Assembly: GCA_001792345.1 (NCBI GenBank)
Contig: MGGJ01000012.1
Span: 6,091 to 70,090 of the forward strand
Direction of reading: 5' to 3'
DNA length: 64,000 bases
Source: Candidatus Woesebacteria bacterium RIFCSPHIGHO2_01_FULL_39_32
GTDB taxonomy: Bacteria; Patescibacteriota; Microgenomatia; UBA8517
Under the pieces are notes generated by a model. The model saw only the letters and a list, made by a program, of their open reading frames with translations. It searched no databases and was not told where the DNA came from. Numbering within the stretch: the first letter of the stretch is position 1; every line of letters begins with the position of its first letter. This document shows positions 1 through 64,000 of this stretch, in pieces. The position numbers were made by a program, and so were the translations under genes.

Positions 1-458
1 TTATTGTTCCCGAGGGTATTAAGCCCGTAGAGCGCGCTCCAACTGCAAGACCTAGAATCCGTCAACTTACGCCTGATGCTGGTACAGTGGTTGCTTCAGG
101 GGCTTTTGTCTGGCCTACAAGCGGGCAAATTTCTCAAGGATTTGCTTGGTATCACAAAGGAGTAGATATCGCTAATAGATCGGCCCCTGATATTTTAGCT
201 GCAGATTCCGGAACGGTTGTGGTTGCAGGTTGGCCAGATAACTATGGATACGGCAATAGGGTTATCATAGATCATGGAAACGGTTACAAAACCTTGTACG
301 GACATTTATCAAAGATTTATGTAGTTTCAGGACAAACCGTATCTCGTGGTTCGGCTATCGGTAAGATGGGTTCAACTGGTCGTTCAACTGGAAATCACCT
401 TCACTTTGAAGTTGTTAAAAATGGAACCTACATTAGTCCTCTAACAGTCCTTCGATAA
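1..458 (+). CDS. M23/LytM-family metallopeptidase (5'-partial; frame open from window start)
   Basis: Frame 3 is open from nt 3 with no upstream stop, so the gene starts outside the window. Motifs HGNGYKTLYGHLS and GSTGRSTGNHLHFEV (the HxH motif) are typical of M23 peptidases. Confidence 0.8.
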   Translation, partial: IVPEGIKPVERAPTARPRIRQLTPDAGTVVASGAFVWPTSGQISQGFAWYHKGVDIANRSAPDILAADSGTVVVAGWPDNYGYGNRVIIDHGNGYKTLYGHLSKIYVVSGQTVSRGSAIGKMGSTGRSTGNHLHFEVVKNGTYISPLTVLR

Positions 459-535
459 ATTCTACTTAAAACTTTTCTTTGAAATTTAGATATCATTCGA
501 CATATACGATATACTTCATACTAAATACAAATTTC

Positions 536-606
536 GGGCCGTTAGTACAGTGGTAATATACACCCTTCGCATGGGTGAGACATCGGTTCGATTCCGATAC
601 GGTCCA
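536..606 (+). tRNA. tRNA-Ala (anticodon CGC)
   Basis: Cloverleaf: acceptor GGGCCGT/ACGGTCC with the G3:U70 wobble pair (the Ala identity element). Anticodon stem CACCC/GGGTG with loop TTCGCAT gives anticodon CGC. T-arm GGTTCGATTCC. CCA is not encoded. Confidence 0.75.
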
Positions 607-634
607 CACGTCAGAAATCGACTTTTCCGCTTCA

Positions 635-652
635 TTCCGATTTTCATCGGAA
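635..652 (+). terminator. Hairpin downstream of tRNA (TTCCGAT-tttc-ATCGGAA) followed by a T-containing stretch; possible tRNA transcript terminator
   Basis: 7-bp perfect inverted repeat with 4-nt loop, read directly from the sequence. Confidence 0.25.
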
Positions 653-776
653 TTTCGCTCATCAGTCGTTTCTTCCTCTCAAAATTGCAAAGCGATTTTG
701 TAATAATACGTAATTCATAATATTTAATGATATATAAAGATATAATTTGTAATTCTTATTGATATTTAGGTAGTAT

Positions 777-1316
777 TCAGGGAACTGGGGAAAGAATTGT
801 TTGAGAGGATCTCCAAAATAAAAAGATAATAATACTTAAAATTGCTACAACAATTATTGTAATGATTATCAGCTTCGTTTTTTTGTCAATTTCTAATTTT
901 TGAGCTTCTCTAACTGGAGGAACTTGAGTTGGTTGATTTGCTGGTTGTAATATACTTGTTTCTAAAGCCATACTATCTCTCGCGACTCTTACCACAGGTG
1001 TTTCAGGAATATTTATTTCGCGAACCGGTCTATCTATTATTTTAAAATTCTCTTTTCTATCAATGAGTGAAATTTCTGATGGTTCTTGGAGTATCTTTTC
1101 TTCTATCTTTCTAATTCTAGGATGTGTTTCGGAAGCTCGTTCATATTTTCTTCCAAAAACAGAATCCAGATCATTCTTCTTAAAATATCTATGACCTCCC
1201 GGAGAGCGATAGGATTCAAGTTTTCTTTTTTTCTCCCATCGCCTCAAAGTATCTATTGAAACTCCTAGATATTCAGATGCTTGACCTATTGTCATTAAGT
1301 CGAGTTTGTCTGGCAT
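777..1316 (-). CDS. Membrane-anchored DNA-binding protein: N-terminal excisionase/MerR-like HTH (HTH_17-like), linker, C-terminal TM helix
   Basis: N-terminus MTIGQASEYLGVSIDTLRRWEKKRKLESYRSPGGHRYF is an excisionase-family HTH. C-terminus KLIIITIIVVAILSIIIFLFW is a TM helix. It is a paralog of the N-terminus of the 2526-aa giant protein (47714..55294). Confidence 0.6.
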   Translation of the reverse strand: MPDKLDLMTIGQASEYLGVSIDTLRRWEKKRKLESYRSPGGHRYFKKNDLDSVFGRKYERASETHPRIRKIEEKILQEPSEISLIDRKENFKIIDRPVREINIPETPVVRVARDSMALETSILQPANQPTQVPPVREAQKLEIDKKTKLIIITIIVVAILSIIIFLFWRSSQTILSPVP

Positions 1317-1375
1317 ATAAATATGGCAAGAATACCTTATTTTGCATATATTTGTAAAGATTTAGCGAACGAAAT

Positions 1376-1666
1376 TTGGTACAATTAAATAAATTTATGA
1401 GAGGAAATAAACACACAATCCTTCACAGGGTGGTTATGATTTCCTACACTGTGTTATTTAATGTCATCGAAATGATTATCTGTTTATTTATAACTTTCTT
1501 AGGATTTTATTTTTACAAATCAACTAATTATCCTTTTAGACTAATATTTGCAATTCCCTTTATCTTTTTAGGATTAGGAATTGCAATTCACAGCATTATA
1601 AATGTTTACCTTGTCATCTTTTCACAAAAGTATAATAGTGGAATTTGTATTTTCTGCCGAGATTAA
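1376..1666 (+). CDS. Small hypothetical membrane protein (2 predicted TM)
   Basis: ORF with two hydrophobic segments, divergent from the HTH gene. No recognisable domain. Confidence 0.3.
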   Translation: MVQLNKFMRGNKHTILHRVVMISYTVLFNVIEMIICLFITFLGFYFYKSTNYPFRLIFAIPFIFLGLGIAIHSIINVYLVIFSQKYNSGICIFCRD

Positions 1667-2081
1667 GGTATAATTCTTCACTTTTAAAATTGATCTATTT
1701 TGTGCTATTGACTACTTTATTTTCATCGATTAAAAAGTAGTTGACTCCTTGCGACTGCCCCGTAAGAGAATGAGTTGATACTGCCCAAATTACTGATATG
1801 TTATTGTGGGCAATATTTACATTAGGATTCCTCTTTGGGGTTTTTCTGGCACTTTCCGTTTTTCTAAAAAAGGACATAGTTGAAGGAAGCTATAATGAGA
1901 AGTTTGTATCATTGAAATCCGAATCGACCGATCCCTGGTTTATCCATAAGAATTTGATTAGAGTAAATACCATCGCAAGAAAAGTCTCGAGAACTGACAG
2001 ACCGGGTACATTAATTGCGGAAACTCCGGATATCAAACCCGCTCTTGGTGTTTCTACATAAATTGAGATACAATTTTTAGA

Positions 2082-3890
2082 ATGTATCCGAGTCAAACTT
2101 CGTTGATTCCTGTTATAGTTTCTTTATCTAAATTCTTTATAGAAAATGGTTTTACATCAATACATAGGTGGTATCCATATTGGTATTTAGGCGTACCTTT
2201 TAGGTATTTAACCGGACCTGTTGTACCGCTATCAGTTTATCTATTAGATAGTGTTTTTACTCATACCTCACTATTTACAATAATTATTTATCTAACTCTT
2301 GCTAGTTTGTTAACCGGAATTGTAGGTTGGGCGATTTTAATTAACAAAATAAATAAAGGAAGGATGTTAGGTTTTGTTTTTGCTTTAATTTATGCAATAA
2401 TGCCGTGGAAATATTTTCAGGCATTTTACCTGGACGAGGCTTCATTTGTAATCGCAAGAAATTTTCTTCCCTTTTGTTTAATTTTAGTGTGGAATTTGTT
2501 GGGACGGAATAAAGCTAAAGAATTTATTTTTGCTTCCTTTAGTATTTCATTTTTGTTTCTAATTAACACAAGCATACTACCAATATTGATTGTCGGTTTA
2601 GTAACCGTCACTCTCGCAAAAAGTTTTGAAAAAAGTAGGATAAAGGGTTTGTTAGTTCAGCTTAAACTTCTGTCTTTTCTGGTCGTATCAAGCTTATTAT
2701 TAGTTACTTTCGTTTGGTATACGCCGAATTATTGGTGGACGATTTTAACCAACCCATCATTGGGTGGAAACCCGGTATATAGAGTAATCTATCAGCTTTT
2801 CAACTCACTCAGATTCGCTTTACCAATTTTTGTTGCTGTTTTTGTAGTCTACTTCAATTATAAATTTAAAGAAAAATTGAAAATATTTACATTAGTTTGG
2901 CTGGCTGTTTTTATCTTTTTGACAGTTTATAGAATGCTTCAGGATATTGATTTTTGGATGGATTGGACTAGCTGGTTTTTTGAAATAGAAATCGGTGTTA
3001 CATTAATTTTATCAATTTCGATTTATCCCATATTGAAAAGATTTATTTATAGGAATTTCAAATTAATTAAGGAGTCACAAATAGCAGATGATAAGACTAG
3101 CAATTTATCAATGAGACTTAATAAGTACTACCTACTTCTTATTTTAATTTTTTTACTTCCCTTTTACTTTGTTTGGCGGATTCACAAACTAGTGGGGACA
3201 CAAGAAGTATTTACAAATAAACCTCCTGAAATTATCAAAAGCGTCGAAAAGCTTTCCGAACTTGCGGGCGGTGAAAGAGTATTTATTTCGGGGTCAGGAG
3301 TTTTTTGGGCGAACTCTCTATATAATTTGAATCAGGTGCGGGGTGGGGTGGATAAGGTAAGCATCCACCCACTTTGGCAGCATGGTGCATATCAAATAAG
3401 AGAAGGAAATGACTCAGAACTTACCCGCTTATGGTTAAAAAGTTTGGGAGTAGAGTGGGTTTTGGTACACGGTGGAAGGTCTTCCGACTATTTTAAAGAT
3501 TTTAGTAATTTAGACAAATGGGATAAAGTGGGAGAGATGGCATGGGAAGGAAACGGGGATAGAATTTATAAAATAGTGGATTCAGGTTTGGTTTGGGGAG
3601 GTAATATTACTTTGAATCAATTACCTATAGCCCCACAGAGAGGGGATGATCTTAATGGACTTCAGCAATATATTCGTTTATTGGAGGAGAAATTACCTTA
3701 TGAATACAGTAATGCAAGAATTGAAATAGCAGATGTTTCAGATTTTGAGTTTATAATTGTACTTATCACCTTTGACAAAGGTTGGGAAGCATTTAACGAA
3801 AAAGGAAATAAATTGAATGTATTAAGAGATTCCTTCGGACACATGATAGTTGAAACGCTTAATTCTCAGAAGATATTCCTTCACTATTAA
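2082..3890 (+). CDS. Polytopic membrane protein with C-terminal soluble domain; putative GT-C-type glycosyltransferase
   Basis: About 12 hydrophobic segments in the first ~400 aa, then a hydrophilic ~200-aa domain. The N-terminal region resembles that of 9508..10827. Confidence 0.55.
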   Translation: MYPSQTSLIPVIVSLSKFFIENGFTSIHRWYPYWYLGVPFRYLTGPVVPLSVYLLDSVFTHTSLFTIIIYLTLASLLTGIVGWAILINKINKGRMLGFVFALIYAIMPWKYFQAFYLDEASFVIARNFLPFCLILVWNLLGRNKAKEFIFASFSISFLFLINTSILPILIVGLVTVTLAKSFEKSRIKGLLVQLKLLSFLVVSSLLLVTFVWYTPNYWWTILTNPSLGGNPVYRVIYQLFNSLRFALPIFVAVFVVYFNYKFKEKLKIFTLVWLAVFIFLTVYRMLQDIDFWMDWTSWFFEIEIGVTLILSISIYPILKRFIYRNFKLIKESQIADDKTSNLSMRLNKYYLLLILIFLLPFYFVWRIHKLVGTQEVFTNKPPEIIKSVEKLSELAGGERVFISGSGVFWANSLYNLNQVRGGVDKVSIHPLWQHGAYQIREGNDSELTRLWLKSLGVEWVLVHGGRSSDYFKDFSNLDKWDKVGEMAWEGNGDRIYKIVDSGLVWGGNITLNQLPIAPQRGDDLNGLQQYIRLLEEKLPYEYSNARIEIADVSDFEFIIVLITFDKGWEAFNEKGNKLNVLRDSFGHMIVETLNSQKIFLHY

Positions 3891-4239
3891 CTTCTACCTT
3901 TTTTCAGAACGTTTGCTGAACGATTTAGCCTTCAATAAGATATCAATAAAAAGTCTGAGTAACTTATAATATAGGACGTACTCCGAAAAAATATAAAGAC
4001 AATTCCATTAAATTAGAACAATTATTTTATCCTAAATTAATCTCTATTATTCGGACACATATTCAAAGTATAGAACATTAGTCACATTATAAAGGATGCA
4101 ATAATCCTCTTACTATGTAATCATTTATAAAGTTATCAAAATACACTTCGATAGCTAGCGAGGGGGGTGGAAGAATTATAAATTTTTATTTTTTCTTATC
4201 GTCTTTTTTAGATTAAGGCTAAGATAATACAAAACACCA

Positions 4240-4270
4240 TTGACAAACGTTACCCATTTAATGTTAACAT
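4240..4270 (+). promoter_or_regulatory. Candidate sigma70-like promoter (TTGACA ... TAACAT) ~85 bp upstream of the 1529-aa fusion gene
   Basis: TTGACA at 4240-4245 and an AT-rich -10-like hexamer 17-19 nt downstream. Read by eye. Confidence 0.2.
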
Positions 4271-4352
4271 TAATAGCTGAAGCTATTTTTAAGCACATGA
4301 GTAAATAATTATGTAAACAGCTGTTTAAATCTATTTTTAATTAAACCTGCCC

Positions 4353-7300
4353 ATGAAGACAAAGTTAACTTCGGATAAAAGGTATGAATTAATTCAAAAA
4401 GCACTAAAGGGTGAACCTCTAAAATTGCTTTGCCAGGAATACGGTATTTCCACAGCTTTATTTAACAGATTGCTTCGGCGTTACGAACAATATGGTAAGA
4501 AAGGTTTGATTGCAGGGAAACCCGGAAGAAAAAGAAAATCAAGAGTTCCGAAGAAGATAGAATTCAGACCGCTTTCTCCGCATGAACGCTTACGAATTGT
4601 CGAAAACATTATAAATGAAGGCGAATCAGTTTCGGATGTTGCACGACAATATCAAACTTCAAGAAATACTATCTATAAATGGTTGAAAAGATACCGAGAA
4701 AGCAATAAAGAGAAAATATCGGCATTTGAGGACAAAATCCCCGAAGTTAGAAGATATTACCGCCAGTCTCCCGCCCTTTATCAGGATGCTGTTCTTTCTT
4801 TAGTCGCCAAACATCCCGAATTCGGCGTCAGAAAAATTGTATCTAATTTACCTCAAATAGGAGCTAAGCCGATTCTGGGTCACCATGGAGTTCAAAATAT
4901 TTTAAGAAGACAAGACCTTTCGACATATGAGCAAAGACTGGTTTACTCCCAAGCTAAAGAAACACCCGTAATCCGTGGAATTTCAGATTTGCTTACTTAT
5001 GTTGCGAGATTCTTTGCACTTCCATACGAGAGCAGAAGAAAAGTAATTCAAATCTTTTACACTTTTGCTTTTTCGGCGATTACAACAATTTTTATTTTAG
5101 GTTTAGGGAATTATATAGCCACTTCTTTTTCGAAGATTCCAGACGTAAATCCGATCGGTTACTTCTTTGCCACAATAGCTCTAGTCATGGGAGGATTATT
5201 CTTCCTTTACTCAATGAAGTATTTTCTGACTCTTGCTCTTGTTCTTTCGTATTCACAGACAGAGGCAAAAGGTGAAAGACAAGATCTAGGAGGTAAAAGA
5301 AATGGTTTTCTCTCCTGGATATTAGGATTAGGTAATGGAAACAATAATGGGATTTATCCAAACGCAAGATTGAGTCTGGAGAATGGAAAATCAGGTGTCA
5401 GCGGTCTTGAACCCAATCTTTCCCACATTAAACTAGATAGATACCCCTTCATATCAGTCCACATACCCTTATACAACGAAAAATATGTAGCCGAGCGTGT
5501 AGCCAAAGCAGTAACCAACTTTGAGTACGGATCAACCCACTCACCGCAAGACTATGAAGTAATCCTCTGTGACGATTCTACCGATGAAACAACGGCAATT
5601 ATCAGAAACTATATGGCAAAGCATCTTGCCAAAGGAGAACACTTACATACTATTGTTAACAAAGAAGAAGGTTGGGAACTAAGTAAAGTAGAGGTAAGAG
5701 CTGGAGTAACATTAAAACATTTACACCGTACTACAAGACAAGGTTTCAAGGGTGGCGCATTAAAACTGGCTCTTACCCTCTGTGACCCCCGTACAGAATT
5801 TGTAAGTATCTTTGACGCAGACTTTGTTCCATATCCGGATACCTTGGAGCTATTCCTAAAGTATTTCAAAGCAACAGCAGGAACCCTCGACTTCGCTCAG
5901 GACAAGGTGGCACTGAGGCAATCTAACATAGCGGCAGTCCAGGGATACCAATGGCACGTATTAAATAAATCCGAAAACTGGATCACAAGGGGAGTAAGAA
6001 GTGAATATGCAGGAAGCTATGTAATTGAGAGGAGTGGTCAGGAAATATACGGAGGTTTAAAACATATTTCAGGTGCAGTCTACCTTATCAGAAAAGACGT
6101 TTTAGATGAAGTAGGCTGGGAAACATCAATAACCGAAGATTATGAATTAACACTAAAACTATACGAGAAAGGTTACAAAGTAGTCTACACTCCTTATATC
6201 CAAGCACCGGCTGAGTGTGTCTCAACCCTTAAAAGACTCATCAGACAAAGAATGAGATGGGCAGAAGGCCACAGCCATAATGTGAGGAAGATGTTTGGTA
6301 GGTTAATGTTTGGACGTTGGGAAGAGATTGGTACTAATAATCCGGCCTTTGCAAATGATCGAATTACTAATTACTCTAATTATTCTAAACAAGCACCAAG
6401 CACCAATGACAAAATTGGAAAATTGGGTATTGGGAATTCTTTAGATCAATTAGAAATTAGAAATTTACAAAAGAAGTTCATTCCCTCTCCTCTTACTCTT
6501 TCTGAAAAACTAGAATTTGCCTACAATGCTCCTTACTACCTCCAAGCCTTCTTCTTCCTTATTGGTACCATCTCTTGGTTAATATCAGAAACTATATTCA
6601 AAACATCTCTACCATTCTGGAGTCAGCTTTGGGGATGGAGCCTAGTATTAACTAACATGCTAGCTTTACCTTTAATGAACTCAGTGGGCTTATTTTTGGA
6701 AGAGAGCGAGGAAAAAGACTATGGAGGCATATTATCATTTATTGTCCTATCCTACATTGTCGTACCCTTCCAAGCCTATGCATCAGTAAAAGGTTTTCTT
6801 GAACACGAAGAAGGAACATGGTTTAGAACTCCTAAAACAGGAAGGATTACAGACATCTTCACAAGAGGACGCTTCTACAGATTCATTTCTGGAATACTTC
6901 CAAGGCGTGCAGAACAAGTTGTCAACAGCCAGTTGTCAGTAGCCACTAACTATATTTCTTTAGCTACAGCAAATAACAGATTTGATAAAGGCGACATGAT
7001 AAGTAGTAATAAAACTAAGATCAGATGGGTTGGAAAAGTAACATTTGTTTTTTCTTTAATAGCAACCCTAATTACATATCAGACTGTGATTCTTGATTAC
7101 CAAGGAAGGTTGGAAGGACCTGCCAATATTTTAAATGGTAGACAAGCTAGTTTGTCAAGCAGCAAGAAAGTTTTTTCAAGTGCGGAAAATCCAAGATTCA
7201 CTCTGAGCTTAAAGAATAAAAAAGTGAAGAGTACATCAATATTTAGGAGATCTACAATCTATGCTGCACAGAAAGACAGCATAGATGTCGATGTATATTA

Positions 7301-8942
7301 TTTGGATCGAAGGGCTGATCTGCCGGTTGAAATTAAACGCAAAGATGACAATATTTATGATATTGAGATAGGAAATAAAGACAATCTTTCCCCTGGTGTT
7401 TACAACCTTGTTGTAAAAGGTACAACATTGGGTGATGAATTTGAAGTCGAAAAGAAATTTAGTTGGGGTGTTCTGGCATTTAACACTACTAAAAGTGTAT
7501 ATGAACCGGGTGAACGGATAAAAATGGGTGTTGGTGTTGTTGATGACGCAGGAAGAACTATATGTGATGCGAAGGTCAACCTGTTTATTACGGTTCCTTC
7601 GGAGGGAAAGACTTATGAACTTTCAACCAATAACGGATTGCTGCGTCAAAGCGGGGAATGTTTGCGGGATAGCATTACAAATAAGGCTGATTATGAGGCA
7701 GAGTTTACGGCCAGGAGTGTTGAGGAAACTTATTCAGTACTACTGGAAGCAGAAAGCTATAATGGTAAAAAATCGGTAGAAGAAAGCATAGTTATTCGTG
7801 ACAACTTACCCTTTATTGTTGAGAGGGTTTCTTATCCGACCAGAATTTACCCACCGGTAAGCTATCCTGTTAAATTAAAAATAGTAGCAAATCAAGATTT
7901 TGAAGGGAGTATTATCGAGAGTTTTCCGAATAGCGAGTTTGTGGTTTATGAAGTAGGGGAAGGCGGAGAAAGAAAAGAAAATAAAATTGTCTGGAAAGTC
8001 AATCTAAGAAAAGGCGAGACTTACGAGTTAGATTACACGCTTGGCTTTCCTATGATATCTCCCGCCTTTTATTTAATCGGGCCTCTAACTTTTGTCGAGA
8101 GCGAAAAGATGATTTTTAGGGAGGAAAAACCTTGGCAAGTGGCGGCTGATTCCATAACGTTTCAGGAACTTGATTCAGGTGTAATCGAAAGCTCTACCGC
8201 GACTATTACGTCCGTGACGACAGCCACCAATTCAACGGCAGTCAACAATCATTTATATTTAGCTGTAGTGACTACAAAAGGTAATAGATCAGTAGATAGT
8301 GTTTCGGGATTGGGTTTAAGCTGGAGCCTAGTTGATAGTCAGTGCGGAGACCGTCAACAGACTAATTTGGCAGTATTTAAAGCTCTCGGAAGCCCTTCGG
8401 GAGATGGTGCGGTTACAGCGAACTTAAACGGTGGTACAGCTTATTCCGGAGGGGCTACCATCGGAGTGTATCGTTATAGTGGCGTAGATATTGCAAGCCC
8501 GATCGGAAATACTGAAAAAGCAAATACGGGTGGTGTTGGGGCGTCGGCAGGAGTTTGTGATACTACAGGAACTGACACGAACAGTTACAGTTTTTCAACC
8601 CTTGATACGTCACAAGCCAACTCCATGGTTTTTTCTGCAGCCTCAAATCGTACTAGAACGCACACCGAAGGGACTAACTACAACGAACGGGGGGATTTTA
8701 GAACCGGAAGTTCAGGAGATTCAGCCGCCCAGGCAGTACAGGATCAAATTTTTGCCAGTCAAACAACAAACCTTACAGTAGACGGGACATGGAGCGGTGT
8801 TGTTGATTGGGCGGTTGTTGCAATCGAGATTAAAACACCCGAAAACTTACTGCTTTTGACCTTGCTTTCGCCGGTTTTGTTCATAAAACTTAAGTCTATA
8901 AAAAAGAGGAAAAAAGGATTGAAAAAATCAAAAAAGGACTAA
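4353..8942 (+). CDS. Multidomain fusion: N-terminal double HTH (transposase/sigma-like), TM, processive family-2 glycosyltransferase (D, DxD, ED, QxxRW), TM bundle, ~700-aa extracellular domain, C-terminal hydrophobic+polybasic sorting-signal-like tail
   Basis: HTH: LLCQEYGISTALFNRLLRRY and SVSDVARQYQTSRNTIYKWLKRY. GT2: VHIPLYNE, ILCDDSTDET, FDADFVPYPD, QRMRWAEGH. C-terminus: IKTPENLLLLTLLSPVLFIKLKSIKKRKKGLKKSKKD. Confidence 0.75.
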   Translation: MKTKLTSDKRYELIQKALKGEPLKLLCQEYGISTALFNRLLRRYEQYGKKGLIAGKPGRKRKSRVPKKIEFRPLSPHERLRIVENIINEGESVSDVARQYQTSRNTIYKWLKRYRESNKEKISAFEDKIPEVRRYYRQSPALYQDAVLSLVAKHPEFGVRKIVSNLPQIGAKPILGHHGVQNILRRQDLSTYEQRLVYSQAKETPVIRGISDLLTYVARFFALPYESRRKVIQIFYTFAFSAITTIFILGLGNYIATSFSKIPDVNPIGYFFATIALVMGGLFFLYSMKYFLTLALVLSYSQTEAKGERQDLGGKRNGFLSWILGLGNGNNNGIYPNARLSLENGKSGVSGLEPNLSHIKLDRYPFISVHIPLYNEKYVAERVAKAVTNFEYGSTHSPQDYEVILCDDSTDETTAIIRNYMAKHLAKGEHLHTIVNKEEGWELSKVEVRAGVTLKHLHRTTRQGFKGGALKLALTLCDPRTEFVSIFDADFVPYPDTLELFLKYFKATAGTLDFAQDKVALRQSNIAAVQGYQWHVLNKSENWITRGVRSEYAGSYVIERSGQEIYGGLKHISGAVYLIRKDVLDEVGWETSITEDYELTLKLYEKGYKVVYTPYIQAPAECVSTLKRLIRQRMRWAEGHSHNVRKMFGRLMFGRWEEIGTNNPAFANDRITNYSNYSKQAPSTNDKIGKLGIGNSLDQLEIRNLQKKFIPSPLTLSEKLEFAYNAPYYLQAFFFLIGTISWLISETIFKTSLPFWSQLWGWSLVLTNMLALPLMNSVGLFLEESEEKDYGGILSFIVLSYIVVPFQAYASVKGFLEHEEGTWFRTPKTGRITDIFTRGRFYRFISGILPRRAEQVVNSQLSVATNYISLATANNRFDKGDMISSNKTKIRWVGKVTFVFSLIATLITYQTVILDYQGRLEGPANILNGRQASLSSSKKVFSSAENPRFTLSLKNKKVKSTSIFRRSTIYAAQKDSIDVDVYYLDRRADLPVEIKRKDDNIYDIEIGNKDNLSPGVYNLVVKGTTLGDEFEVEKKFSWGVLAFNTTKSVYEPGERIKMGVGVVDDAGRTICDAKVNLFITVPSEGKTYELSTNNGLLRQSGECLRDSITNKADYEAEFTARSVEETYSVLLEAESYNGKKSVEESIVIRDNLPFIVERVSYPTRIYPPVSYPVKLKIVANQDFEGSIIESFPNSEFVVYEVGEGGERKENKIVWKVNLRKGETYELDYTLGFPMISPAFYLIGPLTFVESEKMIFREEKPWQVAADSITFQELDSGVIESSTATITSVTTATNSTAVNNHLYLAVVTTKGNRSVDSVSGLGLSWSLVDSQCGDRQQTNLAVFKALGSPSGDGAVTANLNGGTAYSGGATIGVYRYSGVDIASPIGNTEKANTGGVGASAGVCDTTGTDTNSYSFSTLDTSQANSMVFSAASNRTRTHTEGTNYNERGDFRTGSSGDSAAQAVQDQIFASQTTNLTVDGTWSGVVDWAVVAIEIKTPENLLLLTLLSPVLFIKLKSIKKRKKGLKKSKKD

Positions 8943-8943
8943 T

Positions 8944-9486
8944 ATGAGTAGAAAGGACCTTATCAGATCAATCTTAGCAATAGTCGTTATCACTTTATTG
9001 GTAATGCCTCTGGTACTGACCTTTAACGAGATTCTTACAAAGGTCTTTGAGAAATTTACCCTCTATAATTTGCTTGAGAATTTCTGGGTTCCTATTCAAG
9101 TGCGTATCGTTGGTCTTGTGGTTAGATCATTTGATCTTAGTTATATTCCTATCAAGGGGGGAATGATAGTGAACGGTATTGAAATGAAAATGACTTGGAA
9201 TTGTTTGGGCTGGCAGTCCATTCTTCTTTTTTCGATATCGGCAATCCTTGGTTTGTCGGGTTCAAAAGCAACTTTCTTTTCGAAATTTCAAACTTTATTT
9301 CTTGGCCTATTTTTTCTATTTTGGTTGAATATTGCCAGGATAACGACAACTGTACTTTTGGCGGTTTACTCAATGCCTATATTTAGAATTGTATATCATG
9401 ATTTATTTGCAGCGATATTGACAATATTTTTTCTTATTTTCTTTTGGTGGTTTTCTTACTCTTTTCTTTTGACTGAAAAAATCTGA
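8944..9486 (+). CDS. Small polytopic membrane protein, candidate miniature exosortase/archaeosortase-family transpeptidase
   Basis: 180 aa with ~5 TM segments. Cys in TWNCLGWQS, an N-x-x-R motif (LNIARI) and a His (VYHD) recall the exosortase Cys/Arg motifs. It lies 2 nt downstream of a protein ending in a TM+polybasic tail. Confidence 0.45.
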   Translation: MSRKDLIRSILAIVVITLLVMPLVLTFNEILTKVFEKFTLYNLLENFWVPIQVRIVGLVVRSFDLSYIPIKGGMIVNGIEMKMTWNCLGWQSILLFSISAILGLSGSKATFFSKFQTLFLGLFFLFWLNIARITTTVLLAVYSMPIFRIVYHDLFAAILTIFFLIFFWWFSYSFLLTEKI

Positions 9487-9507
9487 TAAATATATAATGT
9501 TATAGAA

Positions 9508-10827
9508 ATGGATGCTGGAATTCCCAAAGAGTCAGAGACAATTGCTTCCAAAAGAAGCAAACGTCTGGCGGAGAAAATTGGACGATCAGGTGTATCAGGC
9601 GTGGTCTTTCGCAGCTGGAAGAACAACCGTTTTACCGAAACATTTGCCGTAGTGATTCTATTAATTGTTAACCTGTATAGTATTTATCCCTTTTTCGGAA
9701 CATCGGCATCAGATGCTTTTTTTTCTGGACCTGTGATTCCAATATTGGCAAAAGCATTTGTGATACTTAGTGGACATTCTTTCTCCAATTCTGTTCAGAT
9801 AATCAATATAGTTTTTTTCTTAGGTTTTCCTATTTCACTTTATCTTTTTATAAGAAGTATCACCGATAGGAAATTAATAAGTGTACTTGCCGTTTCTATT
9901 GCAAGTCTGACTACGTATCCTTTTGCCGAAACCAGAATTTCTACATCACTTTTGGGTGTTGATGCAGCCCATATTGCAAGCCTAACAATTATCCCAATAG
10001 CTTTAATAGGGCTTTTGAATTTTGTAAAGAGGGGGGGAGTGAACAATTTAATGATTGCAGTTGTTTTTGCGGCCTTAGTTGCACTTACTTCACCTTTCGG
10101 ATTTCTGACATATGCAATATTTGCAGGAATAATTTCTTTTTCTGAGCTGTTATTGGGTGGAGGGAGGCTAAAGCTCGCGAGATTTCTTACAATACTAATT
10201 GTATCTGGAGGTTTGACATCCTTTTGGTACAATCCTTCATTTTTCTTTTGGATGATTATTGGACCATTGGGGGAAAACATACGTTTTACAGTATCGAAAT
10301 TATTTCCGATTACTTTTTTTACACTGCCGCTACTTGGTGCTTTTGGCTACTTGATGTTTGACAGGAAACCAACACTTCAACCTCTTTTTATAGCAAGTTT
10401 TTTCAGCATAACCTATGCAATTATTTCTTTGGCGGGAGGTGGTATCTTTCCCTCGCATCCATCAAGGTATGTACCGGAATTCGGAGTATCAATGTCTTTA
10501 ATATTGAGTATCGTGATTGTTAAATTATCGGATTTTATTAAACTGGACGAACGGATCAGTTTAGCAAAGACGACCCGAAGTGTTTTTTCAAACACATTTT
10601 TGGTTCTTGTATTTTTTCTTTTGGGATTTTCTATCGTATCAGAGAGATCAAAATTTGAAATGGAAAAGAAAGACGTTCTTGGTGTTTGGGATGAAGTGGA
10701 GAAGGGGGAAATTTGGGAATCGAGAGAGAAATTCTCGGGAGGACATTCAGTTTGGGGATATAGTGTTACCGGATTGACTATTATTGGTTTAGGAGTTTTA
10801 GTCAGAAATTCTAAGAAGAGAATGTGA
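9508..10827 (+). CDS. Polytopic membrane protein (about 11 TM), putative GT-C-like glycosyltransferase
   Basis: Hydrophobicity pattern. The N-terminal region is similar to 2082..3890 (YPFFGTSASDAFFSGPVIP vs YLGVPFRYLTGPVVP). Confidence 0.55.
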   Translation: MDAGIPKESETIASKRSKRLAEKIGRSGVSGVVFRSWKNNRFTETFAVVILLIVNLYSIYPFFGTSASDAFFSGPVIPILAKAFVILSGHSFSNSVQIINIVFFLGFPISLYLFIRSITDRKLISVLAVSIASLTTYPFAETRISTSLLGVDAAHIASLTIIPIALIGLLNFVKRGGVNNLMIAVVFAALVALTSPFGFLTYAIFAGIISFSELLLGGGRLKLARFLTILIVSGGLTSFWYNPSFFFWMIIGPLGENIRFTVSKLFPITFFTLPLLGAFGYLMFDRKPTLQPLFIASFFSITYAIISLAGGGIFPSHPSRYVPEFGVSMSLILSIVIVKLSDFIKLDERISLAKTTRSVFSNTFLVLVFFLLGFSIVSERSKFEMEKKDVLGVWDEVEKGEIWESREKFSGGHSVWGYSVTGLTIIGLGVLVRNSKKRM

Positions 10828-10909
10828 AGTAATCTTGATATTATTAATTGCTTTTTTGTTTCTATCCTCGGATACTCAATAACCTTGGCAAGTATTTTGG
10901 GGTTGGGGA

Positions 10910-12088
10910 TTGTTACAGGGGTTCAAAAATCGGAACATAAGAATTATAATGTGGAAGGTAAAGAACGCAAATATGACTAGCGATTACAAAAAGCACCTGT
11001 ATGCATTAGTCTTGGCTGGTGGTCCTGGGAAAAGGCTGTGGCCGCTGTCAACAGAAAAGACTCCTAAGCAATTCTTGAGGCTTTTTGCCGGTAAAACACT
11101 CTTTGAATTGACAATTGACAGGGTTCGAAAATTATTGCCATGGAAGAGAATATATGTAGGCATAGTTGGCAATAAATATAAAGAAATAATTCTTGGTCTT
11201 TGCCCGAGGTTACCACCTGCTAACATCATTGTCGAGCCTGAAGGACGTGATAGCGGACCCGCACACGGTCTGGGAGCTTTGTATATACGAAAGAAAGACC
11301 CCGATGCAGTAATAGTTAATGCAGCAGCTGATCAAATAATTGACCCCGAGAAAAATTATCTTAAAGCTATGAGTGTCGCCGCTGAATATGCATATGGATC
11401 AAAGATGCTGATTGCTGTGGGAGTGGTACCTTCTTATGCTCATACCGGAGTTGGCTACATTCACAAAGGCAAAAAACTTTCAAGAATTAGTAAAACGGAT
11501 ATATTTAATATTGATAACTTTACTGAAAAGCCAAGGTCAAGAATCGCCAGAGATTATATTAACTCAGGGAAACATTTTTGGAATGCTAACAATTATGTCT
11601 GGAGAGCAGATGTATATCTATCTGCGCTTAGAAAACACGCAAAAAATATTTACAAATGGTTAGAACTAATTGACAGAGCACTAGGCACAAACAATGAAAA
11701 AACAGCTTTAAAAAAATATTTTCCGAAGGTGCCTAAAATTTCTATAGATTATGCAATATCTGAAAAGGCGAAAAATTTTGCCATGATTATCGGGGAGTAC
11801 TATTGGAGTGATGTTAGCAACTGGCAAGAGGTATGGAACAATCTAGAAAAAGATAAAGCAAAAAATGCCGTCTATTCATTTACACACCCGAAAAACTTAA
11901 CTATTCTTCTGTCTGCTAAGGATAATTTGGTTGTAAGCGCGGGAGTGGATGTTGTTGTAACCAAAGTAAAAGGATTGGTTATTGTTGCATCCCAAAAAGG
12001 AGTGTTGATTACCAAAAAGGAATATTCCCAGGATGTTAAGACTGCAGTCTCACTTTTGATGGATAAAAAAGCCACATTGGGAAATTGA
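10910..12088 (+). CDS. Sugar-1-phosphate nucleotidyltransferase, mannose-1-phosphate guanylyltransferase-like
   Basis: LVLAGGPGKRLWPLS (the GGxGxRLxPLS motif of ManC/CpsB-type NTP transferases). The true start is probably the internal Met near 10976. Confidence 0.75.
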   Translation: MLQGFKNRNIRIIMWKVKNANMTSDYKKHLYALVLAGGPGKRLWPLSTEKTPKQFLRLFAGKTLFELTIDRVRKLLPWKRIYVGIVGNKYKEIILGLCPRLPPANIIVEPEGRDSGPAHGLGALYIRKKDPDAVIVNAAADQIIDPEKNYLKAMSVAAEYAYGSKMLIAVGVVPSYAHTGVGYIHKGKKLSRISKTDIFNIDNFTEKPRSRIARDYINSGKHFWNANNYVWRADVYLSALRKHAKNIYKWLELIDRALGTNNEKTALKKYFPKVPKISIDYAISEKAKNFAMIIGEYYWSDVSNWQEVWNNLEKDKAKNAVYSFTHPKNLTILLSAKDNLVVSAGVDVVVTKVKGLVIVASQKGVLITKKEYSQDVKTAVSLLMDKKATLGN

Positions 12089-12133
12089 CGATATGCTATA
12101 GTTAATTTTCAATACGAAGGCAATTCACGAAAT

Positions 12134-13003
12134 ATGAAGAATTTTAAAAAAGTTTCTGCACCCGTGCGAGTTGATATATCAGCATGTTGGCCTGATTGTG
12201 ATCCTTATAGGCAGGATTATGGAGGATTTTTACTAAACGCAGCCATCAAACAGCGAGTTTATACCAGGAGGCTAAATGGCGACTTTGTTTGTTCAGTGAG
12301 GGAAGTTCCTACAAATAGTGGACTTGGAGTGTCTGCTGCGATAAGAACTACCTTTATGATTGCGTCTAATCCTGCAATTTTAGACAAGTTCTCACTCACC
12401 GACAAGATATTTAAAGTTTATACATTTGAGAATCAAGTTCTCCATCATCGAGCGGGTTTGCAGGATCAGGCAGCCGCTTTGGAAGGAGGAGTTAACCTTT
12501 GGGAGTTCAGAAAAGATAACAAGGTTAATAAATATCCGATAGAGCGAAAACGGACTAAACATTTAGAAAAAAGACTGGTTATTATTTATACAGGGCAAAA
12601 ACATGAATCTGTAGATATGCATAACATTGTCTTTTCACCTAAAAACTATAAAAAAATTATTCCTGCAATAAAGCAAATGAGCAAAGTGGCAAAGCTAATG
12701 GCAGGGCAAATTGATAATCAGGTTGCGATGACTGATTTGATAAATGAATCCAGAGAATTGCATAGAAAACCGTTTTCGGGTGTTGTAACAAACACAATGA
12801 AAGTACTGGCAAGTAGACTAAAGGGAGGTTACTTAGCATGGAAAGCAACGGGTGCTGGTGGTGGCGGGAGCATGCTTTTCTATACTCCTGACACAAAAGC
12901 CTTGATAAAGTTTTTTAATAAGATTCGAAGGCAAAAAAATCTTCCAAAAGAGTCCAAAATATTTCCTGTTAAGTTCGACTACAAAGGACTTATTGTTAAA
13001 TAG
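12134..13003 (+). CDS. GHMP-family sugar kinase
   Basis: GHMP motif 2 PTNSGLGVSAAI and motif 3 KATGAGGGGSMLFY. It is adjacent to the nucleotidyltransferase, suggesting a kinase-plus-pyrophosphorylase NDP-sugar salvage pair. Confidence 0.65.
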   Translation: MKNFKKVSAPVRVDISACWPDCDPYRQDYGGFLLNAAIKQRVYTRRLNGDFVCSVREVPTNSGLGVSAAIRTTFMIASNPAILDKFSLTDKIFKVYTFENQVLHHRAGLQDQAAALEGGVNLWEFRKDNKVNKYPIERKRTKHLEKRLVIIYTGQKHESVDMHNIVFSPKNYKKIIPAIKQMSKVAKLMAGQIDNQVAMTDLINESRELHRKPFSGVVTNTMKVLASRLKGGYLAWKATGAGGGGSMLFYTPDTKALIKFFNKIRRQKNLPKESKIFPVKFDYKGLIVK

Positions 13004-13103
13004 GCTTTAACTTAAAGTACTTGGCGATTAATAATTACCACTTATCTAATTTTAATTCATATTGCAAATACAAATGGTTTAGAATAGAGTAGTTGGCGAA
13101 AAG

Positions 13104-14363
13104 ATGAAATCTAAAAATCAAAAACCAAAGATAGGGTTTTTCCATTGCTCTTTTGTTTACTCTGGAGGAGGAGAAAGGATTGCATTGGAGGGAGTGTTGG
13201 GGCTTCGTAAACGAGGGTATGAAGTAGATTTATATGCTCCAGCTATTGATTGGGAAAAGTGTTACCCATCGCTATTAAAAAAAGCCAGGCCAAGACCAAT
13301 TCTTTTTTCCTTTCCTCGCTTCATTCCCTTTAGTGATGCAATGGATATGGGTTTTTCTTCGTTTCTTGCTCCACTTCTTTTTTCTAAGTTTAGAAGATAT
13401 GATGTTTTTATTGGTGAAAATCAACCAGGAGTTTGGCTTGCTTGGGTATATGCGAAACTTCTAAGAAAGCCTTATGTGATTTATTTGAATCAGCCAAACA
13501 GGATGATATACCCGCGTTCAATTGATGTAAGTACTGGTTGGAGGGCTAATAAAAATTTTGTACTTTTGCAAAAGCTTATACGCCCAGTCAAACCCCTAGT
13601 TTGGTATCTTGATAAGGTGTCGACTAGAGAAGCTAATTTTCTGACAGTCAACGGTAATTACATTGGGAACGTAATTTCAACAATTTACGGCAAAGAGTTT
13701 TTAGAGTGTCCAGCTGGATGCGATCCTTTTCCTCACGGAAAGTTAAGGTTAAGTAAGGATAAATACTATAAAGGAATTATCAAAGTAAATGGGCATACTA
13801 TCGAAAAGCCATATATTCTCCTTACTAATCGTCATTACCTTCAAAAGCGTTTCGACTATGCGATTTCGGCAATGCCTTATGTCTTAAAGAAATTTCCTAA
13901 AGTAAAGCTTGTAATAACAGGTGCATTTACGGATGTGACTTCCCAGTGGCAAAACTTGGCCAAAAAGTTAAAAGTAGAAGGAAATGTTATCTGGCTTGGG
14001 GAGGTAGATGATAAGTACATGGGAGAGCTTTACGAAAATGCTGCAGTTTATGTTTATACCGCTCCGAATGAGGACTATGGAATGGGAGTTGTGGAGGCAG
14101 AAGAATTTGGTGTACCGGTAGTGGCTTGGAAGAGGGGTGGACCAACAGTAACGATTGAAGATAAAGAAACAGGTTTCCTAGCAAAACCTTACGAGGTTAA
14201 AGATTATGCAGATAAAATCATTTGGCTTCTTGAGAATCAGGAAAAAAGGATTGAGATGGGAAAAGCTGCGCATGAGCATGTCCAGAAAAACTTCACCTGG
14301 AAGCACCATATAGATGTATTGGAAGGTGCAATACTTGATGCTCTCGCAGACAAAAGGCTTTGA
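13104..14363 (+). CDS. Glycosyltransferase family 4 (GT-B, retaining)
   Basis: N-terminus FHCSFVYSGGGERIALE. C-terminal E-X7-E region YTAPNEDYGMGVVEAEEFGVPVVAW. Paralog of 33797..35044. Confidence 0.8.
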   Translation: MKSKNQKPKIGFFHCSFVYSGGGERIALEGVLGLRKRGYEVDLYAPAIDWEKCYPSLLKKARPRPILFSFPRFIPFSDAMDMGFSSFLAPLLFSKFRRYDVFIGENQPGVWLAWVYAKLLRKPYVIYLNQPNRMIYPRSIDVSTGWRANKNFVLLQKLIRPVKPLVWYLDKVSTREANFLTVNGNYIGNVISTIYGKEFLECPAGCDPFPHGKLRLSKDKYYKGIIKVNGHTIEKPYILLTNRHYLQKRFDYAISAMPYVLKKFPKVKLVITGAFTDVTSQWQNLAKKLKVEGNVIWLGEVDDKYMGELYENAAVYVYTAPNEDYGMGVVEAEEFGVPVVAWKRGGPTVTIEDKETGFLAKPYEVKDYADKIIWLLENQEKRIEMGKAAHEHVQKNFTWKHHIDVLEGAILDALADKRL

Positions 14364-14379
14364 AGCAATTATATTTGCA

Positions 14380-15087
14380 ATGTACCGCTCACAAATCAAT
14401 CACACTATAAAAGACGCAATTAAGTTTTTTGAAAGTAGGAATTTTCCACTTCCGCCGTTTGCATACTGGACAATCTCTGATTGGAAAAAAGAAAAAAGAT
14501 CCTGTCAGGAAATTTTTACTGCAAGACTAGGTTGGGATGTAACTGATTTCGGGTCAGGGGACTTTGAGAAAACAGGCAGGATAATTTTTACTTTAAGAAA
14601 CGGCAAAAAGGGATCAAGTGAATATCCCAAACCCTATGCCCAGAAATTAATGTACTTAAAAGAGGAGCAAAAATCAGCAATTCATTATCACCGGATTAAG
14701 ATGGAAGATGCAATTAATGTAGGAGGAGGAATAATTATATATCGCTTTTGGAAGCAAGATCGAAACGCTCATCTTTCTGGCGCTAAATTGACAGTTTCTG
14801 TCGACGGATGCAAAGTAACCTTAAAGGCCGGACAGAGATTATCTTTAGCTCCCGGGGAATCGGTATGTACCGTGCCCGGAATGTATCATCAATTTTATGC
14901 AAAAAAAGGATCGGGACCTGTGATGTCAATGGAGGTATCGGGTGTTTGCGATGACGAGAATGATAATTTCTGGCTAGAAAAGGCTAGTCGATTTCCGGAA
15001 ATTATAGAAGACGAACCAAGGCAGTTTTATCTCTGCAGCGAATACAATAAATTATTTGGCTTTTGGAGAATAAAGAAAAAAGAGTAG
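14380..15087 (+). CDS. Cupin-fold sugar (phospho)isomerase, D-lyxose/mannose isomerase-like
   Basis: Cupin motifs HYHRIKMEDAINVGGG and PGESVCTVPGMYHQF. The ORF track begins at 14314, overlapping the upstream GT4. The first Met after the GT4 stop is at 14380. Confidence 0.5.
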   Translation: MYRSQINHTIKDAIKFFESRNFPLPPFAYWTISDWKKEKRSCQEIFTARLGWDVTDFGSGDFEKTGRIIFTLRNGKKGSSEYPKPYAQKLMYLKEEQKSAIHYHRIKMEDAINVGGGIIIYRFWKQDRNAHLSGAKLTVSVDGCKVTLKAGQRLSLAPGESVCTVPGMYHQFYAKKGSGPVMSMEVSGVCDDENDNFWLEKASRFPEIIEDEPRQFYLCSEYNKLFGFWRIKKKE

Positions 15088-15197
15088 AGATGGGGGAGAA
15101 AGCTCACGAATTTGCTCAAGATAACTTCAGCTGGAAACATCACGTGGATGTACTTGAAAAAGCAATGTTGAATGCTATAGAAGGTAAAAGATTATAA
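15088..15197 (+). pseudogene. Orphan 3' relic (36 codons) of a GT4 gene
   Basis: Translates to EMGEKAHEFAQDNFSWKHHVDVLEKAMLNAIEGKRL*, clearly homologous to the C-terminus of 13104..14363 (EMGKAAHEHVQKNFTWKHHIDVLEGAILDALADKRL*). No upstream ORF body. Confidence 0.45.
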
Positions 15198-15737
15198 TAC
15201 TTCATTTAAGGCAAGAGGCAAACTTTTCAGATATTTAAAAGCCGCTTTCATTGATATTCCGGTCTGATATCCAGTTTTTTTGGGAGACGGTATTTCTTTT
15301 TCCGAAATCCATATGAAATTACTTGCCTGCTTTTTTGGTTTTGGAGTACCTGTTAATTTAATGAGATAGATTGGGGTAAGTGCATCTTTTGTGGGGTCAT
15401 ATCCATGACTATTATCCACTGCTTTTTCACTATGATAATAGCGCTGTAAAAAAAAGGGATGGAACTCGTCACAGGCTATAAACTCAAATGAAGTTAGACC
15501 AAGATCGTCTTCCAGATGACGCTTCATAGCTTGGATTATTGTTTCACCCTTTCTTACTATTCCGCCTACAATTGCATACTTGTCTTTTTCAGGTCCTGTT
15601 TTCCTAATAACTATTCCAATCTCATATTTTTTTGCAACTTTTCTAACAGCGATCATATCAACGCAAGGTAAAGGGATATTCTCCACAATTATTTTGAATA
15701 TGTCATCTTTTATATACTTGCTCTTAAGGACCGGCAT
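15192..15737 (-). CDS. Nudix-family hydrolase (degenerate Nudix box), possibly NDP-sugar hydrolase
   Basis: GGIVRKGETIIQAMKRHLEDDLGL approximates G-x5-E-x7-R-E-U-x-E-E-x-G-U, with the second Glu replaced by His and the third and fourth by Asp. Confidence 0.5.
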   Translation of the reverse strand: MPVLKSKYIKDDIFKIIVENIPLPCVDMIAVRKVAKKYEIGIVIRKTGPEKDKYAIVGGIVRKGETIIQAMKRHLEDDLGLTSFEFIACDEFHPFFLQRYYHSEKAVDNSHGYDPTKDALTPIYLIKLTGTPKPKKQASNFIWISEKEIPSPKKTGYQTGISMKAAFKYLKSLPLALNEVL

Positions 15738-15880
15738 AGGTTATGTATAAATGTAACATTCATATTTCAGTCAGTAAATAATCAGGTAAAAATTAGTGAA
15801 ATTCTATCTTGGTATACAATCCAGTCAAGATTACTTAGAGTCAATTACTTATATATGAAATTTTTGATATAGTTTATTGT

Positions 15881-17569
15881 ATGCTTGGAAAAATTTTTGA
15901 CAGGGTACTGCAGGAAGATGAGGAGTATGAAATGCACAGGGTCGAAAAGGAGGCTGGACCTAAAAAGGATCGTAGCAGTACTAATTCTATATTGTGGATA
16001 TATACAATACCGGTTATAGTTTTTCTTCTGGCTCTCTTGCCGAGGCTTGTATATCTATTTTACTTCACGGACCCATTTAAAGTTGGGCCAAACTGGTATG
16101 GAGACGTCTATCACCATTGGCAGATCGCGATTTTGTCCAAAGACGTTGGCTTCAAGCAAGGTTTTTTAAGGCTTTGGGATTTTAAAGGACTGGAGTACTA
16201 CTGGGGTTTACTCCACCCGCTTGTTGTAATAATTGGTTTTGTGATTTCGGGTTCGACGAGCATTCTTGTTCCCCGGATGATATCGGTACTTTTTGGGTCA
16301 CTATCTGTCGTTTTAGTTTACTTAATCATTTACAGACATTTTAATATCTACTCGGCTATTTTATCGGCCGCTTTTGCCTCGCTTTTGCCGGTAAGTCTAT
16401 TTTCGGACACTTTAGGAATGCAAGAACCTTTGGGATTTTTTTTCCTTCTTTTGGGAATATACATATGGCCTAAATATGCATTTTGGACTGGATTTGTCTG
16501 GATGCTTGCGGGGATGGAGCGAAGTGAATACTGGCTTTTCGGTATCGGTTTGGTAATCTCAGTTTTGCTCAAGGGAAAGAACTCGCAGGCAAAAATATTT
16601 TTAGTTGTTGGCTATATTATTCCTTTTGTACTTTATATGAAATATCTACTTGATTATACTGGTAATCCAATATATCCCATTTATCACAATTTTTTAGCTA
16701 CAGTGGTTGGAAAATGGTTCATCAAAGAAGGAGTAATATTATCGACTAAGGTACAACTAATAAAAACAATCTCTCAAATAATATCAGTAGCGTCGATTGT
16801 AAGCGGTTTGGCGATACTCTTAAAAAGACCAAGGGGTTATTTATTTTTCTTAGTTGGTTTGGCAAGTATATCACACTTATCTTTTGTCTTCGGATTTGGC
16901 TCCTACCTTTATGGATATCCAGAAGATGGCATCGTGACCGTTATCGATCGAAATTTTGTAGATAGGTTGGTGGTGTGGCCGTACATATTTATAGCAAGTA
17001 TGTTATCGATTTTACTTCTTTATTTCTTGCCTAGATTTCTTCCCAAAGTACTCAGACGCGCAGTGATGGTCTTGGGCTCTTTGGTTTTGGCGGTTCTACT
17101 ACTACTTTCTCAAATCTCGTGGTTATCCATAAATTATCATTACTCCCGAGCGATGGGTCCGCTTGAAGGCGACGAAGTATTTGCCGGTACAATTGCAAAA
17201 CATTATAAAGGACAGGGTAATATCCTTCTCCCCGAGGGTCGAGCAACTCTGACATACTACTTAATTGACAAGGAAAAAATACCAGCTGAGCGTTTGATTT
17301 CTCAGCTTTACAACCCCTTTTATTACTATGAAGGGGGAGACGATCCTTTTCAAAACTGGGGTGAATTTAGACTTGAGATTTTCAAATGGCTTATTAAAAC
17401 TGACGCAGAACTGGCAGTTTTGACAGGTAATTTTGCTCCGTCAGAGAATTCCGACAATTTCGTAAAAGCAGTTCTAAGGGAGGAGAAATACTTTGAATTA
17501 CTGGAAGACAATAGAGGTACCAGAGTATATAGGGTGAAGTTAGATGAGATCGAACAAATTGTTAATTAA
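15881..17569 (+). CDS. Polytopic membrane protein (about 12 TM) with C-terminal soluble domain; putative GT-C-like glycosyltransferase
   Basis: Hydrophobicity pattern only. No specific motif recognised. Confidence 0.55.
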   Translation: MLGKIFDRVLQEDEEYEMHRVEKEAGPKKDRSSTNSILWIYTIPVIVFLLALLPRLVYLFYFTDPFKVGPNWYGDVYHHWQIAILSKDVGFKQGFLRLWDFKGLEYYWGLLHPLVVIIGFVISGSTSILVPRMISVLFGSLSVVLVYLIIYRHFNIYSAILSAAFASLLPVSLFSDTLGMQEPLGFFFLLLGIYIWPKYAFWTGFVWMLAGMERSEYWLFGIGLVISVLLKGKNSQAKIFLVVGYIIPFVLYMKYLLDYTGNPIYPIYHNFLATVVGKWFIKEGVILSTKVQLIKTISQIISVASIVSGLAILLKRPRGYLFFLVGLASISHLSFVFGFGSYLYGYPEDGIVTVIDRNFVDRLVVWPYIFIASMLSILLLYFLPRFLPKVLRRAVMVLGSLVLAVLLLLSQISWLSINYHYSRAMGPLEGDEVFAGTIAKHYKGQGNILLPEGRATLTYYLIDKEKIPAERLISQLYNPFYYYEGGDDPFQNWGEFRLEIFKWLIKTDAELAVLTGNFAPSENSDNFVKAVLREEKYFELLEDNRGTRVYRVKLDEIEQIVN

Positions 17570-18701
17570 ATTTTCGGTTATATTTATAGGCGCGTTCTTG
17601 GGTCTTTTTATTTTAGAAGTATCTTTGCATTTTTACACAATAAAAGACCTCTGGGGGTTATCGAGAATCGCCATGGGTGAGCGTTTGACAGATTGCCAGG
17701 TTAAAGATGCACGACTTCATCATAAATTGATACGGAGCTGTGTTGGAGTTCTAAAGGCAAAAGAGTACGAGACAGAAATTGCAACAAACAGTTTCGGATT
17801 TCGGGACGACGATATACGTGCCAAAGACAGCAAAATTTTCCGTGTACTTATCGTGGGTGACTCGTTTGCCGAAGGCTGGGGTGTTGAGATAACAGAGAGG
17901 TTTGACACGATTGCCGAAAAGATTCTGGATGACGCCATGGGAGGGGATAAAGTTGACATAATCAACACCGGTACCAGGAGCTACTCCCCAATTCTGGAAC
18001 TGGAATTTTTAAAAGAAAATGTCGGCAAGTTAAAACCGGATCTTGTCATTGCCTTTTTTGATCTTTCTGATTTACACGACGACTACTATTACGGAGGTTG
18101 GAAGAGATATTTTAGAATGAAAGAAGATTTGGGTTTCGGTACGGATACTTTTGTCGAAGTTTGGCCACCTCCCGAACCACCGCTGACTACATTTTTGCTA
18201 AAATCCAGATTATTTCAGGTTGTGCATTCAGAAGTAGGTACCGAAATACTAAATAGGAGAAAGAAATTGACGAGAACCAATTTATCCTGGGATATAAGCC
18301 TATTTGCGAAAGCAAATGATTGGGAAAATTTCGATAAGTCTTGGAACTTAAATATCGCTAACTTGAATTTAATAGGAGATTTTCTTAAGACAAAAAGTAT
18401 CGACTATGCCGTTACTGTAGTTCCTCGGGGCAACTACATTGACGCCAAAGAATGGGATAGCGGGAGAGAAGCACTTGGGATTGAGAGACAAAAGTTATAT
18501 GAACCAAGACCGATCGACACCATAATGGAAGAATTGGGTAAAAGTGGTATTGCTACACTAGAGCTTTATAACCCCTTACGCCAAAGTAATGTTTTTCCGC
18601 TTTATTATCCCTTTGATGGCCATTGGACTATCGATGGGCATAAAATTGTAGGCGATGAACTTGCCCGGTTTTTAGCCAACAAAATTGACGGCAATGACTA
18701 A
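17544..18701 (+). CDS. Membrane-anchored SGNH/GDSL-family hydrolase or O-acyltransferase (AlgX/AlgJ-like)
   Basis: N-terminal TM. GDS motif RVLIVGDSFAEGWG. Distal DGHW block. Confidence 0.6.
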   Translation: MRSNKLLIKFSVIFIGAFLGLFILEVSLHFYTIKDLWGLSRIAMGERLTDCQVKDARLHHKLIRSCVGVLKAKEYETEIATNSFGFRDDDIRAKDSKIFRVLIVGDSFAEGWGVEITERFDTIAEKILDDAMGGDKVDIINTGTRSYSPILELEFLKENVGKLKPDLVIAFFDLSDLHDDYYYGGWKRYFRMKEDLGFGTDTFVEVWPPPEPPLTTFLLKSRLFQVVHSEVGTEILNRRKKLTRTNLSWDISLFAKANDWENFDKSWNLNIANLNLIGDFLKTKSIDYAVTVVPRGNYIDAKEWDSGREALGIERQKLYEPRPIDTIMEELGKSGIATLELYNPLRQSNVFPLYYPFDGHWTIDGHKIVGDELARFLANKIDGND

Positions 18702-19479
18702 TTTTGACTATGAAGAAAAAGTTTGGGGAGGTAATGAGGTGCGGCTCGTACCGACCTACCTCTCATACTTACGGCTCAAATACACACTTTCCGATTTAGC
18801 TAAGGTTAAGGGAAGGATCTTAGATGCCGGGTGCGGTGGTGGAGGTTTTGCTAAGGCTATAAGTATGTACCGGCCGGATTTAGCAGTGTATGGAGTAGAC
18901 ATTTCCCGAAAAGCGGTTAGCCATGCAAAAGGCAGTAATAAGGGTGTTGCCTTTAAGGTCGGTGACGTCTACGCGCTGCCATTTGCCGACAACTTTTTTG
19001 ATGCGGTGATCGTAGAGGATGTCTTCGAGCACCTGCAAAAGCCTTACGAAGCTCTCGATGAACTTTCTCGGGTAGTTAAACATGGTGGAATTTTGAGCGC
19101 ATTTATACCCCTAGAAGGTTCGGTATTTTCTCTCCATTATTGGTTTTCTAAATTGGGCTGGAAAAGTAAGCGAGAATTGGCCGGCCACATTCAAGGCTTT
19201 AAGGAAAAAGATGTCAACTTAAAGATTAAAGAAAAAGGCTTTAAGCTTGAGAAAAAGCGATACGGTGCGCATTTACTTGGCCAAATAGTAGACGTAGGTT
19301 TTTTTACGGTTGTGGATCTTGTCGGCAGACGATTAGAAACTGGAATTGAACAGCACCTGGAGAATAAAAAAGTATTAACGTTTTTTAAAAATACAATAAC
19401 AAGATTGACAAACTTTGAATCTCAAATTTTGTACTTTGTTCCGGGCGCGGGTATTCATATTAAAGCGGTTAAGAAATGA
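18685..19479 (+). CDS. Class I SAM-dependent methyltransferase
   Basis: Motif I ILDAGCGGGGFAKA. Post-I acidic LAVYGVDIS. Motif VKHGGILSAFIP. Confidence 0.75.
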   Translation: MTAMTNFDYEEKVWGGNEVRLVPTYLSYLRLKYTLSDLAKVKGRILDAGCGGGGFAKAISMYRPDLAVYGVDISRKAVSHAKGSNKGVAFKVGDVYALPFADNFFDAVIVEDVFEHLQKPYEALDELSRVVKHGGILSAFIPLEGSVFSLHYWFSKLGWKSKRELAGHIQGFKEKDVNLKIKEKGFKLEKKRYGAHLLGQIVDVGFFTVVDLVGRRLETGIEQHLENKKVLTFFKNTITRLTNFESQILYFVPGAGIHIKAVKK

Positions 19480-19526
19480 ACCTCCGTGGGCTAAGAACCC
19501 ACGGATTTCAAGGAGTTTGAATAAAC

Positions 19527-20360
19527 TCAGTTTGCTGTATCTATTTTTTTGAAAAGCGCTACATAGTAAAACACCAATCCACAATAAATGCTTGTGAAGA
19601 TTCCCTGTTTTAAGTAATAAAATTGTGCTTTTCGTAGGAATTTAGTAAGCCCCAAGAGTGTGTGATAAGCCATGCTACCTAGAATTCCAAGAACGATAGG
19701 GTGGTCAACTCTTATTTTGTCTTTTAAATCTAACACAATTTCTTCGCAGTTCCATTTCGGAATTTTCTCCAATCCTTTGGTCAACTGCCAAGCATGAATC
19801 TTGGTGTATTTGCCATATTTCCAGCCAAAAGATTTTAGTTCAAGGTATTCATAATTCGGCTTGTGGATTACCCTGTAGTTTGATTTTTTAACTACAACAT
19901 CCTTATTCAAAGGCACTGGGTCGTGATGTCTAAGTCCGAAATAAACTATTTTGGATTTTTTAAATAAAGCTCTTTTGTAGGGTCCGATATAGTGTCTATT
20001 TTTGTAAAAACCTGGCCAGGAAAAATCGTAAATGTCCACTTTGGTGTTTATTAGCTTCCCCAAATTGTTACGCAAGCCCTCAGACAAATACTCATCGGCA
20101 TCAATTTGCAGTATCCAATCATTTTTAGCTTTTTTGTAAGTTAAAGGCCGGTGGGGTTCGCATATTCCGACGTGTTTTCTGACGTAAATTTTGGCTTTGT
20201 ACTTTGTTGCAATTTGAAGCGATTTATCTTTACACGGGCCGTCGTGGACGATGATGATCTCGTCGACCAGATCTGCTAAAGATTCTAGGGCCCGTTCCAA
20301 AACAGCCTCTTCGTTGTAAATTACCATAACGGCAGATATAGGGAGTTTATGAATTACCAT
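19527..20360 (-). CDS. Glycosyltransferase family 2
   Basis: SAVMVIYNEEAVLERALESL ... IIIVHDGPCKD ... QIDADEY (DxD). Confidence 0.75.
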   Translation of the reverse strand: MVIHKLPISAVMVIYNEEAVLERALESLADLVDEIIIVHDGPCKDKSLQIATKYKAKIYVRKHVGICEPHRPLTYKKAKNDWILQIDADEYLSEGLRNNLGKLINTKVDIYDFSWPGFYKNRHYIGPYKRALFKKSKIVYFGLRHHDPVPLNKDVVVKKSNYRVIHKPNYEYLELKSFGWKYGKYTKIHAWQLTKGLEKIPKWNCEEIVLDLKDKIRVDHPIVLGILGSMAYHTLLGLTKFLRKAQFYYLKQGIFTSIYCGLVFYYVALFKKIDTAN

Positions 20361-20386
20361 TTTGCGCTATACTTTCAATTAATTAT

Positions 20387-20896
20387 ATGAGGTTTCTCAT
20401 AGTTCAGCCATGGATAAGTTATAGAGGGGCAGAGACGGTTTCGGTGAAGCTTTGCGGAGCTTTAAACAAACTCGGTCATCCTTCAAAAATTGCCTGCCTT
20501 TTTTTGGATGAGGGCAGGCTACCCGAAGGCTCTCGGAGAGTTGAATTTATTCTTCCTTCAAGATTTTGGCAGATTCTGTTTAGGAAGTTTAAACTTGCAT
20601 TGTTTATTTTAGGTACACCGGTACTTTTTATTCTTGTTTTAAAAAATGTCAAAAATTTTGACGTCCTTAATCCGCACAACCCGCCCTCTTTGTGGGTATG
20701 CGTTGTCTCAGCCAGGTTGTTTGGGAAAAAGGTCGTCTGGTCGGTACACAACCTGTTTGATTGGAGATTTCTGAATGGTCTAGATGAATTTCTTGTCCGC
20801 AAAACGAATGCCATTGTGACTCCCACAAAAATGCTTGCGAAAGAGGTTAAAAGCCGCTACGGCTTGAAAGCGAAGGTGATCTACAATGCGATCTAG
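20387..20896 (+). CDS. GT4 N-terminal (acceptor-binding) domain only; split glycosyltransferase or frameshifted gene
   Basis: 169 aa resembling a Glyco_trans_4 N-domain, ending VIYNAI*. Overlaps by 11 nt, in the +1 frame, the start of a protein that begins with a GT4 C-domain. Confidence 0.5.
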   Translation: MRFLIVQPWISYRGAETVSVKLCGALNKLGHPSKIACLFLDEGRLPEGSRRVEFILPSRFWQILFRKFKLALFILGTPVLFILVLKNVKNFDVLNPHNPPSLWVCVVSARLFGKKVVWSVHNLFDWRFLNGLDEFLVRKTNAIVTPTKMLAKEVKSRYGLKAKVIYNAI

Positions 20897-22214
20897 AAAA
20901 TCTTTGAAATTGCTGCAGGTTGGTACTTTGAATCCTCAAAAAAATCCGCGCGTTTCGCTTGCGGTGTTGGAACGATTAAGGGCAAAAGGCATTGATACAA
21001 AATTGACATTTGTAGGAGATGGGCCGGAAAGGGTTGGTCTTGAAAAAAAATGCAGAAGATTGAATTTAGAAAGCTACGCCGTTTTTACCGGTTATGTCGA
21101 AAACAAAGATTTGGGCCACTATTATAAAAAGTGTGATTTAGTCTTGATGCCGGGAACCAGAGAGACGTTCTCCACCGTCCCTCTTGAAGCGCTGATTTAC
21201 GCGAAGCCTTCTATAATTTCTGACGACTCGGGGTTAACGGAAGTTTTGTCGGAATACTGCATGTTTGTTAAACCAACAGTGGGTAATGTTTACCGAAAAA
21301 TACTGGATTTTATAAAGAATGGGAAGAAGTATGAGCTGAGAGGTCAAAAGGGAAGAGTATGGATCAAAAAAAATTTGACGTGGGAGCGCTACGCTAAAGA
21401 TTTTTTGTCTACATTAGAAGAGGAGCAGGTTTTACCAGAAGTTTATAGTAAATCATACTTTGATATACACCACGAACACCCCAGATCCGATTATTTGTAT
21501 TCGGAAAGGAAGAATAGAATAGCAAGGGGAATTGAATATCTGGAGCCAAGACCAAGAGAAAAGATTTTAGACTTGGGCTGCGGCAACGGCGAGGTTAGTC
21601 AAGTAATTTCGGATAGCGGAGCCTTTGTTTGGGGAGTTGATTATAGCATTGAAGCTATTGCCCTGGCCAAAGAGCGCCGAGCAAAAAATGCGGACTTTAG
21701 TGTTTCTGACGCAGAAAGGCTTAGCTTCCGCGACAATTACTTTGACAAAGTAATCTGTTTGGATGTATTTGAGCACATTTACCCTCACAAGCTCGAGAAG
21801 GTATTGTTGGAGGTTAAAAGAGTTTTGAAACCAGGGGGCCGTTTTGTGGTGGCAACTTCACCCAATTCTTTTTACCTTGGCCCTTTTATGTCTATTGCCA
21901 AAAAGCTTTTAAAAATAAAGCAGTTTGAGTCGGAAGAATACCACGTAAACGTTTTTAATTACTTTCGCCTTAAAAAACTTTTTAAAGGCTTTAAAGGCAA
22001 AAAGTCCATTACTCTGACAAATGACGGCCATTTCTATTTCTCTTCAAGAATTGCGATGAATTCGAATATTCCAGGTTGGGTAAAGTTTGCCGCTAAATTG
22101 GTCGATTACCTTTTCGAAAATCCAATTTCCGAGAAAATAATACTATTAAGCCCTTTGAAGATTTTCCTGGCACACGACCTTTGGGCAGTGGTAAAATTAA
22201 AAGATAATGGATAA
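20886..22214 (+). CDS. GT4 C-terminal (donor-binding) domain fused to class I SAM methyltransferase
   Basis: LKLLQVGTLNPQKNP ... FVGDGPE ... PLEALIYAKPSIISD (GT4 C-domain). Then ILDLGCGNGEVSQ ... KPGGRFVVA (methyltransferase motifs I and III). Confidence 0.7.
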   Translation: MRSRKSLKLLQVGTLNPQKNPRVSLAVLERLRAKGIDTKLTFVGDGPERVGLEKKCRRLNLESYAVFTGYVENKDLGHYYKKCDLVLMPGTRETFSTVPLEALIYAKPSIISDDSGLTEVLSEYCMFVKPTVGNVYRKILDFIKNGKKYELRGQKGRVWIKKNLTWERYAKDFLSTLEEEQVLPEVYSKSYFDIHHEHPRSDYLYSERKNRIARGIEYLEPRPREKILDLGCGNGEVSQVISDSGAFVWGVDYSIEAIALAKERRAKNADFSVSDAERLSFRDNYFDKVICLDVFEHIYPHKLEKVLLEVKRVLKPGGRFVVATSPNSFYLGPFMSIAKKLLKIKQFESEEYHVNVFNYFRLKKLFKGFKGKKSITLTNDGHFYFSSRIAMNSNIPGWVKFAAKLVDYLFENPISEKIILLSPLKIFLAHDLWAVVKLKDNG

Positions 22215-25200
22215 AGTTTTAAAATTCGTTGTTTTACTTCTCGTAACTTTGTTTACTTTGACACTTTATATTTGGGTTGCTTTTATTGTCGGCTGGGAGT
22301 ATTTAACAAGTATTCAGGGGTCCGACACTTTGGTTTATTTGTCTCACCTTAAAACCTTAGCCGACTACTTTCCGAATTATCCTTTTTGGAACCATCTCGA
22401 AGGCGGTGGTGTGAGCCTAACCGCATCATACCCAATACTTACACACACAGCATTGATAGTTATTTCTCGAATTACCCACTTAAATTTAGTTGAAACCCTC
22501 AAGTTGGTAGGATTTTTGTCTGTACCGTTATTTTCGCTGGGAATTTATTTTTTTGCTCTCACCAGAACCAAAAATATTTTGATTTCCTTTTTGGCAGGCC
22601 TTTTTTATGTCATCTCTCCAATTGCATGGATATTTCTGTTTGAATGGGGCTTTTACGCAGAAAGTGTAGCATCTATCCTTTTTGCCCCTACTATAATCTT
22701 TTTTTGTGCTTTTTTGGACAAGCCCAAAAGAATTTATGTTGTGTTTTCTTCAATCTTTCTTGCCCTTTCGCTCCTTGCTCACGGAACAATCGCAACTGCA
22801 GCAGCAACCTTTATGGTTCTCTACGCTCTTTCCTTGTCTTTCTTTCAAAAGGATAGATTGAAAACTCTATTGGGTTATGGCAAAGCTCTTGTCATCACAA
22901 TATTGTTAGGGATACTTCTGGCCGGGTTTTGGTTTTTCCCTTTCTACAAATATTCAAAGATTGCAGATTCGGGAGGTAATTTGGGTGGGCAGGTTAGGGT
23001 TGACGAATACAAAAGGAACAAAATTAACACACTGGAGGTTTTAAGCTTTAAACCTGAGCTCGATAAATTTGTACCCGCGTATAATTTTAGAAATATATCT
23101 TTCCCAATAACCATCTCCACACTCTTTATTTTGGGCTCTATTTTGGTCTTTTTCTCAAAGAAGAAAGACCAATTAGCCTTTAATATTACGACACTTCTTT
23201 TGCTTTATGCCTCCATCGATGTTTGGGTGACGATTGTCATGAAATTTATTCCGATTCTTGGTGTGTTTGCTTCGTGGAGGTCCTTTATTTATGTACCTAG
23301 AGTTGGCATTCCCATCATTGCCGCGTCGTCCGTCTATTTCCTTTTTTATTATTCACTAACACTGATTAAAAAATACGTTCAAGTGAGACATGTCTTGGCC
23401 ACAATTTTTGGGTTTATCGCGACATTATCAATTCTTTGGATTTACAAAGACCAAGCTTCTTACGGCAAAGAGGTCACCTTGACTTCAAGAAAGCTAGATT
23501 ATAGAGATGTTTGGAAGATGAGAATGGACGATCCGTGTATCGTGGAAAGTATTGCAGGAAGCTATCCTCATTGCAGAAGTAAATTATTTACTAGCACCTT
23601 TAACATACCTGAATTTTTACAGCTGTGTGAAGAGCAAAAAAATCAAACCGGAATTTGTACCGGTAGTTTTTCAGATGCGGAGGTTGTGAACCTAGTCGAA
23701 AATTGTTCTACCTTCTGTGCCGCAAAGTATGACAGCTTAAAAAATCAACTATTTGCTAAGGATTACTACACCGCAAGGCTATCCGAATTTAGGCAGGATT
23801 TAGATTTCAAATCCGGCCCTAAGCATATTTACAAAAACGGCAAAATAGTTGAGAAAAAACCAAGTGAAACAGATGAAATCTTTGATTACCGAGGGTTTTT
23901 TGCAAAGATCCCGGATGACATTTTTGCTAGATATGATCTTTCTGTTGGAGCTGTTGAGTTTTCTAAAGTTAGTCCCTATTTTAAGAACACAACACCCGCT
24001 TTACCCGTTTATATTAATACGGCTTGGTTAATAAATAGGTTTTGGGGTTATCAACTAAGCAACTTCTACGCCGACGATCCAGTGTATCCGGATCATTCGA
24101 CACTTTTAGATATTGCTAAGTGGTATGGTATAAAACATATAGTTTTCGGAGGAAACCAAGATACTGCGCTACCCAGATACGAAAGAGAAGGATTTACAAG
24201 GATTGACGAGCAACCTATTTTAGCGCTAGACAATCCCGAAACCAACATTGCAATAAATAATAAACCTAAAATTCTTGTTATTGGTAATACTTCAAACCCG
24301 GTTGTTTATGACGAAGTTTTCAAAAAGTCAAACCTTGGCATTATAGCGTATGATTCTGCAATGCTTATTAAAGGAACCGAAAATGTTGATGATTACACGA
24401 TAAATGAATTGAAAAGTTATGATTTAATATTTTTATATGGCTATAAATACGAAAGAAAAGAAAAGGCTTGGGAATTATTGGACAATTATCTTAATGGGGG
24501 TGGGAGTATATTTATCGACACTGGTTGGCAATACGTTTCGAAGGACTGGCAGATCGGAAAAACCGCAGAATTTTTCCCGACAGAAAATCTTACCTGGACA
24601 AACTTCGGCAAAGTTGACGACTTCCAAGTTAACTCCGATTTATTTGACAACTCAGACGTAGATACAGCGGGAATTGAACCGCTTATATGGAACGATCTTC
24701 CTTGGGGAGTTTCAAGTGGGGAATTGAGGCAATGGGCCAAACCGATTTTGAGTGTTTCGGATGGCACGTTAGTAGCAGGGGGTTATTATGGACAGGGCAA
24801 AATAGTCTGGTCCGGTATGAATACACTCGGCCATATTAAAAACTATGAGAGCGAAAACCCTGAAGTCAGTTTAATGGAAAATATTATCTTGTGGCTTTTG
24901 GGAGAAGGTAATATTACAAATTTACAAATAGGAACGGATTTCAACGTCCTTATGAATAATCCGGATAAAGTTGAGGTTATACTTAATAAACCAATTGCGG
25001 ATGGCTATGGACTATACTTCAAAGAAAGTTATTTCCCATACTGGAAGGTAAACAATAATTTAATAATCGAATATGCCGGACCTGGGTTCATGTACGTAGA
25101 TCTTTCTGAGATGGGAGAAGGCGACAAATTAATATTTTCAATGGCTGTTATGCCGGAACAAATCATAGGTTATATTGCATCCCTGGGGGGAGTCATTGCT

Positions 25201-25302
25201 TCAGTTTTGTATCTTTTGGGACTTTTAAAATTTAAATTTTTGGAAAGGATAAAGTTTAAAGGGATAAGTTTAGACAGCCGCAATGAAGATATCGACTACT
25301 AG
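22207..25302 (+). CDS. Large (1031 aa) polytopic membrane protein with big extracytoplasmic domain and a terminal TM; YfhO/GT-C-like candidate
   Basis: About 12 N-terminal TM helices, a ~600-aa hydrophilic region, and a final TM IIGYIASLGGVIASVLYLLGLL. The architecture resembles YfhO-type glycosyltransferases. Confidence 0.5.
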   Translation: MDKVLKFVVLLLVTLFTLTLYIWVAFIVGWEYLTSIQGSDTLVYLSHLKTLADYFPNYPFWNHLEGGGVSLTASYPILTHTALIVISRITHLNLVETLKLVGFLSVPLFSLGIYFFALTRTKNILISFLAGLFYVISPIAWIFLFEWGFYAESVASILFAPTIIFFCAFLDKPKRIYVVFSSIFLALSLLAHGTIATAAATFMVLYALSLSFFQKDRLKTLLGYGKALVITILLGILLAGFWFFPFYKYSKIADSGGNLGGQVRVDEYKRNKINTLEVLSFKPELDKFVPAYNFRNISFPITISTLFILGSILVFFSKKKDQLAFNITTLLLLYASIDVWVTIVMKFIPILGVFASWRSFIYVPRVGIPIIAASSVYFLFYYSLTLIKKYVQVRHVLATIFGFIATLSILWIYKDQASYGKEVTLTSRKLDYRDVWKMRMDDPCIVESIAGSYPHCRSKLFTSTFNIPEFLQLCEEQKNQTGICTGSFSDAEVVNLVENCSTFCAAKYDSLKNQLFAKDYYTARLSEFRQDLDFKSGPKHIYKNGKIVEKKPSETDEIFDYRGFFAKIPDDIFARYDLSVGAVEFSKVSPYFKNTTPALPVYINTAWLINRFWGYQLSNFYADDPVYPDHSTLLDIAKWYGIKHIVFGGNQDTALPRYEREGFTRIDEQPILALDNPETNIAINNKPKILVIGNTSNPVVYDEVFKKSNLGIIAYDSAMLIKGTENVDDYTINELKSYDLIFLYGYKYERKEKAWELLDNYLNGGGSIFIDTGWQYVSKDWQIGKTAEFFPTENLTWTNFGKVDDFQVNSDLFDNSDVDTAGIEPLIWNDLPWGVSSGELRQWAKPILSVSDGTLVAGGYYGQGKIVWSGMNTLGHIKNYESENPEVSLMENIILWLLGEGNITNLQIGTDFNVLMNNPDKVEVILNKPIADGYGLYFKESYFPYWKVNNNLIIEYAGPGFMYVDLSEMGEGDKLIFSMAVMPEQIIGYIASLGGVIASVLYLLGLLKFKFLERIKFKGISLDSRNEDIDY

Positions 25303-26377
25303 AAAGATAGGTGTTGTAAGGGGGCTAATGCCCAGGGTTACACAAGCCGAATTTGCTAAGAGTTTCAAACAATTAGAACCAGTATTTATAACCGGAAATG
25401 CAGGTCAGGAGGTTAGAGAATATTGTAAAGAAAATTCCTTGGAACATCGTGATCTTTCTCTACGTAAATCCTTTGGTTTTGACCCGGTCCAGCTGATTTT
25501 AGGCAGAAGAACACACCAAAGTTGGGTAGAACTGGATCGACTACGCGCTGCCTGTTATGATCTAGATTTTTTAGAAACTTATGAACTATACCATTTTTTT
25601 TCTGGACAGGCTGCAGAAGTAGCTGAAGTGATTAAGATTCCACTAATCACAGAAGTTTGGACGTCTTTTTTACATCCTGCTTATTTTATTCCTCCGTATT
25701 CTCACACAGTTAGAAAGGTTTTGAAGAATACGGATCTTTTTATAGCCAGGAGTAAACTTGCCAGGGAAACTTTATTGAGACTCGGGGTTGCCAAGGACAA
25801 AATCAAAATAATTTATCACGGAGTGAATCTAAAAAGGTTTTTTCCGGGTAAAAACCAACAAAAAAGTGAAAAAATCTTTTTGTATGTTGGGGAATTGGAA
25901 AAGTACAAAGGAGTCGAAGTTTTACTAAATGCCTGGAGGATGTATTATATGAACCACAAAACTGATCGGCTTTGGGTAGTTGGTAAGGGTAGTATTAAAC
26001 CGAAAGGACCAGGAGTTAAGAATTTCGGTTACATGAGACACACCGAACTTCCAAGAATTTATAGAATGGCCAACGTATTTGTATCACCAAGTATTAACCG
26101 GTATCTGGGTCCGATAAAGTGGTGGGAGGAGTTTTTTAGCTATACCTTAATGGAAGCAATGGCATCGGGACTTTCCATAATTGGGTCAGACAGCGGGGGA
26201 ATACCAGAAGAAATTGGCAACAAAAATATTGTCGTCAAAAAAGGCAGTGTCGAAGATTTAGTAAAAGCAATGGAAAATATACAAATTATTAACTCGAATC
26301 GTGAAAGAGCAAAAATTTTTTTTAATCTTTCTAAAAATACCCGCCTTTTGGAAAATAGCATCCTCCGTAGATTATGA
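25283..26377 (+). CDS. Glycosyltransferase family 4
   Basis: C-domain FLYVGELEKYKG ... EEFFSYTLMEAMASGLSIIGSDSGGIPEEI. Confidence 0.65.
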   Translation: MKISTTRKIGVVRGLMPRVTQAEFAKSFKQLEPVFITGNAGQEVREYCKENSLEHRDLSLRKSFGFDPVQLILGRRTHQSWVELDRLRAACYDLDFLETYELYHFFSGQAAEVAEVIKIPLITEVWTSFLHPAYFIPPYSHTVRKVLKNTDLFIARSKLARETLLRLGVAKDKIKIIYHGVNLKRFFPGKNQQKSEKIFLYVGELEKYKGVEVLLNAWRMYYMNHKTDRLWVVGKGSIKPKGPGVKNFGYMRHTELPRIYRMANVFVSPSINRYLGPIKWWEEFFSYTLMEAMASGLSIIGSDSGGIPEEIGNKNIVVKKGSVEDLVKAMENIQIINSNRERAKIFFNLSKNTRLLENSILRRL

Positions 26378-26462
26378 ATCTGCGGTTTTACACCCGAGTT
26401 AGGATGATATATCAGGTTCAATTCCTCCACGAATTAAAATTCGTGGTTTCCTTGAAACTACT

Positions 26463-27209
26463 ATGAAATTTCCCAAATATCCCGATCAAAAATATAACAT
26501 CAGGTACTTTCATTTTCTATATGCCTCATCAGCCTTAAAAGAAAGGGAGGGAAAAGTGCTTGACGTTGGATGCGGCAACGGTGAAATTACTTCAGCTTTG
26601 TTAAGGGTAAATAAAAAGCTAATTATAAAAGGGTGCGATAACAATAGAACGGCAAAGCCCCCTTTTCCGATTGTTTATGCCGACGTTCATAAACTGCCCT
26701 TCAAAAATAGTCACTTTGAGAGTGTGTTGATGTTTGACGTTTTAGAGCATATCAAAGAGCCTAAAAAAGTAATTGCTGAGATATCTAGGGTTTTAAAAAG
26801 GGGTAGTATGTTTCATCTTGTTGTTCCCTGCGAAGCAGATTTGACGACAATTGACGGTTGGCTAAAGTTAGCCTTTAAAGTCAATTTAAAAGCGAAACCC
26901 ATAGGTCATATTAACCAGTTTAAACACAAAGAAATTCTTGATTTATTAAAAGCAAGTGATTTTGAGATTGGGTCGGTTTACTATAGCTATCATTTTTTGT
27001 ACCAATTATTAAGTTTTATGTACTTTTTTTATCTTTACCTATTTAACTCGGGAGTTTATGTGGCAGTTGGAAGGACAAAAAGTGGACTTAAGTCAAAAGT
27101 TGGAAAGAAGATAATGCTTTTGGGTCTTGTTTTGGTTTATTGCGAATCAAAACTATTAAAGAATTTCAAAGGCCAAACCGCCCACATTACTTGCTTTTTG
27201 AGGAAATGA
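26463..27209 (+). CDS. Class I SAM-dependent methyltransferase
   Basis: VLDVGCGNGEIT ... FDVLEHI ... KRGSMFHLVVP. Confidence 0.7.
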   Translation: MKFPKYPDQKYNIRYFHFLYASSALKEREGKVLDVGCGNGEITSALLRVNKKLIIKGCDNNRTAKPPFPIVYADVHKLPFKNSHFESVLMFDVLEHIKEPKKVIAEISRVLKRGSMFHLVVPCEADLTTIDGWLKLAFKVNLKAKPIGHINQFKHKEILDLLKASDFEIGSVYYSYHFLYQLLSFMYFFYLYLFNSGVYVAVGRTKSGLKSKVGKKIMLLGLVLVYCESKLLKNFKGQTAHITCFLRK

Positions 27210-27954
27210 CGTGCATATAAAGACCCGGAATTTTATTTGGAATAAGAAATGATTCAAGATTAATTAGGAAATTTAGCAAGTATTTTATTGGTTTTAATTT
27301 ACTGTCAGAGGGTTGATATTCTTGAGGTCTATTTAGCATTTTGAGTAGCCTAAGATATACACCTGATATTAATTGACAGAATATAAAGCCTGAAAAATAA
27401 TATCTTTTGATGTCAAATCCCGAAGATTCTAGTAGTTTCAGTAGAGTCTTTTGGTCAAATCTTTGCAGATGCCCGTGGTACTTCCTGGAAAGTGTGGCAT
27501 CTTGGAAAAAAACAAATTTGGCTCCCTCGATTGGAGTAACTGAAAAAAGGAGACCATCCGGTTTTAATACACGTCTTACTTCGTTTAAAGCGTTTTGTGG
27601 CTTTCCAAGGTGTTCTAGGGTGCAGTTTACTATGACCCCGTCGAAGAAAGCGTTTGTAAATGGAAGTTTATAGGCCGAAGCTCGTCTGAAATTTATGCCT
27701 TTGTAATTTGCCTTAGCCTGGCTAATCGCATTTTTTGATATGTCCACTGCGTAGACCTTTAATCTTGGGCAATTCTTTTTGAGTATTTCTCCTGTATAGT
27801 ACCCGGCACCGCAACCTAGGTCGCAAACCTTACTTTTAGCAGTAAGCTCTTTTATTTCTTTAGGCAAAAGCCCAACGACGCCGCCTTTTAATAATCTGAT
27901 GTGTCCTTTTTGCCTTCTGCTATAAATTTTCTTTTCATAATCAAAGAGTTTCAT
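27187..27954 (-). CDS. Class I SAM-dependent methyltransferase
   Basis: VCDLGCGAGYYT ... AVDIS ... LKPDGLLFSVTP. Confidence 0.7.
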   Translation of the reverse strand: MKLFDYEKKIYSRRQKGHIRLLKGGVVGLLPKEIKELTAKSKVCDLGCGAGYYTGEILKKNCPRLKVYAVDISKNAISQAKANYKGINFRRASAYKLPFTNAFFDGVIVNCTLEHLGKPQNALNEVRRVLKPDGLLFSVTPIEGAKFVFFQDATLSRKYHGHLQRFDQKTLLKLLESSGFDIKRYYFSGFIFCQLISGVYLRLLKMLNRPQEYQPSDSKLKPIKYLLNFLINLESFLIPNKIPGLYMHVISSKSK

Positions 27955-27968
27955 TGATTATTTTTACT

Positions 27969-28982
27969 TCAAAAAAATACACTTAACAATTCTATTAATT
28001 TTTTCCGTAGATAAAAGCGAAAGGGGGTAGGGGTAGGCGAGGGTTCCGGTGGTATCGGGGTTGGAAGAGGGGTCGGTTGTAATGTGGGGGTAGGTGATTG
28101 TTTGTAAACTCTGAATGTATCGCTATAATCAGTACAGGTCCCAATTAGTTCGTCGTCAGAAGGAACTGAGTTATCAATCTTCGCTACGGCAAAATCAGAC
28201 CATTGGATCCCAGAAGAACCATTAACGCTAAGCGTGTAAGATACGTTGCCTGTAATTGACCACCCTTCTTTAGGAACCAATCGTACCATATATGTACCTT
28301 TAGGAATTTGCCTTATGTGCCATGTTCCGTCTACAGGATTGGAACAAAGATAGGGTTCTTCTCCGTTGGGTAAACAATCGCTGATTACTCCCATGTCGGT
28401 ACAACCTTGCCAGAATAGGGAATTGTCTATTTTACCGTTTTTATTTAAATCTAAATAAACCTGCCATCTGCCCAGAAGGGGTTCATTCAGTTGTGAAATA
28501 CCGTCGAGGTTTTGGTCATAAGTTACATGGCCATGGATTTCGGCTAGGCGGTTGCCGAAACTGACTTTCTCGATTTCTTGACCAAGTAGGAAATAACGTG
28601 TTTCGGTTTCATCAACAACCGCTTCGTAGGATGTGTTGCTATTTGGTTCATTTACAAACCAACCGGCTTTTTTTTGAGTTTCACTCAATTTCTCACCAAT
28701 TGTGTAAGTTCCAGGTGCAACTTCGGACCATTCCACTTTGCCGTTTTCATCCGATAATTTACACACTTCTAAAACCTCTCCTTTTTTCTCTAAACAAATG
28801 TTCCAGCCCTCCATTCCATAATCTTGCTGGTCGAAAACCCCGTTGCCTTTGTGTTCGTTGTAAGCAAATGCTTTAATAAGTCCGGGTTTTTCGCTGTCTG
28901 CCGAGGTTGTAGAGTAATTGGTGGTCAATAAAGCCAATAGAATAAATATACAGATTTTCGATTTTAGTAATTTATAATACAT
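27969..28982 (-). CDS. Secreted hypothetical protein with signal peptide and C-terminal Pro/Thr-rich linker
   Basis: N-terminus MYYKLLKSKICIFILLALLTTNYSTTSA (signal peptide). C-terminus PTPTLQPTPLPTPIPPEPSPTPTP. Confidence 0.45.
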   Translation of the reverse strand: MYYKLLKSKICIFILLALLTTNYSTTSADSEKPGLIKAFAYNEHKGNGVFDQQDYGMEGWNICLEKKGEVLEVCKLSDENGKVEWSEVAPGTYTIGEKLSETQKKAGWFVNEPNSNTSYEAVVDETETRYFLLGQEIEKVSFGNRLAEIHGHVTYDQNLDGISQLNEPLLGRWQVYLDLNKNGKIDNSLFWQGCTDMGVISDCLPNGEEPYLCSNPVDGTWHIRQIPKGTYMVRLVPKEGWSITGNVSYTLSVNGSSGIQWSDFAVAKIDNSVPSDDELIGTCTDYSDTFRVYKQSPTPTLQPTPLPTPIPPEPSPTPTPFRFYLRKKLIELLSVFF

Positions 28983-29092
28983 AAATATATTATAGCTATT
29001 TAAAAAATATATGATTATCTTACTTTTGACAACTACTTTATGTTACAGTTTTCATAGCTTTGATAATCTCAATGTTTATACACAAATAACGT

Positions 29093-30547
29093 ATGAATAA
29101 GTCTAAATTGGTTATTTTCGGAATAGACGGTGCAAGCTGGAACATGCTTGATAAAGTGATTGCGAAAGGTGTGATGCCGAACTTAAAAATGCTTATTAAA
29201 AAACACGCCAAGGGAACTTTGGTAAGCAGTACTCCGCCGGCAACATTTCCTGCTTGGATTGATTTTTTAACTGGTGTAAACCCGGGAAGACACGGTGTAT
29301 CGGGTTTGGTTAAACCAGGAAAGAAAATGGGTCAAATAATACCTTTATCGGGAATAGATAAAAAAACCACCGACTTTCCTAATAAATTGGACAAAGCGGG
29401 AATTTCTGGGATTTATGTAAATTTGCCGGGATTATTTCCACTAAATCTTAAACGCGGAAGGGCTCTGGCCTCTTTTTTGTGGCCGGGGAAAATAAATTAT
29501 TATCCTGCCGACCTTGTTGAAGATCTACCTGGGCTATTGGAGTACAAGGTATTCCCGGATTTTTTATCCTCATCTCTTGGTGTAAAAAATTTAATCAAAG
29601 AGTACCTGAAAATAGAAAGAACAAGATTTGAGCTTGCAATCAAACTTTTCGAAAAAAGAAATTGGCAAGTCTTTTTTTATATGGTGTCTGCATATGATTG
29701 GGTCTTTCATAAAATTAAAGACAAAACGTTGGATGAGGCTTTGGCACAACCAAATATTAAAGAGTTTTTTGAGGAGCTTGATAAACAACTCGGCTGGTTT
29801 GTTAAGGGATCGGTGGCGGCAAATTTTATTTTGTTATCCGATCATGGAGAAAAAAAGTATTATTGGAAATTTTATATCAATAAGTGGCTTATCGACCATA
29901 ATTATCTCAGGCTTAAACATGTTTGGTACAAAAATATACGGGATTTACCTATGCAGATAAAAATATTCAATACACAGATTCTTGAGAGCAATTCACCTTT
30001 TGCATGGTTGGTCAAACTTTTCCAAAGATATCCTATTTTGTACGCTATTATGGGAGCAATGGTGCGTCGAATGCATGTATATCTTCCGAAAATATTTTTT
30101 AATATAGGTATAGGGGGGTGGGGTAAAGAAATAATTCATAATAAAAGTAAGGCATATTATTATGGTGGGATAAAATTTAAAGGCAAGTATGAAGATAAAA
30201 TAATTCTTGCCGATAAATTAAGAGATCTTTGCATACCCGATACAAATTTAAAGGTATTTTCTGCTGTTCACCTCCGCGAGGAAATTTACTCAGGGAGAAA
30301 TATTAAAACATGCTCTGATATAATTTTAGTCTACGGCAACTGCATTTGCGACTCGGCACTTTGGACGCCTCAGGTTTTTTTAAGAAGTACCAGTTATGAT
30401 CATAGCAGGCATGGAATTATTGTGATGTTTGGACCACAGATTAAGCGTGTTATAAGAAAAGCTAAGATAGTTGACATTGCTCCGACGGTGCTCAAGTTAT
30501 TTAAATTAAAATTTCCTCAAAAAATCGATGGCAAAAGCTTAATTTAA
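29093..30547 (+). CDS. Alkaline-phosphatase superfamily enzyme (type I phosphodiesterase/nucleotide pyrophosphatase-like)
   Basis: VIFGIDGASWNML and TPPATFPAWIDFLTGVNPGRHGV are typical of the AP/ENPP/sulfatase superfamily. Confidence 0.6.
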   Translation: MNKSKLVIFGIDGASWNMLDKVIAKGVMPNLKMLIKKHAKGTLVSSTPPATFPAWIDFLTGVNPGRHGVSGLVKPGKKMGQIIPLSGIDKKTTDFPNKLDKAGISGIYVNLPGLFPLNLKRGRALASFLWPGKINYYPADLVEDLPGLLEYKVFPDFLSSSLGVKNLIKEYLKIERTRFELAIKLFEKRNWQVFFYMVSAYDWVFHKIKDKTLDEALAQPNIKEFFEELDKQLGWFVKGSVAANFILLSDHGEKKYYWKFYINKWLIDHNYLRLKHVWYKNIRDLPMQIKIFNTQILESNSPFAWLVKLFQRYPILYAIMGAMVRRMHVYLPKIFFNIGIGGWGKEIIHNKSKAYYYGGIKFKGKYEDKIILADKLRDLCIPDTNLKVFSAVHLREEIYSGRNIKTCSDIILVYGNCICDSALWTPQVFLRSTSYDHSRHGIIVMFGPQIKRVIRKAKIVDIAPTVLKLFKLKFPQKIDGKSLI

Positions 30548-30566
30548 GTGTAATAATAAATTTTTA

Positions 30567-31172
30567 ATGTCGCACGAGGGGAAGGTTAAAAAAAGTATAG
30601 CAATAATTAGTGAAGCCTTTGATTCATATGATCATAAGTCGATAGCAGTAGCGTGGTCTGGTCATAAAGATTCTACCGTCGTGGTGCATATGGTTCGAAA
30701 AGTCTTTAAAGACGTTCCTGTATTGGCTTTTCACAATGATACTGGTGATGAATTTCCAGAAGTACTGGAATTTATCGATAGAGTGTCAAAAGAATGGGAG
30801 ATCACCGTTTTGAGAATTAAATCAAAGAGTAAAATTAGAGCAATTGAAGAAGGGGTTTCCAAATACGGTATTAAGGCATATATATCTGCTATCCGAAGAG
30901 ATGAACACATAAGTCGCAAGGTTGAAAGATATTTTTCTGAGAGAAGAACTCACATGCGGGTTCATCCGATACTGGATTTTAGCGAAGAAGATATATGGCG
31001 GTATATTAAAGACCACAATGTACCGTATGTTTCGTTGTACGATCGGGGTTACAGATCATTGGATATGAAAGGCAATACTCAAGAAGTCTTAAAGCGTGGT
31101 TCGGAGCGAAGCGGAAGAGACAAAACTAAGGAATTAGTAATGGCACGCCTCAGGAGTTTAGGCTATTGGTGA
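30567..31172 (+). CDS. PAPS-reductase-family PP-loop protein
   Basis: AVAWSGHKDSTVVVHMV is an SGGKDS-type PP-loop. The size (201 aa) fits CysH-like proteins. Confidence 0.5.
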   Translation: MSHEGKVKKSIAIISEAFDSYDHKSIAVAWSGHKDSTVVVHMVRKVFKDVPVLAFHNDTGDEFPEVLEFIDRVSKEWEITVLRIKSKSKIRAIEEGVSKYGIKAYISAIRRDEHISRKVERYFSERRTHMRVHPILDFSEEDIWRYIKDHNVPYVSLYDRGYRSLDMKGNTQEVLKRGSERSGRDKTKELVMARLRSLGYW

Positions 31173-32509
31173 TTAGACTTTTTAAATTTAAAAAGTAGTC
31201 TTCCGAGAGGAAGGTACTTTTTGGATACACTTTTGATATTATTTGTGATAGTAAGGGATTGAATTTCTTTAAAATTAGTAAGATGGTCGTTTCCCGAACC
31301 TAGATAGGCAAAATCCATAATAATATACTTTTTGGCAACTCTCACGGCCTCGTTAAAAAATTTTTCCCTTTTTGCGGCATTAGTTATATGCCAAAAGACC
31401 CGCATAGCAATAACGGAATCGAAGCTGTTATTTTTAAATGGAAGTTGTTCAGATTTAACCAATAAAGGAGTGGGGAGGTTGTTATTTTTTGCAATTTTTT
31501 TTTGGTATACTGCTAGCATTTCTTTGGAAATATCAGTCGGAGTGACAGTATATCCTTTTTTAACCAGCACCGAAGTTATCCTTCCCGATCCCGCTCCTAA
31601 CTCTAAGATTTTTCCATCGGATTTTCCGAGAAGTGTTAAAAGTGCATTAATTTCTATTTTGTGTTTTAATCGTCCATAAATTGTTTTTTGCTCGGCGTCA
31701 TAGGTTTTTGCGGTTCGCGAATCTTGGTAGATACGATCAGGTTCAATCTTGGGATTAAGACTACCTAACCAGAAAGCCAACTGATCCACGGTTTTTAAAA
31801 GAACCAAACAAAAGAAAATTAACGGATTTTGAATGATTTTATTAGAGTTTTTAGAATAATTAGCGAGCCTTGGTAATATTTGGGTTTGAGGTATATTTTG
31901 GTAGTAGCCGATGAAAGCAGGATAGGATCTTCCTTTATTGTAACGTCTATGTAGTATTTCAAAAAAATTAGTTGGTTCGTGTACCGGTGTTAATGGATTT
32001 ATAAGTCGCAGGATATTGGCTTTTTGGGTTTTTAATTTAAGAGAAAGCGACCAATCGTCGAGTAGGTCAACTCTTTCGTCAAATCCTCCTATTTTTTCGA
32101 AAAGATTTTTGGAGATAACTTGGGGAGCTGAGAGTTCGATGTCATTTAAAGTGATGTCACGTTCAAGTTTTCTGGCTCTTTGCCAAATCGTATTTGTAGG
32201 TTTAATAGTCTCGTGGAGGATAATTGCGTCAGCGCCATTTTTGGTTATCAGCTTCTTACACTTACGAAGAATGCTTGATGGTAGTAAATAGTCAATATCT
32301 ATATGGACCAGAAAATCACCCTTTGCCTTTTTTGCTCCGTAGTTGCGTGACTGCGATTTGGACAAAAAAGTGTTTCTTTCCTCTATCAATATTACCTCAA
32401 ATCGCTTATAGTCTTGTTTATTAACCGCTTCAAGACATTTATTAAGTGTAATACGATTGGTGTTTCTTGAAACTGGTATTATTAGTGAGAAGTAGGGCGG
32501 GTTTTTCAT
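31163..32509 (-). CDS. Bifunctional GT2 glycosyltransferase (N-terminal) and class I SAM methyltransferase (C-terminal)
   Basis: GT2: FSLIIPVSRN ... VILIEE ... HIDIDY. Methyltransferase: ILELGAGSGRITSVL ... FDSVIAMRVFWHI. Confidence 0.7.
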   Translation of the reverse strand: MKNPPYFSLIIPVSRNTNRITLNKCLEAVNKQDYKRFEVILIEERNTFLSKSQSRNYGAKKAKGDFLVHIDIDYLLPSSILRKCKKLITKNGADAIILHETIKPTNTIWQRARKLERDITLNDIELSAPQVISKNLFEKIGGFDERVDLLDDWSLSLKLKTQKANILRLINPLTPVHEPTNFFEILHRRYNKGRSYPAFIGYYQNIPQTQILPRLANYSKNSNKIIQNPLIFFCLVLLKTVDQLAFWLGSLNPKIEPDRIYQDSRTAKTYDAEQKTIYGRLKHKIEINALLTLLGKSDGKILELGAGSGRITSVLVKKGYTVTPTDISKEMLAVYQKKIAKNNNLPTPLLVKSEQLPFKNNSFDSVIAMRVFWHITNAAKREKFFNEAVRVAKKYIIMDFAYLGSGNDHLTNFKEIQSLTITNNIKSVSKKYLPLGRLLFKFKKSNHQ

Positions 32510-32532
32510 ACCTAGTAGAGTATAACAGCTAA

Positions 32533-33804
32533 ATGGATAAATTCATTATTACAACAAGTTGGGATGACGGATCGGTGGAGGATCTGCGACTTGCCCAGTT
32601 ATTGGCTAAATACGAAATTCCTGCAACTTTTTATGTACCGATCAGGGGTAAAAATTGGAAGGTTATGGAAGATCGACAGATTAGGGAACTTTCCAGTGAG
32701 TTTGAAATAGGAGGGCATACTTTGAATCACATTAACTTGTGTAGTGTTTCTTCTAAGGTTGCGGAGAAGGAAGTAAGACGCGGGAAGGAAAAGCTTGAGC
32801 AGGTTATTGGCAAGAAGATAACCAGTTTTGCATACCCATTTGGTGCAACCAATAAGATTATTAAGCAGCTAGTAGGTTTTGCCGACTTTAACTTTGCGAG
32901 GACAATAAGGCTTTTTGAAACCTATGTTTTTGACAAATTATCTGCCGGTACAACAATGCATGCATATAACAATCATCCTCTAATGAGAGTAGTAATGGGA
33001 AGAGGTAGATTTTGGGGTGTGGGTAGCATACGTAAGTTTTTCAATTCCTGGGACGTTGTATGCAAAGACTATTTGGATTTTTGTATGGAAAATGGTGGGA
33101 TCTTCCATCTCTGGGGACATTCTTGGGAGATTGAAAAGCATGATAACTGGAGCCGGCTGGAAAGAATTTTTAAATACATAAACGAAACTACTCCCAAAAA
33201 TTTGCGGTGTACAAACCGTGAGGTAGTTAGTTTGCTTGAGGCAAAAAAGGAAAATTATTACGCAAATCTTGATCCACGAAAATATGCACAAGATTTAGGT
33301 TTTTTAAACGAATTTACTAAGAACTATGACAGAAAAGGTATGAGAGTACTCGATATAGGCTGCGGTAGGGGAGATGCGGCAGAGTATTATAAGAAAGCCA
33401 GCTACATGGGTATAGATACTTCGCAAAAATTTATCACATATGCTCAAAAAAACTACAGGGGTGATTCTTTATGTGAAGACTATAGAAAAATTCCAGCGGA
33501 AAAATTTTCCAAAAAGTTTGACCTGATTCTTATTTTAGGACTTTTCGAGGATCATACAAATCCGGTTGGCGAAGTTGCGAATATATGTAAAAAATTTGGT
33601 AGAAAAGGTACGAAAGTTTTATTTACCTTACATAATGCGAAAAGTCTTAGATTTAAATTGACAAAGGCAGTTCAATCATTTTCGGGTAGGTTGAAATTTC
33701 CTCATACTTCATTTACAAAAGAAGTACTCCAAAATCATTTCAAAAATATTCAAGTAGAAGACAAGGGTCCCTTTTTACTGGCCAGAACAACTTGCTGTGA
33801 CTAA
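32533..33804 (+). CDS. Bifunctional polysaccharide deacetylase (CE4/NodB-like, N-terminal) and class I SAM methyltransferase (C-terminal)
   Basis: CE4: TTSWDDGSVED and GGHTLNHINL. Methyltransferase: VLDIGCGRGDAAEYY. Confidence 0.65.
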   Translation: MDKFIITTSWDDGSVEDLRLAQLLAKYEIPATFYVPIRGKNWKVMEDRQIRELSSEFEIGGHTLNHINLCSVSSKVAEKEVRRGKEKLEQVIGKKITSFAYPFGATNKIIKQLVGFADFNFARTIRLFETYVFDKLSAGTTMHAYNNHPLMRVVMGRGRFWGVGSIRKFFNSWDVVCKDYLDFCMENGGIFHLWGHSWEIEKHDNWSRLERIFKYINETTPKNLRCTNREVVSLLEAKKENYYANLDPRKYAQDLGFLNEFTKNYDRKGMRVLDIGCGRGDAAEYYKKASYMGIDTSQKFITYAQKNYRGDSLCEDYRKIPAEKFSKKFDLILILGLFEDHTNPVGEVANICKKFGRKGTKVLFTLHNAKSLRFKLTKAVQSFSGRLKFPHTSFTKEVLQNHFKNIQVEDKGPFLLARTTCCD

Positions 33805-35044
33805 AAAGCAACTGAAAATTGCAATATTTCACTTAGCCTTTATCTACTCCGGTGGCGGGGAGAAGTTGGTATTACAACAAGCGGGCGGTCTGAGTAAGTT
33901 AGGACACCATGTTGAAATTTTTACCCCCGTTGTCAATGAAAAAAAGTGCTTTCCAGACCTCACCGGCAAATATAATATTAAGACTTTTCTTCCACAAATT
34001 CCCTTTATAGTGCCTGAGCATGAATCTTTTCAGATACTTTTAACATGTGTTTTAGCTCCGTTTATTGCTTACAGATTTAAGGATTTCGATATAATATTTG
34101 CTGCAAACCAGCCGTCACCTTGGATTGCGTGGTGGGTAAAAAAAATTGTTAAAGTACCTTATGTATCTTACCTTGCCCAGCCTACAAGGTTTTTACACCC
34201 TCGAAAAATAGATAACGAAACGGGATTATATTTTTCCAAAAAGGCATCGGATTCACTAACGGCACTACTAATGGATAAATTTAAAAATTTAATTTCGTGG
34301 GCGGACTCTAAAAGCATATCAGGATCTGACTTGGTTCTGGCGAATGGCGACTACGTCAAAAAACTTCTCGATTCGGTTTATAAGATAAATTCGGTTTCTT
34401 GCCCGGCAGGAGCAAACCCGAGCCATAAAGTCATAAGTTACGCCTCACGATTAAGAGGTAAACTAAAACTTGGTAAAAAAACCGTCAGTAAACCTTATAT
34501 TCTAATAACAAATCGTCATTTTGCTCAAAAAAGATTTGAATACGGCATATTCGCGCTATCTTTTGTATTGCAAAAGCATCCTGATTACATTTTGGTAATT
34601 ACTGGTCAAGAGACCGACTATACTAATGAGATAAAACTCCTTGTAAGGAGACTCAACCTGAAAGGTAAGGTCGAATTTCTAGGGTATGTCAATGAACGCC
34701 ATATCAATATGTTATATAAAAACAGCGCGCTTTATTTATACACGGCACCAGAAGAAGATTTTGGAATGGGTGTAGTTGAAGCGTTGGTGGAGGGTTCACC
34801 GGTTGTAACATGGGACAATGCCGGCCCAGGGAAAATTGTGCAAAACGGCAAGGATGGATTTCTGGCAAAGCCCTTTGAAGCCTCGGATTTTTCCGAGAAA
34901 GTCTTAAAAATTGTCAGGAGTAAGAAGTTAGCTCAAAGTCTTTCTGCAAATGCCTATAACTTTGGAAAGCAAAAATATACACTGGATAAACATTATAAAG
35001 ATTTGGAAACGCACTTAATTTCGATAACTTGTAATAAGTATTGA
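33797..35044 (+). CDS. Glycosyltransferase family 4, paralog of 13104..14363
   Basis: KIAIFHLAFIYSGGGEKLVLQQAGGLSKLGHHVEIFTP aligns with the N-terminus of 13104..14363. C-domain YTAPEEDFGMGVVEALVEGSPVVTW. Confidence 0.8.
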   Translation: MTKKQLKIAIFHLAFIYSGGGEKLVLQQAGGLSKLGHHVEIFTPVVNEKKCFPDLTGKYNIKTFLPQIPFIVPEHESFQILLTCVLAPFIAYRFKDFDIIFAANQPSPWIAWWVKKIVKVPYVSYLAQPTRFLHPRKIDNETGLYFSKKASDSLTALLMDKFKNLISWADSKSISGSDLVLANGDYVKKLLDSVYKINSVSCPAGANPSHKVISYASRLRGKLKLGKKTVSKPYILITNRHFAQKRFEYGIFALSFVLQKHPDYILVITGQETDYTNEIKLLVRRLNLKGKVEFLGYVNERHINMLYKNSALYLYTAPEEDFGMGVVEALVEGSPVVTWDNAGPGKIVQNGKDGFLAKPFEASDFSEKVLKIVRSKKLAQSLSANAYNFGKQKYTLDKHYKDLETHLISITCNKY

Positions 35045-36015
35045 TGAAACGGATTATTACGATTTTTATATCGGTAGCAATTTTTGTCTGCCTTTTGTTT
35101 TATATCGTTGATATTGGAAAGATCCCGGTGATACTCCAAAAGGTAAACTGGTATTTGGTTGTCGTCGCAAGCATCTTAGGATTAGCTACATCAATACTGG
35201 GACCCTTTCGTTTAAAAGAGCTCCTTCGAATCATTGGTGGTGAAGTGGACAAACTTTATATATGGAATCTCGCGAATATTGGAGCACTTTTATCGTTGAT
35301 TTTTCCACTATCCGCTGGGGGTTTCGCGATGTCATATTTTCTCAAAAAAAAGATTAACACTACTTATAAAAAGACATTTTTTATTGTCTTTGTAGATGCT
35401 TTTTTTTCGCTCCCATTACTTTTAGCTCTAGGAGTTATTGCGTGCGTTTATTTTTTCAATAAGAATCTATTAACCATAGAAATAATGGCAAAAAACATGT
35501 TTCTTATAACGGTCCTAGCAATTTTTGGAATACTAGTTATTTTCCTTCAAAAAAGAGATTTTATTAACAGAATCAGAGAATTACTAGCGAAAGCAGTAAC
35601 ACTTCTATCGAATTCTAAAGGAAGTTTTGACAAACCTATTCTAATCACTTTGCTTTTGTTTGTAGTAGGTAATTTACAAATGTACCTCTATTTTATAGCT
35701 TTTGGTTTGAACCTATCGATACTAGACTTTATTTTGGCTGAGTCCTTATTGAGTTTGTTGGGGACGCTTCCTTCTGTGATTCCGATGAAGATAGGCCAGT
35801 ATGAAACTTTCGGAGTTTTGACACTGCCGTATCTACTCAATGTTGATGAAACAATCATATTTAGTGTTTTATTACTTCAAAGAAGTCTGTCTATAGTAAT
35901 TGTTTTAATTCTTGGATTGATTTCTTTGAATTCGCTTAATTTTAATTGGGAATTATTTAGAAAAATCCCCGTATACAGAAACTCGGGGACGACATCTAAA
36001 AAAGAGGATAGATAA
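35041..36015 (+). CDS. Polytopic membrane protein, flippase-like (lysyl-PG synthase TM-region-like/UPF0104)
   Basis: About 8 TM segments. Its position downstream of a glycosyltransferase is typical of this family. Confidence 0.4.
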   Translation: MMKRIITIFISVAIFVCLLFYIVDIGKIPVILQKVNWYLVVVASILGLATSILGPFRLKELLRIIGGEVDKLYIWNLANIGALLSLIFPLSAGGFAMSYFLKKKINTTYKKTFFIVFVDAFFSLPLLLALGVIACVYFFNKNLLTIEIMAKNMFLITVLAIFGILVIFLQKRDFINRIRELLAKAVTLLSNSKGSFDKPILITLLLFVVGNLQMYLYFIAFGLNLSILDFILAESLLSLLGTLPSVIPMKIGQYETFGVLTLPYLLNVDETIIFSVLLLQRSLSIVIVLILGLISLNSLNFNWELFRKIPVYRNSGTTSKKEDR

Positions 36016-36174
36016 AGTGAACAAAACTTGTTCCTTGGGCAAAGATTAAGAAAAGTCCAAAAACCACGAGTACCAAAACCATAGGAATCATCCACCAGAG
36101 TTTTTGAGACCAAAGAAAGGCTATTAACTCTCCAATAAGACCCAATTTTATTTTGAAGTTTTTGATGTAGTTCA

Positions 36175-37953
36175 TTATTTGGTTTGTTTTTCGACAACAA
36201 AGTTTTCCATAACCAGAATATCAAGTCCGGATCTGATAAAAGTAGAATACGCGTCCTCTGGGGAATTTACAATAGGCTCGCCTCGCAAGTTAAACGAGGT
36301 ATTCATGAGTACCGGTACGCCAGTTAACTTCCCAAACTCTTTTACTAAAGCATAATAGCGCGGGTGGTTTTTTGAGTCGATTGTTTGAATCCTTGATGTA
36401 CTCATGTGGGAAACGGCGGGGATGGCGTTAGCTTTTTCTTTTTTAGTGGGTATTACAATTATCATAAATTTTGCAGGTCCGCTTTTGGGATCATCAATTT
36501 CAAAGTACTCTTGTGCCTTCTCTTGGAGAGTAACGGGTGCAAAAGGTCTATAGGGTTCCCTGAACTTTATTTTTGCATTGACAATGTCCTTCATTTTGCT
36601 TTTTCGGGGATCCGCCAAAATACTCCTGTGTCCCAGAGCACGCGGACCCCACTCAAACCTACCTTGGAACCACCCGACCACTTTTTGTTGATTTAATTTT
36701 TTCGCAATATCTTTAATGAGTTTTTCATTACTTTTGTATTCTTTGTAAGCAATACCGTTATAAGTTAAATACTTTTTAATTACTTTTCTTGTAAAGTCTT
36801 TACCAAAAAAAGCGTGACTAAAATGATATCTTTTTTTGTTATTTAGTATATTATGATGTAGATATAGTGCTGCTCCCAATGCTCCGCCGGAATCACCCGC
36901 AGCAGGTTGTATAAATAAATTCTTAAACGGTGTTTGAGTAACTATTTTGCCATTTGCAACCGAATTTAAAGCAACTCCACCTGCCATGCAAAGGTTAGTT
37001 AGCTTAGTTTCCTTGGCCAAAAAGTTGCACATAGTTAAAATTACCTCTTCTGTTACCTTTTGAATCGAAGCTGCAAGATCTGCATAGCGTTGGTTTAGTT
37101 CCATTTGTTTTTTATAGTCCTTGGGTTTATCTCCCCAAAATCTAGGATAACCCGTTTGTTGTGTAAAAAAAAGTGACTTTGGGTCACGGGCCCGCCCGAA
37201 CAATTTAGTGAATTTAGAATTGTAGGAATCAGTTGGAGAAGAATGGAAGGTGAAATAGTCTAGATTTAGTTTTATAGAACCATCGGGGTTTAGCGTTAAA
37301 AGTTTTTTTACTTTATCTATAAAACGTGGTGTACCGTAAGGTGCCATGCCCATGACTTTGTACTCGCCTTCGTTGACCTCGAATCCCAAAAATGCCGTAA
37401 AAACAGAGTAGAGGAGGCCCAATGAATGGGGAAACCTCAACTCTTTGAGTATTTCTATCTTATTTCTAAATCCTACGCCAAAGGTTGCGACCGACCATTC
37501 TCCGACTCCATCGAGGGTTAAAATTGCAGATTCCTTGAAGGGAGATGGATAAAAACATGAGGCCGCATGTGATATATGGTGGTCCGAAAAAAGTATCTTT
37601 GTGGGATCGACTGAAATTTTTTTAGCTATTTCACCTTTAATCCAAATCTTTTTTGTAAGCCAGTCTTTCATGCTTTCGACAAAAAAAGCCCTAGACTGAG
37701 GGAAGGTAGATAGTGTTTGAGTCAATATCCTTTCAAATTTTACAAAAGGTTTTTCGTAGAATATCACCCAATCTAAATTATTAGGTTTCAGGTTAGCAAT
37801 TTGTAGACAGAAGTCTATGGCTTTTTCGGGAAAACCCGAATCGTGTTTGATTCTTGAAAATCGTTCTTCTTCGGCCGCTGCGATAACTTTACCGTTATTT
37901 AAAAGTACGGCAGCTGAGTCGTGATAGTAAAATGATAATCCAAGTATTTTCAT
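36175..37953 (-). CDS. Carbamoyltransferase (NodU/CmcH family O-carbamoyltransferase)
   Basis: N-terminus MKILGLSFYYHDSAAVLLNNGKVIAAAEEERFSRIKHD, with the Kae1/YrdC-like fold typical of NodU/CmcH. 592 aa. Confidence 0.8.
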   Translation of the reverse strand: MKILGLSFYYHDSAAVLLNNGKVIAAAEEERFSRIKHDSGFPEKAIDFCLQIANLKPNNLDWVIFYEKPFVKFERILTQTLSTFPQSRAFFVESMKDWLTKKIWIKGEIAKKISVDPTKILFSDHHISHAASCFYPSPFKESAILTLDGVGEWSVATFGVGFRNKIEILKELRFPHSLGLLYSVFTAFLGFEVNEGEYKVMGMAPYGTPRFIDKVKKLLTLNPDGSIKLNLDYFTFHSSPTDSYNSKFTKLFGRARDPKSLFFTQQTGYPRFWGDKPKDYKKQMELNQRYADLAASIQKVTEEVILTMCNFLAKETKLTNLCMAGGVALNSVANGKIVTQTPFKNLFIQPAAGDSGGALGAALYLHHNILNNKKRYHFSHAFFGKDFTRKVIKKYLTYNGIAYKEYKSNEKLIKDIAKKLNQQKVVGWFQGRFEWGPRALGHRSILADPRKSKMKDIVNAKIKFREPYRPFAPVTLQEKAQEYFEIDDPKSGPAKFMIIVIPTKKEKANAIPAVSHMSTSRIQTIDSKNHPRYYALVKEFGKLTGVPVLMNTSFNLRGEPIVNSPEDAYSTFIRSGLDILVMENFVVEKQTK

Positions 37954-38177
37954 TAATACTGATTTTTGAGACCTTTAAGGTTAGCTACATTTTTGTTTGA
38001 TTTACTAAACCAGAAACTTTCCTTGTGGGATTTTAAGTTGAAAGGATCGTATAAGATTTTGGATATTACAGCATAAGGGCCGATTAATAAAAAATAAAGA
38101 AAGCTAAGAATTACATTTGCCTCGCGATCCAAAAGAACATTGCTAATCCTTCTCCAACGGTTCCAGAGAGTTTTCAT
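37953..38177 (-). CDS. Small hypothetical membrane protein
   Basis: 74-aa ORF with one TM, abutting the carbamoyltransferase stop. Confidence 0.3.
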   Translation of the reverse strand: MKTLWNRWRRISNVLLDREANVILSFLYFLLIGPYAVISKILYDPFNLKSHKESFWFSKSNKNVANLKGLKNQY

Positions 38178-38228
38178 ATTGTCTAATTTTATGCGAGAAC
38201 ATTTTTATAAACAATTAGAAAATTTATT

Positions 38229-38265
38229 CTCTTTTAGAAGAGAAACCCTGCGCTTAAGCGCAGGG
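38229..38265. promoter_or_regulatory. Two adjacent perfect palindromes in a divergent intergenic region (TCTCTT-ttag-AAGAGA and CCCTGCGC-ttaa-GCGCAGGG); candidate operator or structured element
   Basis: Read directly. The GC-rich 8-bp-arm palindrome stands out in an AT-rich intergenic region. Confidence 0.3.
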
Positions 38266-38330
38266 AGAATGTCATAAACCGGGAAGTTAATACTCCATTG
38301 ACTCGGGATTAGTTAAAGATTAATCTAAAA

Positions 38331-39491
38331 TTGATGAGCGAAAGTCTGAACAGTTTACTTAAAAGACTCAACTTTAAACTTTTAAATCATATTATTTTGA
38401 TTTCAGTAGCTTCCTTTACTTCTATATCGGGAGTAATATTTTTGCGAGCAAATCAAAACACCATAAATTCACTAAATGAACAAACCCTGCATCGCGAGCA
38501 GGTAATAGTTCGAGCCGGAGCTAAATCAATCGAGATGTTTTTAGAACTACTTAGCTTTCAAATTATAGGTACAGCAACAAGAAAAAGTATAGTGGAAAGA
38601 GACGAAACTGTGGATGAAGTATTAAATGCCTTTATGGATAGATGGGGTAAGACTGCCGTTTCCGGAGTGTTATTAACCGACAAAAACGGTATTGTAACTC
38701 ACCACAGATCTGAAACCAATATAAAAGATTTGGGGAATGATATATCTGATAGGTCGTATTTTAAGTGGGCTCGAGTTACCAACGAACAAATTGTTTTTAT
38801 CAGCGAACCGATTGTATCCAAAGTTGGAATATCCAAGGGGAAGTTTGTTGTAACTCTGACATCACCGATTTATTCTAGCAACGAATTCGATGGTGTTATA
38901 ACCGTAGCAGTTGTATTGTCCGATCTGGCAGAAACTTATCTTGAACCACTTAAATTATCACAAACCTCGATAATTTTTTTACTAGATGGCAAAGGGAGAG
39001 TTATTCACAGCCCCTATGCACAGTTAACTGGTTTAAATATTTATGATTATTTAAATGACCATTCGTATGATGGCAGCAGTGAAGTTATGAGTGGTTTTAA
39101 AAATGCAGAGATAAGCGGGGATGAAGGTAAGATGAATGTTGTTCTAGCTAATGATAATACAGGAGAACTTATGAGATTTCTGATTGCCTATGCGCCAGTA
39201 AGACCGATGCTAGGAAATTATTGGGTGCTGGTATTAGGTACACCGCAGGAAGAGGCTCTTAAATTTTTCTGGCCATTCAAAGGAAATCAGTCTCTTGGTT
39301 TAGTATTTGGTATTACAAGTATTATAAGTATCTCATTGCTAAGTTTACTTACGGTACGGATTGCCAGGCGTGATGCTTATCTGGACGGATTTGTGGACGG
39401 CAGGGAATTAATAGGTAGTAATATCCGCTCCTACAAGATGGTTTCTAAAATTTCAAATACTCGAAAGAAGCACAAATCTGCTTCCGAGTGA
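38331..39491 (+). CDS. Cache-like extracytoplasmic sensor domain flanked by two TM helices, no recognisable output domain
   Basis: N-terminal TM, about 300-aa periplasmic region containing the Cache-type DRSYFKWA motif, second TM, and a ~45-aa basic tail. Confidence 0.45.
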   Translation: MMSESLNSLLKRLNFKLLNHIILISVASFTSISGVIFLRANQNTINSLNEQTLHREQVIVRAGAKSIEMFLELLSFQIIGTATRKSIVERDETVDEVLNAFMDRWGKTAVSGVLLTDKNGIVTHHRSETNIKDLGNDISDRSYFKWARVTNEQIVFISEPIVSKVGISKGKFVVTLTSPIYSSNEFDGVITVAVVLSDLAETYLEPLKLSQTSIIFLLDGKGRVIHSPYAQLTGLNIYDYLNDHSYDGSSEVMSGFKNAEISGDEGKMNVVLANDNTGELMRFLIAYAPVRPMLGNYWVLVLGTPQEEALKFFWPFKGNQSLGLVFGITSIISISLLSLLTVRIARRDAYLDGFVDGRELIGSNIRSYKMVSKISNTRKKHKSASE

Positions 39492-39580
39492 AGCTTTCTC
39501 GAGCACGGAGGATCGAGGCATCTTTTTTAAAGATACTCCTTCGGAGAAGGCTTCTAGCCTAAGTTCATTCATCCCCGAGT

Positions 39581-39958
39581 GTGGAGACTCGTGGAATTCT
39601 GAAACTAGTCTTAAATGAAATGATTGATAATAAAGTGCACTTTGAAGAAAAAGGACAGAACGCTGAGGGGATTATAAGACTTGTTCTGAAGGGCTTGCTT
39701 CCTGTGGTTTTGGTCTTTAGTGGATTAGCATTGCTTTATTTGAATCTGTCAGGGTGGAGTATTATATTGGGTTTACCTATGCTCGTAATCGGTAGTGTAT
39801 TTATTATCTATACATATGATGATATTTTCCAGAAAAGAATCGAACCAATTCGTGGTGCACTCACCAACTGCATAGTATGTGGTAAACCTACCCCAATTAT
39901 TGCGGGAGTCGATAAAGGCAAAACAGTGTGTCATAAGTGTCAGGAATTGGGGCGTTAA
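39581..39958 (+). CDS. Small membrane protein with C-terminal CxxC...CxxC zinc ribbon
   Basis: Two TM segments. NCIVCGKP ... CHKCQELG. Confidence 0.4.
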   Translation: METRGILKLVLNEMIDNKVHFEEKGQNAEGIIRLVLKGLLPVVLVFSGLALLYLNLSGWSIILGLPMLVIGSVFIIYTYDDIFQKRIEPIRGALTNCIVCGKPTPIIAGVDKGKTVCHKCQELGR

Positions 39959-42066
39959 GGCAGTTGCGTGGGAGTGGGACTTTGATCGGCTTCTTGATTA
40001 ACTTCGTTTTCCTCAATGGTTGTTGGGGTAGGCGTGATTACAGCTTCGGGTGGTTCTGATCCTTCCGGTAATTCTACGGGTGGTTCTAAACTTGGACCTT
40101 GTTCGCCTTGGGGAGGAGTCAATTCCTGTCCTTTGGCTGCAGCTTCTTGTTTCTTAGCCTGCAAATCTTCAAGAGCTTTTCTTGCAACCTCATAGTCGGG
40201 AGTATTTGGATCAAGAAGACTCACAGCAAGACTCATTTCGGATAGAGCTCTGTCAAGTTTCCCGGCATCCCTCAGCGCAAAAGATAAATTATAATGGGCA
40301 TTTGCATGATTTTGTTTGGATGCAACTGCTGATTCAAAGACTCTTACTGCACCATCATAATCTCTCAGAGTGTAATGGACACCACCCAAGGCAATTCTCA
40401 TGTTGGGGTTAAAAGGATCGAGTGCAACTGCTTGTCTATACGCTTGAAGGGTAAAATTGTCTGCTCCTTGAGCCAAGGGCATAATAGCTCGGTAAACCTG
40501 CGCCAATACTTCCCAGTTACCTGAACGGAGTGGGTTTAACGCAACTGTAGCTTTAGCCTCATTTATGGCTTGTTGGATTAGAAGTGTTATATTTTGGCGG
40601 TCCTGGTCAGTTATTTGGGTTGGTTGTTGCCCTTCGACTCCCTCCGGTCGCTCTGGGCCTGCGGCTTTCTGAGCTATTGCATTAGCTAGAGCTAAGTTTA
40701 TTCTGGCGAAAGTTGCATGGTAACGATCAACTGCTGGATTACCTCTAATAGCTTCCCGCATAGTATCATAAGTTTTGTTGGCGTTATTTGCTGCCAAATA
40801 GTCGAGTGCTTTTTTGAATTTATATTCCGCTGCTAAAACCCTTGATGCTCGATAACCGAAAAGGAGAGTTATAATAATTATCGGAACCGTAACCAGGAGT
40901 GCCGGGAATCGTGAGGCAACTATTTGAGTTGATACTCCTTGAACCTCGGTTCCTTGTGTTGTTAAGGATAGTGTTGTGTGGCGAGTTTTAGTGTTCAGCG
41001 CCAAAAGTACAAACAGAAGTACGATCAAAAGAATTGTGGCCGGTGCTAATAGTAATATGACTGCCAAAGTCAAGAGTGATACAAGGGAAGAACTGGCAGC
41101 AAAACCCCAATTAACCAATCTTTTTTCCTTGAAATCTTTTTTGGCCGTGCGATATAAAGTTAGAAAAAGAAGTACGATTCCAGCAAGGGCTAACATACCG
41201 GCTTCTGTTAGGGAAGTTAAATAGAAGCTTCTTGCAGTAGCGAATTTGACTGCCCAAAGATCGGTAAGGTTATAAGAAAGTGGTCGAAAACGGTTGAAAG
41301 CTGTAATATAATTTCCCGGTCCTACCCCAAAGATAGGGGATTCCTTAAGAGCATCAACTGCTATAAACCACGAAACTCCATAACTTGGAAATCTAGGGGA
41401 GCTGGTTCTACCCGGCAGAAGATTAAAAATTGATACTCCAAGTGCAAAAACTATAATTGCAATAGAGACCCCAAAAAAGATTTTTCTTGAGGAAATTTTT
41501 TCCGACAGTAGATGGCCGATAGCTATTGGAAGGACTACTCCAAGAAAAATTGCAGAAGGTAAATATCCTCCTTCCGGAGTAAAACCTGTTATTTTTAAAT
41601 AAGCTGGAAGCTGAGGTATTTTTGCGAAAACACCACTAAATGCTAAGAGTGTTAGTACTGAAAAAACTGATGCTGAACCGAAAAGAGTCATCGACAGATT
41701 TGTTTTTTCGTTTTCTTTGAGTTGGTTAATCAAAAAGTAGATAAGTACTCCTCCTACTACTGCTGTAGCAGTACCAGGAAGAAGAAAGGCTTCCATTTTA
41801 TTCGGAGTTCTTACTATTGCAGAAAGAAGAAAGGCGATAGCGATAAGTAGTACCGGGAAATCAAAGTTGCCAACCGAAAAATCAAGTTTCCCTGAAAAGA
41901 TTATTCTTAGCGACCTCGTTAGGAGTAAAAGCGCGACACCAAAAGATAGCACAGCAAGTTTTGAAACAACAAAGGGGTTGGGCGATATTGGAAGAACCGT
42001 AATAGGGAATAGGAATATTACCGCATATAATATGTACTTTTCTATTTGGGTTAGTAGTTTATCCAT
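39955..42066 (-). CDS. O-antigen ligase/polymerase-family membrane protein with C-terminal TPR repeats and Pro/Glu-rich tail
   Basis: About 12 TM. Wzy_C-like block ARSFYLTSLTEAGMLALAGIVLL. The C-terminal half has TPR-like repeats (AHYNLSFALRDAGKLDRAL etc.). Confidence 0.6.
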   Translation of the reverse strand: MDKLLTQIEKYILYAVIFLFPITVLPISPNPFVVSKLAVLSFGVALLLLTRSLRIIFSGKLDFSVGNFDFPVLLIAIAFLLSAIVRTPNKMEAFLLPGTATAVVGGVLIYFLINQLKENEKTNLSMTLFGSASVFSVLTLLAFSGVFAKIPQLPAYLKITGFTPEGGYLPSAIFLGVVLPIAIGHLLSEKISSRKIFFGVSIAIIVFALGVSIFNLLPGRTSSPRFPSYGVSWFIAVDALKESPIFGVGPGNYITAFNRFRPLSYNLTDLWAVKFATARSFYLTSLTEAGMLALAGIVLLFLTLYRTAKKDFKEKRLVNWGFAASSSLVSLLTLAVILLLAPATILLIVLLFVLLALNTKTRHTTLSLTTQGTEVQGVSTQIVASRFPALLVTVPIIIITLLFGYRASRVLAAEYKFKKALDYLAANNANKTYDTMREAIRGNPAVDRYHATFARINLALANAIAQKAAGPERPEGVEGQQPTQITDQDRQNITLLIQQAINEAKATVALNPLRSGNWEVLAQVYRAIMPLAQGADNFTLQAYRQAVALDPFNPNMRIALGGVHYTLRDYDGAVRVFESAVASKQNHANAHYNLSFALRDAGKLDRALSEMSLAVSLLDPNTPDYEVARKALEDLQAKKQEAAAKGQELTPPQGEQGPSLEPPVELPEGSEPPEAVITPTPTTIEENEVNQEADQSPTPTQLP

Positions 42067-42251
42067 GTTCTTAACTATATTTCTCTTTGGAAATACTTGT
42101 CAAGCCTCAATTTATATATATCAATAGTAAACTTTATATATAAAAGTATATTATTTAACTACTTAAGTTAGTAAAAAGATTACTTTTTACTACAATTATC
42201 AATCTCCAAATAATAATTTCCAAACAATCTACAATTTTCAAGCATCAAACC

Positions 42252-42623
42252 TTAAACGGATTTATTAATGATGGCGGATAAAATATTTCTTAACTCTTCG
42301 GATTCTTTTAATAGATCGTTAGCAATTTTTGTTTTATCGGGATTGGCTTCAATTATAAGTTCAAGCCAATAAATTGTTTCCTTGCTCTCTTTTCTAGCAA
42401 TTCTTAACTTGTGAATAAAATCTTTTTTTCCGAGTGAGTCGTTTGCTTCTCTATAGTTTGCACCAATGCTAGTTGAAGACCTTACTAACTGATTAATTAA
42501 ATTAAAATTAATAGTATTTTTGGGTAAGCCTTTACAAAAACGAATCCCATTTTTTGAAAATTCCAATGTTCTTTCTTCTAAATCATATTTTTTGTTTGAT
42601 GTTTGGGTATTGTTATTTGTCAT
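42252..42623 (-). CDS. Four-helix-bundle protein (23S rRNA intervening-sequence protein family)
   Basis: NQLVRSSTSIGANYREAN ... FIHKLRIARKESKETIYWLELI matches the family signature. Confidence 0.75.
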   Translation of the reverse strand: MTNNNTQTSNKKYDLEERTLEFSKNGIRFCKGLPKNTINFNLINQLVRSSTSIGANYREANDSLGKKDFIHKLRIARKESKETIYWLELIIEANPDKTKIANDLLKESEELRNILSAIINKSV

Positions 42624-42655
42624 TTGTTTGTTTCTTGAAATTTGGAATTTGCTTG

Positions 42656-45600
42656 TTAAGGGCTTCCTTCATTTGGTCCGAAGCGGAGTGCTCCTTCGTT
42701 GTAGACATTTCTTACCTGTTGGGCAGAAAGATCATAGTTGAAAATCTTGACATCGTCTATTTGACCATTGAAGTCATTATTTAAATAGCCACCAGCGCCT
42801 GCGTTCCCAAAGGATAGATCATCATTATTGACCATAGATGCGGTAGTGGGATCGGTTTGGTATCTGACACGTAGACCATCAATGTAAAGAGTGACAACAT
42901 CTTCTAAAACATCTCTTACTCCAACAATCAGATGCCAATTACCGTCGTTAACAGTTGACGTTCCACAAAGAGTCCGGGCAGCACCATCGTTCATGAGTAT
43001 ACAGGGTTGTTCGGAGGTATTTACCTCGAGATTAAAAGGATAGACCCCGATACCAGCAGCTTTGGCCACAATTGTACCGGAGTTAGTAGTATAGTTGGTC
43101 GTGGTTTTGAACCAGGCACTGACCGAATAGCTATGAGTTGTTTCTCCCAAATCGATTCCCGATCCTTCGGTAATTCTGACATTGTCGTCGGTTCCGTCAA
43201 AAGTAAGCCCAGTGTTACGTTTTCCGGTAGTCCAAGTGGTATTGCCGTTAAATGTTTGTGAATGGTAAGCGTTTCCACTTGAATCATTAGTGGTTGAGCC
43301 GGTATTTTCATCCATTTTCCACCATCCTTGTGGAGCACCGCGATTATATTCCCAAGAGATCTGAGGTTGAGTGCGGGCGTAGTTATAAATTCGAACATCA
43401 TCCAATTTGCCGCCTAAGTAATTGGTTGGTGTTGGATGTCTGGCCAGGTCGATTGAGTTGAGAGTATCGATATCGATAGTGCCTGATATAGTCAGAGTAT
43501 CTGTCTGTAATACGCCATCCACGTACATTTTGAGGATGCTGCCGTCATAAGTTCCCGCGACATGATGCCAACCGGAGGTAGCTGCAGTATTAGACGCAAT
43601 TACCCGAACCGTTGACTCTGTCCCATCTAGCCTGATTTGGAACACATATTTGTTATCAGAATTTCGCTTTCTTAATAAGGTAGTGCCCGCGTTTGAAGAA
43701 TTCATCCGATTGTAAAATTCGTGAGAGACACCATCCCCTGGATTATTCAGATCAACCCAAGCTTCAATGGTTATATATTGAGTGTTAAGAGAAGACGGTG
43801 TGCCTAGGGATATATAGTCGTCAGATCCATCAAAATCTAACGCACTTCCAAACTTACCGGGTACCCAATCACTATTGGTCATACTGCCATTCATTGTTCC
43901 GATGTTACTGTTACCCGAAGAATCATTAACATCGGTTGTGCCGGTATTTTCGTCAAATTTATAATGAGCGATAGGTGCAGTGCAAGCTGAACTTTGTCCG
44001 GGAGTACAATACTCGTTTGATGATGACCAGGTTGCATTACTGCTTGAGTCTGTTGATGTTGCTCCCCAAACAGCACTTGAGCTTTGGTTATATAGAACTC
44101 TTACTTGATCGGAAGTTAATGCTGAGCGGAATATTTGAACCTCGTCAATATCACCAATAAATTCATCCGTTCCTCCGGCTGATGCATCTTGTGCACCAAC
44201 AACTATAACGTCTGAATTTGATAAGTCTCCGGTAGCTGCTAAATTGGCATCGAAGCCAACTAATTGGCCATCGATGAATAACTCGATTTTTGAAGTACCT
44301 GTTTTGACGGCAACAGCGTGATGCCAGGTATTGTCATAGTAGTCCGTTGTGTTGCCGGCTGTATCTGCGGGTGTCCAAGTGCCGTCTGAATCAATTCCGA
44401 AAGTAATATAACCATTGGTTTGGGTTGCATATATGGCATAGCCGGTTCCGGTTTCTTTATCGATAAGGTACTCATTACCGGCTGAGGGATTAGTTGTACT
44501 GTCTGATTTAAACCAAAGACTTATTGAAAAATCCTGAGAAGCCGTAAAGTCAAAATCGGAATCATCCGCTCTTGACAACCATACATTTCCATTACCGTCC
44601 CAAGCTTTCCCATACTTACCTGAGTTGGTCCACCTTTGAGTAAGTTGGGTTAAACTATTTGTATTTCCGGATGAATCGTTGACGGTTGTACCATATCCTT
44701 CGTCAAATTTCCAATGGGCTACGGCACTGCCAACGGGGGACCCAGGAGCCGGGTGCCCGGCATTCATGTCTTCGATGATTTGGGCAGAGGTGCGAGCGTA
44801 ACGATATACCAGTACGTTGTCCACTTGACCAATAATACCGTTAGAATTATCGCTTATATGGAATGCCGTAGCATTGGAGTGATCGCCCGTATGGGTTTGA
44901 TTTGTTACTTTGTCAAACACCCCGTCGATATAATGGGAAATAGTTGGAGTAGCAGCACTTCCATTATAAACGCATGTGACGAAATGCCAATTGCCATCCG
45001 CGATGGTAGCATTACTGCCGAAGGTATCGGTTCCTGCAGCACTATCAGAAAGATCGCAACCTAACTTCCCTGTTGAAGTGAAACGCATCCGGTATCCGGG
45101 TGTGGTCCCTGCTAAATCTTTCCAAATAATAAGTTGGCTTGTAGCTGCATTGTCTGATTTTACCCAAGCTTCTAAAGTAAAATCGTCAGTACCGGCAAAA
45201 TCTAAAGACCCGTCTCCCGGATCGGGAACATTGACATAACTTGTCGCAATTGTAGAAAGTCCGCTGCCGATTTTCCCTGGTGCCCAGACAGGCCCGCCCG
45301 TGAGAGTACCGGTATTATCTTTTTCTCCGGAATCATTAGCGGCAGTTCCTGTGTTTTCGTCCAGCTTCCAATAACTAACAGGTCCCTGAGCCCAGTTATA
45401 GAGTCTCTCGACTTCCACGGGTTGCAAGACGCGGTTGTAGACTCTGACTTCATCCATCGTCCCATCAAAGTAGTTGCTTCCCTGCCTTCCAATATAGATT
45501 TGATTTGCAGTAATTGCTTGACTTGAAGAAACCGTAACGAGTTGCCAGGTATCCTGGGCGATTGTGCTTGATTCAACTCCGTTTACGTAAATCTTAGGAT

Positions 45601-46741
45601 TTGTGAAACCGGTTGCGGAGAGTATACCTGATGAAGAAGTCACATGTGCACCGCTATGTAAGCTAAGGTAATAGTTTGTAGTGCTATCGGGGTTTACCCA
45701 GAAAGAAACGGATTTGGCGCCCTGAATAGTGGTTGCGGTTGAAAAGTATTGGGTTGATGCAGGAACGTGCTCAGAGCCTCTGCCAAATTTTGCCCCCACA
45801 AAAGTAGTTGTACCGTTATTAGTTAAAGTGATTCCATTTCCGGACGAATCGGTTGCATTGCCGCTAGTTTCATCTAATTTCCAATAACCAACAAGGCCAT
45901 CAGAGAGGTAGGATTGATCAGGTCCGAATGAGGCGGAGGTTCCCCTAGAGGGAGTTTCACCGACATAGTCTGCTTTGATTTCTGTTGCTGTTCTTGCGGT
46001 TCTTAATACTTTAACTTCATCAATAAATCCACTCCATCCGTCGCTCGCAGCGTTATATATACCTATGTAGAAATTATCATCATTTGAGGCATCTGTTCCT
46101 GCCAAAGATGCATCAGTTCCTACCGATATAGCATTTATATATAGTGTAATTGAGGAAGTACCATTTTTAACTGCAGCAAGATGATGCCACTTGTTATCAT
46201 CGTAGGCAGAAGCACTTGTAACTGAATCGGACGGGAATGAAGTATTATTATTATCAATTCCAAATACAATTTGACCCGATGAGTTCATTGTTATTTTGTA
46301 GCCACCATCAGCACCTGTTGCCTCCTCTTTTGAGATCAAAGTTCTGGTACCGCTTGTAATATCAGGAGTTCTGAACCACAGTTCGACAGTTACGGTGTCA
46401 CTTGCTGCCATATCGAGGCTTGCACTATCGGAGTAGGAAACATAATCTCCTGTTCCGTCAAAATAAAGACATTTGCCAAATTTACAAAGATCTTCTGTTT
46501 TCCAAACGGCATTGGTTATTGTTCCTGCGGTTACGGTTGAGTTGGTATCGCTGGCTGAGGCTCCATAGCCTTCGTCAAAGCCAATATAAATATCTGCAGC
46601 TTGAACTTCCTTGACAGGGAAGAAGAAAAGCCTGAGGGAAGTTAATAGGACCAATATGACTAATAAGACGGATAATGCCTTGCGGCGGCGGGTGGCGGTA
46701 AGCCAGCGTATAAGTCTTATATGTCGTATGCGACTTATCAT
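42656..46741 (-). CDS. Giant (1361 aa) secreted/surface protein of tandem LamG/concanavalin-A-like lectin domains
   Basis: N-terminal signal-anchor. At least six repeats ending in a LamG-type block (DEVKVLRTA, DEVRVYNRVL, DNVLVYRYA, DEVQIFRSAL, DDVRIYNYA, DDVKIFNY), each preceded by a Gly/Thr/Ser/Asn-rich jelly-roll-like region. Confidence 0.7.
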   Translation of the reverse strand: MISRIRHIRLIRWLTATRRRKALSVLLVILVLLTSLRLFFFPVKEVQAADIYIGFDEGYGASASDTNSTVTAGTITNAVWKTEDLCKFGKCLYFDGTGDYVSYSDSASLDMAASDTVTVELWFRTPDITSGTRTLISKEEATGADGGYKITMNSSGQIVFGIDNNNTSFPSDSVTSASAYDDNKWHHLAAVKNGTSSITLYINAISVGTDASLAGTDASNDDNFYIGIYNAASDGWSGFIDEVKVLRTARTATEIKADYVGETPSRGTSASFGPDQSYLSDGLVGYWKLDETSGNATDSSGNGITLTNNGTTTFVGAKFGRGSEHVPASTQYFSTATTIQGAKSVSFWVNPDSTTNYYLSLHSGAHVTSSSGILSATGFTNPKIYVNGVESSTIAQDTWQLVTVSSSQAITANQIYIGRQGSNYFDGTMDEVRVYNRVLQPVEVERLYNWAQGPVSYWKLDENTGTAANDSGEKDNTGTLTGGPVWAPGKIGSGLSTIATSYVNVPDPGDGSLDFAGTDDFTLEAWVKSDNAATSQLIIWKDLAGTTPGYRMRFTSTGKLGCDLSDSAAGTDTFGSNATIADGNWHFVTCVYNGSAATPTISHYIDGVFDKVTNQTHTGDHSNATAFHISDNSNGIIGQVDNVLVYRYARTSAQIIEDMNAGHPAPGSPVGSAVAHWKFDEGYGTTVNDSSGNTNSLTQLTQRWTNSGKYGKAWDGNGNVWLSRADDSDFDFTASQDFSISLWFKSDSTTNPSAGNEYLIDKETGTGYAIYATQTNGYITFGIDSDGTWTPADTAGNTTDYYDNTWHHAVAVKTGTSKIELFIDGQLVGFDANLAATGDLSNSDVIVVGAQDASAGGTDEFIGDIDEVQIFRSALTSDQVRVLYNQSSSAVWGATSTDSSSNATWSSSNEYCTPGQSSACTAPIAHYKFDENTGTTDVNDSSGNSNIGTMNGSMTNSDWVPGKFGSALDFDGSDDYISLGTPSSLNTQYITIEAWVDLNNPGDGVSHEFYNRMNSSNAGTTLLRKRNSDNKYVFQIRLDGTESTVRVIASNTAATSGWHHVAGTYDGSILKMYVDGVLQTDTLTISGTIDIDTLNSIDLARHPTPTNYLGGKLDDVRIYNYARTQPQISWEYNRGAPQGWWKMDENTGSTTNDSSGNAYHSQTFNGNTTWTTGKRNTGLTFDGTDDNVRITEGSGIDLGETTHSYSVSAWFKTTTNYTTNSGTIVAKAAGIGVYPFNLEVNTSEQPCILMNDGAARTLCGTSTVNDGNWHLIVGVRDVLEDVVTLYIDGLRVRYQTDPTTASMVNNDDLSFGNAGAGGYLNNDFNGQIDDVKIFNYDLSAQQVRNVYNEGALRFGPNEGSP

Positions 46742-47304
46742 TTTTTCGCCTCCTTTCGAGAGTTATAGAGTCGCTCGGTGAAGCCACCCTTCTCAAGGAA
46801 ATCCTTTTCGAGTGTACGCAAGAGTTGGTCGAGAAGGAAGTTTTCTTGATGGATGAGACAGATAAGCGTATTGACGGCAGTCTCCGGATCTTCGCTTTCG
46901 ATATAGGTCTTATAAGTCATATACGACTTATGGGACATATAAGCGATCCTTCGGATAGCGATGACTCGTGGGTTATCTTTCCCCCAGATTCGGAGTCCTC
47001 TCTGGCGCAGAAAATCCTCGAAGTCTTCGAGTAGTTCCCCATAGCTCCCTCGAGCACTTCCTACCAATTTGAGTTCGAGTTTCTTTGAGGTGCCCGAGTT
47101 TAGACTACCTTCTGCAATGCATTGTTTTCCGCTTCTGGCAGCGCCATTCATCTGGCTAACAAGTTTCAGATCTTTTATCCACTTTCTGCAAAAGTACTCC
47201 GTACCGTCAGAAATAATGACAGCTGTTTTGTAAGCTTCCAGGTTCTTATACCCTCCGTGAGGAGGAATGAGTTTTGTATTTGTCGTATAAGTCTTATATG
47301 TCAT
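46738..47304 (-). CDS. Four-helix-bundle-like protein (second copy), with internal MTYKTYT repeat peptide
   Basis: SGKQCIAEGSLNSGTSKKLELKLVGSARGSYGELLEDFEDFL resembles the NIAEG...GS..E core of the four-helix-bundle family. Confidence 0.45.
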   Translation of the reverse strand: MTYKTYTTNTKLIPPHGGYKNLEAYKTAVIISDGTEYFCRKWIKDLKLVSQMNGAARSGKQCIAEGSLNSGTSKKLELKLVGSARGSYGELLEDFEDFLRQRGLRIWGKDNPRVIAIRRIAYMSHKSYMTYKTYIESEDPETAVNTLICLIHQENFLLDQLLRTLEKDFLEKGGFTERLYNSRKEAKK

Positions 47305-47340
47305 ATTTGTCTCACAATGCGAAGCAGTGCCAAGCTCCGC

Positions 47341-47706
47341 TTATCTTTTAAGTATTGCACTCATTGTGCTTTGAATAACGTCGTCAACTTTAATTGTCGC
47401 AGCATTCACTGTTGTGAATGTATTTTCTGGACTTCGCAAAAGCTGTAAGCCCAATGTGCCAATTACCACAATTGCGGAAACTAAGAGGAAGACACGGGTC
47501 GTATTTAGAAGGAGACTTTTTCTTCCTTCGAGTTCTCCCGTCATCCAGGCAAGTTTTATTGCGTCCAAAAGGCAGCCTTCTTGTCTTGTGAGTCCTTGCT
47601 TGCCAAGGTTTGGAAAACCATTAGGAAGGTTTTCCCAGTTGGGATTTGAAAAATTAAAGTTGCGAATAAATTTCTTGGTATAAGTCTTATAAGTCATATA
47701 CGACAT
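47341..47706 (-). CDS. Hypothetical single-TM protein beginning MSYMTYKTYT
   Basis: ORF with central TM (VFLLVSAIVVIGTLGL). The start overlaps a repeat copy. Confidence 0.3.
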   Translation of the reverse strand: MSYMTYKTYTKKFIRNFNFSNPNWENLPNGFPNLGKQGLTRQEGCLLDAIKLAWMTGELEGRKSLLLNTTRVFLLVSAIVVIGTLGLQLLRSPENTFTTVNAATIKVDDVIQSTMSAILKR

Positions 47707-47713
47707 ATTTGTT

Positions 47714-50700
47714 TTACCGCGATGCGGTAAGATCCACTATCCACCAGTTGAAAGTCACGTCAGTTACTGTTGGTAAGTCAAAGCCGACTACAATCTCTCC
47801 ATCTTTCTGCTCTTTTATATAAAGCACGTTATTCTGAGTTGGGGAAGTGGGAGTAACAAACACCAAAGAATTTGATTTAACGTTTGGATTTTTTATTGTT
47901 ACAACACTTGATCTGGAAGGAACTTTGGCGATGCCCGCTGAGGCCTCACTATGATAGATCATATCAGACAATATAGCGGAGGAAGTTGCATTTGGATCAT
48001 CTTTTATTGTAAGTCTATCGGTGGTTACTCCTTTAAACTCTGCAGAACCAGTAGCTGAGACTGATGCGACCTCGTCACCTAAGCTATTTGTTACACTCAA
48101 TAACTTTCCGAAATTTGTCAAATTCTCACTGTCGGCATCAAGCCTTAAACTCTTTGCAGAAAGTGTACCGCCGATTGTGACATCTCCTGCAATTTGTATA
48201 TTTCCAAGTGTGTCAATCTGGACTAAACCTGCCATTAAGTAAAGAGGTTGTGAAGCAGAAGATTGTATTGATAGGGGAGCATTTATGGTGTCAATATTGG
48301 TAGCAAGTAGCTGGTAGCTAGTATCTAGGGAAGATTGAATTACTAAATCAGAACCAACTACTATAGAATGCGTAACTGAGAGAGAATCAATTGCGGCTGT
48401 ATTGGTAACATAAAGATTTTCCAGCGCGAGCTCATTTAGGGATGCACTACCTGTTGCTGATGTCGGCCAACTTTGAGATTCCGCAAGAAGAGTTTGATTT
48501 GCTTCTACTTCGGCTAAAAGTCCTTCAATTTCTTCTCGAGTTAGGGAGTTTTGAGAGACAACCTCGTCAGCAATTACTTTTCCAACTCGTAGTTCGCCTG
48601 CGATTGAGGCCTCATTTGTTTTCAGACTATCGCTTGCTAACTTTCCCGAGAAAGTTGCGCTTCGGGCGCTAATATCACCCTCAGTGTAAACATTTCCGAT
48701 TTCATCTACCGAAGCAACCGTTTTTCCACTAGAGTTTTTGAGAAGTAACTTTCCAAACGATGGTTGATTTGGATCACCAATTTGAATTGCAATATCTTTT
48801 TCTCCATCCAAAGGTTTTATTTCTTTAGTTAGTACTTGGGGAGAAACCAAACCTACTTTTACCAGCATTCTGTCAACTGTACCTTGGAAGGCGGTAAATC
48901 CATCAGTAATTATTTTTGTAAGACCGGAGAGTTTATCAATTAAATTTCCATCTTTGTCAATAAGCTTTTGGTAGCCTTCATTTTGCATATCCTCAGCAAG
49001 TTTTATATCTCCGGAATCAGTGAGAGTCCCTAGTGGTTCAAACCAAGAGTTATTAATAAATACAGTTATTAAATCTTTTCCTGATCCTGGGCTCCATGGT
49101 TCAAGGGCCTGACCTATGACTCTTCCATTACTTTGGGATTTCATTGCAAGGCCAGGTTCCGGACTTGTTGTTAAATAATCCCCAGGAATAATTGGACCAG
49201 AATTTTGAGAGATTTTAACCGGTACGCGACCTGCAAGAGCAATGGGGTATCCTGGGGCCTCTCCAAGTACAATTCCGGGATTAGTTGATACAACTCCAAC
49301 AACTCTTGATTCATAGGCTGAAGCGCTTTTTATGACGTGTTCGGGATTTTCAGGATCAACTTTGACTACCTCTCCAGGTGAAAGAGACTGGATGCTGGGG
49401 AAAAACTCAGCAATATCAACCCCATCGGTATTGTCGCTGTTGTTTGCTGAGGCATCCATCCATCCGAGTAAATTCCAGTTTGTACCGTCGTATATTAAAA
49501 ATAACTGGTCTCCTGTGGCAAAGGCAGTAATGTCGGTCGTTCCACAATTTATATTTGAAGAAGTACAGTCAAGGTCAAAATTTGCAGCAGTGGATATCTC
49601 TATATATATAATTTGCCCCGCTGTACCATTTGTGAAGTTTGTAACTAATCTATTGGTACTATTGTTTTCCAAGAAGTGTGACCCTCCCGCGACAGATGGG
49701 GTAACACTATCGCCAAGTGTTTGTTGTGAATCCAGCGCAAAAGCACCTTGGACTATCATTTGACCCGTTGCGGGAAGGTCAAAGACTATGTCACCCGAAT
49801 TGTAAGTTTTAAGTGTAAGGTTATTACTTTCAAAAGATTCACCGGCACGAACGGTCAAAGGACCGTAGCTGTCAATTGTTGATGCGGTTTGATTAGTAAA
49901 AATTAAATCATATGCTATTGAGACATCTCCTGCGGCTGTGAATTCGTGGGGGAGCGCGGAGGTTATTTTGGCTGTATCAACGCTGAAAAGCTCAGATGAA
50001 TTATCGTAAAGCGCAAAAAGATTTCCGGTTAGGTCTCCATATTGACCAATGTTTACTTTGACCAAATCACCGCTTGCCGTTGCCCATGTTGTTGGAGACC
50101 AGTCAAAAAGTCCCAAGTTTCCTGAGGTTAACGAAGTAGCCGTTGAATTAACTTTAAGAAGCGATCCGGTTGTCCAGGTATTAGAACTTCCCGTATTAAG
50201 ATTAAGCAGTGTACCTGTCGTTAAAGTGGAGGATGTTATACCAAATACATCGCCTGTTGTTGTTACATCAGAAGTTATATCGGCAACTCCACCTGCGGCG
50301 GTTTCAATTCCATAAGCTTGGAAGCTTGCAGAAGCGGTTGCTGTTCCACCGACCAATAAGTCCCATGTGGAGTTTCCAGGAGAAAGCATAACACTGCTTC
50401 CCAATTGCCAGTAATTTGTTCCACTACCCGTATCGTCCGTTCCACAGTCCCATTCAAAATTTGTGTTATCCCATTCTAAAATACCTCCTGCTGCACATCC
50501 TCGAATTAGGGTTAGCTCACCATTTCCGTCGAATTCCAATCCTGATGTAGATGAAGTTGTTGAACCGTCGGCAGCAGTTGTATCAAGGTCGACTTGTAAT
50601 ACGTTGGACGCTACCTCCAGACCACTTCCATTGAAGTCGTTAATGCTATCACCGGATATTACAATAAAATTATCACCCAAACTAATGCCATTGAAAAGTT

Positions 50701-53700
50701 CTGGGTCTGATACGTTTATTGCAGTGGTTGAAGTGTCGGTCGCAGTCGCGGTAATTTCTAAATAATTAGAAATTGTGTTGCCAGTGGTTTCAAGATTTGC
50801 GAGATAAATAAGATTTTCTGTAAGTCCGTTAGCAGCATCGTCAAAATTGTAAACAGTAATACCCTTTTGAGTTCCTCCCGAGCTTGCATTAGTCAATTTA
50901 ACGTTGATCATCTCAACACTATTTGATCCAGTTATGGTATTGGTAATTGCTAGATTTTCTGTCTCGGTTAAGGTAAGCGTTACGTCGTCGTTGAAAGTCG
51001 CACCGCCGGTAAAAGAAAAGTCACTATCAGAGTTATCGTCTGTTGTAAAAGTAAACTGAGTCGCACTAGCAGATCCAAGTGATAAAGCTCTTGCTCCTGC
51101 TGTGCCGATATTTATATTTTGAGCAATAGCATCATTACCTATTGAAATTACTCCGGCAGATGAATTAAGTTCCAATACTCCCGTAGCATCAACTAGTAGT
51201 GTATCTGCTGAAGAGAGAATTAAATCTCCCGCTGAACCTGTTACTGCAATAGTTAGATCTTCCGCATCGGCGTCTGCAGCAACAGAAATATTGCTTGCTC
51301 CCGTTGCTCCTGTTACGTCAATCGATAAGGATGTTAATGCATCAAGAGTAAAGCCTCCAGCTGTTGCATCAAGATTAAGAGCTGACGCTCCGGTTCCTGC
51401 TGAAGACATTGCAATTTCTTGTGCTCCACCTCCTGCTGCTGACAGAGTAAGACTTTGCCCAGAGCCTGTAACTGTGAAGTTAGAAGCGGAAGTTGCATCA
51501 AGTGATATAGCAACGGCATCGGCAGTTATTGAAGTTACGTCGGCACTTCCTAATGCAATTGCTCCTGCACCAGTTGGGTCTATTGTTAATGTTTCCGCAT
51601 CTGATGTTGTGATTAACGCTGATGCATCGTTGTATCCCAGTGTCAAATCAGCAGCTTGAATGAGTCCATTCCTTGTTAAATTAAATACAGTAGTTCCCGA
51701 AGCACTAGCTGAGAGGATATTCTGGTTGGTTCCGGTGTCGTTGAATATTGCCAGAGCCCTGCCTGCACGGGTTCCTGTTACAGTGAATAATCCATGAATA
51801 GCAGATTCGGTAACGGTTCCGATGCCAACTCCCAAAAGAGTAGCACCATTATTCGGGTAGAGGAGGCTATTGGCTTCTGTCCATTTGCTTTCACCCGAGC
51901 CGCCTGTTGTTATCCAGCCGCAGTTTGCCTGGTCTTTGTCACACAAAAGTCTGTCGCCCCAGAAAAGGTCTTCGCCGGCAGTTCCACCTGCTGCTGCAAC
52001 CCCGAGGAGATTAAAGGCATTGGCGTCATTATTTAAGCCTATGGTAGTCCCATATACATCCAGTACATCACCATCTGCAATGATTACATTGCCGCCAGTT
52101 GGATTAAAAGTCAGATCTGTTGTTCCGCCCGTTGTTATTGACCCGACGCCCACAAAATCCAATGAATTAATATCAAGGATGGTTCCTTCAATTGAAATAT
52201 TACCCAAGTTCCCATCGTCATTAATAGTTATTGCACCCGTTGTACCACTTACATCAAATTCGGTTGTATCAACTGCAAATGAATCGCCGCCGTCGCCGAA
52301 GATCATTGCACCACCTGGTGTTAAAGTAAATGCTCCAGTAGTAGTAAATGTTGTACTTGCACCGTCAAAGGCTATATTGGTATCGGCAATTGTTACATCG
52401 CCATTGCTGTCAAGTGCACCGTCAAGATATGTTGTCCCGTCGACCTCCAATGAATCTGTAATGTAAAGATCAGATCCGTCTCCGATTGCAGCACCACCTG
52501 CATCTCCTGTTCCTATGGTATTGTATGCATTGCCATCAGGAGAAGAGTCACCAAAAGAAAACACGCCGTCTGCCGAAAGATTGCCGCTTCTGTCTAAATT
52601 CATGACAGTAGTTCCCGAAGCACTAGCTGAGAGGATATTTTGATCAGTACCAGTATCATCTAATACGACAAGAGCTTTTCCACCCTCCGTTCCAGTTACT
52701 GTAAGATTGCCAATAGAGTCGCCCGCTGTTGTTGAACCAACAAGTACATTGTATGTAGCAGCATCAGGGTATATTACAGAACCTGAAAGGGTCCAGACGT
52801 CGGATCCACTTCCTGCTGAACACACCACTACATTATTACTTCCGTCTATACAAAGACCGTTGCCCGTCGAAGAGGATAAACCGGATATTACAAAGGTGCT
52901 ATCAGCATCTGTTGTAAATGTAATATCTGCAGTCGATTGGGGAGAGAAACTTATAGAAGAATCATCCGAAAAAGTAGCAAAAGGAGTCCCGGTGTCTTGC
53001 AAAACAAAATCTCCTGTACCATCCAGGTCAAAGGTAAAGTTATTGGCCCCTAGGTTAACTTCTGTGGCAGCATCTAAATCAAGTGTATCCTGGAATTCTG
53101 TAAAGTCGAGAATATCGTCCGCAACCGAGATATTTATTTCGTTAGTAGGAGATGCGGTAAGAGTAAAATCGGTACTGAAATCTAGAGTGTCTACATTTGT
53201 ACCGATAGGTGTATCATTAGTTTCGACGTTTATTATTGCGCTAGTTGCTCCTGTGTCGTTGCTACATTCCCACAAATCAGTAGTCTCATTCCATTTAAGA
53301 ATTTGTCCTGTTGCACAACCCTGAAGTAAAGTTAAGCCCGAGGATAAGACCTCAAGTCCTGACGAAGATGAGGTTGTGGATGAAAGCGCATCAGTTGCTG
53401 ATGTTAAATCTATAGTTAATAATCCCGATGAAACTTGTAATCCATTACCTGAAAAGTCGGAGATTGCTTCGGAGTTAACAGTTATACTTCCGGCAAGGGT
53501 TAGATTTCCTGAATTATCGACAGTTAAAAGATCGGTTCCAGTTGAGTTTTCAAAGACCACTAGGTTTGTGCTCTGAGTAGAATTTCCTTGAACTAGAAGC
53601 TGGATTTCATTTGCATCACCGTCAACTGCCAACTTTCCAAGTTCAGTTGTACCTCCAACGGTAACACTGTCGGTCGTATTTGTTAAGTAAACAAAACCTG

Positions 53701-55294
53701 TATCTTGTGTCCATTTTGAAGCACCGGAACCGATTGCGGCATCTAAATCATCCAAAACGTCCTGTACATTTGAAGAGCTGGAATTTGCAAACTCATCAAA
53801 GGTTCCGACTAGTGATGCCCCGGAGTTAGTTGGTCCCGTCCCGGTATCATTAAGTCCAATTGTACCAATAGTTAAATCCTGACCAGAGGCGATTGTTACC
53901 CCGCCTGAATCTGTTGTTAAAGAATCTAAAGTTAGATTCCCAGTTGAAACATCAAAGAAAAATGGCGCAGTAGAATCTGTTCCACCAAAAGCTAAATCGT
54001 CTGTTGTAGAAGTTAAATAGGTGATAGCTCCTCCATCTGTCCAGAGGTTGGTCCCACCAGTTTGATCTACTGCCCAGGTAAAACCGCTGGTTGACGAATT
54101 GTAAGTTAATACATATGCATTAGTAGGGGAGTTTGATACATTTAGATCTACTTCTTTGATTGTATCGTCTATTATTTCTGAAGACTCTATGGAAGTTCCG
54201 AGGGTGGTTTGCAAACTACCTGAAGAAACCTGTAGACCAGTTCCGGTTAAGTCATTTACGGAATCGCTTCCTACAACAAGGGAGCCGTCTAACTCCAGGT
54301 CGCCAGTAACAAAAAGATCATCTCCTAATAGGTCAATGGTGCTTTGTGTTCCAGTACCTATTTTTACCCCGCCACCACCAGGATCAATTGTCAAATCATC
54401 TCCCGAGGAAAGTGTGTTACCAGATAGATTTAATGTTCCTGCAATGTCGTTCGTATTTCCATTTACATCGATTGAGTTTTCTATAGTAGTAGTTCCGGAT
54501 GTTGCTCCGATTGTGATGTCAGTTGCAGCACCCCCAATATTAAGTGTACTTACACCTGAATTGACAAAATTAAAGTCAGTTGAAGTACTGGTGATATCAC
54601 CTCCGTTTGCGTCTATGTTTCCCAAAAAGCTCGCGTCTTCTTGAAATTCGCTTTCTATAAAAACTTTGAATGAAATATTTTGGAAGGAAGTTGCGGCGAG
54701 AACCACAGCCTCCTTATCTTGTATCTCTTCTTTCAACTGGTCAATTCCACTCTTTTCGGTTTTTTCTGAAGGTAAAAATAAAGAGATTCTTTCTTTAATA
54801 CTGTTAACAGGTTCAGGAAGTTTAATATTTGTGTTCGAGATTACTTTGGTCAGAGGATTCAAAAGCAAAAGAATTAATCCAAAAGTTGTAAAAGTCAAAA
54901 ATATTTTTTTAGAGGATTTCGGTATCGATTTGTAAATAGGGGAAAGGCTGAAGCTTTCCTTTTGGGTATTTGTCTCTAGAGTTTTAGGGGTCAAAGTTTC
55001 TGTTGACTCTGGTGGTATTTTTATCTCCGCATCCAACGGAAAAAGGCGCGAATAATCTAAGGCAGACTTTCTTTTTAGAGAATTCTTTTTAAATTCTTTT
55101 AGATAGGGAAGTAGGTAACGTCGGTGACCACCTGATGTTCTTATTGCTGACAACCTTCCACTTTTCTCCCATCGTCTAAGGGTCTTTCCTGATACCGAAA
55201 GGTATTCAGAAGCTTGTTTTATGGTTAGAAGATTTTGGGCAGACATTTTATATTTTATTTGGGTATTTAAATTTTGGACATGGATATTGGACAA
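47714..55294 (-). CDS. Giant (2526 aa) surface protein: cytoplasmic excisionase/MerR-like HTH, TM anchor, then ~2350-aa Gly/Thr/Ser/Asp-rich repetitive extracellular region (beta-helix/fibre-like)
   Basis: N-terminus LTIKQASEYLSVSGKTLRRWEKSGRLSAIRTSGGHRRYL (HTH). TM FLTFTTFGLILLLLNPL. Long low-complexity repeats (TGTG..., GGT..., LTLD...). An alternative start at the internal Met (55246) aligns with paralog 777..1316. Confidence 0.7.
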   Translation of the reverse strand: MSNIHVQNLNTQIKYKMSAQNLLTIKQASEYLSVSGKTLRRWEKSGRLSAIRTSGGHRRYLLPYLKEFKKNSLKRKSALDYSRLFPLDAEIKIPPESTETLTPKTLETNTQKESFSLSPIYKSIPKSSKKIFLTFTTFGLILLLLNPLTKVISNTNIKLPEPVNSIKERISLFLPSEKTEKSGIDQLKEEIQDKEAVVLAATSFQNISFKVFIESEFQEDASFLGNIDANGGDITSTSTDFNFVNSGVSTLNIGGAATDITIGATSGTTTIENSIDVNGNTNDIAGTLNLSGNTLSSGDDLTIDPGGGGVKIGTGTQSTIDLLGDDLFVTGDLELDGSLVVGSDSVNDLTGTGLQVSSGSLQTTLGTSIESSEIIDDTIKEVDLNVSNSPTNAYVLTYNSSTSGFTWAVDQTGGTNLWTDGGAITYLTSTTDDLAFGGTDSTAPFFFDVSTGNLTLDSLTTDSGGVTIASGQDLTIGTIGLNDTGTGPTNSGASLVGTFDEFANSSSSNVQDVLDDLDAAIGSGASKWTQDTGFVYLTNTTDSVTVGGTTELGKLAVDGDANEIQLLVQGNSTQSTNLVVFENSTGTDLLTVDNSGNLTLAGSITVNSEAISDFSGNGLQVSSGLLTIDLTSATDALSSTTSSSSGLEVLSSGLTLLQGCATGQILKWNETTDLWECSNDTGATSAIINVETNDTPIGTNVDTLDFSTDFTLTASPTNEINISVADDILDFTEFQDTLDLDAATEVNLGANNFTFDLDGTGDFVLQDTGTPFATFSDDSSISFSPQSTADITFTTDADSTFVISGLSSSTGNGLCIDGSNNVVVCSAGSGSDVWTLSGSVIYPDAATYNVLVGSTTAGDSIGNLTVTGTEGGKALVVLDDTGTDQNILSASASGTTVMNLDRSGNLSADGVFSFGDSSPDGNAYNTIGTGDAGGAAIGDGSDLYITDSLEVDGTTYLDGALDSNGDVTIADTNIAFDGASTTFTTTGAFTLTPGGAMIFGDGGDSFAVDTTEFDVSGTTGAITINDDGNLGNISIEGTILDINSLDFVGVGSITTGGTTDLTFNPTGGNVIIADGDVLDVYGTTIGLNNDANAFNLLGVAAAGGTAGEDLFWGDRLLCDKDQANCGWITTGGSGESKWTEANSLLYPNNGATLLGVGIGTVTESAIHGLFTVTGTRAGRALAIFNDTGTNQNILSASASGTTVFNLTRNGLIQAADLTLGYNDASALITTSDAETLTIDPTGAGAIALGSADVTSITADAVAISLDATSASNFTVTGSGQSLTLSAAGGGAQEIAMSSAGTGASALNLDATAGGFTLDALTSLSIDVTGATGASNISVAADADAEDLTIAVTGSAGDLILSSADTLLVDATGVLELNSSAGVISIGNDAIAQNINIGTAGARALSLGSASATQFTFTTDDNSDSDFSFTGGATFNDDVTLTLTETENLAITNTITGSNSVEMINVKLTNASSGGTQKGITVYNFDDAANGLTENLIYLANLETTGNTISNYLEITATATDTSTTAINVSDPELFNGISLGDNFIVISGDSINDFNGSGLEVASNVLQVDLDTTAADGSTTSSTSGLEFDGNGELTLIRGCAAGGILEWDNTNFEWDCGTDDTGSGTNYWQLGSSVMLSPGNSTWDLLVGGTATASASFQAYGIETAAGGVADITSDVTTTGDVFGITSSTLTTGTLLNLNTGSSNTWTTGSLLKVNSTATSLTSGNLGLFDWSPTTWATASGDLVKVNIGQYGDLTGNLFALYDNSSELFSVDTAKITSALPHEFTAAGDVSIAYDLIFTNQTASTIDSYGPLTVRAGESFESNNLTLKTYNSGDIVFDLPATGQMIVQGAFALDSQQTLGDSVTPSVAGGSHFLENNSTNRLVTNFTNGTAGQIIYIEISTAANFDLDCTSSNINCGTTDITAFATGDQLFLIYDGTNWNLLGWMDASANNSDNTDGVDIAEFFPSIQSLSPGEVVKVDPENPEHVIKSASAYESRVVGVVSTNPGIVLGEAPGYPIALAGRVPVKISQNSGPIIPGDYLTTSPEPGLAMKSQSNGRVIGQALEPWSPGSGKDLITVFINNSWFEPLGTLTDSGDIKLAEDMQNEGYQKLIDKDGNLIDKLSGLTKIITDGFTAFQGTVDRMLVKVGLVSPQVLTKEIKPLDGEKDIAIQIGDPNQPSFGKLLLKNSSGKTVASVDEIGNVYTEGDISARSATFSGKLASDSLKTNEASIAGELRVGKVIADEVVSQNSLTREEIEGLLAEVEANQTLLAESQSWPTSATGSASLNELALENLYVTNTAAIDSLSVTHSIVVGSDLVIQSSLDTSYQLLATNIDTINAPLSIQSSASQPLYLMAGLVQIDTLGNIQIAGDVTIGGTLSAKSLRLDADSENLTNFGKLLSVTNSLGDEVASVSATGSAEFKGVTTDRLTIKDDPNATSSAILSDMIYHSEASAGIAKVPSRSSVVTIKNPNVKSNSLVFVTPTSPTQNNVLYIKEQKDGEIVVGFDLPTVTDVTFNWWIVDLTASR

Positions 55295-55310
55295 TTAGAT
55301 TCAAAATGGG

Positions 55311-55347
55311 TATATTCATTACCACACATTTAGGGTTACTTTGTCAA
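55311..55347 (-). promoter_or_regulatory. Candidate promoter of the giant gene (minus-strand TTGACA-N17-TGGTAATGA)
   Basis: Reverse complement of 55311-55347 reads cTTGACAaagtaaccctaaatgtgTGGTAATGA. Confidence 0.25.
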
Positions 55348-55830
55348 GTAGATTTTTTCTTTTATATATAGTTGTCAGAGAACCAGAATACTCAGAAAAC
55401 TAGGAGAACTTAGGGAATCAGAAATCCAGGTGACCAGAAAGCCTGAAACCTGTAATTGTAGGGTTTATTTAGTTTCGGATACTCCAGTATTCTAAGTTAT
55501 CTGGTACCCCGTTTTATTAGAATCTAAGAATTTAGCTTCAGACCTCTACAATTAGGTATAAAAAGCAAACACTTAATATTTCCGTAAAATAAACGCAAGC
55601 AAATTGGAGAACGAAAAAAAAGAATATATTATTATTTTGCGGTAAAAAGCGGAGAATATAGTAAGTAAATTTTTACTATGCTTTTAATTGCGGAGATTAT
55701 TTAGGAAATCTTTTAAAATATAAACAAATCTATGTAATCTTATATCAATAAATTTAATGGACAATAATTCTGTTTGAGTTAAAACAATATTTTATATCAT
55801 CGGTTTGTATTTTTTAAAAAAACAAACCTA

Positions 55831-55859
55831 TTGATTTTTAGAATTTATATCTCTAGTAT
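55831..55859 (+). promoter_or_regulatory. Candidate promoter TTGATT-N17-TAGTAT upstream of 55907 gene/atp cluster
   Basis: Hexamers with 17-nt spacing, ~45 nt upstream of the start codon. Confidence 0.3.
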
Positions 55860-55906
55860 AAAAAGTAATAATATTCACTTTTTTAGATTAAACTTATGAT
55901 CGTAAT

Positions 55907-56674
55907 ATGAAGCTCAGAACCTGTCTTTTATTATCTTTATTTATTTTACTCTTTTCAGTTAAATTATCTTCTGCACAGATAACATCTTCCGGAATAGCCG
56001 TATCCACTCCTGTGACTGATCCTGATGCACAAGACGGTGACATTATTTGTACGTATCAATCTGGAAATGCGCGATGCAATAAGGAGTACGATACTGCAAT
56101 TTATGGTGTAATTAGTGATAGTCCTGCGGCTGCAATTGAAGATGAAGATTTGCAAAATTCAAGACTAGTAATTTCATCAGGAGTGTCTACGGTTAGAGTT
56201 TCAAGTGCAAATGGAGACATATCTGAAGGTGATTTTATTACAACTTCTCAGCGTTCCGGGATTGGGGTGAAGGCTGATAGAAATGGGTACGTTTTGGGAA
56301 TGGCCTTGGAAAACTATGAGTCGGGGGACACGAATGCTATAGGTAGGATACAGGTGATGGTGAATATACATCCTACAGGTTCTCTTACAGGTTCTCGCGG
56401 AAACCTTTTACAATTTATACGCGAGGGTCTCGCTGTTCCAGTATTCGATCCGGTTGAGTCTTTAAGATATATCTTGGCTGTTGCAATTGTACTCATATCA
56501 TTCACTTTGGGAATGATATATTTCGGGCGAGCCTCAAGAGCGGGTATTGAAGCAATCGGTAGGAACCCTCTAGCTAAAAAAGTGATACAGTTAACAGTAT
56601 TTTTAAATATTACGTTAACAATTGTTATAGTAATGGTGGGGTTAGGTCTTGCCTACCTTATTCTAATTTTCTAA
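55907..56674 (+). CDS. Chimeric protein: signal peptide, ~185-aa extracytoplasmic domain, C-terminal two-helix hairpin resembling F/V-ATPase subunit c but lacking the carboxylate
   Basis: The C-terminal 70 aa (ILAVAIVLISFTLGMIYFGRASRAGIEAIGRNPLAKKVIQLTVFLNITLTIVIVMVGLGLAYLILIF) align with c-subunit features: a Gly-containing TM1, the R-N/Q-P polar loop, and VGLGL in TM2. The Asp/Glu position in TM2 is occupied by Leu/Thr. Confidence 0.55.
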   Translation: MKLRTCLLLSLFILLFSVKLSSAQITSSGIAVSTPVTDPDAQDGDIICTYQSGNARCNKEYDTAIYGVISDSPAAAIEDEDLQNSRLVISSGVSTVRVSSANGDISEGDFITTSQRSGIGVKADRNGYVLGMALENYESGDTNAIGRIQVMVNIHPTGSLTGSRGNLLQFIREGLAVPVFDPVESLRYILAVAIVLISFTLGMIYFGRASRAGIEAIGRNPLAKKVIQLTVFLNITLTIVIVMVGLGLAYLILIF

Positions 56675-56677
56675 ATT

Positions 56678-58417
56678 ATGTTCAACCTGCCCTTTCTTGG
56701 CAAAAAGAAAAATACAATTAAACCAACGGTCCTTGTGGTTTTGGATGGGTTTGGTATTGCACCTCCTTCCGCGGGAAATGCAATTACACTTGCAAAAACT
56801 CCCAACTGGGAGAGATTAATCAAAAACTATCCTCATGGTGAATTGATAGCATCAGGCGAATCAGTTGGTTTGCCTGCAAATGAGGTAGGCAACACCGAAG
56901 TAGGCCACTTAACACTTGGTGCAGGACGCGTTATCCTACAGGATCTTAAACGCATTAACGTTGCAATAGAAAAAGGTTCTTTTTTTGAAAACAAAGCGTT
57001 CTTATCTGCAGCGGCTCATGTTAAACAAAATAACTCTAAACTTCACATAATGGGTTTGGCAAGTAGTGGTAATGTTCATTCCTCCTTGGGACACTTGTAT
57101 TCACTTTTACAATTTTGTAAGAAAGAGGAAATTCGGGAGGTTTACCTTCATGTCTTTACTGACGGAAGAGATGCTCCTCCCAAGGAAGCTGTAGAAATTA
57201 TACTAGAGCTCGAACATCATCTGAGCCTTCTTAAATTAGGAAAAATTGCCTCTATATCGGGGCGTTATTATGCTATGGATCGGGATAGACGTTGGGATAG
57301 AACGGCCAGAACCTATAAAGCATTAGTGGAAGGAGCCGCTATACAAACCTTTTCCGCTTCCGACGCAATAAAAGGAGCCTACTTGCGTGGACAAACCGAT
57401 GAGTTTATCGAGCCAACGATTATCGCTGACAAGAGTGGACCCTTGGGTCTTATTAGCGATAAAGATGCAGTTATCTTTTTTAATTATAGAATTGATCGAC
57501 CTAGGCAGCTTACCATGGCATTTACATTGCCTAATTTTGAAAACCTTAAGGCTTTTGATTTTGGCTACAACCCCGAAACAAGTAGAGAGGAAGGTAAAGT
57601 AGAATTTGGTACAACATTCACCAGAGGTAAGGTAGTCCAAAATCTTTTTTTTGTAACTATGACACAATATCACCAAAATATTCCGGTTTCAGCTGTGGCC
57701 TTTGCTCCAGAAACTGTGAATTTGCCTTTAGGTAAAGTTCTTTCGGATTTGGGACTTAAGCAGCTGCATATGGCCGAGAGCGAGAAAGAGCGTTTTGTAA
57801 CTTATTATTTTAATGGTTTGCAGGAAAATGCATTTTCTGGCGAAGAAGAAGCTGTTGTATCTTCTCCCAAAGTTGATACTTACGATAAGAAGCCCGAAAT
57901 GTCTTTGCCTAAATTAGTAAAAGAATTCAGAAAGCGCATCAGACGCGATGCTTTCCATTTTGTTGTTATTAATTTTGCAAATCCGGATATGGTTGCTCAC
58001 ACCGGAAATTTGCAAGCAAGTATACTTGCGATTGAATCAGTTGACAGATATTTAGACGAGCTAGTCCGGGAAGTTTTAGAGGTTGACGGATTCATAGTAA
58101 TTACAGCTGACCACGGAAACGCGGAAGAATTGCTTACATTTCCTACCGCAACCTATTTTTATACTTCTTCAGCCGGAACAGTGAATACAGACCACTCCAA
58201 TAATCCTGTCCCGATCCTTATCGTTGGAAAAAATATGCCAACCAACTTTATTTTAGGAAGAGGTGGTTTAGCAGACGTTTCGCCTACAATTTTGGCATTG
58301 ATGGGAATTGCAAAGCCGGATGAAATGACAGGAAGGAACCTCTTAGAGGGTAAATCACTTGTCCGGCTGTCAGAAACAGAAATACAGAGAACAGATAAAC
58401 CTGTAACTGAAAACTGA
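56678..58417 (+). CDS. gpmI: 2,3-bisphosphoglycerate-independent phosphoglycerate mutase
   Basis: LVVLDGFGIAPPSAGNAI, HVFTDGRDAPP, ITADHGNAEEL: iPGM hallmark blocks. Confidence 0.88.
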   Translation: MFNLPFLGKKKNTIKPTVLVVLDGFGIAPPSAGNAITLAKTPNWERLIKNYPHGELIASGESVGLPANEVGNTEVGHLTLGAGRVILQDLKRINVAIEKGSFFENKAFLSAAAHVKQNNSKLHIMGLASSGNVHSSLGHLYSLLQFCKKEEIREVYLHVFTDGRDAPPKEAVEIILELEHHLSLLKLGKIASISGRYYAMDRDRRWDRTARTYKALVEGAAIQTFSASDAIKGAYLRGQTDEFIEPTIIADKSGPLGLISDKDAVIFFNYRIDRPRQLTMAFTLPNFENLKAFDFGYNPETSREEGKVEFGTTFTRGKVVQNLFFVTMTQYHQNIPVSAVAFAPETVNLPLGKVLSDLGLKQLHMAESEKERFVTYYFNGLQENAFSGEEEAVVSSPKVDTYDKKPEMSLPKLVKEFRKRIRRDAFHFVVINFANPDMVAHTGNLQASILAIESVDRYLDELVREVLEVDGFIVITADHGNAEELLTFPTATYFYTSSAGTVNTDHSNNPVPILIVGKNMPTNFILGRGGLADVSPTILALMGIAKPDEMTGRNLLEGKSLVRLSETEIQRTDKPVTEN

Positions 58418-58446
58418 ACACAGAAAACGGATAACTGAAAATTACT

Positions 58447-59139
58447 ATGATTATAGAGCAAACAAGTTTTTACATAATTATCTTAATAGCAATTGCTCTA
58501 ATTATTCTTCTAATTGGAGTAGTTTTAGCCTACCTTCGTATGGTTGGGAAATATCTTGATTTGAAAGAGGTTGGAACTGAAGGTGTTGATCCCCAAACTA
58601 TCATACGTCAGGCTCAAGAAAAAGCACAAAGAATTCTGGAGAATGCGCAGTATGATGCAAGAGAAACTATCTCAAAAGCCGGAAACTTCCTTGATATTAA
58701 TCAGAATTTGGTAGCAAAAGAGCTGCAAAGAGCGAGCCAAATCTATGCAAAAAAATATGAGCAAATTTTACTTGTAACTCAAGATAACATAATCAAAACG
58801 ATACAAACTATACCAGAAGATTCAAAGAAAGTCTTACTTTCTGAGATTAGTGCAATTCGGACGTTACTTTCTGGACAGGTTCAAAAAGCCGCTGATGAAG
58901 CCAAGAATCTGGTTACCGATGCTTATAAAAAGGCTGAGATGGAAGTTGAAAATTATAAAAACGTAAGAATGCGAGAAATTGATGAGTCGATTGTAATGAT
59001 TCTTAAAGAAGTAGCAAGGAAGGTTCTAGCAAAAGAGATTAGTCAAGAAGAGCACGAAAAGTTGGTTTTAAAGGCCTTAGAAGAAGCAAAAAGACAAGGA
59101 GTGTTTGGCACTAATACTGAGAATAAAAAACAGAACTAA
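58447..59139 (+). CDS. atpF: F-type ATP synthase subunit b-like (N-terminal TM plus long coiled-coil)
   Basis: Single TM IIILIAIALIILLIGVVLAYL followed by ~190 aa of charged helical sequence. It sits directly upstream of the delta subunit. Confidence 0.5.
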   Translation: MIIEQTSFYIIILIAIALIILLIGVVLAYLRMVGKYLDLKEVGTEGVDPQTIIRQAQEKAQRILENAQYDARETISKAGNFLDINQNLVAKELQRASQIYAKKYEQILLVTQDNIIKTIQTIPEDSKKVLLSEISAIRTLLSGQVQKAADEAKNLVTDAYKKAEMEVENYKNVRMREIDESIVMILKEVARKVLAKEISQEEHEKLVLKALEEAKRQGVFGTNTENKKQN

Positions 59140-59228
59140 ATTTCTAATTATTCTAATTGCTCTAATTTCTAACTAAAACCCAAGTACCAATTTCTCAAAA
59201 ATTAGGTTAATTAGATCAATTTATTACC

Positions 59229-59702
59229 ATGTTTGATCAGATTCTATCCAAAATTCGAACAGTAGATGATCAGGAAAAAATCTTAGAAGAGATTGATGTT
59301 TTACTTTCCAGTCTTTATCAAGATAAGGGTCTAGGATTTGAGTCAACTTTGAAAACTTCCGCCCGAGCTTGGTTATATCCGCTTTTACGAGAGGAATTTT
59401 CAAAAGAAGGTGCTAACAGACGAAATTTACTTCTTAATTTGAAGCAAAAAATAGAGGGCCTTTCCAAAGTATATATAACACTTGCGTTTGAACCCTCAGA
59501 AGACGCTTTAAATCGATTTGGTGGCGTTATAAGAACCTCCGTAAGAGAGGATGTAATTATTAGTGTGGCATATGATCCACACCTTATCGGTGGAGTTCAG
59601 ATTATATATAACGGAGAGTTTCGAGACTTCTCATTCAAGAGGATTTTTGAAAAAGAGTTTGAAAATACTCGTGAACAAATATTAAAGTCAATCAAAAACT
59701 AA
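59229..59702 (+). CDS. atpH: F-type ATP synthase subunit delta (OSCP)
   Basis: Operon position between b and alpha. C-terminal GGVIRTSV...DPHLIGGVQIIYNGEFRDFSFKRIF is OSCP-like. Its stop overlaps the atpA start (TAATG). Confidence 0.65.
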   Translation: MFDQILSKIRTVDDQEKILEEIDVLLSSLYQDKGLGFESTLKTSARAWLYPLLREEFSKEGANRRNLLLNLKQKIEGLSKVYITLAFEPSEDALNRFGGVIRTSVREDVIISVAYDPHLIGGVQIIYNGEFRDFSFKRIFEKEFENTREQILKSIKN

Positions 59703-61159
59703 TGAAAGATTTTAACTATTATCTTGATAGTTTAGGAGAAATCGGCTTCGTTGAAGAGCTAATGCATTCACTTATCTATGCATCCGGTCTTCCGCGTGTT
59801 CATCCTGGAGAGTTGGTTCTTTTTGAATCAGGAGATTTAGGACAAGTTTTTTCTCTGACACCTGAGAAAATTGAAGTTTTATTATTGACAAGGGCAAATT
59901 TAAAAGTAGGCAGCAAGCTCGTTAGAACAGATACTAGGATGCAAATCCCAGTTGGAGTCGGTCTTCTTGGGCGGGTTATAGATCCCTTGGGCAATCCACT
60001 TGATGGGGCAAAGCTGACAGATACTGAAGATGTGAGAACTGTTGACATAGCGCCTCCAAAAATTGTCGAAAGAGTTGAAGTTCAAAAGCCTCTTATTACG
60101 GGAGTCACCTTAGTTGATCTGGTTGTTCCTTTAGGATGCGGCCAACGCGAGCTTGTTATAGGTGATAGAAAAACTGGAAAAACAGATTTTTTGCTCCAAA
60201 GTATGGTAACTCAGGCAAAGCTAGGAAGCATTTGCATCTATGCACAGATAGGACAAAAGCAATTTGATATTAAAAAGATGTCTGAATTTTTTGCTGAAAC
60301 GGGTATAAAGAAGAATACAGTTCTTGTTGCTTCCAGCTCATCTGACCCTGCAGGTGTAGTATTTCAGACCCCTTATACGGCGATGACCATTGCAGAATAT
60401 TTTAGAGACAAGGGATTAGATGTGCTACTCATACTTGATGATATGACGACTCATGCCAGAAACTACCGTGAGATTTCACTTTTAGCAAAACGTTTTCCTG
60501 GGCGTGCGTCATATCCTGGAGACATTTTTTATGTTCATGCACGTCTTATTGAACGGGCTGGGAACTTTAAAAAGGGATCTATTACCGCATTACCTGTTGC
60601 GGAGTCAATCTTGGGCGATCTGTCTGGATATATTCAAACAAATTTAATGGCAATGACCGACGGCCATATATTTTTCGATATAGAGCTTTATAACCAAGGA
60701 AAAAGACCTTCCGTGAATCCTTTTTTGTCGGTTACTAGAGTTGGTCATCAAACCCAAACAGATCTTCAAAGGGATCTTTCTCGAGAGCTTTCTAGTTTTT
60801 TGGTTACTTACGAGAAAATGAAGCAATTTATGCATTTCGGTGCTGAAGTAGGAGAGACTGCCAAAAAGATTTTGGCACTTGGAAATAAAGTCGACTCATT
60901 TTTTAACCAAAGTCCTACAGCCTCAATTCCACTTGAAATAAATATGATTATCTTAGGAGGACTCTGGGCGGGAGTTTGGAGTGAGACAAAAGAAGCTGAT
61001 TTACGTCGTCAGATGGAAAGATTGGTTTTGGCTTATAACACTGAAGGCTCATTTAAGAAGCAGGTTGATGATTTGATAACGCAGTCAAAAAGTTTTTCTG
61101 ACCTTGTGAACTTTATAAGACGCAATAACGAGTTTCTGACATCAAAAATCACAGGTTAG
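59702..61159 (+). CDS. atpA: F-type ATP synthase subunit alpha
   Basis: Walker A GDRKTGKT. Alpha-type N-terminal barrel. 485 aa. Confidence 0.9.
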   Translation: MKDFNYYLDSLGEIGFVEELMHSLIYASGLPRVHPGELVLFESGDLGQVFSLTPEKIEVLLLTRANLKVGSKLVRTDTRMQIPVGVGLLGRVIDPLGNPLDGAKLTDTEDVRTVDIAPPKIVERVEVQKPLITGVTLVDLVVPLGCGQRELVIGDRKTGKTDFLLQSMVTQAKLGSICIYAQIGQKQFDIKKMSEFFAETGIKKNTVLVASSSSDPAGVVFQTPYTAMTIAEYFRDKGLDVLLILDDMTTHARNYREISLLAKRFPGRASYPGDIFYVHARLIERAGNFKKGSITALPVAESILGDLSGYIQTNLMAMTDGHIFFDIELYNQGKRPSVNPFLSVTRVGHQTQTDLQRDLSRELSSFLVTYEKMKQFMHFGAEVGETAKKILALGNKVDSFFNQSPTASIPLEINMIILGGLWAGVWSETKEADLRRQMERLVLAYNTEGSFKKQVDDLITQSKSFSDLVNFIRRNNEFLTSKITG

Positions 61160-61178
61160 TTTTTTCTAGACTAAAGGT

Positions 61179-63755
<2,577 letters not shown>

Positions 63756-63960
63756 ATTTTTGCATATATATATAAATATCTTATAAAATTTAAATATAAA
63801 ATAATGTTTTCATAATAAATATTTGCGGTTAATTTATATAATTCCGAGAGCCTACTAGAGAATTTTAATATATAAAAAGTAATTTAAAACAGAAATTTAA
63901 GATTGCAAATTTAACAACTACAGGATATTCTATAGTAAATTCATCAGTCCGCTTGTCTGA

Positions 63961-63986
63961 CTGCTAAGACTTAGCAGCTCTTTTTT
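63961..63986 (+). terminator. Rho-independent terminator candidate (CTGCTA-agact-TAGCAG followed by CTCTTTTTT)
   Basis: Stem-loop followed by a T-run, ~200 nt downstream of atpC, in an otherwise AT-rich non-coding tail. Confidence 0.45.
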
Positions 63987-64000
63987 AATCCGTTTTTTTG

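Follow-up and report, generated by a model that had tools for sequence, protein, structure and literature searches.

The palindromic repeat that recurs between two giant genes of this Candidatus Woesebacteria contig belongs to the small gene located between them, which encodes a four-helix-bundle suffix protein of 188 aa, and not to the giant genes themselves. One copy of the repeat is an integral part of this small gene and is kept at the nucleotide level. The repeat is a member of a widespread and apparently undescribed family of small DNA repeats, which consist of 9-base units and form hairpins, and no description of the element was found in the literature searched.

Repeat copies between the giant genes

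We searched the window (the whole stretch of 64 kb that was analysed) for GTATAAGTCTTATAWGTCATATACGAC, allowing up to 3 mismatches, and compared the result with shuffled sequence. Exactly four matches were obtained, all on the plus strand and confined to 46.7-47.7 kb (46708-46734, 46901-46927, 47285-47311 and 47678-47704), as compared to 0.00 in shuffles. The fourfold recurrence of a 27-mer reported in the first-pass annotation is therefore confirmed, as is the region, although the positions given were a few bases off and a fifth, inverted copy (46639-46674) had been missed. A scan of the 64 kb with the 13-nt core, allowing at most 1 mismatch, gave nine matches against 0.23 expected, all within 46709-47700. 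In all, the 64 kb contain five copies, grouped within 1.1 kb. The features of the interval are:

42656..46741, minus strand: LamG-domain giant protein, 1361 aa; first 12 codons and signal-peptide core encoded by the repeat
46639..46674, plus strand: repeat copy 5, inverted relative to copies 1-4; LamG codons 23-35 (LSVLLVILVLLTS)
46708..46734, minus strand: repeat copy 1; read in another frame as LamG codons 3-12 (SRIRHIRLIR)
46738..47304, minus strand: four-helix-bundle-suffix gene, 188 aa, TIGR04258 match
46898..46946, minus strand: repeat copy 2; in-frame helix 3-helix 4 linker, aa 124-134 (KSYMTYKTYI)
47285..47311, minus strand: repeat copy 3; the four-helix-bundle-suffix gene starts inside it (ATG at 47304, MTYKTYT)
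47312..47340, minus strand: GC hairpin (AAGCGGAGCTTGGC...) in the intercistronic spacer that separates ORF121 from the four-helix-bundle gene
47341..47706, minus strand: ORF121 (A2715_02670 of Candidatus Woesebacteria RIFCSPHIGHO2_01_FULL_39_32), small membrane protein restricted to Microgenomates
47678..47708, minus strand: repeat copy 4; the ORF121 ATG is followed at once by three and a third nonamers
47714..55294, minus strand: upstream giant protein, 2526 aa, MerR/excisionase HTH at the N-terminus; stop immediately before copy 4

The repeat search and TRF both revealed a 9-nt period inside each copy. Three 9-nt units (TAT-nR-GWC-n) make up a copy and form a palindrome of about 29 nt, and a palindrome with 16-nt arms is 88% complementary; the palindrome noted earlier is real but is not limited to the 13-nt core. 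Copies 3 and 4 have ACAAATATGAC.TATAAGACTTATAC in common, and copy 5, also of TRF period 9, matches 19 of the 21 consensus positions. A scan of positions 42000-56000 of the window against Rfam 15 gave no match at E<=1, and array-bearing loci matched only eukaryotic or viral RNA families in Rfam 15, far below their gathering scores.

All copies overlap coding sequence, in different reading frames as previously remarked: the repeat is read as MTYKTYT in ORF121 and in the 188-aa ORF, and as SRIRHIRLIR in the LamG gene. Three copies are indeed located at the 5' ends of ORFs, but copy 2 is internal to the 188-aa ORF, away from any start codon. On the minus strand copy 4 corresponds to ORF121 codons 2-10 (SYMTYKTYT; the ORF starts MSYMTYKTYT), and copy 5 codes for the signal-peptide hydrophobic core of the LamG protein, LSVLLVILVLL. 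In LamG orthologues the N-terminus is likewise repeat-encoded (MNIRRIRLIRL, MRPIKLIRQ, MISPISRMGRIS). The junctions are tight: the TAA of the upstream giant gene is followed after 7 nt by the ORF121 ATG, and the start codon of LamG shares bases with the TGA that ends the four-helix-bundle-suffix gene (ATGA), with copy 1 placed 4 nt past this TGA and 7 nt past the LamG ATG. No SD was found before ORF121 or before the four-helix-bundle gene. The GC hairpin module (AAGCGGAGCTTGGC...) is nested, in relatives, at the centre of repeat copies, where it lengthens the stem of the palindrome.

A four-helix-bundle suffix protein of the 23S-rRNA-IVP superfamily

The 188-aa protein encoded between the two giant genes is a four-helix-bundle suffix protein (TIGR04258) of the 23S-rRNA-IVP superfamily. 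The TIGR04258 match (aa 140-187) scores 71.2 bits for a cut-off of 40, above the curated threshold. Scores for PF05635 (21.9 vs 33.8) and TIGR02436 (17.7 vs 24) are below the gathering thresholds; the linker insertion splits the four-helix bundle. The best PDB matches of the AF2 model (pLDDT 85) are 2GSC and 2RLD, both S23/IVP four-helix bundles, with a probability of about 1.0 and a TM (target) of 0.74-0.82, and this structure comparison assigns the S23/IVP pentamer fold to the protein. Its pI is 9.3 (9.1-9.9 overall). The subfamily comprises 2676 cluster representatives at E<=1e-3.

The repeat accompanies the small gene

Across homologous loci we obtained 485 repeat matches, as compared to 3 in shuffles. 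The consensus is ATAGGTCnTATnnGACnTATArGACCTAT (27-29 nt), of which the window carries an AT-rich form with AAG/CTT. Homologous genes from many phyla were compared, and 53 of 62 have the same element in frame in the helix 3-helix 4 linker, copy 2 being the representative of this family-wide copy in the window. A variant subfamily has another 9-nt palindromic unit (GTCWGAC) at the linker site. Further copies are located within 150 nt upstream of the gene (17/62) and at or just past its stop (about 19/62), where they overlap the start codons of neighbours in other frames; elsewhere in about 480 kb of flanks only 6 copies were found. Boundary copies share the polarity of the linker copy, and flank copies are only slightly closer to their own linker (0.52) than to other linkers (0.44).

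The first-pass annotation had linked the repeat to the giant genes. This link does not hold, since the four-helix-bundle-suffix gene and the repeat move together into CRISPR, restriction and housekeeping operons. The downstream neighbour is Cas4 in 14 of 47 loci, and in type I-C loci the gene is located between cas7 and cas4.

Conservation of the linker copy at the nucleotide level

The proposal that conservation acts on the nucleotide sequence rather than on the peptide is strongly supported, with TAT, AGG and a third-base G retained by the linker copy in 60-odd homologous genes. In the linker, tyrosine is encoded by TAT 155 times and by TAC 8 times (95% TAT), as compared to 205 and 172 times (54%) in the rest of the gene. 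Arginine is encoded by AGG in 53 of 61 cases (87%) in the linker and in 120 of 980 (12%) elsewhere in the gene. At the variable linker codon the third base is G in 57 of 61 cases, under an amino acid that changes. Third-base entropy is lowered in the linker alone, the rest of the gene showing ordinary synonymous variation.

The linker hairpin is more stable than its synonymous recodings (mean MFE -8.9 vs -4.0 kcal/mol), and 85% of cells are paired in the 29-nt palindrome over 57 linker copies. Among the copies of the window, RNA folding was significant for copy 2 (-14.3 kcal/mol, z -4.3) and not for the others. Stem covariation is weak, the sole freely varying pair being unpaired in 51% of sequences, so that the symmetry could equally be that of a protein site on double-stranded DNA. 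Part of the constraint acts on the protein, since the tyrosines of the linker are conserved as well and form a short helix in the model.

Gene junctions and exchange between copies

Of 20 downstream copies, 16 are in frame +1 relative to the four-helix-bundle-suffix gene, which places the TAG or TAA of this gene inside the repeat and lets the neighbour start in the canonical frame of the repeat. Many close Cas4 homologues have a repeat-coded N-terminal extension; the four-helix-bundle-suffix gene was upstream in both of the two extended Cas4 looked up and in neither of two unextended ones. The same four junctions keep their copies across Woesebacteria, Amesbacteria and relatives, which points to selection and not to drift.

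ORF121, flanked by copies 4 and 3, is present or absent among related genomes and is missing from the same junction in related loci. In a similar manner, fabG is bracketed by copies in locus L020. Sequence exchange occurs between copies of one locus; in L241, two copies share an identical 27-nt insert.

A stand-alone GC-rich form

The exact GC-rich palindrome gave at least 120 matches in metagenome contigs, REP-like and often alone. These sites are located beside unrelated housekeeping genes, at stop codons and in inverted arrays, and also in frame within NRPS, LamG and HsdM genes. Both orientations are about equally frequent (T-A-A 13, T-T-A 11), and arrays grow to 5-26 units. The first-pass annotation had considered that the repeat might be a ubiquitous genome-wide element. 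In the window the copies are local, but other organisms have dispersed copies of the GC-rich form, with some 0.06 extra copies per kb in other metagenome contigs. Of 80 GC-rich loci, 75 are on contigs without the four-helix-bundle-suffix gene, and gene-bearing loci have no dispersed copies; a model with one protein for one site is weakened accordingly.

Possible roles of the element

The explanation that we favour, although we give it somewhat less than an even chance, is a hairpin-forming cis element coupled to the basic four-helix-bundle protein and providing stop, SD-like and start signals at cistron junctions. The active form of the element would be a hairpin, either in the transcript or in single-stranded DNA. 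At a cistron junction it would be a compact adaptor, in which TAG or TAA in one frame would close the upstream gene and AGG(A), 5-6 nt ahead of an ATG in the next unit, would open the downstream one, allowing a promoter-less gene to join an operon with tight translational coupling. Since the unit is 9 nt long and two of the three frames of the coding strand are open, copies would be tolerated and reused as coding sequence, to encode an extended N-terminus, the basic region with which a signal peptide begins, or a hydrophobic helix. Copies of a locus would duplicate and swap sequence, and the bracketed ORF121 could have arisen in this way. The frozen intragenic copy and the basic, Avd-like nature of the protein suggest that the four-helix-bundle-suffix protein may recognise its own element. 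A role in translation initiation or RNA structure, one of the functions initially envisaged, is plausible in view of the stability of the linker hairpin and of the copies at stop/start junctions. The presence of flank copies in only about a third of loci per side counts against the favoured explanation. A further proposal, which we regard as speculative and rather unlikely, is that TIGR04258 proteins bind the nonamer palindromes as their cognate sites and may also mobilise or process them, in a REP-RAYT-like but non-HUH system with its master site in the ORF.

The GC-rich matches in varied contexts, in two orientations of similar frequency, could also indicate a selfish REP- or MITE-like DNA repeat with the gene as a RAYT-like partner, the junction and coding copies being passengers without a role in expression. 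The copies flanking the gene, and the high conservation of the latter over phyla in very different operons, are in line with this idea. We nevertheless consider it doubtful, given that there is no dispersal in the 64-kb window or in the flanks of 80 gene-bearing loci, that array-rich contigs are mostly devoid of the gene, that the protein has no recognisable HUH/Y1 or other nuclease motif, and that copies are kept at the same four junctions in Woesebacteria, Amesbacteria and relatives. Site-specific recombination, also proposed initially, would make the copies the borders of gene cassettes, with direct copies inserting or deleting ORF121, the four-helix-bundle gene or its halves. The layout ATAGGTCnTAT - 7 nt - ATArGACCTAT, with 11-bp inverted arms and a 7-bp asymmetric spacer, resembles dif, lox or attC; the copies, as direct repeats with a shared polarity, separate co-directional, promoter-less ORFs, a cassette is swapped at the cas7-cas4 junction, and the ORF121 indel bounded by copies 4 and 3 and the exchange between copies give this proposal indirect support. 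However, no inversions were seen among the loci compared, the Pfam families listed for the window include no integrase or recombinase and none is recurrent in related loci, arrays of 5-26 units are unlike core sites, wherever ORF121 is present in Woesebacteria, Amesbacteria and related loci its arrangement is stable, and exchange between linker and flank would wreck a conserved gene. We consider such recombination improbable.

Selection on the protein, for a tyrosine-rich x-(S/T)-Y tripeptide whose outside copies would be by-products of 9-bp slippage or duplication, could account for the near invariance of Y128, Y131 and Y134 (a short helix in the model, pLDDT 82-95) and for the many members in which this peptide also occurs at either terminus or in the loop between helices 1 and 2. 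It is hardly compatible with fixed synonymous codons (TAT, AGG, AAT) and a third-base G below a variable residue, with the use of this DNA in alternative frames (IRLIR, LIxLI, SPIGPI) as well as in non-coding spacers, or with the replacement by GTCWGAC units in the variant subfamily, and we find it quite improbable. The operator of a transcription factor co-regulating the giant genes, such as the MerR-type HTH of the 2526-aa protein, had been proposed as well. Beyond the dyad symmetry of the site and the HTH domains in the window, this proposal fares poorly: no promoter-like sites were found at 46.7-47.7 kb, the copies are inside ORFs of one co-directional gene string, and loci that have the small gene but neither giant genes nor HTH proteins also carry the element. 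We regard an operator as very unlikely.

Comparison with known systems

REP/BIME sequences and their RAYT genes are known from Enterobacteria and Pseudomonas (survey in PMC3733652). Like these imperfect palindromes of 20-40 bp, the present element (29 nt) can form a stem-loop, is mostly located just 3' of coding regions between co-directional genes and sometimes inside genes, may reach a high copy number in some genomes, and has one protein gene typically flanked by its own repeats. In contrast, its consensus has neither the GTAG nor the CGTC tag (tags as in PMC3733652), it consists of expandable tandem 9-nt units, it is local and not dispersed within the window, and its partner, a four-helix bundle in which no HUH/Y1 motif was recognised, carries a conserved copy inside its ORF. 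No Y1_Tnp was present among the Pfam families listed for the window (25 of 45 in one listing). A Y1_Tnp gene is located 2.6 kb away in two loci only (L083 and L084) and is not flanked by repeats.

Rickettsia palindromic elements (RPE; cited in PMC3733652) are in-frame insertions in protein genes, to which they supply peptide segments. They are likewise palindromic repeats in frame inside coding genes, but RPE are 100-150 bp long, lineage-restricted and without a partner gene, whereas the present element (27-29 nt) is found in many phyla with one gene family. Avd of diversity-generating retroelements, which binds the reverse transcriptase and RNA (PMC10053308), is a basic four-helix bundle of the same superfamily. 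The repeats described here are 27 nt long and not adenine-variable, only 27-nt repeats were found in a repeat search at 46000-48500, and no reverse transcriptase domain was present among the window Pfam families listed (25 of 45 in one listing).

Intervening sequences of 23S rRNA with an IVP/S23 ORF (PF05635), including CPR rRNA insertions (10.1101/2024.02.27.582315), also contain a small ORF of this superfamily within another transcription unit, bracketed by pairable sequences; the present element differs in its mRNA operons, its nonamer-palindrome flanks and the extra conserved copy in the ORF. 23S_rRNA_IVP genes occur in cas loci beside Cas4/Cas6 (PMC3936711; CRISPR-linked list in PMC10910872), as does the present family with Cas4 downstream. 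In the parts of these two sources dealing with such genes, however, only protein association is given, without a repeat or repeat-coded Cas4 N-termini, and the window copy is located in a surface-protein/glycan operon. Finally, attC, dif and pdif sites are also short imperfect palindromes between promoter-less co-directional ORFs, with arms similar to the 11-7-11 arrangement; the sequence is unlike attC R/L boxes or dif, no GTTRRRY boxes are present in the consensus, the tandem-unit array and the conserved intragenic copy are further differences, and no integrase was found among the Pfam families listed for the window and related loci.

Significance

The element matters for annotation, in that stop, SD-like and start signals can come from a modular 9-nt palindrome, which can also be reused to encode signal peptides or transmembrane segments. 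It accounts for odd N-terminal extensions (MTNKTY- on Cas4, MISRIRHIRLIR- on LamG proteins) and for spurious "SPIGPIGPI/YRSYRSY" ORFs. Its stand-alone GC-rich form may be a new class of REP-type repeats without the known GTAG/CGTC tags. IVP/S23 genes are very common and have long been noted in rRNA insertions and beside Cas4; they now have a testable candidate ligand, an element frozen at synonymous sites in the gene and repeated at its borders. If true, the pairing of TIGR04258 proteins with the palindrome would give a function to the IVP/S23 proteins of rRNA intervening sequences, CRISPR-cas loci and restriction operons.

Repeat copies and gene string in the window

The first-pass annotation described a 27-bp palindrome recurring four times between two giant genes, and this repeat is real: with up to 3 mismatches allowed, the 27-mer was found four times in the 64-kb window, always on the plus strand (46708, 46901, 47285 and 47678), and never in shuffled sequences. 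Its 13-nt core gave 9 matches against 0.23 expected, every one inside 46709–47700. Each copy displays a 9-nt periodicity, with three units of the form TATAAGTCn on the plus strand that are read as (K/M)(S/T)Y triplets on the coding (minus) strand. A fifth, inverted copy was recovered at 46639–46674 with a (TATnRGnCY)x3 score (19/21 positions). The genes of this region all lie on the minus strand.

Genes and repeat copies, in the order of transcription
47714–55294, minus: giant protein, 2526 aa, N-terminal MerR/excisionase HTH
47678, plus: copy 4, directly after the ORF121 ATG
47341–47706, minus: ORF121, small membrane protein
47285, plus: copy 3, with the ATG of the 188-aa ORF inside the copy
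46738–47304, minus: 188-aa ORF, four-helix-bundle-suffix (4HB-suffix) gene
46901, plus: copy 2, in frame within the 188-aa ORF
46708, plus: copy 1, LamG codons 3–12, in another frame
42656–46741, minus: LamG protein, 1361 aa, its ATG overlapping the stop of the 188-aa ORF (ATGA)
46639–46674, inverted: copy 5, coding for the LamG signal peptide's hydrophobic core
42252–42623, minus: second, plain 4HB gene (PF05635, 73.5 bits), directly after the LamG gene
minus: TPR membrane protein, 703 aa

The copies had been said to overlap three start codons in different frames. Three of them are located at gene starts: copy 3 contains an ATG, copy 4 follows one and copy 1 lies a few codons into its gene; copy 2 is intragenic. 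The ORF121 start codon is located 7 nt past the stop of the giant gene. Its product is the same protein as A2715_02670 (Candidatus Woesebacteria RIFCSPHIGHO2_01_FULL_39_32), and the window therefore derives from a CPR bacterium of groundwater. Shine-Dalgarno sequences are absent before ORF121 and the 188-aa gene; LamG, starting on the TGA of the latter, has its own AAGGAGG. No promoter- or terminator-like site was found at the copies, and the second 4HB gene (42252–42623) is devoid of nonamer repeats. The string from the giant gene to this second 4HB gene may end as a transcription unit at 42074–42103 (minus), as suggested by the best promoter-like site of the region (TTGACA-18-TATAGT, 11/12 matches), which precedes the TPR membrane gene (703 aa).

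Very large proteins that are not regulators carry N-terminal HTH domains in the window: the MerR/excisionase HTH of the 2526-aa surface protein (47714–55294, minus) and HTH_28/HTH_23 on a 1529-aa glycosyltransferase (4353–8942, plus). A separate MerR-HTH protein of 179 aa is encoded at 777–1316 (minus). Neither a recombinase, a transposase catalytic domain nor a reverse transcriptase was detected among the first 25 of the 45 Pfam families of the window and 10 further ORFs, and PADLOC gave no meaningful match.

The repeat belongs to the 4HB-suffix gene family

The 188-aa ORF matches TIGR04258 (71.2 bits, cut-off 40), and its AF2 model (pLDDT 85) resembles the S23/IVP bundles 2GSC and 2RLD. A word-index search returned more than 7900 relatives, the best 120 of them with 56–99% identity, and an exhaustive search (E≤1e-3) gave 2676 family representatives. 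We compared 80 genome loci from Planctomycetota, Nitrospirota, Desulfobacterota, Verrucomicrobiota, Acidobacteriota, CPR and others (loci are numbered L, proteins P). The linker between helices 3 and 4, which holds copy 2, is almost invariant in the protein alignment, (R/K)SYxTY(K/R)TYI, and the same triplets occur at the N-terminus, C-terminus or helix 1–2 loop of many members.

At the DNA level, the element is present within the linker of 53/62 genes, with a copy within 150 nt upstream in 17/62 and at or just past the stop codon in about 19/62; only 6 copies were found elsewhere in about 480 kb of flanking sequence. Family loci gave 485 repeat-score matches against 3 in shuffles. The repeat had been linked to the giant genes; it belongs instead to the 4HB-suffix gene.

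A phage origin of this gene was ruled out because viral contigs, searched for relatives, contain none. Flank copies resemble the linker of their own locus slightly more than other linkers (0.52 vs 0.44); this affinity is weak, and they are not generally taken to be recent duplicates of it. An internal start codon in the linker was rejected, the variable codon being ATG or TTG in a minority of members only. A variant subfamily (L037 and the first genes of L040 and L058) carries in the same linker a different 9-nt palindromic unit, GTCWGAC (GTGTCWGAC, peptide SDVSD), and ATGGGACnn, GTCCCACnn and TAGGACAnn units occur in the flanks of L055, L061, L064 and L080. In all of these variant units, GAC or GGAC comes back at 9-nt intervals.

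Conservation at the nucleotide level

In the linker, tyrosine is encoded by TAT 155 times and by TAC 8 times, as compared to 205 and 172 in the rest of the same genes, and arginine by AGG in 53/61 cases vs 120/980. Residue x is variable (M, T, L, E, K, S and others), yet its codon ends in G in 57/61 sequences. Third-base entropy averages 1.51 bits over the whole gene and is clearly depressed only at residues 125–134, where AAT (97%), AGG (90%) and TAT (91–95%) dominate. The initial proposal that conservation acts on nucleotides rather than on the peptide is thus valid for the whole family. TAT and GWC are conserved at 9-nt intervals in the consensus ATAGGTCnTATnnGACnTATArGACCTAT, which is common to upstream and downstream copies with the same polarity (GTC, GAC, GAC).

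Palindrome and possible hairpin

The element is a 29-mer palindrome centred on the middle unit. Of the cells in 57 linker copies, 85% are paired; most of the pairs are invariant, and a single pair varies freely, being unpaired in 51% of the sequences. For the whole-element hairpin, covariation is weak (score 0.148 vs 0.116 in shuffles) and could be explained by genome GC content; an alternative unit 1–unit 2 hairpin shows no covariation. Linker RNA folds at a mean of −8.9 kcal/mol (62% of z scores below −1.64); when the peptide is recoded with synonymous codons, the mean is −4.0. The RNA structure envisaged for the window copies was recovered at copy 2 (−14.3 kcal/mol, z −4.3), and at no other copy was folding significant. 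A dyad or hairpin element is therefore evident from these data, and its acting form may be RNA, single-stranded DNA or duplex.

Two different copies in Amesbacteria have a GC hairpin (AAGCAAAGCTTGGCCGGCTACGCCGGTAAG) embedded in their middle, which makes the stem longer; a related GC hairpin occurs in the window at 47340–47312 (minus). The module, AAGCrrAGCTTGGCC–stem-loop–GGTAAG, was seen in Microgenomates loci only (window 47312–47340, minus; L081 4955–5005; L241 5016 and 6032), with a stem that differs between species. L241 and L242 carry an identical 27-nt insert in the middle of two repeat copies, one in the ORF121 homologue and one in the LamG N-terminus.

Cistron junctions and structural variation

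Downstream copies are +1 to the frame of the 4HB-suffix gene in 16/20 cases; the TAG/TAA of the gene then falls within the repeat (A-TAG-G), and the next gene uses the canonical frame of the repeat. AGG(A) precedes the ATG in the following unit by 5–6 nt, which would amount to Shine-Dalgarno-like spacing. Downstream neighbours in 47 loci include Cas4 (14), HsdR (3), HsdS (2), LamG (2), Cas1, Csm6 and assorted housekeeping genes.

Close Cas4 homologues have either an unextended N-terminus (MYSEDDL) or a repeat-extended one (MTNKTYxYTEDDL). A 4HB-suffix gene lies between cas7 and cas4 in both repeat-extended cases examined, and a Bro-N gene takes its place in both unextended ones. In one of the latter (L103), the first 14 codons of the 4HB gene are left as a remnant (MTNQKDFPQLIPSH). 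The Bro-N gene is located at the cas7/cas3–cas4 junction of type I-C CRISPR loci (L103 3069–3192, L104 2639–2670); other insertions in these operons (L103, L105, L106), at different places, comprise RhuM, YoeB/YefM and a bAvd-like 4HB gene.

The order giant–(ORF121)–4HB-suffix–LamG–4HB is kept in Microgenomates, with repeats at matching junctions in relatives whose 4HB-suffix protein is 70–85% identical to that of the window and in one Amesbacteria locus. The layout giant–4HB-suffix–LamG–4HB recurs in L087–L090, and small 4HB genes therefore punctuate the operon. The window, L081 and L241 possess ORF121, which is missing from L083–86, L087–94 and L095; where it is missing, the stop of the giant gene lies inside the repeat directly preceding the 4HB gene. 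Copies 4 and 3, with ACAAATATGAC.TATAAGACTTATAC in common, delimit this indel. fabG is bracketed by copies in the same manner in L020.

The ORF121 family comprises 8 clusters only, with repeat-coded N-termini and a transmembrane helix repeat-coded in the LIx frame (P0391–P0395: LISLISLIGLIRLIS). Together with the LamG signal-peptide core, this LIx-frame DNA looks like repeat sequence reused as coding material. Copies also occur in frame inside LamG (L032) and HsdM (L036). In-frame fusion by recombination between linker and 3′ copy was rejected for the window, the frame of copy 1 not matching LamG.

Stand-alone copies and relation to known repeats

The main alternative is a selfish REP-like DNA repeat. 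The exact pattern TAGGWCCTATAGGWCCTATAGGWCC gave at least 120 matches in contigs from metagenomes and 12 in those from viruses; 4 matches are collagen-like GPI repeats. Among 80 loci retrieved, only 5 have a 4HB-suffix gene, in each case no more than 300 nt from the array; 25 loci with at least 1.7 kb on both sides have none. Most copies show the three-unit palindrome described above, in one orientation or the other (T-A-A 13, T-T-A 11 as central bases), and they are located at stop codons, in intercistronic spacers, in inverted arrays and in frame in NRPS A-domains (L122). Stand-alone copies lie amid unrelated housekeeping genes, and a REP-like dispersed form therefore exists in other organisms. 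No common mobiliser was found beside the arrays: for 116 neighbouring ORFs, Pfam returned nothing but unrelated housekeeping families and 4 collagen-like false positives.

GTAG or CGTC tags and RAYT partners are the defining features of REPs (PMC3733652); the present element has neither. A pure REP–RAYT reading is further lowered by gene-bearing loci without dispersed copies and array-rich contigs without the gene. In the CPR lineage of the window, the element was found at the four-helix-bundle locus only, with none in the rest of the 64 kb.

Among the stand-alone loci, a GC-rich palindrome, ATAGGTCCTATAGGWCCTATAGGACCTAT, is a common repeat by housekeeping genes (L109–L188 metagenome, L229–L240 viral), and long arrays or array/inverted-array hairpins occur in L123, L124, L131, L136, L140 and L144. 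In L122, three NRPS adenylation domains carry the in-frame repeat at the same loop (2717–2765, 5784–5837, 12111–12155; EKF-YRSYRSYRTYI-NYKTGDLARW). In L083 (8612–9310) and L084 (7264–7962), the 4HB-suffix gene is followed 2.6 kb downstream by a Y1_Tnp (IS200/RAYT-type) gene, which has no repeat flanks and belongs to one related lineage, with none seen in the other loci.

IVP genes are known in rRNA insertions, CPR bacteria included (10.1101/2024.02.27.582315), and in cas loci beside Cas4/Cas6 (PMC3936711; PMC10910872); the parts of these three accounts consulted do not mention the nonamer repeat. Literature searches by family accession, name, DNA and peptide string returned only the cas-locus and rRNA-insertion association of the protein, and Rfam had no match. 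The element belongs among small palindromic repeats, with no prior description found in these sources. We are highly confident that it is a nonamer-built palindrome which is conserved as nucleotide sequence within the TIGR04258 gene and recurs at the borders of that gene. More tentatively, and at slightly less than even chances, its anatomy suggests a hairpin cis element that would couple cistrons and would probably be recognised by the basic Avd-like protein.

What the first reader, a model, noticed from the sequence alone, without database searches (positions are those of the whole stretch)
47714..55294. 2526-aa Gly/Thr/Ser/Asp-rich fibre-like surface protein anchored by an N-terminal HTH-TM module
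Beyond the HTH anchor, the ectodomain is a long low-complexity array (TGTG, GGT, LTLD, SATG-type repeats) suggestive of a beta-helix or beta-roll fibre, and densely populated with potential O-glycosylation sites. It is the most plausible substrate of the adjacent glycosylation island. The C-terminal ~350 aa are less repetitive and may form a tip or receptor-binding domain.
Basis: partly seen in the sequence, partly recalled or inferred. Interest (0 to 1): 0.55.

Follow-up and report, generated by a model that had tools for sequence, protein, structure and literature searches.

The report
Membrane-tethered DNA-binding giant surface fibre
A 2,510-residue protein of an uncultured Woesebacteria (CPR) bacterium joins a phage-tail-fibre-like surface fibre to a small cytoplasmic DNA-binding domain, and a conserved site of the type that domain recognises sits on the gene's own promoter, so the fibre probably controls its own production.

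Summary
The ORF is real. The true start is most likely ATG 55246 (2,510 aa), not TTG 55294. It comes from a Woesebacteria MAG (GCA_001793105.1).

Anatomy, all predicted: a BldC/MerR-type winged HTH (aa 3-51), a disordered linker, one TM helix (aa ~114-134, N-in), and a ~2,370-aa Thr/Ser/Gly/Asp-rich ectodomain.

The ectodomain is not a tandem repeat array, β-roll or predicted β-helix. It is a mosaic of dispersed duplicated modules. Its conserved C-terminal part folds like phage cement, fibre and tailspike domains.

Syntenic orthologues of 2,500-4,000 aa occur across Microgenomatia. They are almost always paired divergently with a 255-aa membrane protein at the head of the ATP synthase cluster.

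New result: every BldC DNA-contact residue checked is invariant or nearly so. The 7-mer TTGGACA/TGTCCAA resembles BldC's AATTCGGACA site. It is 53-fold enriched in the 160-nt leaders of 70 related loci, positioned at the transcription start. The window has two copies.

Best reading: a membrane-anchored phage-like fibre that is also a transmembrane autoregulator. DNA binding, trimer state and glycosylation are inferred, not shown.

The parts
47714..55246 (-).
55342..55347 (-). -35 element TTGACA of the giant gene's promoter, conserved in orthologous loci
   Evidence: CTTGACA 27-fold enriched in leaders
55318..55326 (-). Extended -10 (TG-T-GGTAAT), 18-nt spacer from the -35
   Evidence: alignment with TGTCTTAAT of the orthologues
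55287..55293 (-). Operator-like motif TGTCCAA, copy 1, at the canonical position of the downstream arm (54 nt after the -35 start)
55274..55280 (-). Operator-like motif TGTCCAA, copy 2 (direct repeat, 13 nt downstream of copy 1)
   Evidence: the only two adjacent copies among 8 in 64 kb
55094..55240 (-). BldC/MerR-type winged helix-turn-helix, aa 3-51, predicted cytoplasmic
   Evidence: Pfam MerR 38 bits, HTH_17 30.7 bits; NCBIfam HTH_BldC E 1.8e-11; PDB BldC 6ama E 1.7e-5; AF2 pLDDT ~85; invariant residues
54908..55093 (-). Poorly conserved, low-confidence linker aa 52-113, ending in the conserved juxtamembrane YKxxPxxxK motif
54845..54907 (-). Single transmembrane helix aa ~114-134; Lys-rich N-side implies N-in topology
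   Evidence: AF2 helix 110-138
53747..54709 (-). Conserved membrane-proximal stalk, aa ~180-500 (~35-60 % identity in most relatives)
50178..53746 (-). Variable mosaic middle, aa ~500-1690, built of shuffled modules and containing four of the five Cys pairs
53267..53485 (-). Module B copy 1 (aa 588-660; LQGCxxGQILKWxxxxxxWxC motif)
50447..50665 (-). Module B copy 2 (aa 1528-1600), 49 % identical to copy 1
52571..52855 (-). Module A copy 1 (aa 798-892)
51653..51946 (-). Module A copy 2 (aa 1101-1198), 48 % identical to copy 1; 74 % over 108 nt at DNA level
49418..50149 (-). Well-conserved ectodomain segment, aa ~1700-1943 (mostly 55-65 % identity in relatives)
49025..49417 (-). Phage cement/decoration-like domain, aa 1944-2074 (pLDDT >95), homologous to the ectodomain of the neighbouring p255
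48476..48538 (-). Short α-helical segment, aa 2237-2257
47735..47962 (-). C-terminal β-sandwich, aa 2429-2504 (pLDDT ~93), resembling C-terminal domains of phage tailspikes and fibres
55907..56674 (+). p255, the conserved divergent partner: signal peptide + phage-cement-like domain + ATP-synthase-c-like hairpin; first gene of the ATP synthase cluster
42656..46741 (-). 1,361-aa LamG-repeat protein with N-terminal anchor, conserved downstream partner on the same strand
39955..42066 (-). 703-aa polytopic membrane protein with a weak Wzy_C-like hit and C-terminal TPRs; homologues also lie downstream of the paralogous giants

Best explanation
The gene encodes a type-II (N-in) membrane-anchored surface fibre built like a phage tail fibre or appendage. 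It has a conserved membrane-proximal stalk, a fast-evolving mosaic middle, and a conserved C-terminal set of phage-like domains that probably nucleate oligomer (most likely trimer) assembly. It is a vertically inherited core gene of Microgenomatia, probably used for attachment to surfaces or host cells.

Its cytoplasmic N-terminus is a functional BldC-family DNA-binding domain on a ~60-residue flexible tether. That domain most likely binds the AAAnTTGGACA sites that overlap the transcription start of its own gene. This would make the protein a single-pass transmembrane transcription regulator that limits, and probably represses, its own synthesis.

Shown: the ORF, domain matches, synteny, residue conservation, and motif enrichment and position. 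Inferred: topology, oligomeric state, DNA binding to this motif, the sign of regulation, and the adhesive role.
For: HTH. Pfam MerR and HTH_17 score above their cut-offs. The only solved-structure matches are the HTH of BldC (6ama, E 1.7e-5) and a CarH-like protein.

DNA-contact residues. Mapping BldC residue n to giant residue n-5 gives K26->K21, T27->T22, R30->R25, W31->W26, G44->G39, H46->H41 and R47/R48->R42/R43. All are invariant or >=90 % conserved in 24 relatives, while the rest of the N-terminal region averages 17 % column identity. In BldC, R30A, H46E and G44E abolish DNA binding (PMC5859096).

Motif. An unbiased 7-mer count puts TGTCCAA first: 91 observed against 1.68 expected, in 58 of 70 loci. 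Its variant TGTCTAA gives 39 against 0.71. Density is 8.1 per kb in leaders against 0.155 per kb in 1.03 Mb of flanking DNA. The first copy starts 33-34 nt after the -35 start, and the modal arrangement is TTGGACA-N13-TGTCCAA. Of 47 close motif pairs, 42 lie in HTH-giant leaders; three of these are in loci without the p255 neighbour. The promoters of three paralogous giants that carry a different N-terminal domain lack the motif pair. The logo aaaAAAnTTGGACAttt fits BldC's AATTxxxxC rule and its optimised site AATTCGGACA. Within the window the motif is at chance level overall, yet two copies lie 13 nt apart in this leader.

Fibre. There is one TM helix and five Cys pairs in the ectodomain. Two C-terminal domains are modelled confidently. 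Foldseek hits against PDB are all phage tailspike, fibre or capsid-cement proteins. Against BFVD there are 92 hits at E<=1e-3, the best at 1e-12 to 1e-9, with 140-160-column matches at 25-31 % identity. Some relatives carry Peptidase_S74, as phage fibres do.

Core gene. The order ATP synthase <- (iPGM) <- p255 | giant -> LamG is conserved in about 70 loci.
Against: No experiment exists for any member. The NCBIfam BldC model scores 43.7 bits against a cut-off of 77.

BldC binds 9-bp head-to-tail direct repeats. Here the arrangement is mostly an inverted pair 20 nt apart, or direct repeats at 11-13 nt, so the binding geometry must differ.

The inverted pair could equally be a 5'-terminal RNA hairpin or the site of another regulator. 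Arm covariation is only partial (G/G 18, A/A 5, mixed 11), and both readings predict it.

Twelve of 70 leaders lack the strict 7-mer. In the window itself the upstream arm is degenerate.

Monomer AlphaFold2 models of the stalk have low confidence, so neither fibre geometry nor oligomeric state is established. The PDB fold matches are weak (E 2e-3 or worse). Which query domain each hit covers is inferred from alignment length.
Confidence: 0.55

Rival explanations
1. The HTH is an exapted cytoplasmic plug or topogenic anchor with no regulatory role. The conserved TTGGACA/TGTCCAA element is then either a 5'-terminal mRNA hairpin (stability or translation control of a very long mRNA) or the operator of a different, soluble regulator.
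For: The modal inverted arrangement with a 13-nt loop could fold as a 7-bp hairpin at the 5' end of the transcript. Some arm changes are compensatory, for example TTAGACA...TGTCTAA in L013, L031, L037 and L038. Membrane tethering makes access to DNA harder. A second, fibre-less HTH-TM protein in the window (777-1316) has no such motif in its own leader.
Against: A mere anchor would not need the exact BldC DNA-contact set to stay invariant across a class-level radiation while the linker and TM drift. Both arms are conserved in sequence, not only in pairing. Seven A/G and four G/A combinations break pairing. Levybacteria loci carry 4-6 direct repeats at about 11-nt spacing, and the window carries two direct copies; neither can form the hairpin. 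The motif matches the recognition rule of this very HTH family. Rfam finds no known RNA there.
Confidence: 0.25
2. One reading: a β-helix or β-roll fibre made of short low-complexity repeats, heavily O-glycosylated by the adjacent glycosylation island, with a C-terminal receptor-binding tip. The HTH-TM serves only as an anchor.
For: Ser+Thr make up 24 % of residues. A large glycosylation island is present at about 4-38 kb. A weak Wzy_C-like (O-antigen-ligase/O-oligosaccharyltransferase-type) membrane protein lies in the same gene string and recurs next to paralogous giants. Some relatives carry Beta_helix/NosD domains.
Against: There are no tandem repeats, RTX motifs or β-helix periodicity. 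There is no Pfam β-helix hit and AF2 predicts no β-helix. In orthologous locus L003 no glycosylation genes follow the LamG gene. The Wzy_C hit is E 0.006, below the cut-off. The C-terminal domains are conserved rather than variable.
Confidence: 0.12
3. A tail-fibre gene of a prophage or other mobile element, or an S-layer subunit, rather than a dedicated cellular fibre.
For: Fold and profile matches are almost exclusively to phage structural proteins. One relative is annotated as a 'virion structural protein'.
Against: The chromosomal position next to the ATP synthase cluster is fixed in about 70 genomes of several Microgenomatia lineages. No phage structural or integration genes flank it. It carries an N-terminal TM anchor and a cytoplasmic domain. 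Its single gene with a TM anchor, and the absence of Pfam/NCBIfam S-layer or SLH-type domain hits, argue against an S-layer lattice protein.
Confidence: 0.05

Closest known systems
BldC of Streptomyces (founding member of the BldC family of MerR-like regulators; PDB 6ama/6amk; PMC5859096)
   Same: Minimal MerR-type winged HTH without an effector domain. The residues that contact DNA or build the DNA-bound oligomer (K26, T27, R30, W31, G44, H46, R47, R48) are all conserved. The candidate site AAnTTGGACA fits AATTxxxxC and resembles the optimised whiI site AATTCGGACA.
   Different: BldC is a soluble 68-residue protein that binds 9-bp head-to-tail direct repeats. Here the domain is the first 2 % of a 2,510-aa membrane protein. 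The candidate sites are mostly an inverted pair 20 nt apart, or direct repeats at 11-13 nt. The NCBIfam BldC score is below its cut-off.
ToxR/CadC/TcpP-type single-pass transmembrane transcription regulators (TTRs; PMC10269533, PMC5430869)
   Same: N-terminal cytoplasmic DNA-binding domain, flexible linker, one TM helix and an extracytoplasmic C-terminal part; regulation is exerted from the membrane.
   Different: ToxR-like receptors use an OmpR/PhoB-type winged helix and a small periplasmic sensor domain. Here the HTH is MerR/BldC-type, and the outside part is a ~2,370-aa phage-like fibre. The TTR survey text mentions neither MerR-type domains nor CPR bacteria; its supplementary tables were not read.
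Mosaic adhesive trimer (MAT) fibres of Bdellovibrio bacteriovorus (PMC10769870) and phage tail fibres/tailspikes
   Same: Chromosomally encoded, phage-tail-fibre-like, modular surface fibres of a bacterium that lives on other bacteria. The family splits into members with and without a Peptidase_S74 chaperone domain. Modules are shuffled between paralogues.
   Different: MAT proteins are about 1,000 aa, secreted via a signal peptide, with an invariant N-terminal docking domain and variable C-terminal tips. Here both ends are conserved and the middle varies, and the anchor is a TM helix with a cytoplasmic DNA-binding domain. The trimeric state is not shown.
Phage capsid cement/decoration proteins (Pfam Phage_cement_2, XM1_gp53_minor_capsid; e.g. 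8hdt_G, 5wk1_K, 7kmx_a)
   Same: Fold-level match of about 135-145 columns to the aa 1944-2074 domain. Weak Pfam hits come from the homologous domain of p255 orthologues.
   Different: Here the domain is embedded in a cellular fibre, and in p255 it is fused to a membrane hairpin; it is not on a capsid. The giant protein itself gives no significant Pfam hit to these families.

Membership tests
BldC family (MerR-like minimal wHTH regulators) | MerR-type winged HTH recognisable by profile | tested here: met
   Pfam MerR 38.0 bits (cut-off 28.2), HTH_17 30.7 (27), MerR_1 24.8 (21.6); BldC 6ama E 1.7e-5
BldC family (MerR-like minimal wHTH regulators) | Curated NCBIfam HTH_BldC score threshold | tested here: not met
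   43.7 bits against cut-off 77
BldC family (MerR-like minimal wHTH regulators) | Conservation of DNA-contact and oligomer residues (K26, T27, R30, W31, G44, H46, R47, R48) | tested here: met
   The equivalents K21, T22, R25, W26, G39, H41, R42 and R43 are invariant or >=90 % conserved in alignment A3; residue roles are from PMC5859096
BldC family (MerR-like minimal wHTH regulators) | No coiled-coil dimerisation or effector-binding domain; small stand-alone protein | tested here: inconclusive
   No MerR effector domain was detected, but the HTH is fused to a TM helix and a 2,370-aa ectodomain, so it is not stand-alone
BldC family (MerR-like minimal wHTH regulators) | Binds AT-rich + C (AATTxxxxC) repeats cooperatively | not testable with these tools
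   A candidate site that fits the rule is conserved at the gene's own promoter; binding is untested
Single-pass transmembrane transcription regulators (ToxR-like topology) | Cytoplasmic N-terminal DNA-binding domain, one TM helix, extracytoplasmic C-terminal region | tested here: met
   HTH aa 3-51, one hydrophobic helix at aa 114-133 with KK on its N side, then 2,370 aa with five Cys pairs; the topology is predicted, not measured
Single-pass transmembrane transcription regulators (ToxR-like topology) | OmpR/PhoB-type winged helix (ToxR-like receptor family proper) | tested here: not met
   Only MerR/HTH_17/excisionase-type models match
Phage tail fibre / tailspike-like and MAT-like fibres | Fold similarity of constituent domains to phage fibre, appendage or cement proteins | tested here: met
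   Foldseek PDB top hits are all phage proteins, but weak (E 2e-3 or worse); BFVD gives 92 hits at E<=1e-3, best 9.5e-13; PHROG tail fibre E 1e-3 at aa 1981-2029
Phage tail fibre / tailspike-like and MAT-like fibres | Intertwined homotrimer | not testable with these tools
   Only monomer AF2 was available; the stalk is modelled extended at low confidence
Phage tail fibre / tailspike-like and MAT-like fibres | C-terminal Peptidase_S74 intramolecular chaperone (S74 subfamily) | tested here: not met
   No PF13884 hit in this protein; it is present in relatives P0067, P0073, P0096, P0098, P0099 and P0105
RTX β-roll proteins | Tandem GGxGxDxUx nonapeptides | tested here: not met
   0 GGxGxD matches
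Right-handed parallel β-helix proteins | Beta_helix/NosD/pectate-lyase profile hit, or a regular ~22-residue coil periodicity | tested here: not met
   No Pfam hit at E<=1; no significant lag at 18-25 residues; no β-helix in the AF2 models

The most novel reading that the evidence does not exclude
The giant fibres of Microgenomatia are contact- or tension-sensing transmembrane transcription factors. The N-terminal BldC-like domain emerges first from the ribosome and binds, in cis and co-translationally, to the operator about 50 bp upstream of its own start codon. Each gene copy would thus be shut off and tethered to the membrane while one fibre is being made. Engagement, breakage or proteolysis of the extracellular fibre later changes HTH occupancy, in a Notch- or ToxR-like manner. 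Paralogous giants that carry a Phage_int_SAM-type DNA-binding domain in place of the HTH would follow the same principle. p255 (phage-cement-like domain fused to an ATP-synthase-c-like hairpin) would be a membrane platform that interacts with the fibre through the shared domain.
Probability: 0.2. Interest if true: 0.85.

Novelty: new variant of a known kind. Interest (0 to 1): 0.65.

Why it matters
CPR/Patescibacteria are thought to live attached to other cells, yet their attachment organelles and their regulation are almost unknown. Public annotation files these 2,500-4,300-aa proteins as 'MerR family DNA-binding transcriptional regulator' or 'hypothetical'.

The analysis suggests they are a conserved class of phage-like surface fibres that carry their own DNA-binding domain and a matching site on their own promoter. 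This gives a directly testable link between the cell surface and gene expression in organisms with very few conventional signalling systems. The first test is simple: a 60-residue peptide against a 30-bp duplex.

It also extends the BldC family and the transmembrane-regulator class to a new architecture. In addition, it flags a conserved partner gene that fuses a phage capsid-cement domain to an ATP-synthase-c-like hairpin.

Tried and rejected
- Whole-protein self-BLAST reported only the identity hit. It was replaced by 120-aa chunks, which revealed the dispersed modules.
- Tandem Repeats Finder on the gene found nothing relevant.
- Rfam at E<=1 on the 750-nt upstream region gave no family.
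- A check for diversity-generating-retroelement template/variable repeats across the window found none. The only long DNA repeats are the internal module A pair and an HTH-coding similarity to ORF 777-1316.
- A possible second upstream motif (CCGCA/TGCGGT) looked recurrent by eye but did not appear among the 15 most enriched 6-mers of the distal intergenic regions, so it was dropped.
- Literature searches found no description of this architecture in the held library. The CPR 'Pam pilus' preprint concerns unrelated donor-strand-exchange pilins.
- AlphaFold2 monomer models of the stalk were too uncertain to decide geometry.
- Covariation of the two motif arms does not separate an RNA hairpin from a symmetric operator.
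- S-layer and prophage readings were rejected on synteny and anchor architecture.
Full report
**1. The observation**

An uninterrupted ORF lies at 47714..55294 on the minus strand (translation). The longest-ORF start is a TTG at 55294. That TTG lies inside the conserved leader motif (aaTTGtccaa). It is downstream of a conserved sigma-70-type promoter: TTGACA at 55342-55347, an 18-nt spacer, and TG-T-GGTAAT at 55318-55326. Orthologue N-termini align to the ATG at 55246. The public gene call in GCA_001793105.1 (contig MGHH01000010.1) also gives 2,510 aa. I therefore use 47714-55246, 2,510 aa.

The composition is T 12.6, S 11.2, G 10.6, L 10.0, D 8.2, A 8.2, N 6.7 %. G+T+S+D+N make up 47-65 % of each 100-aa block from aa 200 to 1900, and 38-44 % from aa ~1900 to the end. 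K+R are almost absent from the ectodomain.

- Tandem Repeats Finder finds only two trivial arrays of 29 and 20 nt.
- There are no GGxGxD motifs and no strong residue or hydrophobic periodicity.
- Forty-residue window entropy is 2.9-3.8 bits.
- What exists are dispersed duplicated modules: aa 798-892 ~ 1101-1198 (48 %), aa 588-660 ~ 1528-1600 (49 %, with a C...W...C motif), aa 314-345 ~ 579-610, and weaker ones.

With no long DNA repeats, and with orthologues of similar size in many independent assemblies, a repeat mis-assembly is unlikely.

**2. Anatomy**

N-terminus. Pfam MerR (38 bits), HTH_17 and MerR_1 all score above their cut-offs at aa 6-51. NCBIfam gives HTH_BldC (E 1.8e-11, below its cut-off) and the excisionase domain. 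The only solved-structure relatives of the whole 2,510 aa are BldC (6ama, 6amk) and a CarH-like protein, and they match only aa 3-54.

Membrane anchor. One hydrophobic helix lies at aa 114-133 and is preceded by SSKK. AlphaFold2 models the HTH at pLDDT ~85, a disordered linker at aa 59-100, and a helix at aa 110-138. By the positive-inside rule the HTH is cytoplasmic and the remaining ~2,370 aa are outside. Ten cysteines arranged as five close pairs (644/661, 799/809, 1102/1109, 1584/1601, 1894/1901) fit an extracytoplasmic location.

Ectodomain. No Pfam, NCBIfam or PDB sequence match exists beyond aa 60. The one exception is a weak PHROG tail-fibre hit at aa 1981-2029.

C-terminal model. An AlphaFold2 model of aa 1690-2510, built on 43 sequences, has two confident domains. 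These are aa 1944-2074 (pLDDT >95) and aa 2429-2504 (~93), with a short helical segment at aa 2237-2257. The rest has low confidence.

Fold searches with that model:
- Against the PDB, Foldseek returns only phage proteins at the top. Tailspike and fibre C-terminal domains (Pam1 7eea, Sf6, R2 pyocin, Klebsiella depolymerases) match over about 70-90 columns. Capsid cement or decoration proteins (Pam3 8hdt_G, BB1 8pkh, phi29 6qvk, XM1 7kmx, TW1 5wk1, SHP 1td0) match over about 135-145 columns. These hits are weak, at E 2e-3 or worse.
- Against predicted viral structures there are 92 hits at E<=1e-3, the best at 1e-12 to 1e-9. Several are 140-160-column matches at 25-31 % identity to uncharacterised or 'preneck appendage' phage proteins.
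- Which query domain each hit covers is my inference from alignment length.

Stalk. The stalk (aa 180-700) is modelled as extended chain at pLDDT 40-70, with no β-helix. That is the usual behaviour of monomer predictions for intertwined phage fibres, but it proves nothing about geometry.

**3. Relatives and context**

The whole protein finds 110 relatives of 1,390-4,280 aa. Where they are named, they come from Woesebacteria or Microgenomates. Most have the same HTH at the N-terminus.

Piecewise comparison shows conserved ends and a mosaic middle. The HTH, the stalk base (aa 180-500), aa 1700-1950 (mostly 55-65 % identity) and the C-terminal modules are conserved. The middle modules occur at different positions or are absent.

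Some relatives lack the HTH. Instead they start with a Phage_int_SAM-like domain, followed by a TM helix and the same kind of ectodomain.

Among the 150 closest HTH relatives in a 1.84-billion-protein library, 43 are 400 aa or longer. About 36 of these show the same layout: an HTH, one TM helix 110-340 residues in, and a G/T/S/D/N-rich remainder.

Synteny is strong. In three looked-up orthologues (including the complete chromosome CP065002) the order is ATP synthase <- iPGM <- 255-aa gene | giant -> (four-helix-bundle gene) -> LamG giant. The same holds in about 70 of 80 loci from a species-level genome collection. Those loci cover Woese-, Levy-, Ames- and Chisholmbacteria and others. This is a vertically inherited core locus, not a prophage.

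**4. The HTH is built to bind DNA, and a matching site sits on its own promoter**

In an alignment of 24 N-terminal regions the invariant columns are A12, T22, L23, R24, R25, W26, E27, T37, G39, H41, R42, R43, Y44, plus only G321, F389 and W391 further on. Mean column identity is 17 %.

BldC residue n corresponds to giant residue n-5 (alignment). The BldC structure paper assigns these roles (PMC5859096):
- K26 and R30 make base contacts, with R30 on the G of a YpG step.
- T27, T29 and K33 make phosphate contacts.
- W31 contacts the backbone and kinks the DNA.
- H46, R47 and R48 insert the wing into the AT-rich minor groove.
- G44 lies in the oligomer interface.
- R30A, H46E and G44E abolish binding.

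The equivalents of these key residues, K21, T22, R25, W26, G39, H41, R42 and R43, are invariant or nearly so. The phosphate-contact positions T29 and K33 are not conserved as such: T29 is an invariant Arg (R24) in the giant family, and the K33 equivalent (K28) varies.

Reading the leaders of the related loci revealed a recurrent TTGGACA/TGTCCAA. The counts are:
- 91 strict copies in 11.2 kb of 160-nt leaders (8.1 per kb), with 58 of 70 loci having at least one and 27 having at least two.
- 160 copies in the remaining 1.03 Mb of the same loci (0.155 per kb), a 53-fold difference.
- An unbiased count of all 7-mers ranks it first by number of loci and essentially first by fold. Its one-mismatch variant TGTCTAA comes next. 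Both rank ahead of the -35 element.
- The first copy starts 33-34 nt after the start of the -35 hexamer, that is, at the expected transcription start. The modal layout is TTGGACA-N13-TGTCCAA.
- Of 47 close pairs in all loci, 42 are in HTH-giant leaders. Three of these come from loci that lack the p255 neighbour.
- The promoters of three Phage_int_SAM-type paralogues lack the motif pair and share other conserved elements.
- Levybacteria leaders carry four to six direct copies at about 11-nt spacing.

In the window the 7-mer occurs 8 times in 64 kb against 9.3 expected. The other six copies lie at positions inside listed ORFs. The remaining two are 13 nt apart at 55274-55280 and 55287-55293, between the promoter and the ATG. 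The first of these is at the canonical position of the downstream arm; the upstream arm is degenerate here.

The logo is aaaAAAnTTGGACAttt. It obeys BldC's AATTxxxxC rule: an AT-rich minor-groove element, a C-G pair at position 9, and a TG step on the other strand. It is 8/10 identical to the optimised whiI site AATTCGGACA.

The inference that this HTH binds this site is therefore well motivated, but untested. An operator overlapping +1 suggests repression.

**5. Mechanism proposed**

The protein is a membrane-anchored phage-like fibre. Its C-terminal domains, as in phage fibres, probably nucleate oligomer assembly. Its mosaic middle diversifies by module exchange. Its cytoplasmic BldC-type domain, on a ~60-residue tether, occupies sites at its own transcription start.

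This places it in the class of single-pass transmembrane transcription regulators such as ToxR and CadC (PMC10269533, PMC5430869), but with a different HTH type and a fibre in place of a sensor domain. The closest functional analogue for the outside part is the mosaic adhesive trimer family of Bdellovibrio (PMC10769870).

Whether fibre engagement feeds back on DNA binding is open.

**6. Rivals**

- Anchor-only HTH, with an RNA hairpin or a foreign operator. This is disfavoured by the invariant DNA-contact set, by sequence (not just pairing) conservation, by direct-repeat layouts that cannot fold, and by the match to the family's recognition rule. It is not excluded; arm covariation is uninformative.
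- β-helix or β-roll glycoprotein. The structural part was tested and not met. Glycosylation is untestable here. The island is real, but no glycosylation gene follows the LamG gene in L003. A weak Wzy_C-like/TPR membrane protein (E 0.006) has homologues (42-46 % identity) downstream of two of the three Phage_int_SAM-type paralogues examined (L085, L087). That is the only recurrent hint.
- Prophage fibre or S-layer protein. Rejected on synteny and architecture.

**7. Novelty and verdict**

The held literature has no description of this architecture. Public records call these proteins MerR-family regulators or hypothetical proteins.

I rate it a new variant of known kinds: BldC-family HTH, transmembrane regulator and phage-like cellular fibre, combined. 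Interest is 0.65.

Confidence by part:
- About 0.8 that it is a membrane-anchored phage-like surface fibre.
- About 0.5 that the HTH binds the leader motif.
- 0.55 for the combined statement as worded.

Noticed in passing
window 55907-56674 (+); orthologues in about 70 loci (e.g. L002 6369-7088, L003 7073-7843): p255 is the divergent partner of the giant gene and the first gene of the ATP synthase cluster (p255 - iPGM - b - delta - alpha - gamma - beta - epsilon; no a or c subunit gene is seen in the window). It consists of a signal peptide, a phage cement-like domain and a C-terminal two-helix hairpin. The cement-like domain is homologous to giant aa ~1975-2080 (BLASTP 31 %, E 7e-12) and gives weak Pfam hits to Phage_cement_2 and XM1_gp53. 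In a profile search the hairpin matches ATP synthase c subunits (2wie E 2.8e-4; 9itj, 3v3c, 4mjn). The loop GRNP is invariant, but the ion-binding carboxylate of helix 2 aligns to I/V. In loci without iPGM, p255 sits where atpE normally is.
   Followed up: partly
window 777-1316 (-): This is a second BldC-like HTH gene. It encodes 179 aa: an HTH (LMTIGQASEYLGVSIDTLRRWEKKRKLESYRSPGGHRYF), a ~100-aa linker and a C-terminal TM helix, with almost nothing outside the membrane. It is therefore a tail-anchored HTH without a fibre. Its HTH-coding DNA is 70 % identical over 64 nt to that of the giant gene. No TTGGACA was seen in its leader.
   Followed up: partly
L085 3482-14173, L086 3508-12877, L087 1923-13307: Paralogous giants have an N-terminal Phage_int_SAM-like domain + TM instead of the HTH. 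They sit in another conserved locus: LeuRS <- | a stand-alone 168-170-aa Phage_int_SAM protein -> giant -> four-helix-bundle protein -> TPR/Wzy-like or LamG protein. Their promoters share AGGCTATTGACA ... TAGCCT and GTCTAATCAGTATAA elements rather than TTGGACA pairs.
   Followed up: partly
window 4353-8942 (+): A 1,529-aa protein fuses N-terminal HTH_28/HTH_23 (transposase-type) helix-turn-helix domains to a family-2 glycosyltransferase. This is another DNA-binding-domain fusion to a large, probably membrane-associated, envelope protein in the same window.
   Followed up: no
window 39955-42066 (-), 46738-47304 (-), 42252-42623 (-); L085 14184-16738; L087 13315-13710 and 16779-17307: Two genes recur downstream of both the HTH-type and the SAM-type giants. 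The 703-aa polytopic protein (weak Wzy_C hit, C-terminal TPRs) has homologues at 42-46 % identity. The 188-aa four-helix-bundle protein (TIGR04258 suffix domain) has homologues at 58-63 % identity. This suggests a shared accessory set.
   Followed up: partly
window 55247-55906 and the equivalent regions of 72 loci: The intergenic region between p255 and the giant gene is unusually long for a compact CPR genome: 660 nt here, median 666 nt, up to 1.5 kb. It holds further TTGGACA-type copies upstream of the -35 element (1.35 per kb against 0.155 per kb background), and in the window a 35-nt imperfect direct repeat at 55625-55700. No Rfam family matches.
   Followed up: partly
window 42656-46741 (-): The 1,361-aa protein with six LamG (Laminin_G_3) domains downstream gives a sub-threshold NCBIfam match to 'TafC family fimbrial protein' (E 5.9e-38, 131 bits against cut-off 410). 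It has an N-terminal hydrophobic anchor.
   Followed up: no
P0182; P0202 and others: Some relatives carry two or more tandem copies of the same HTH (up to 8 matched stretches in a 623-aa protein). One relative has a Hint/intein-like domain after the stalk base.
   Followed up: no
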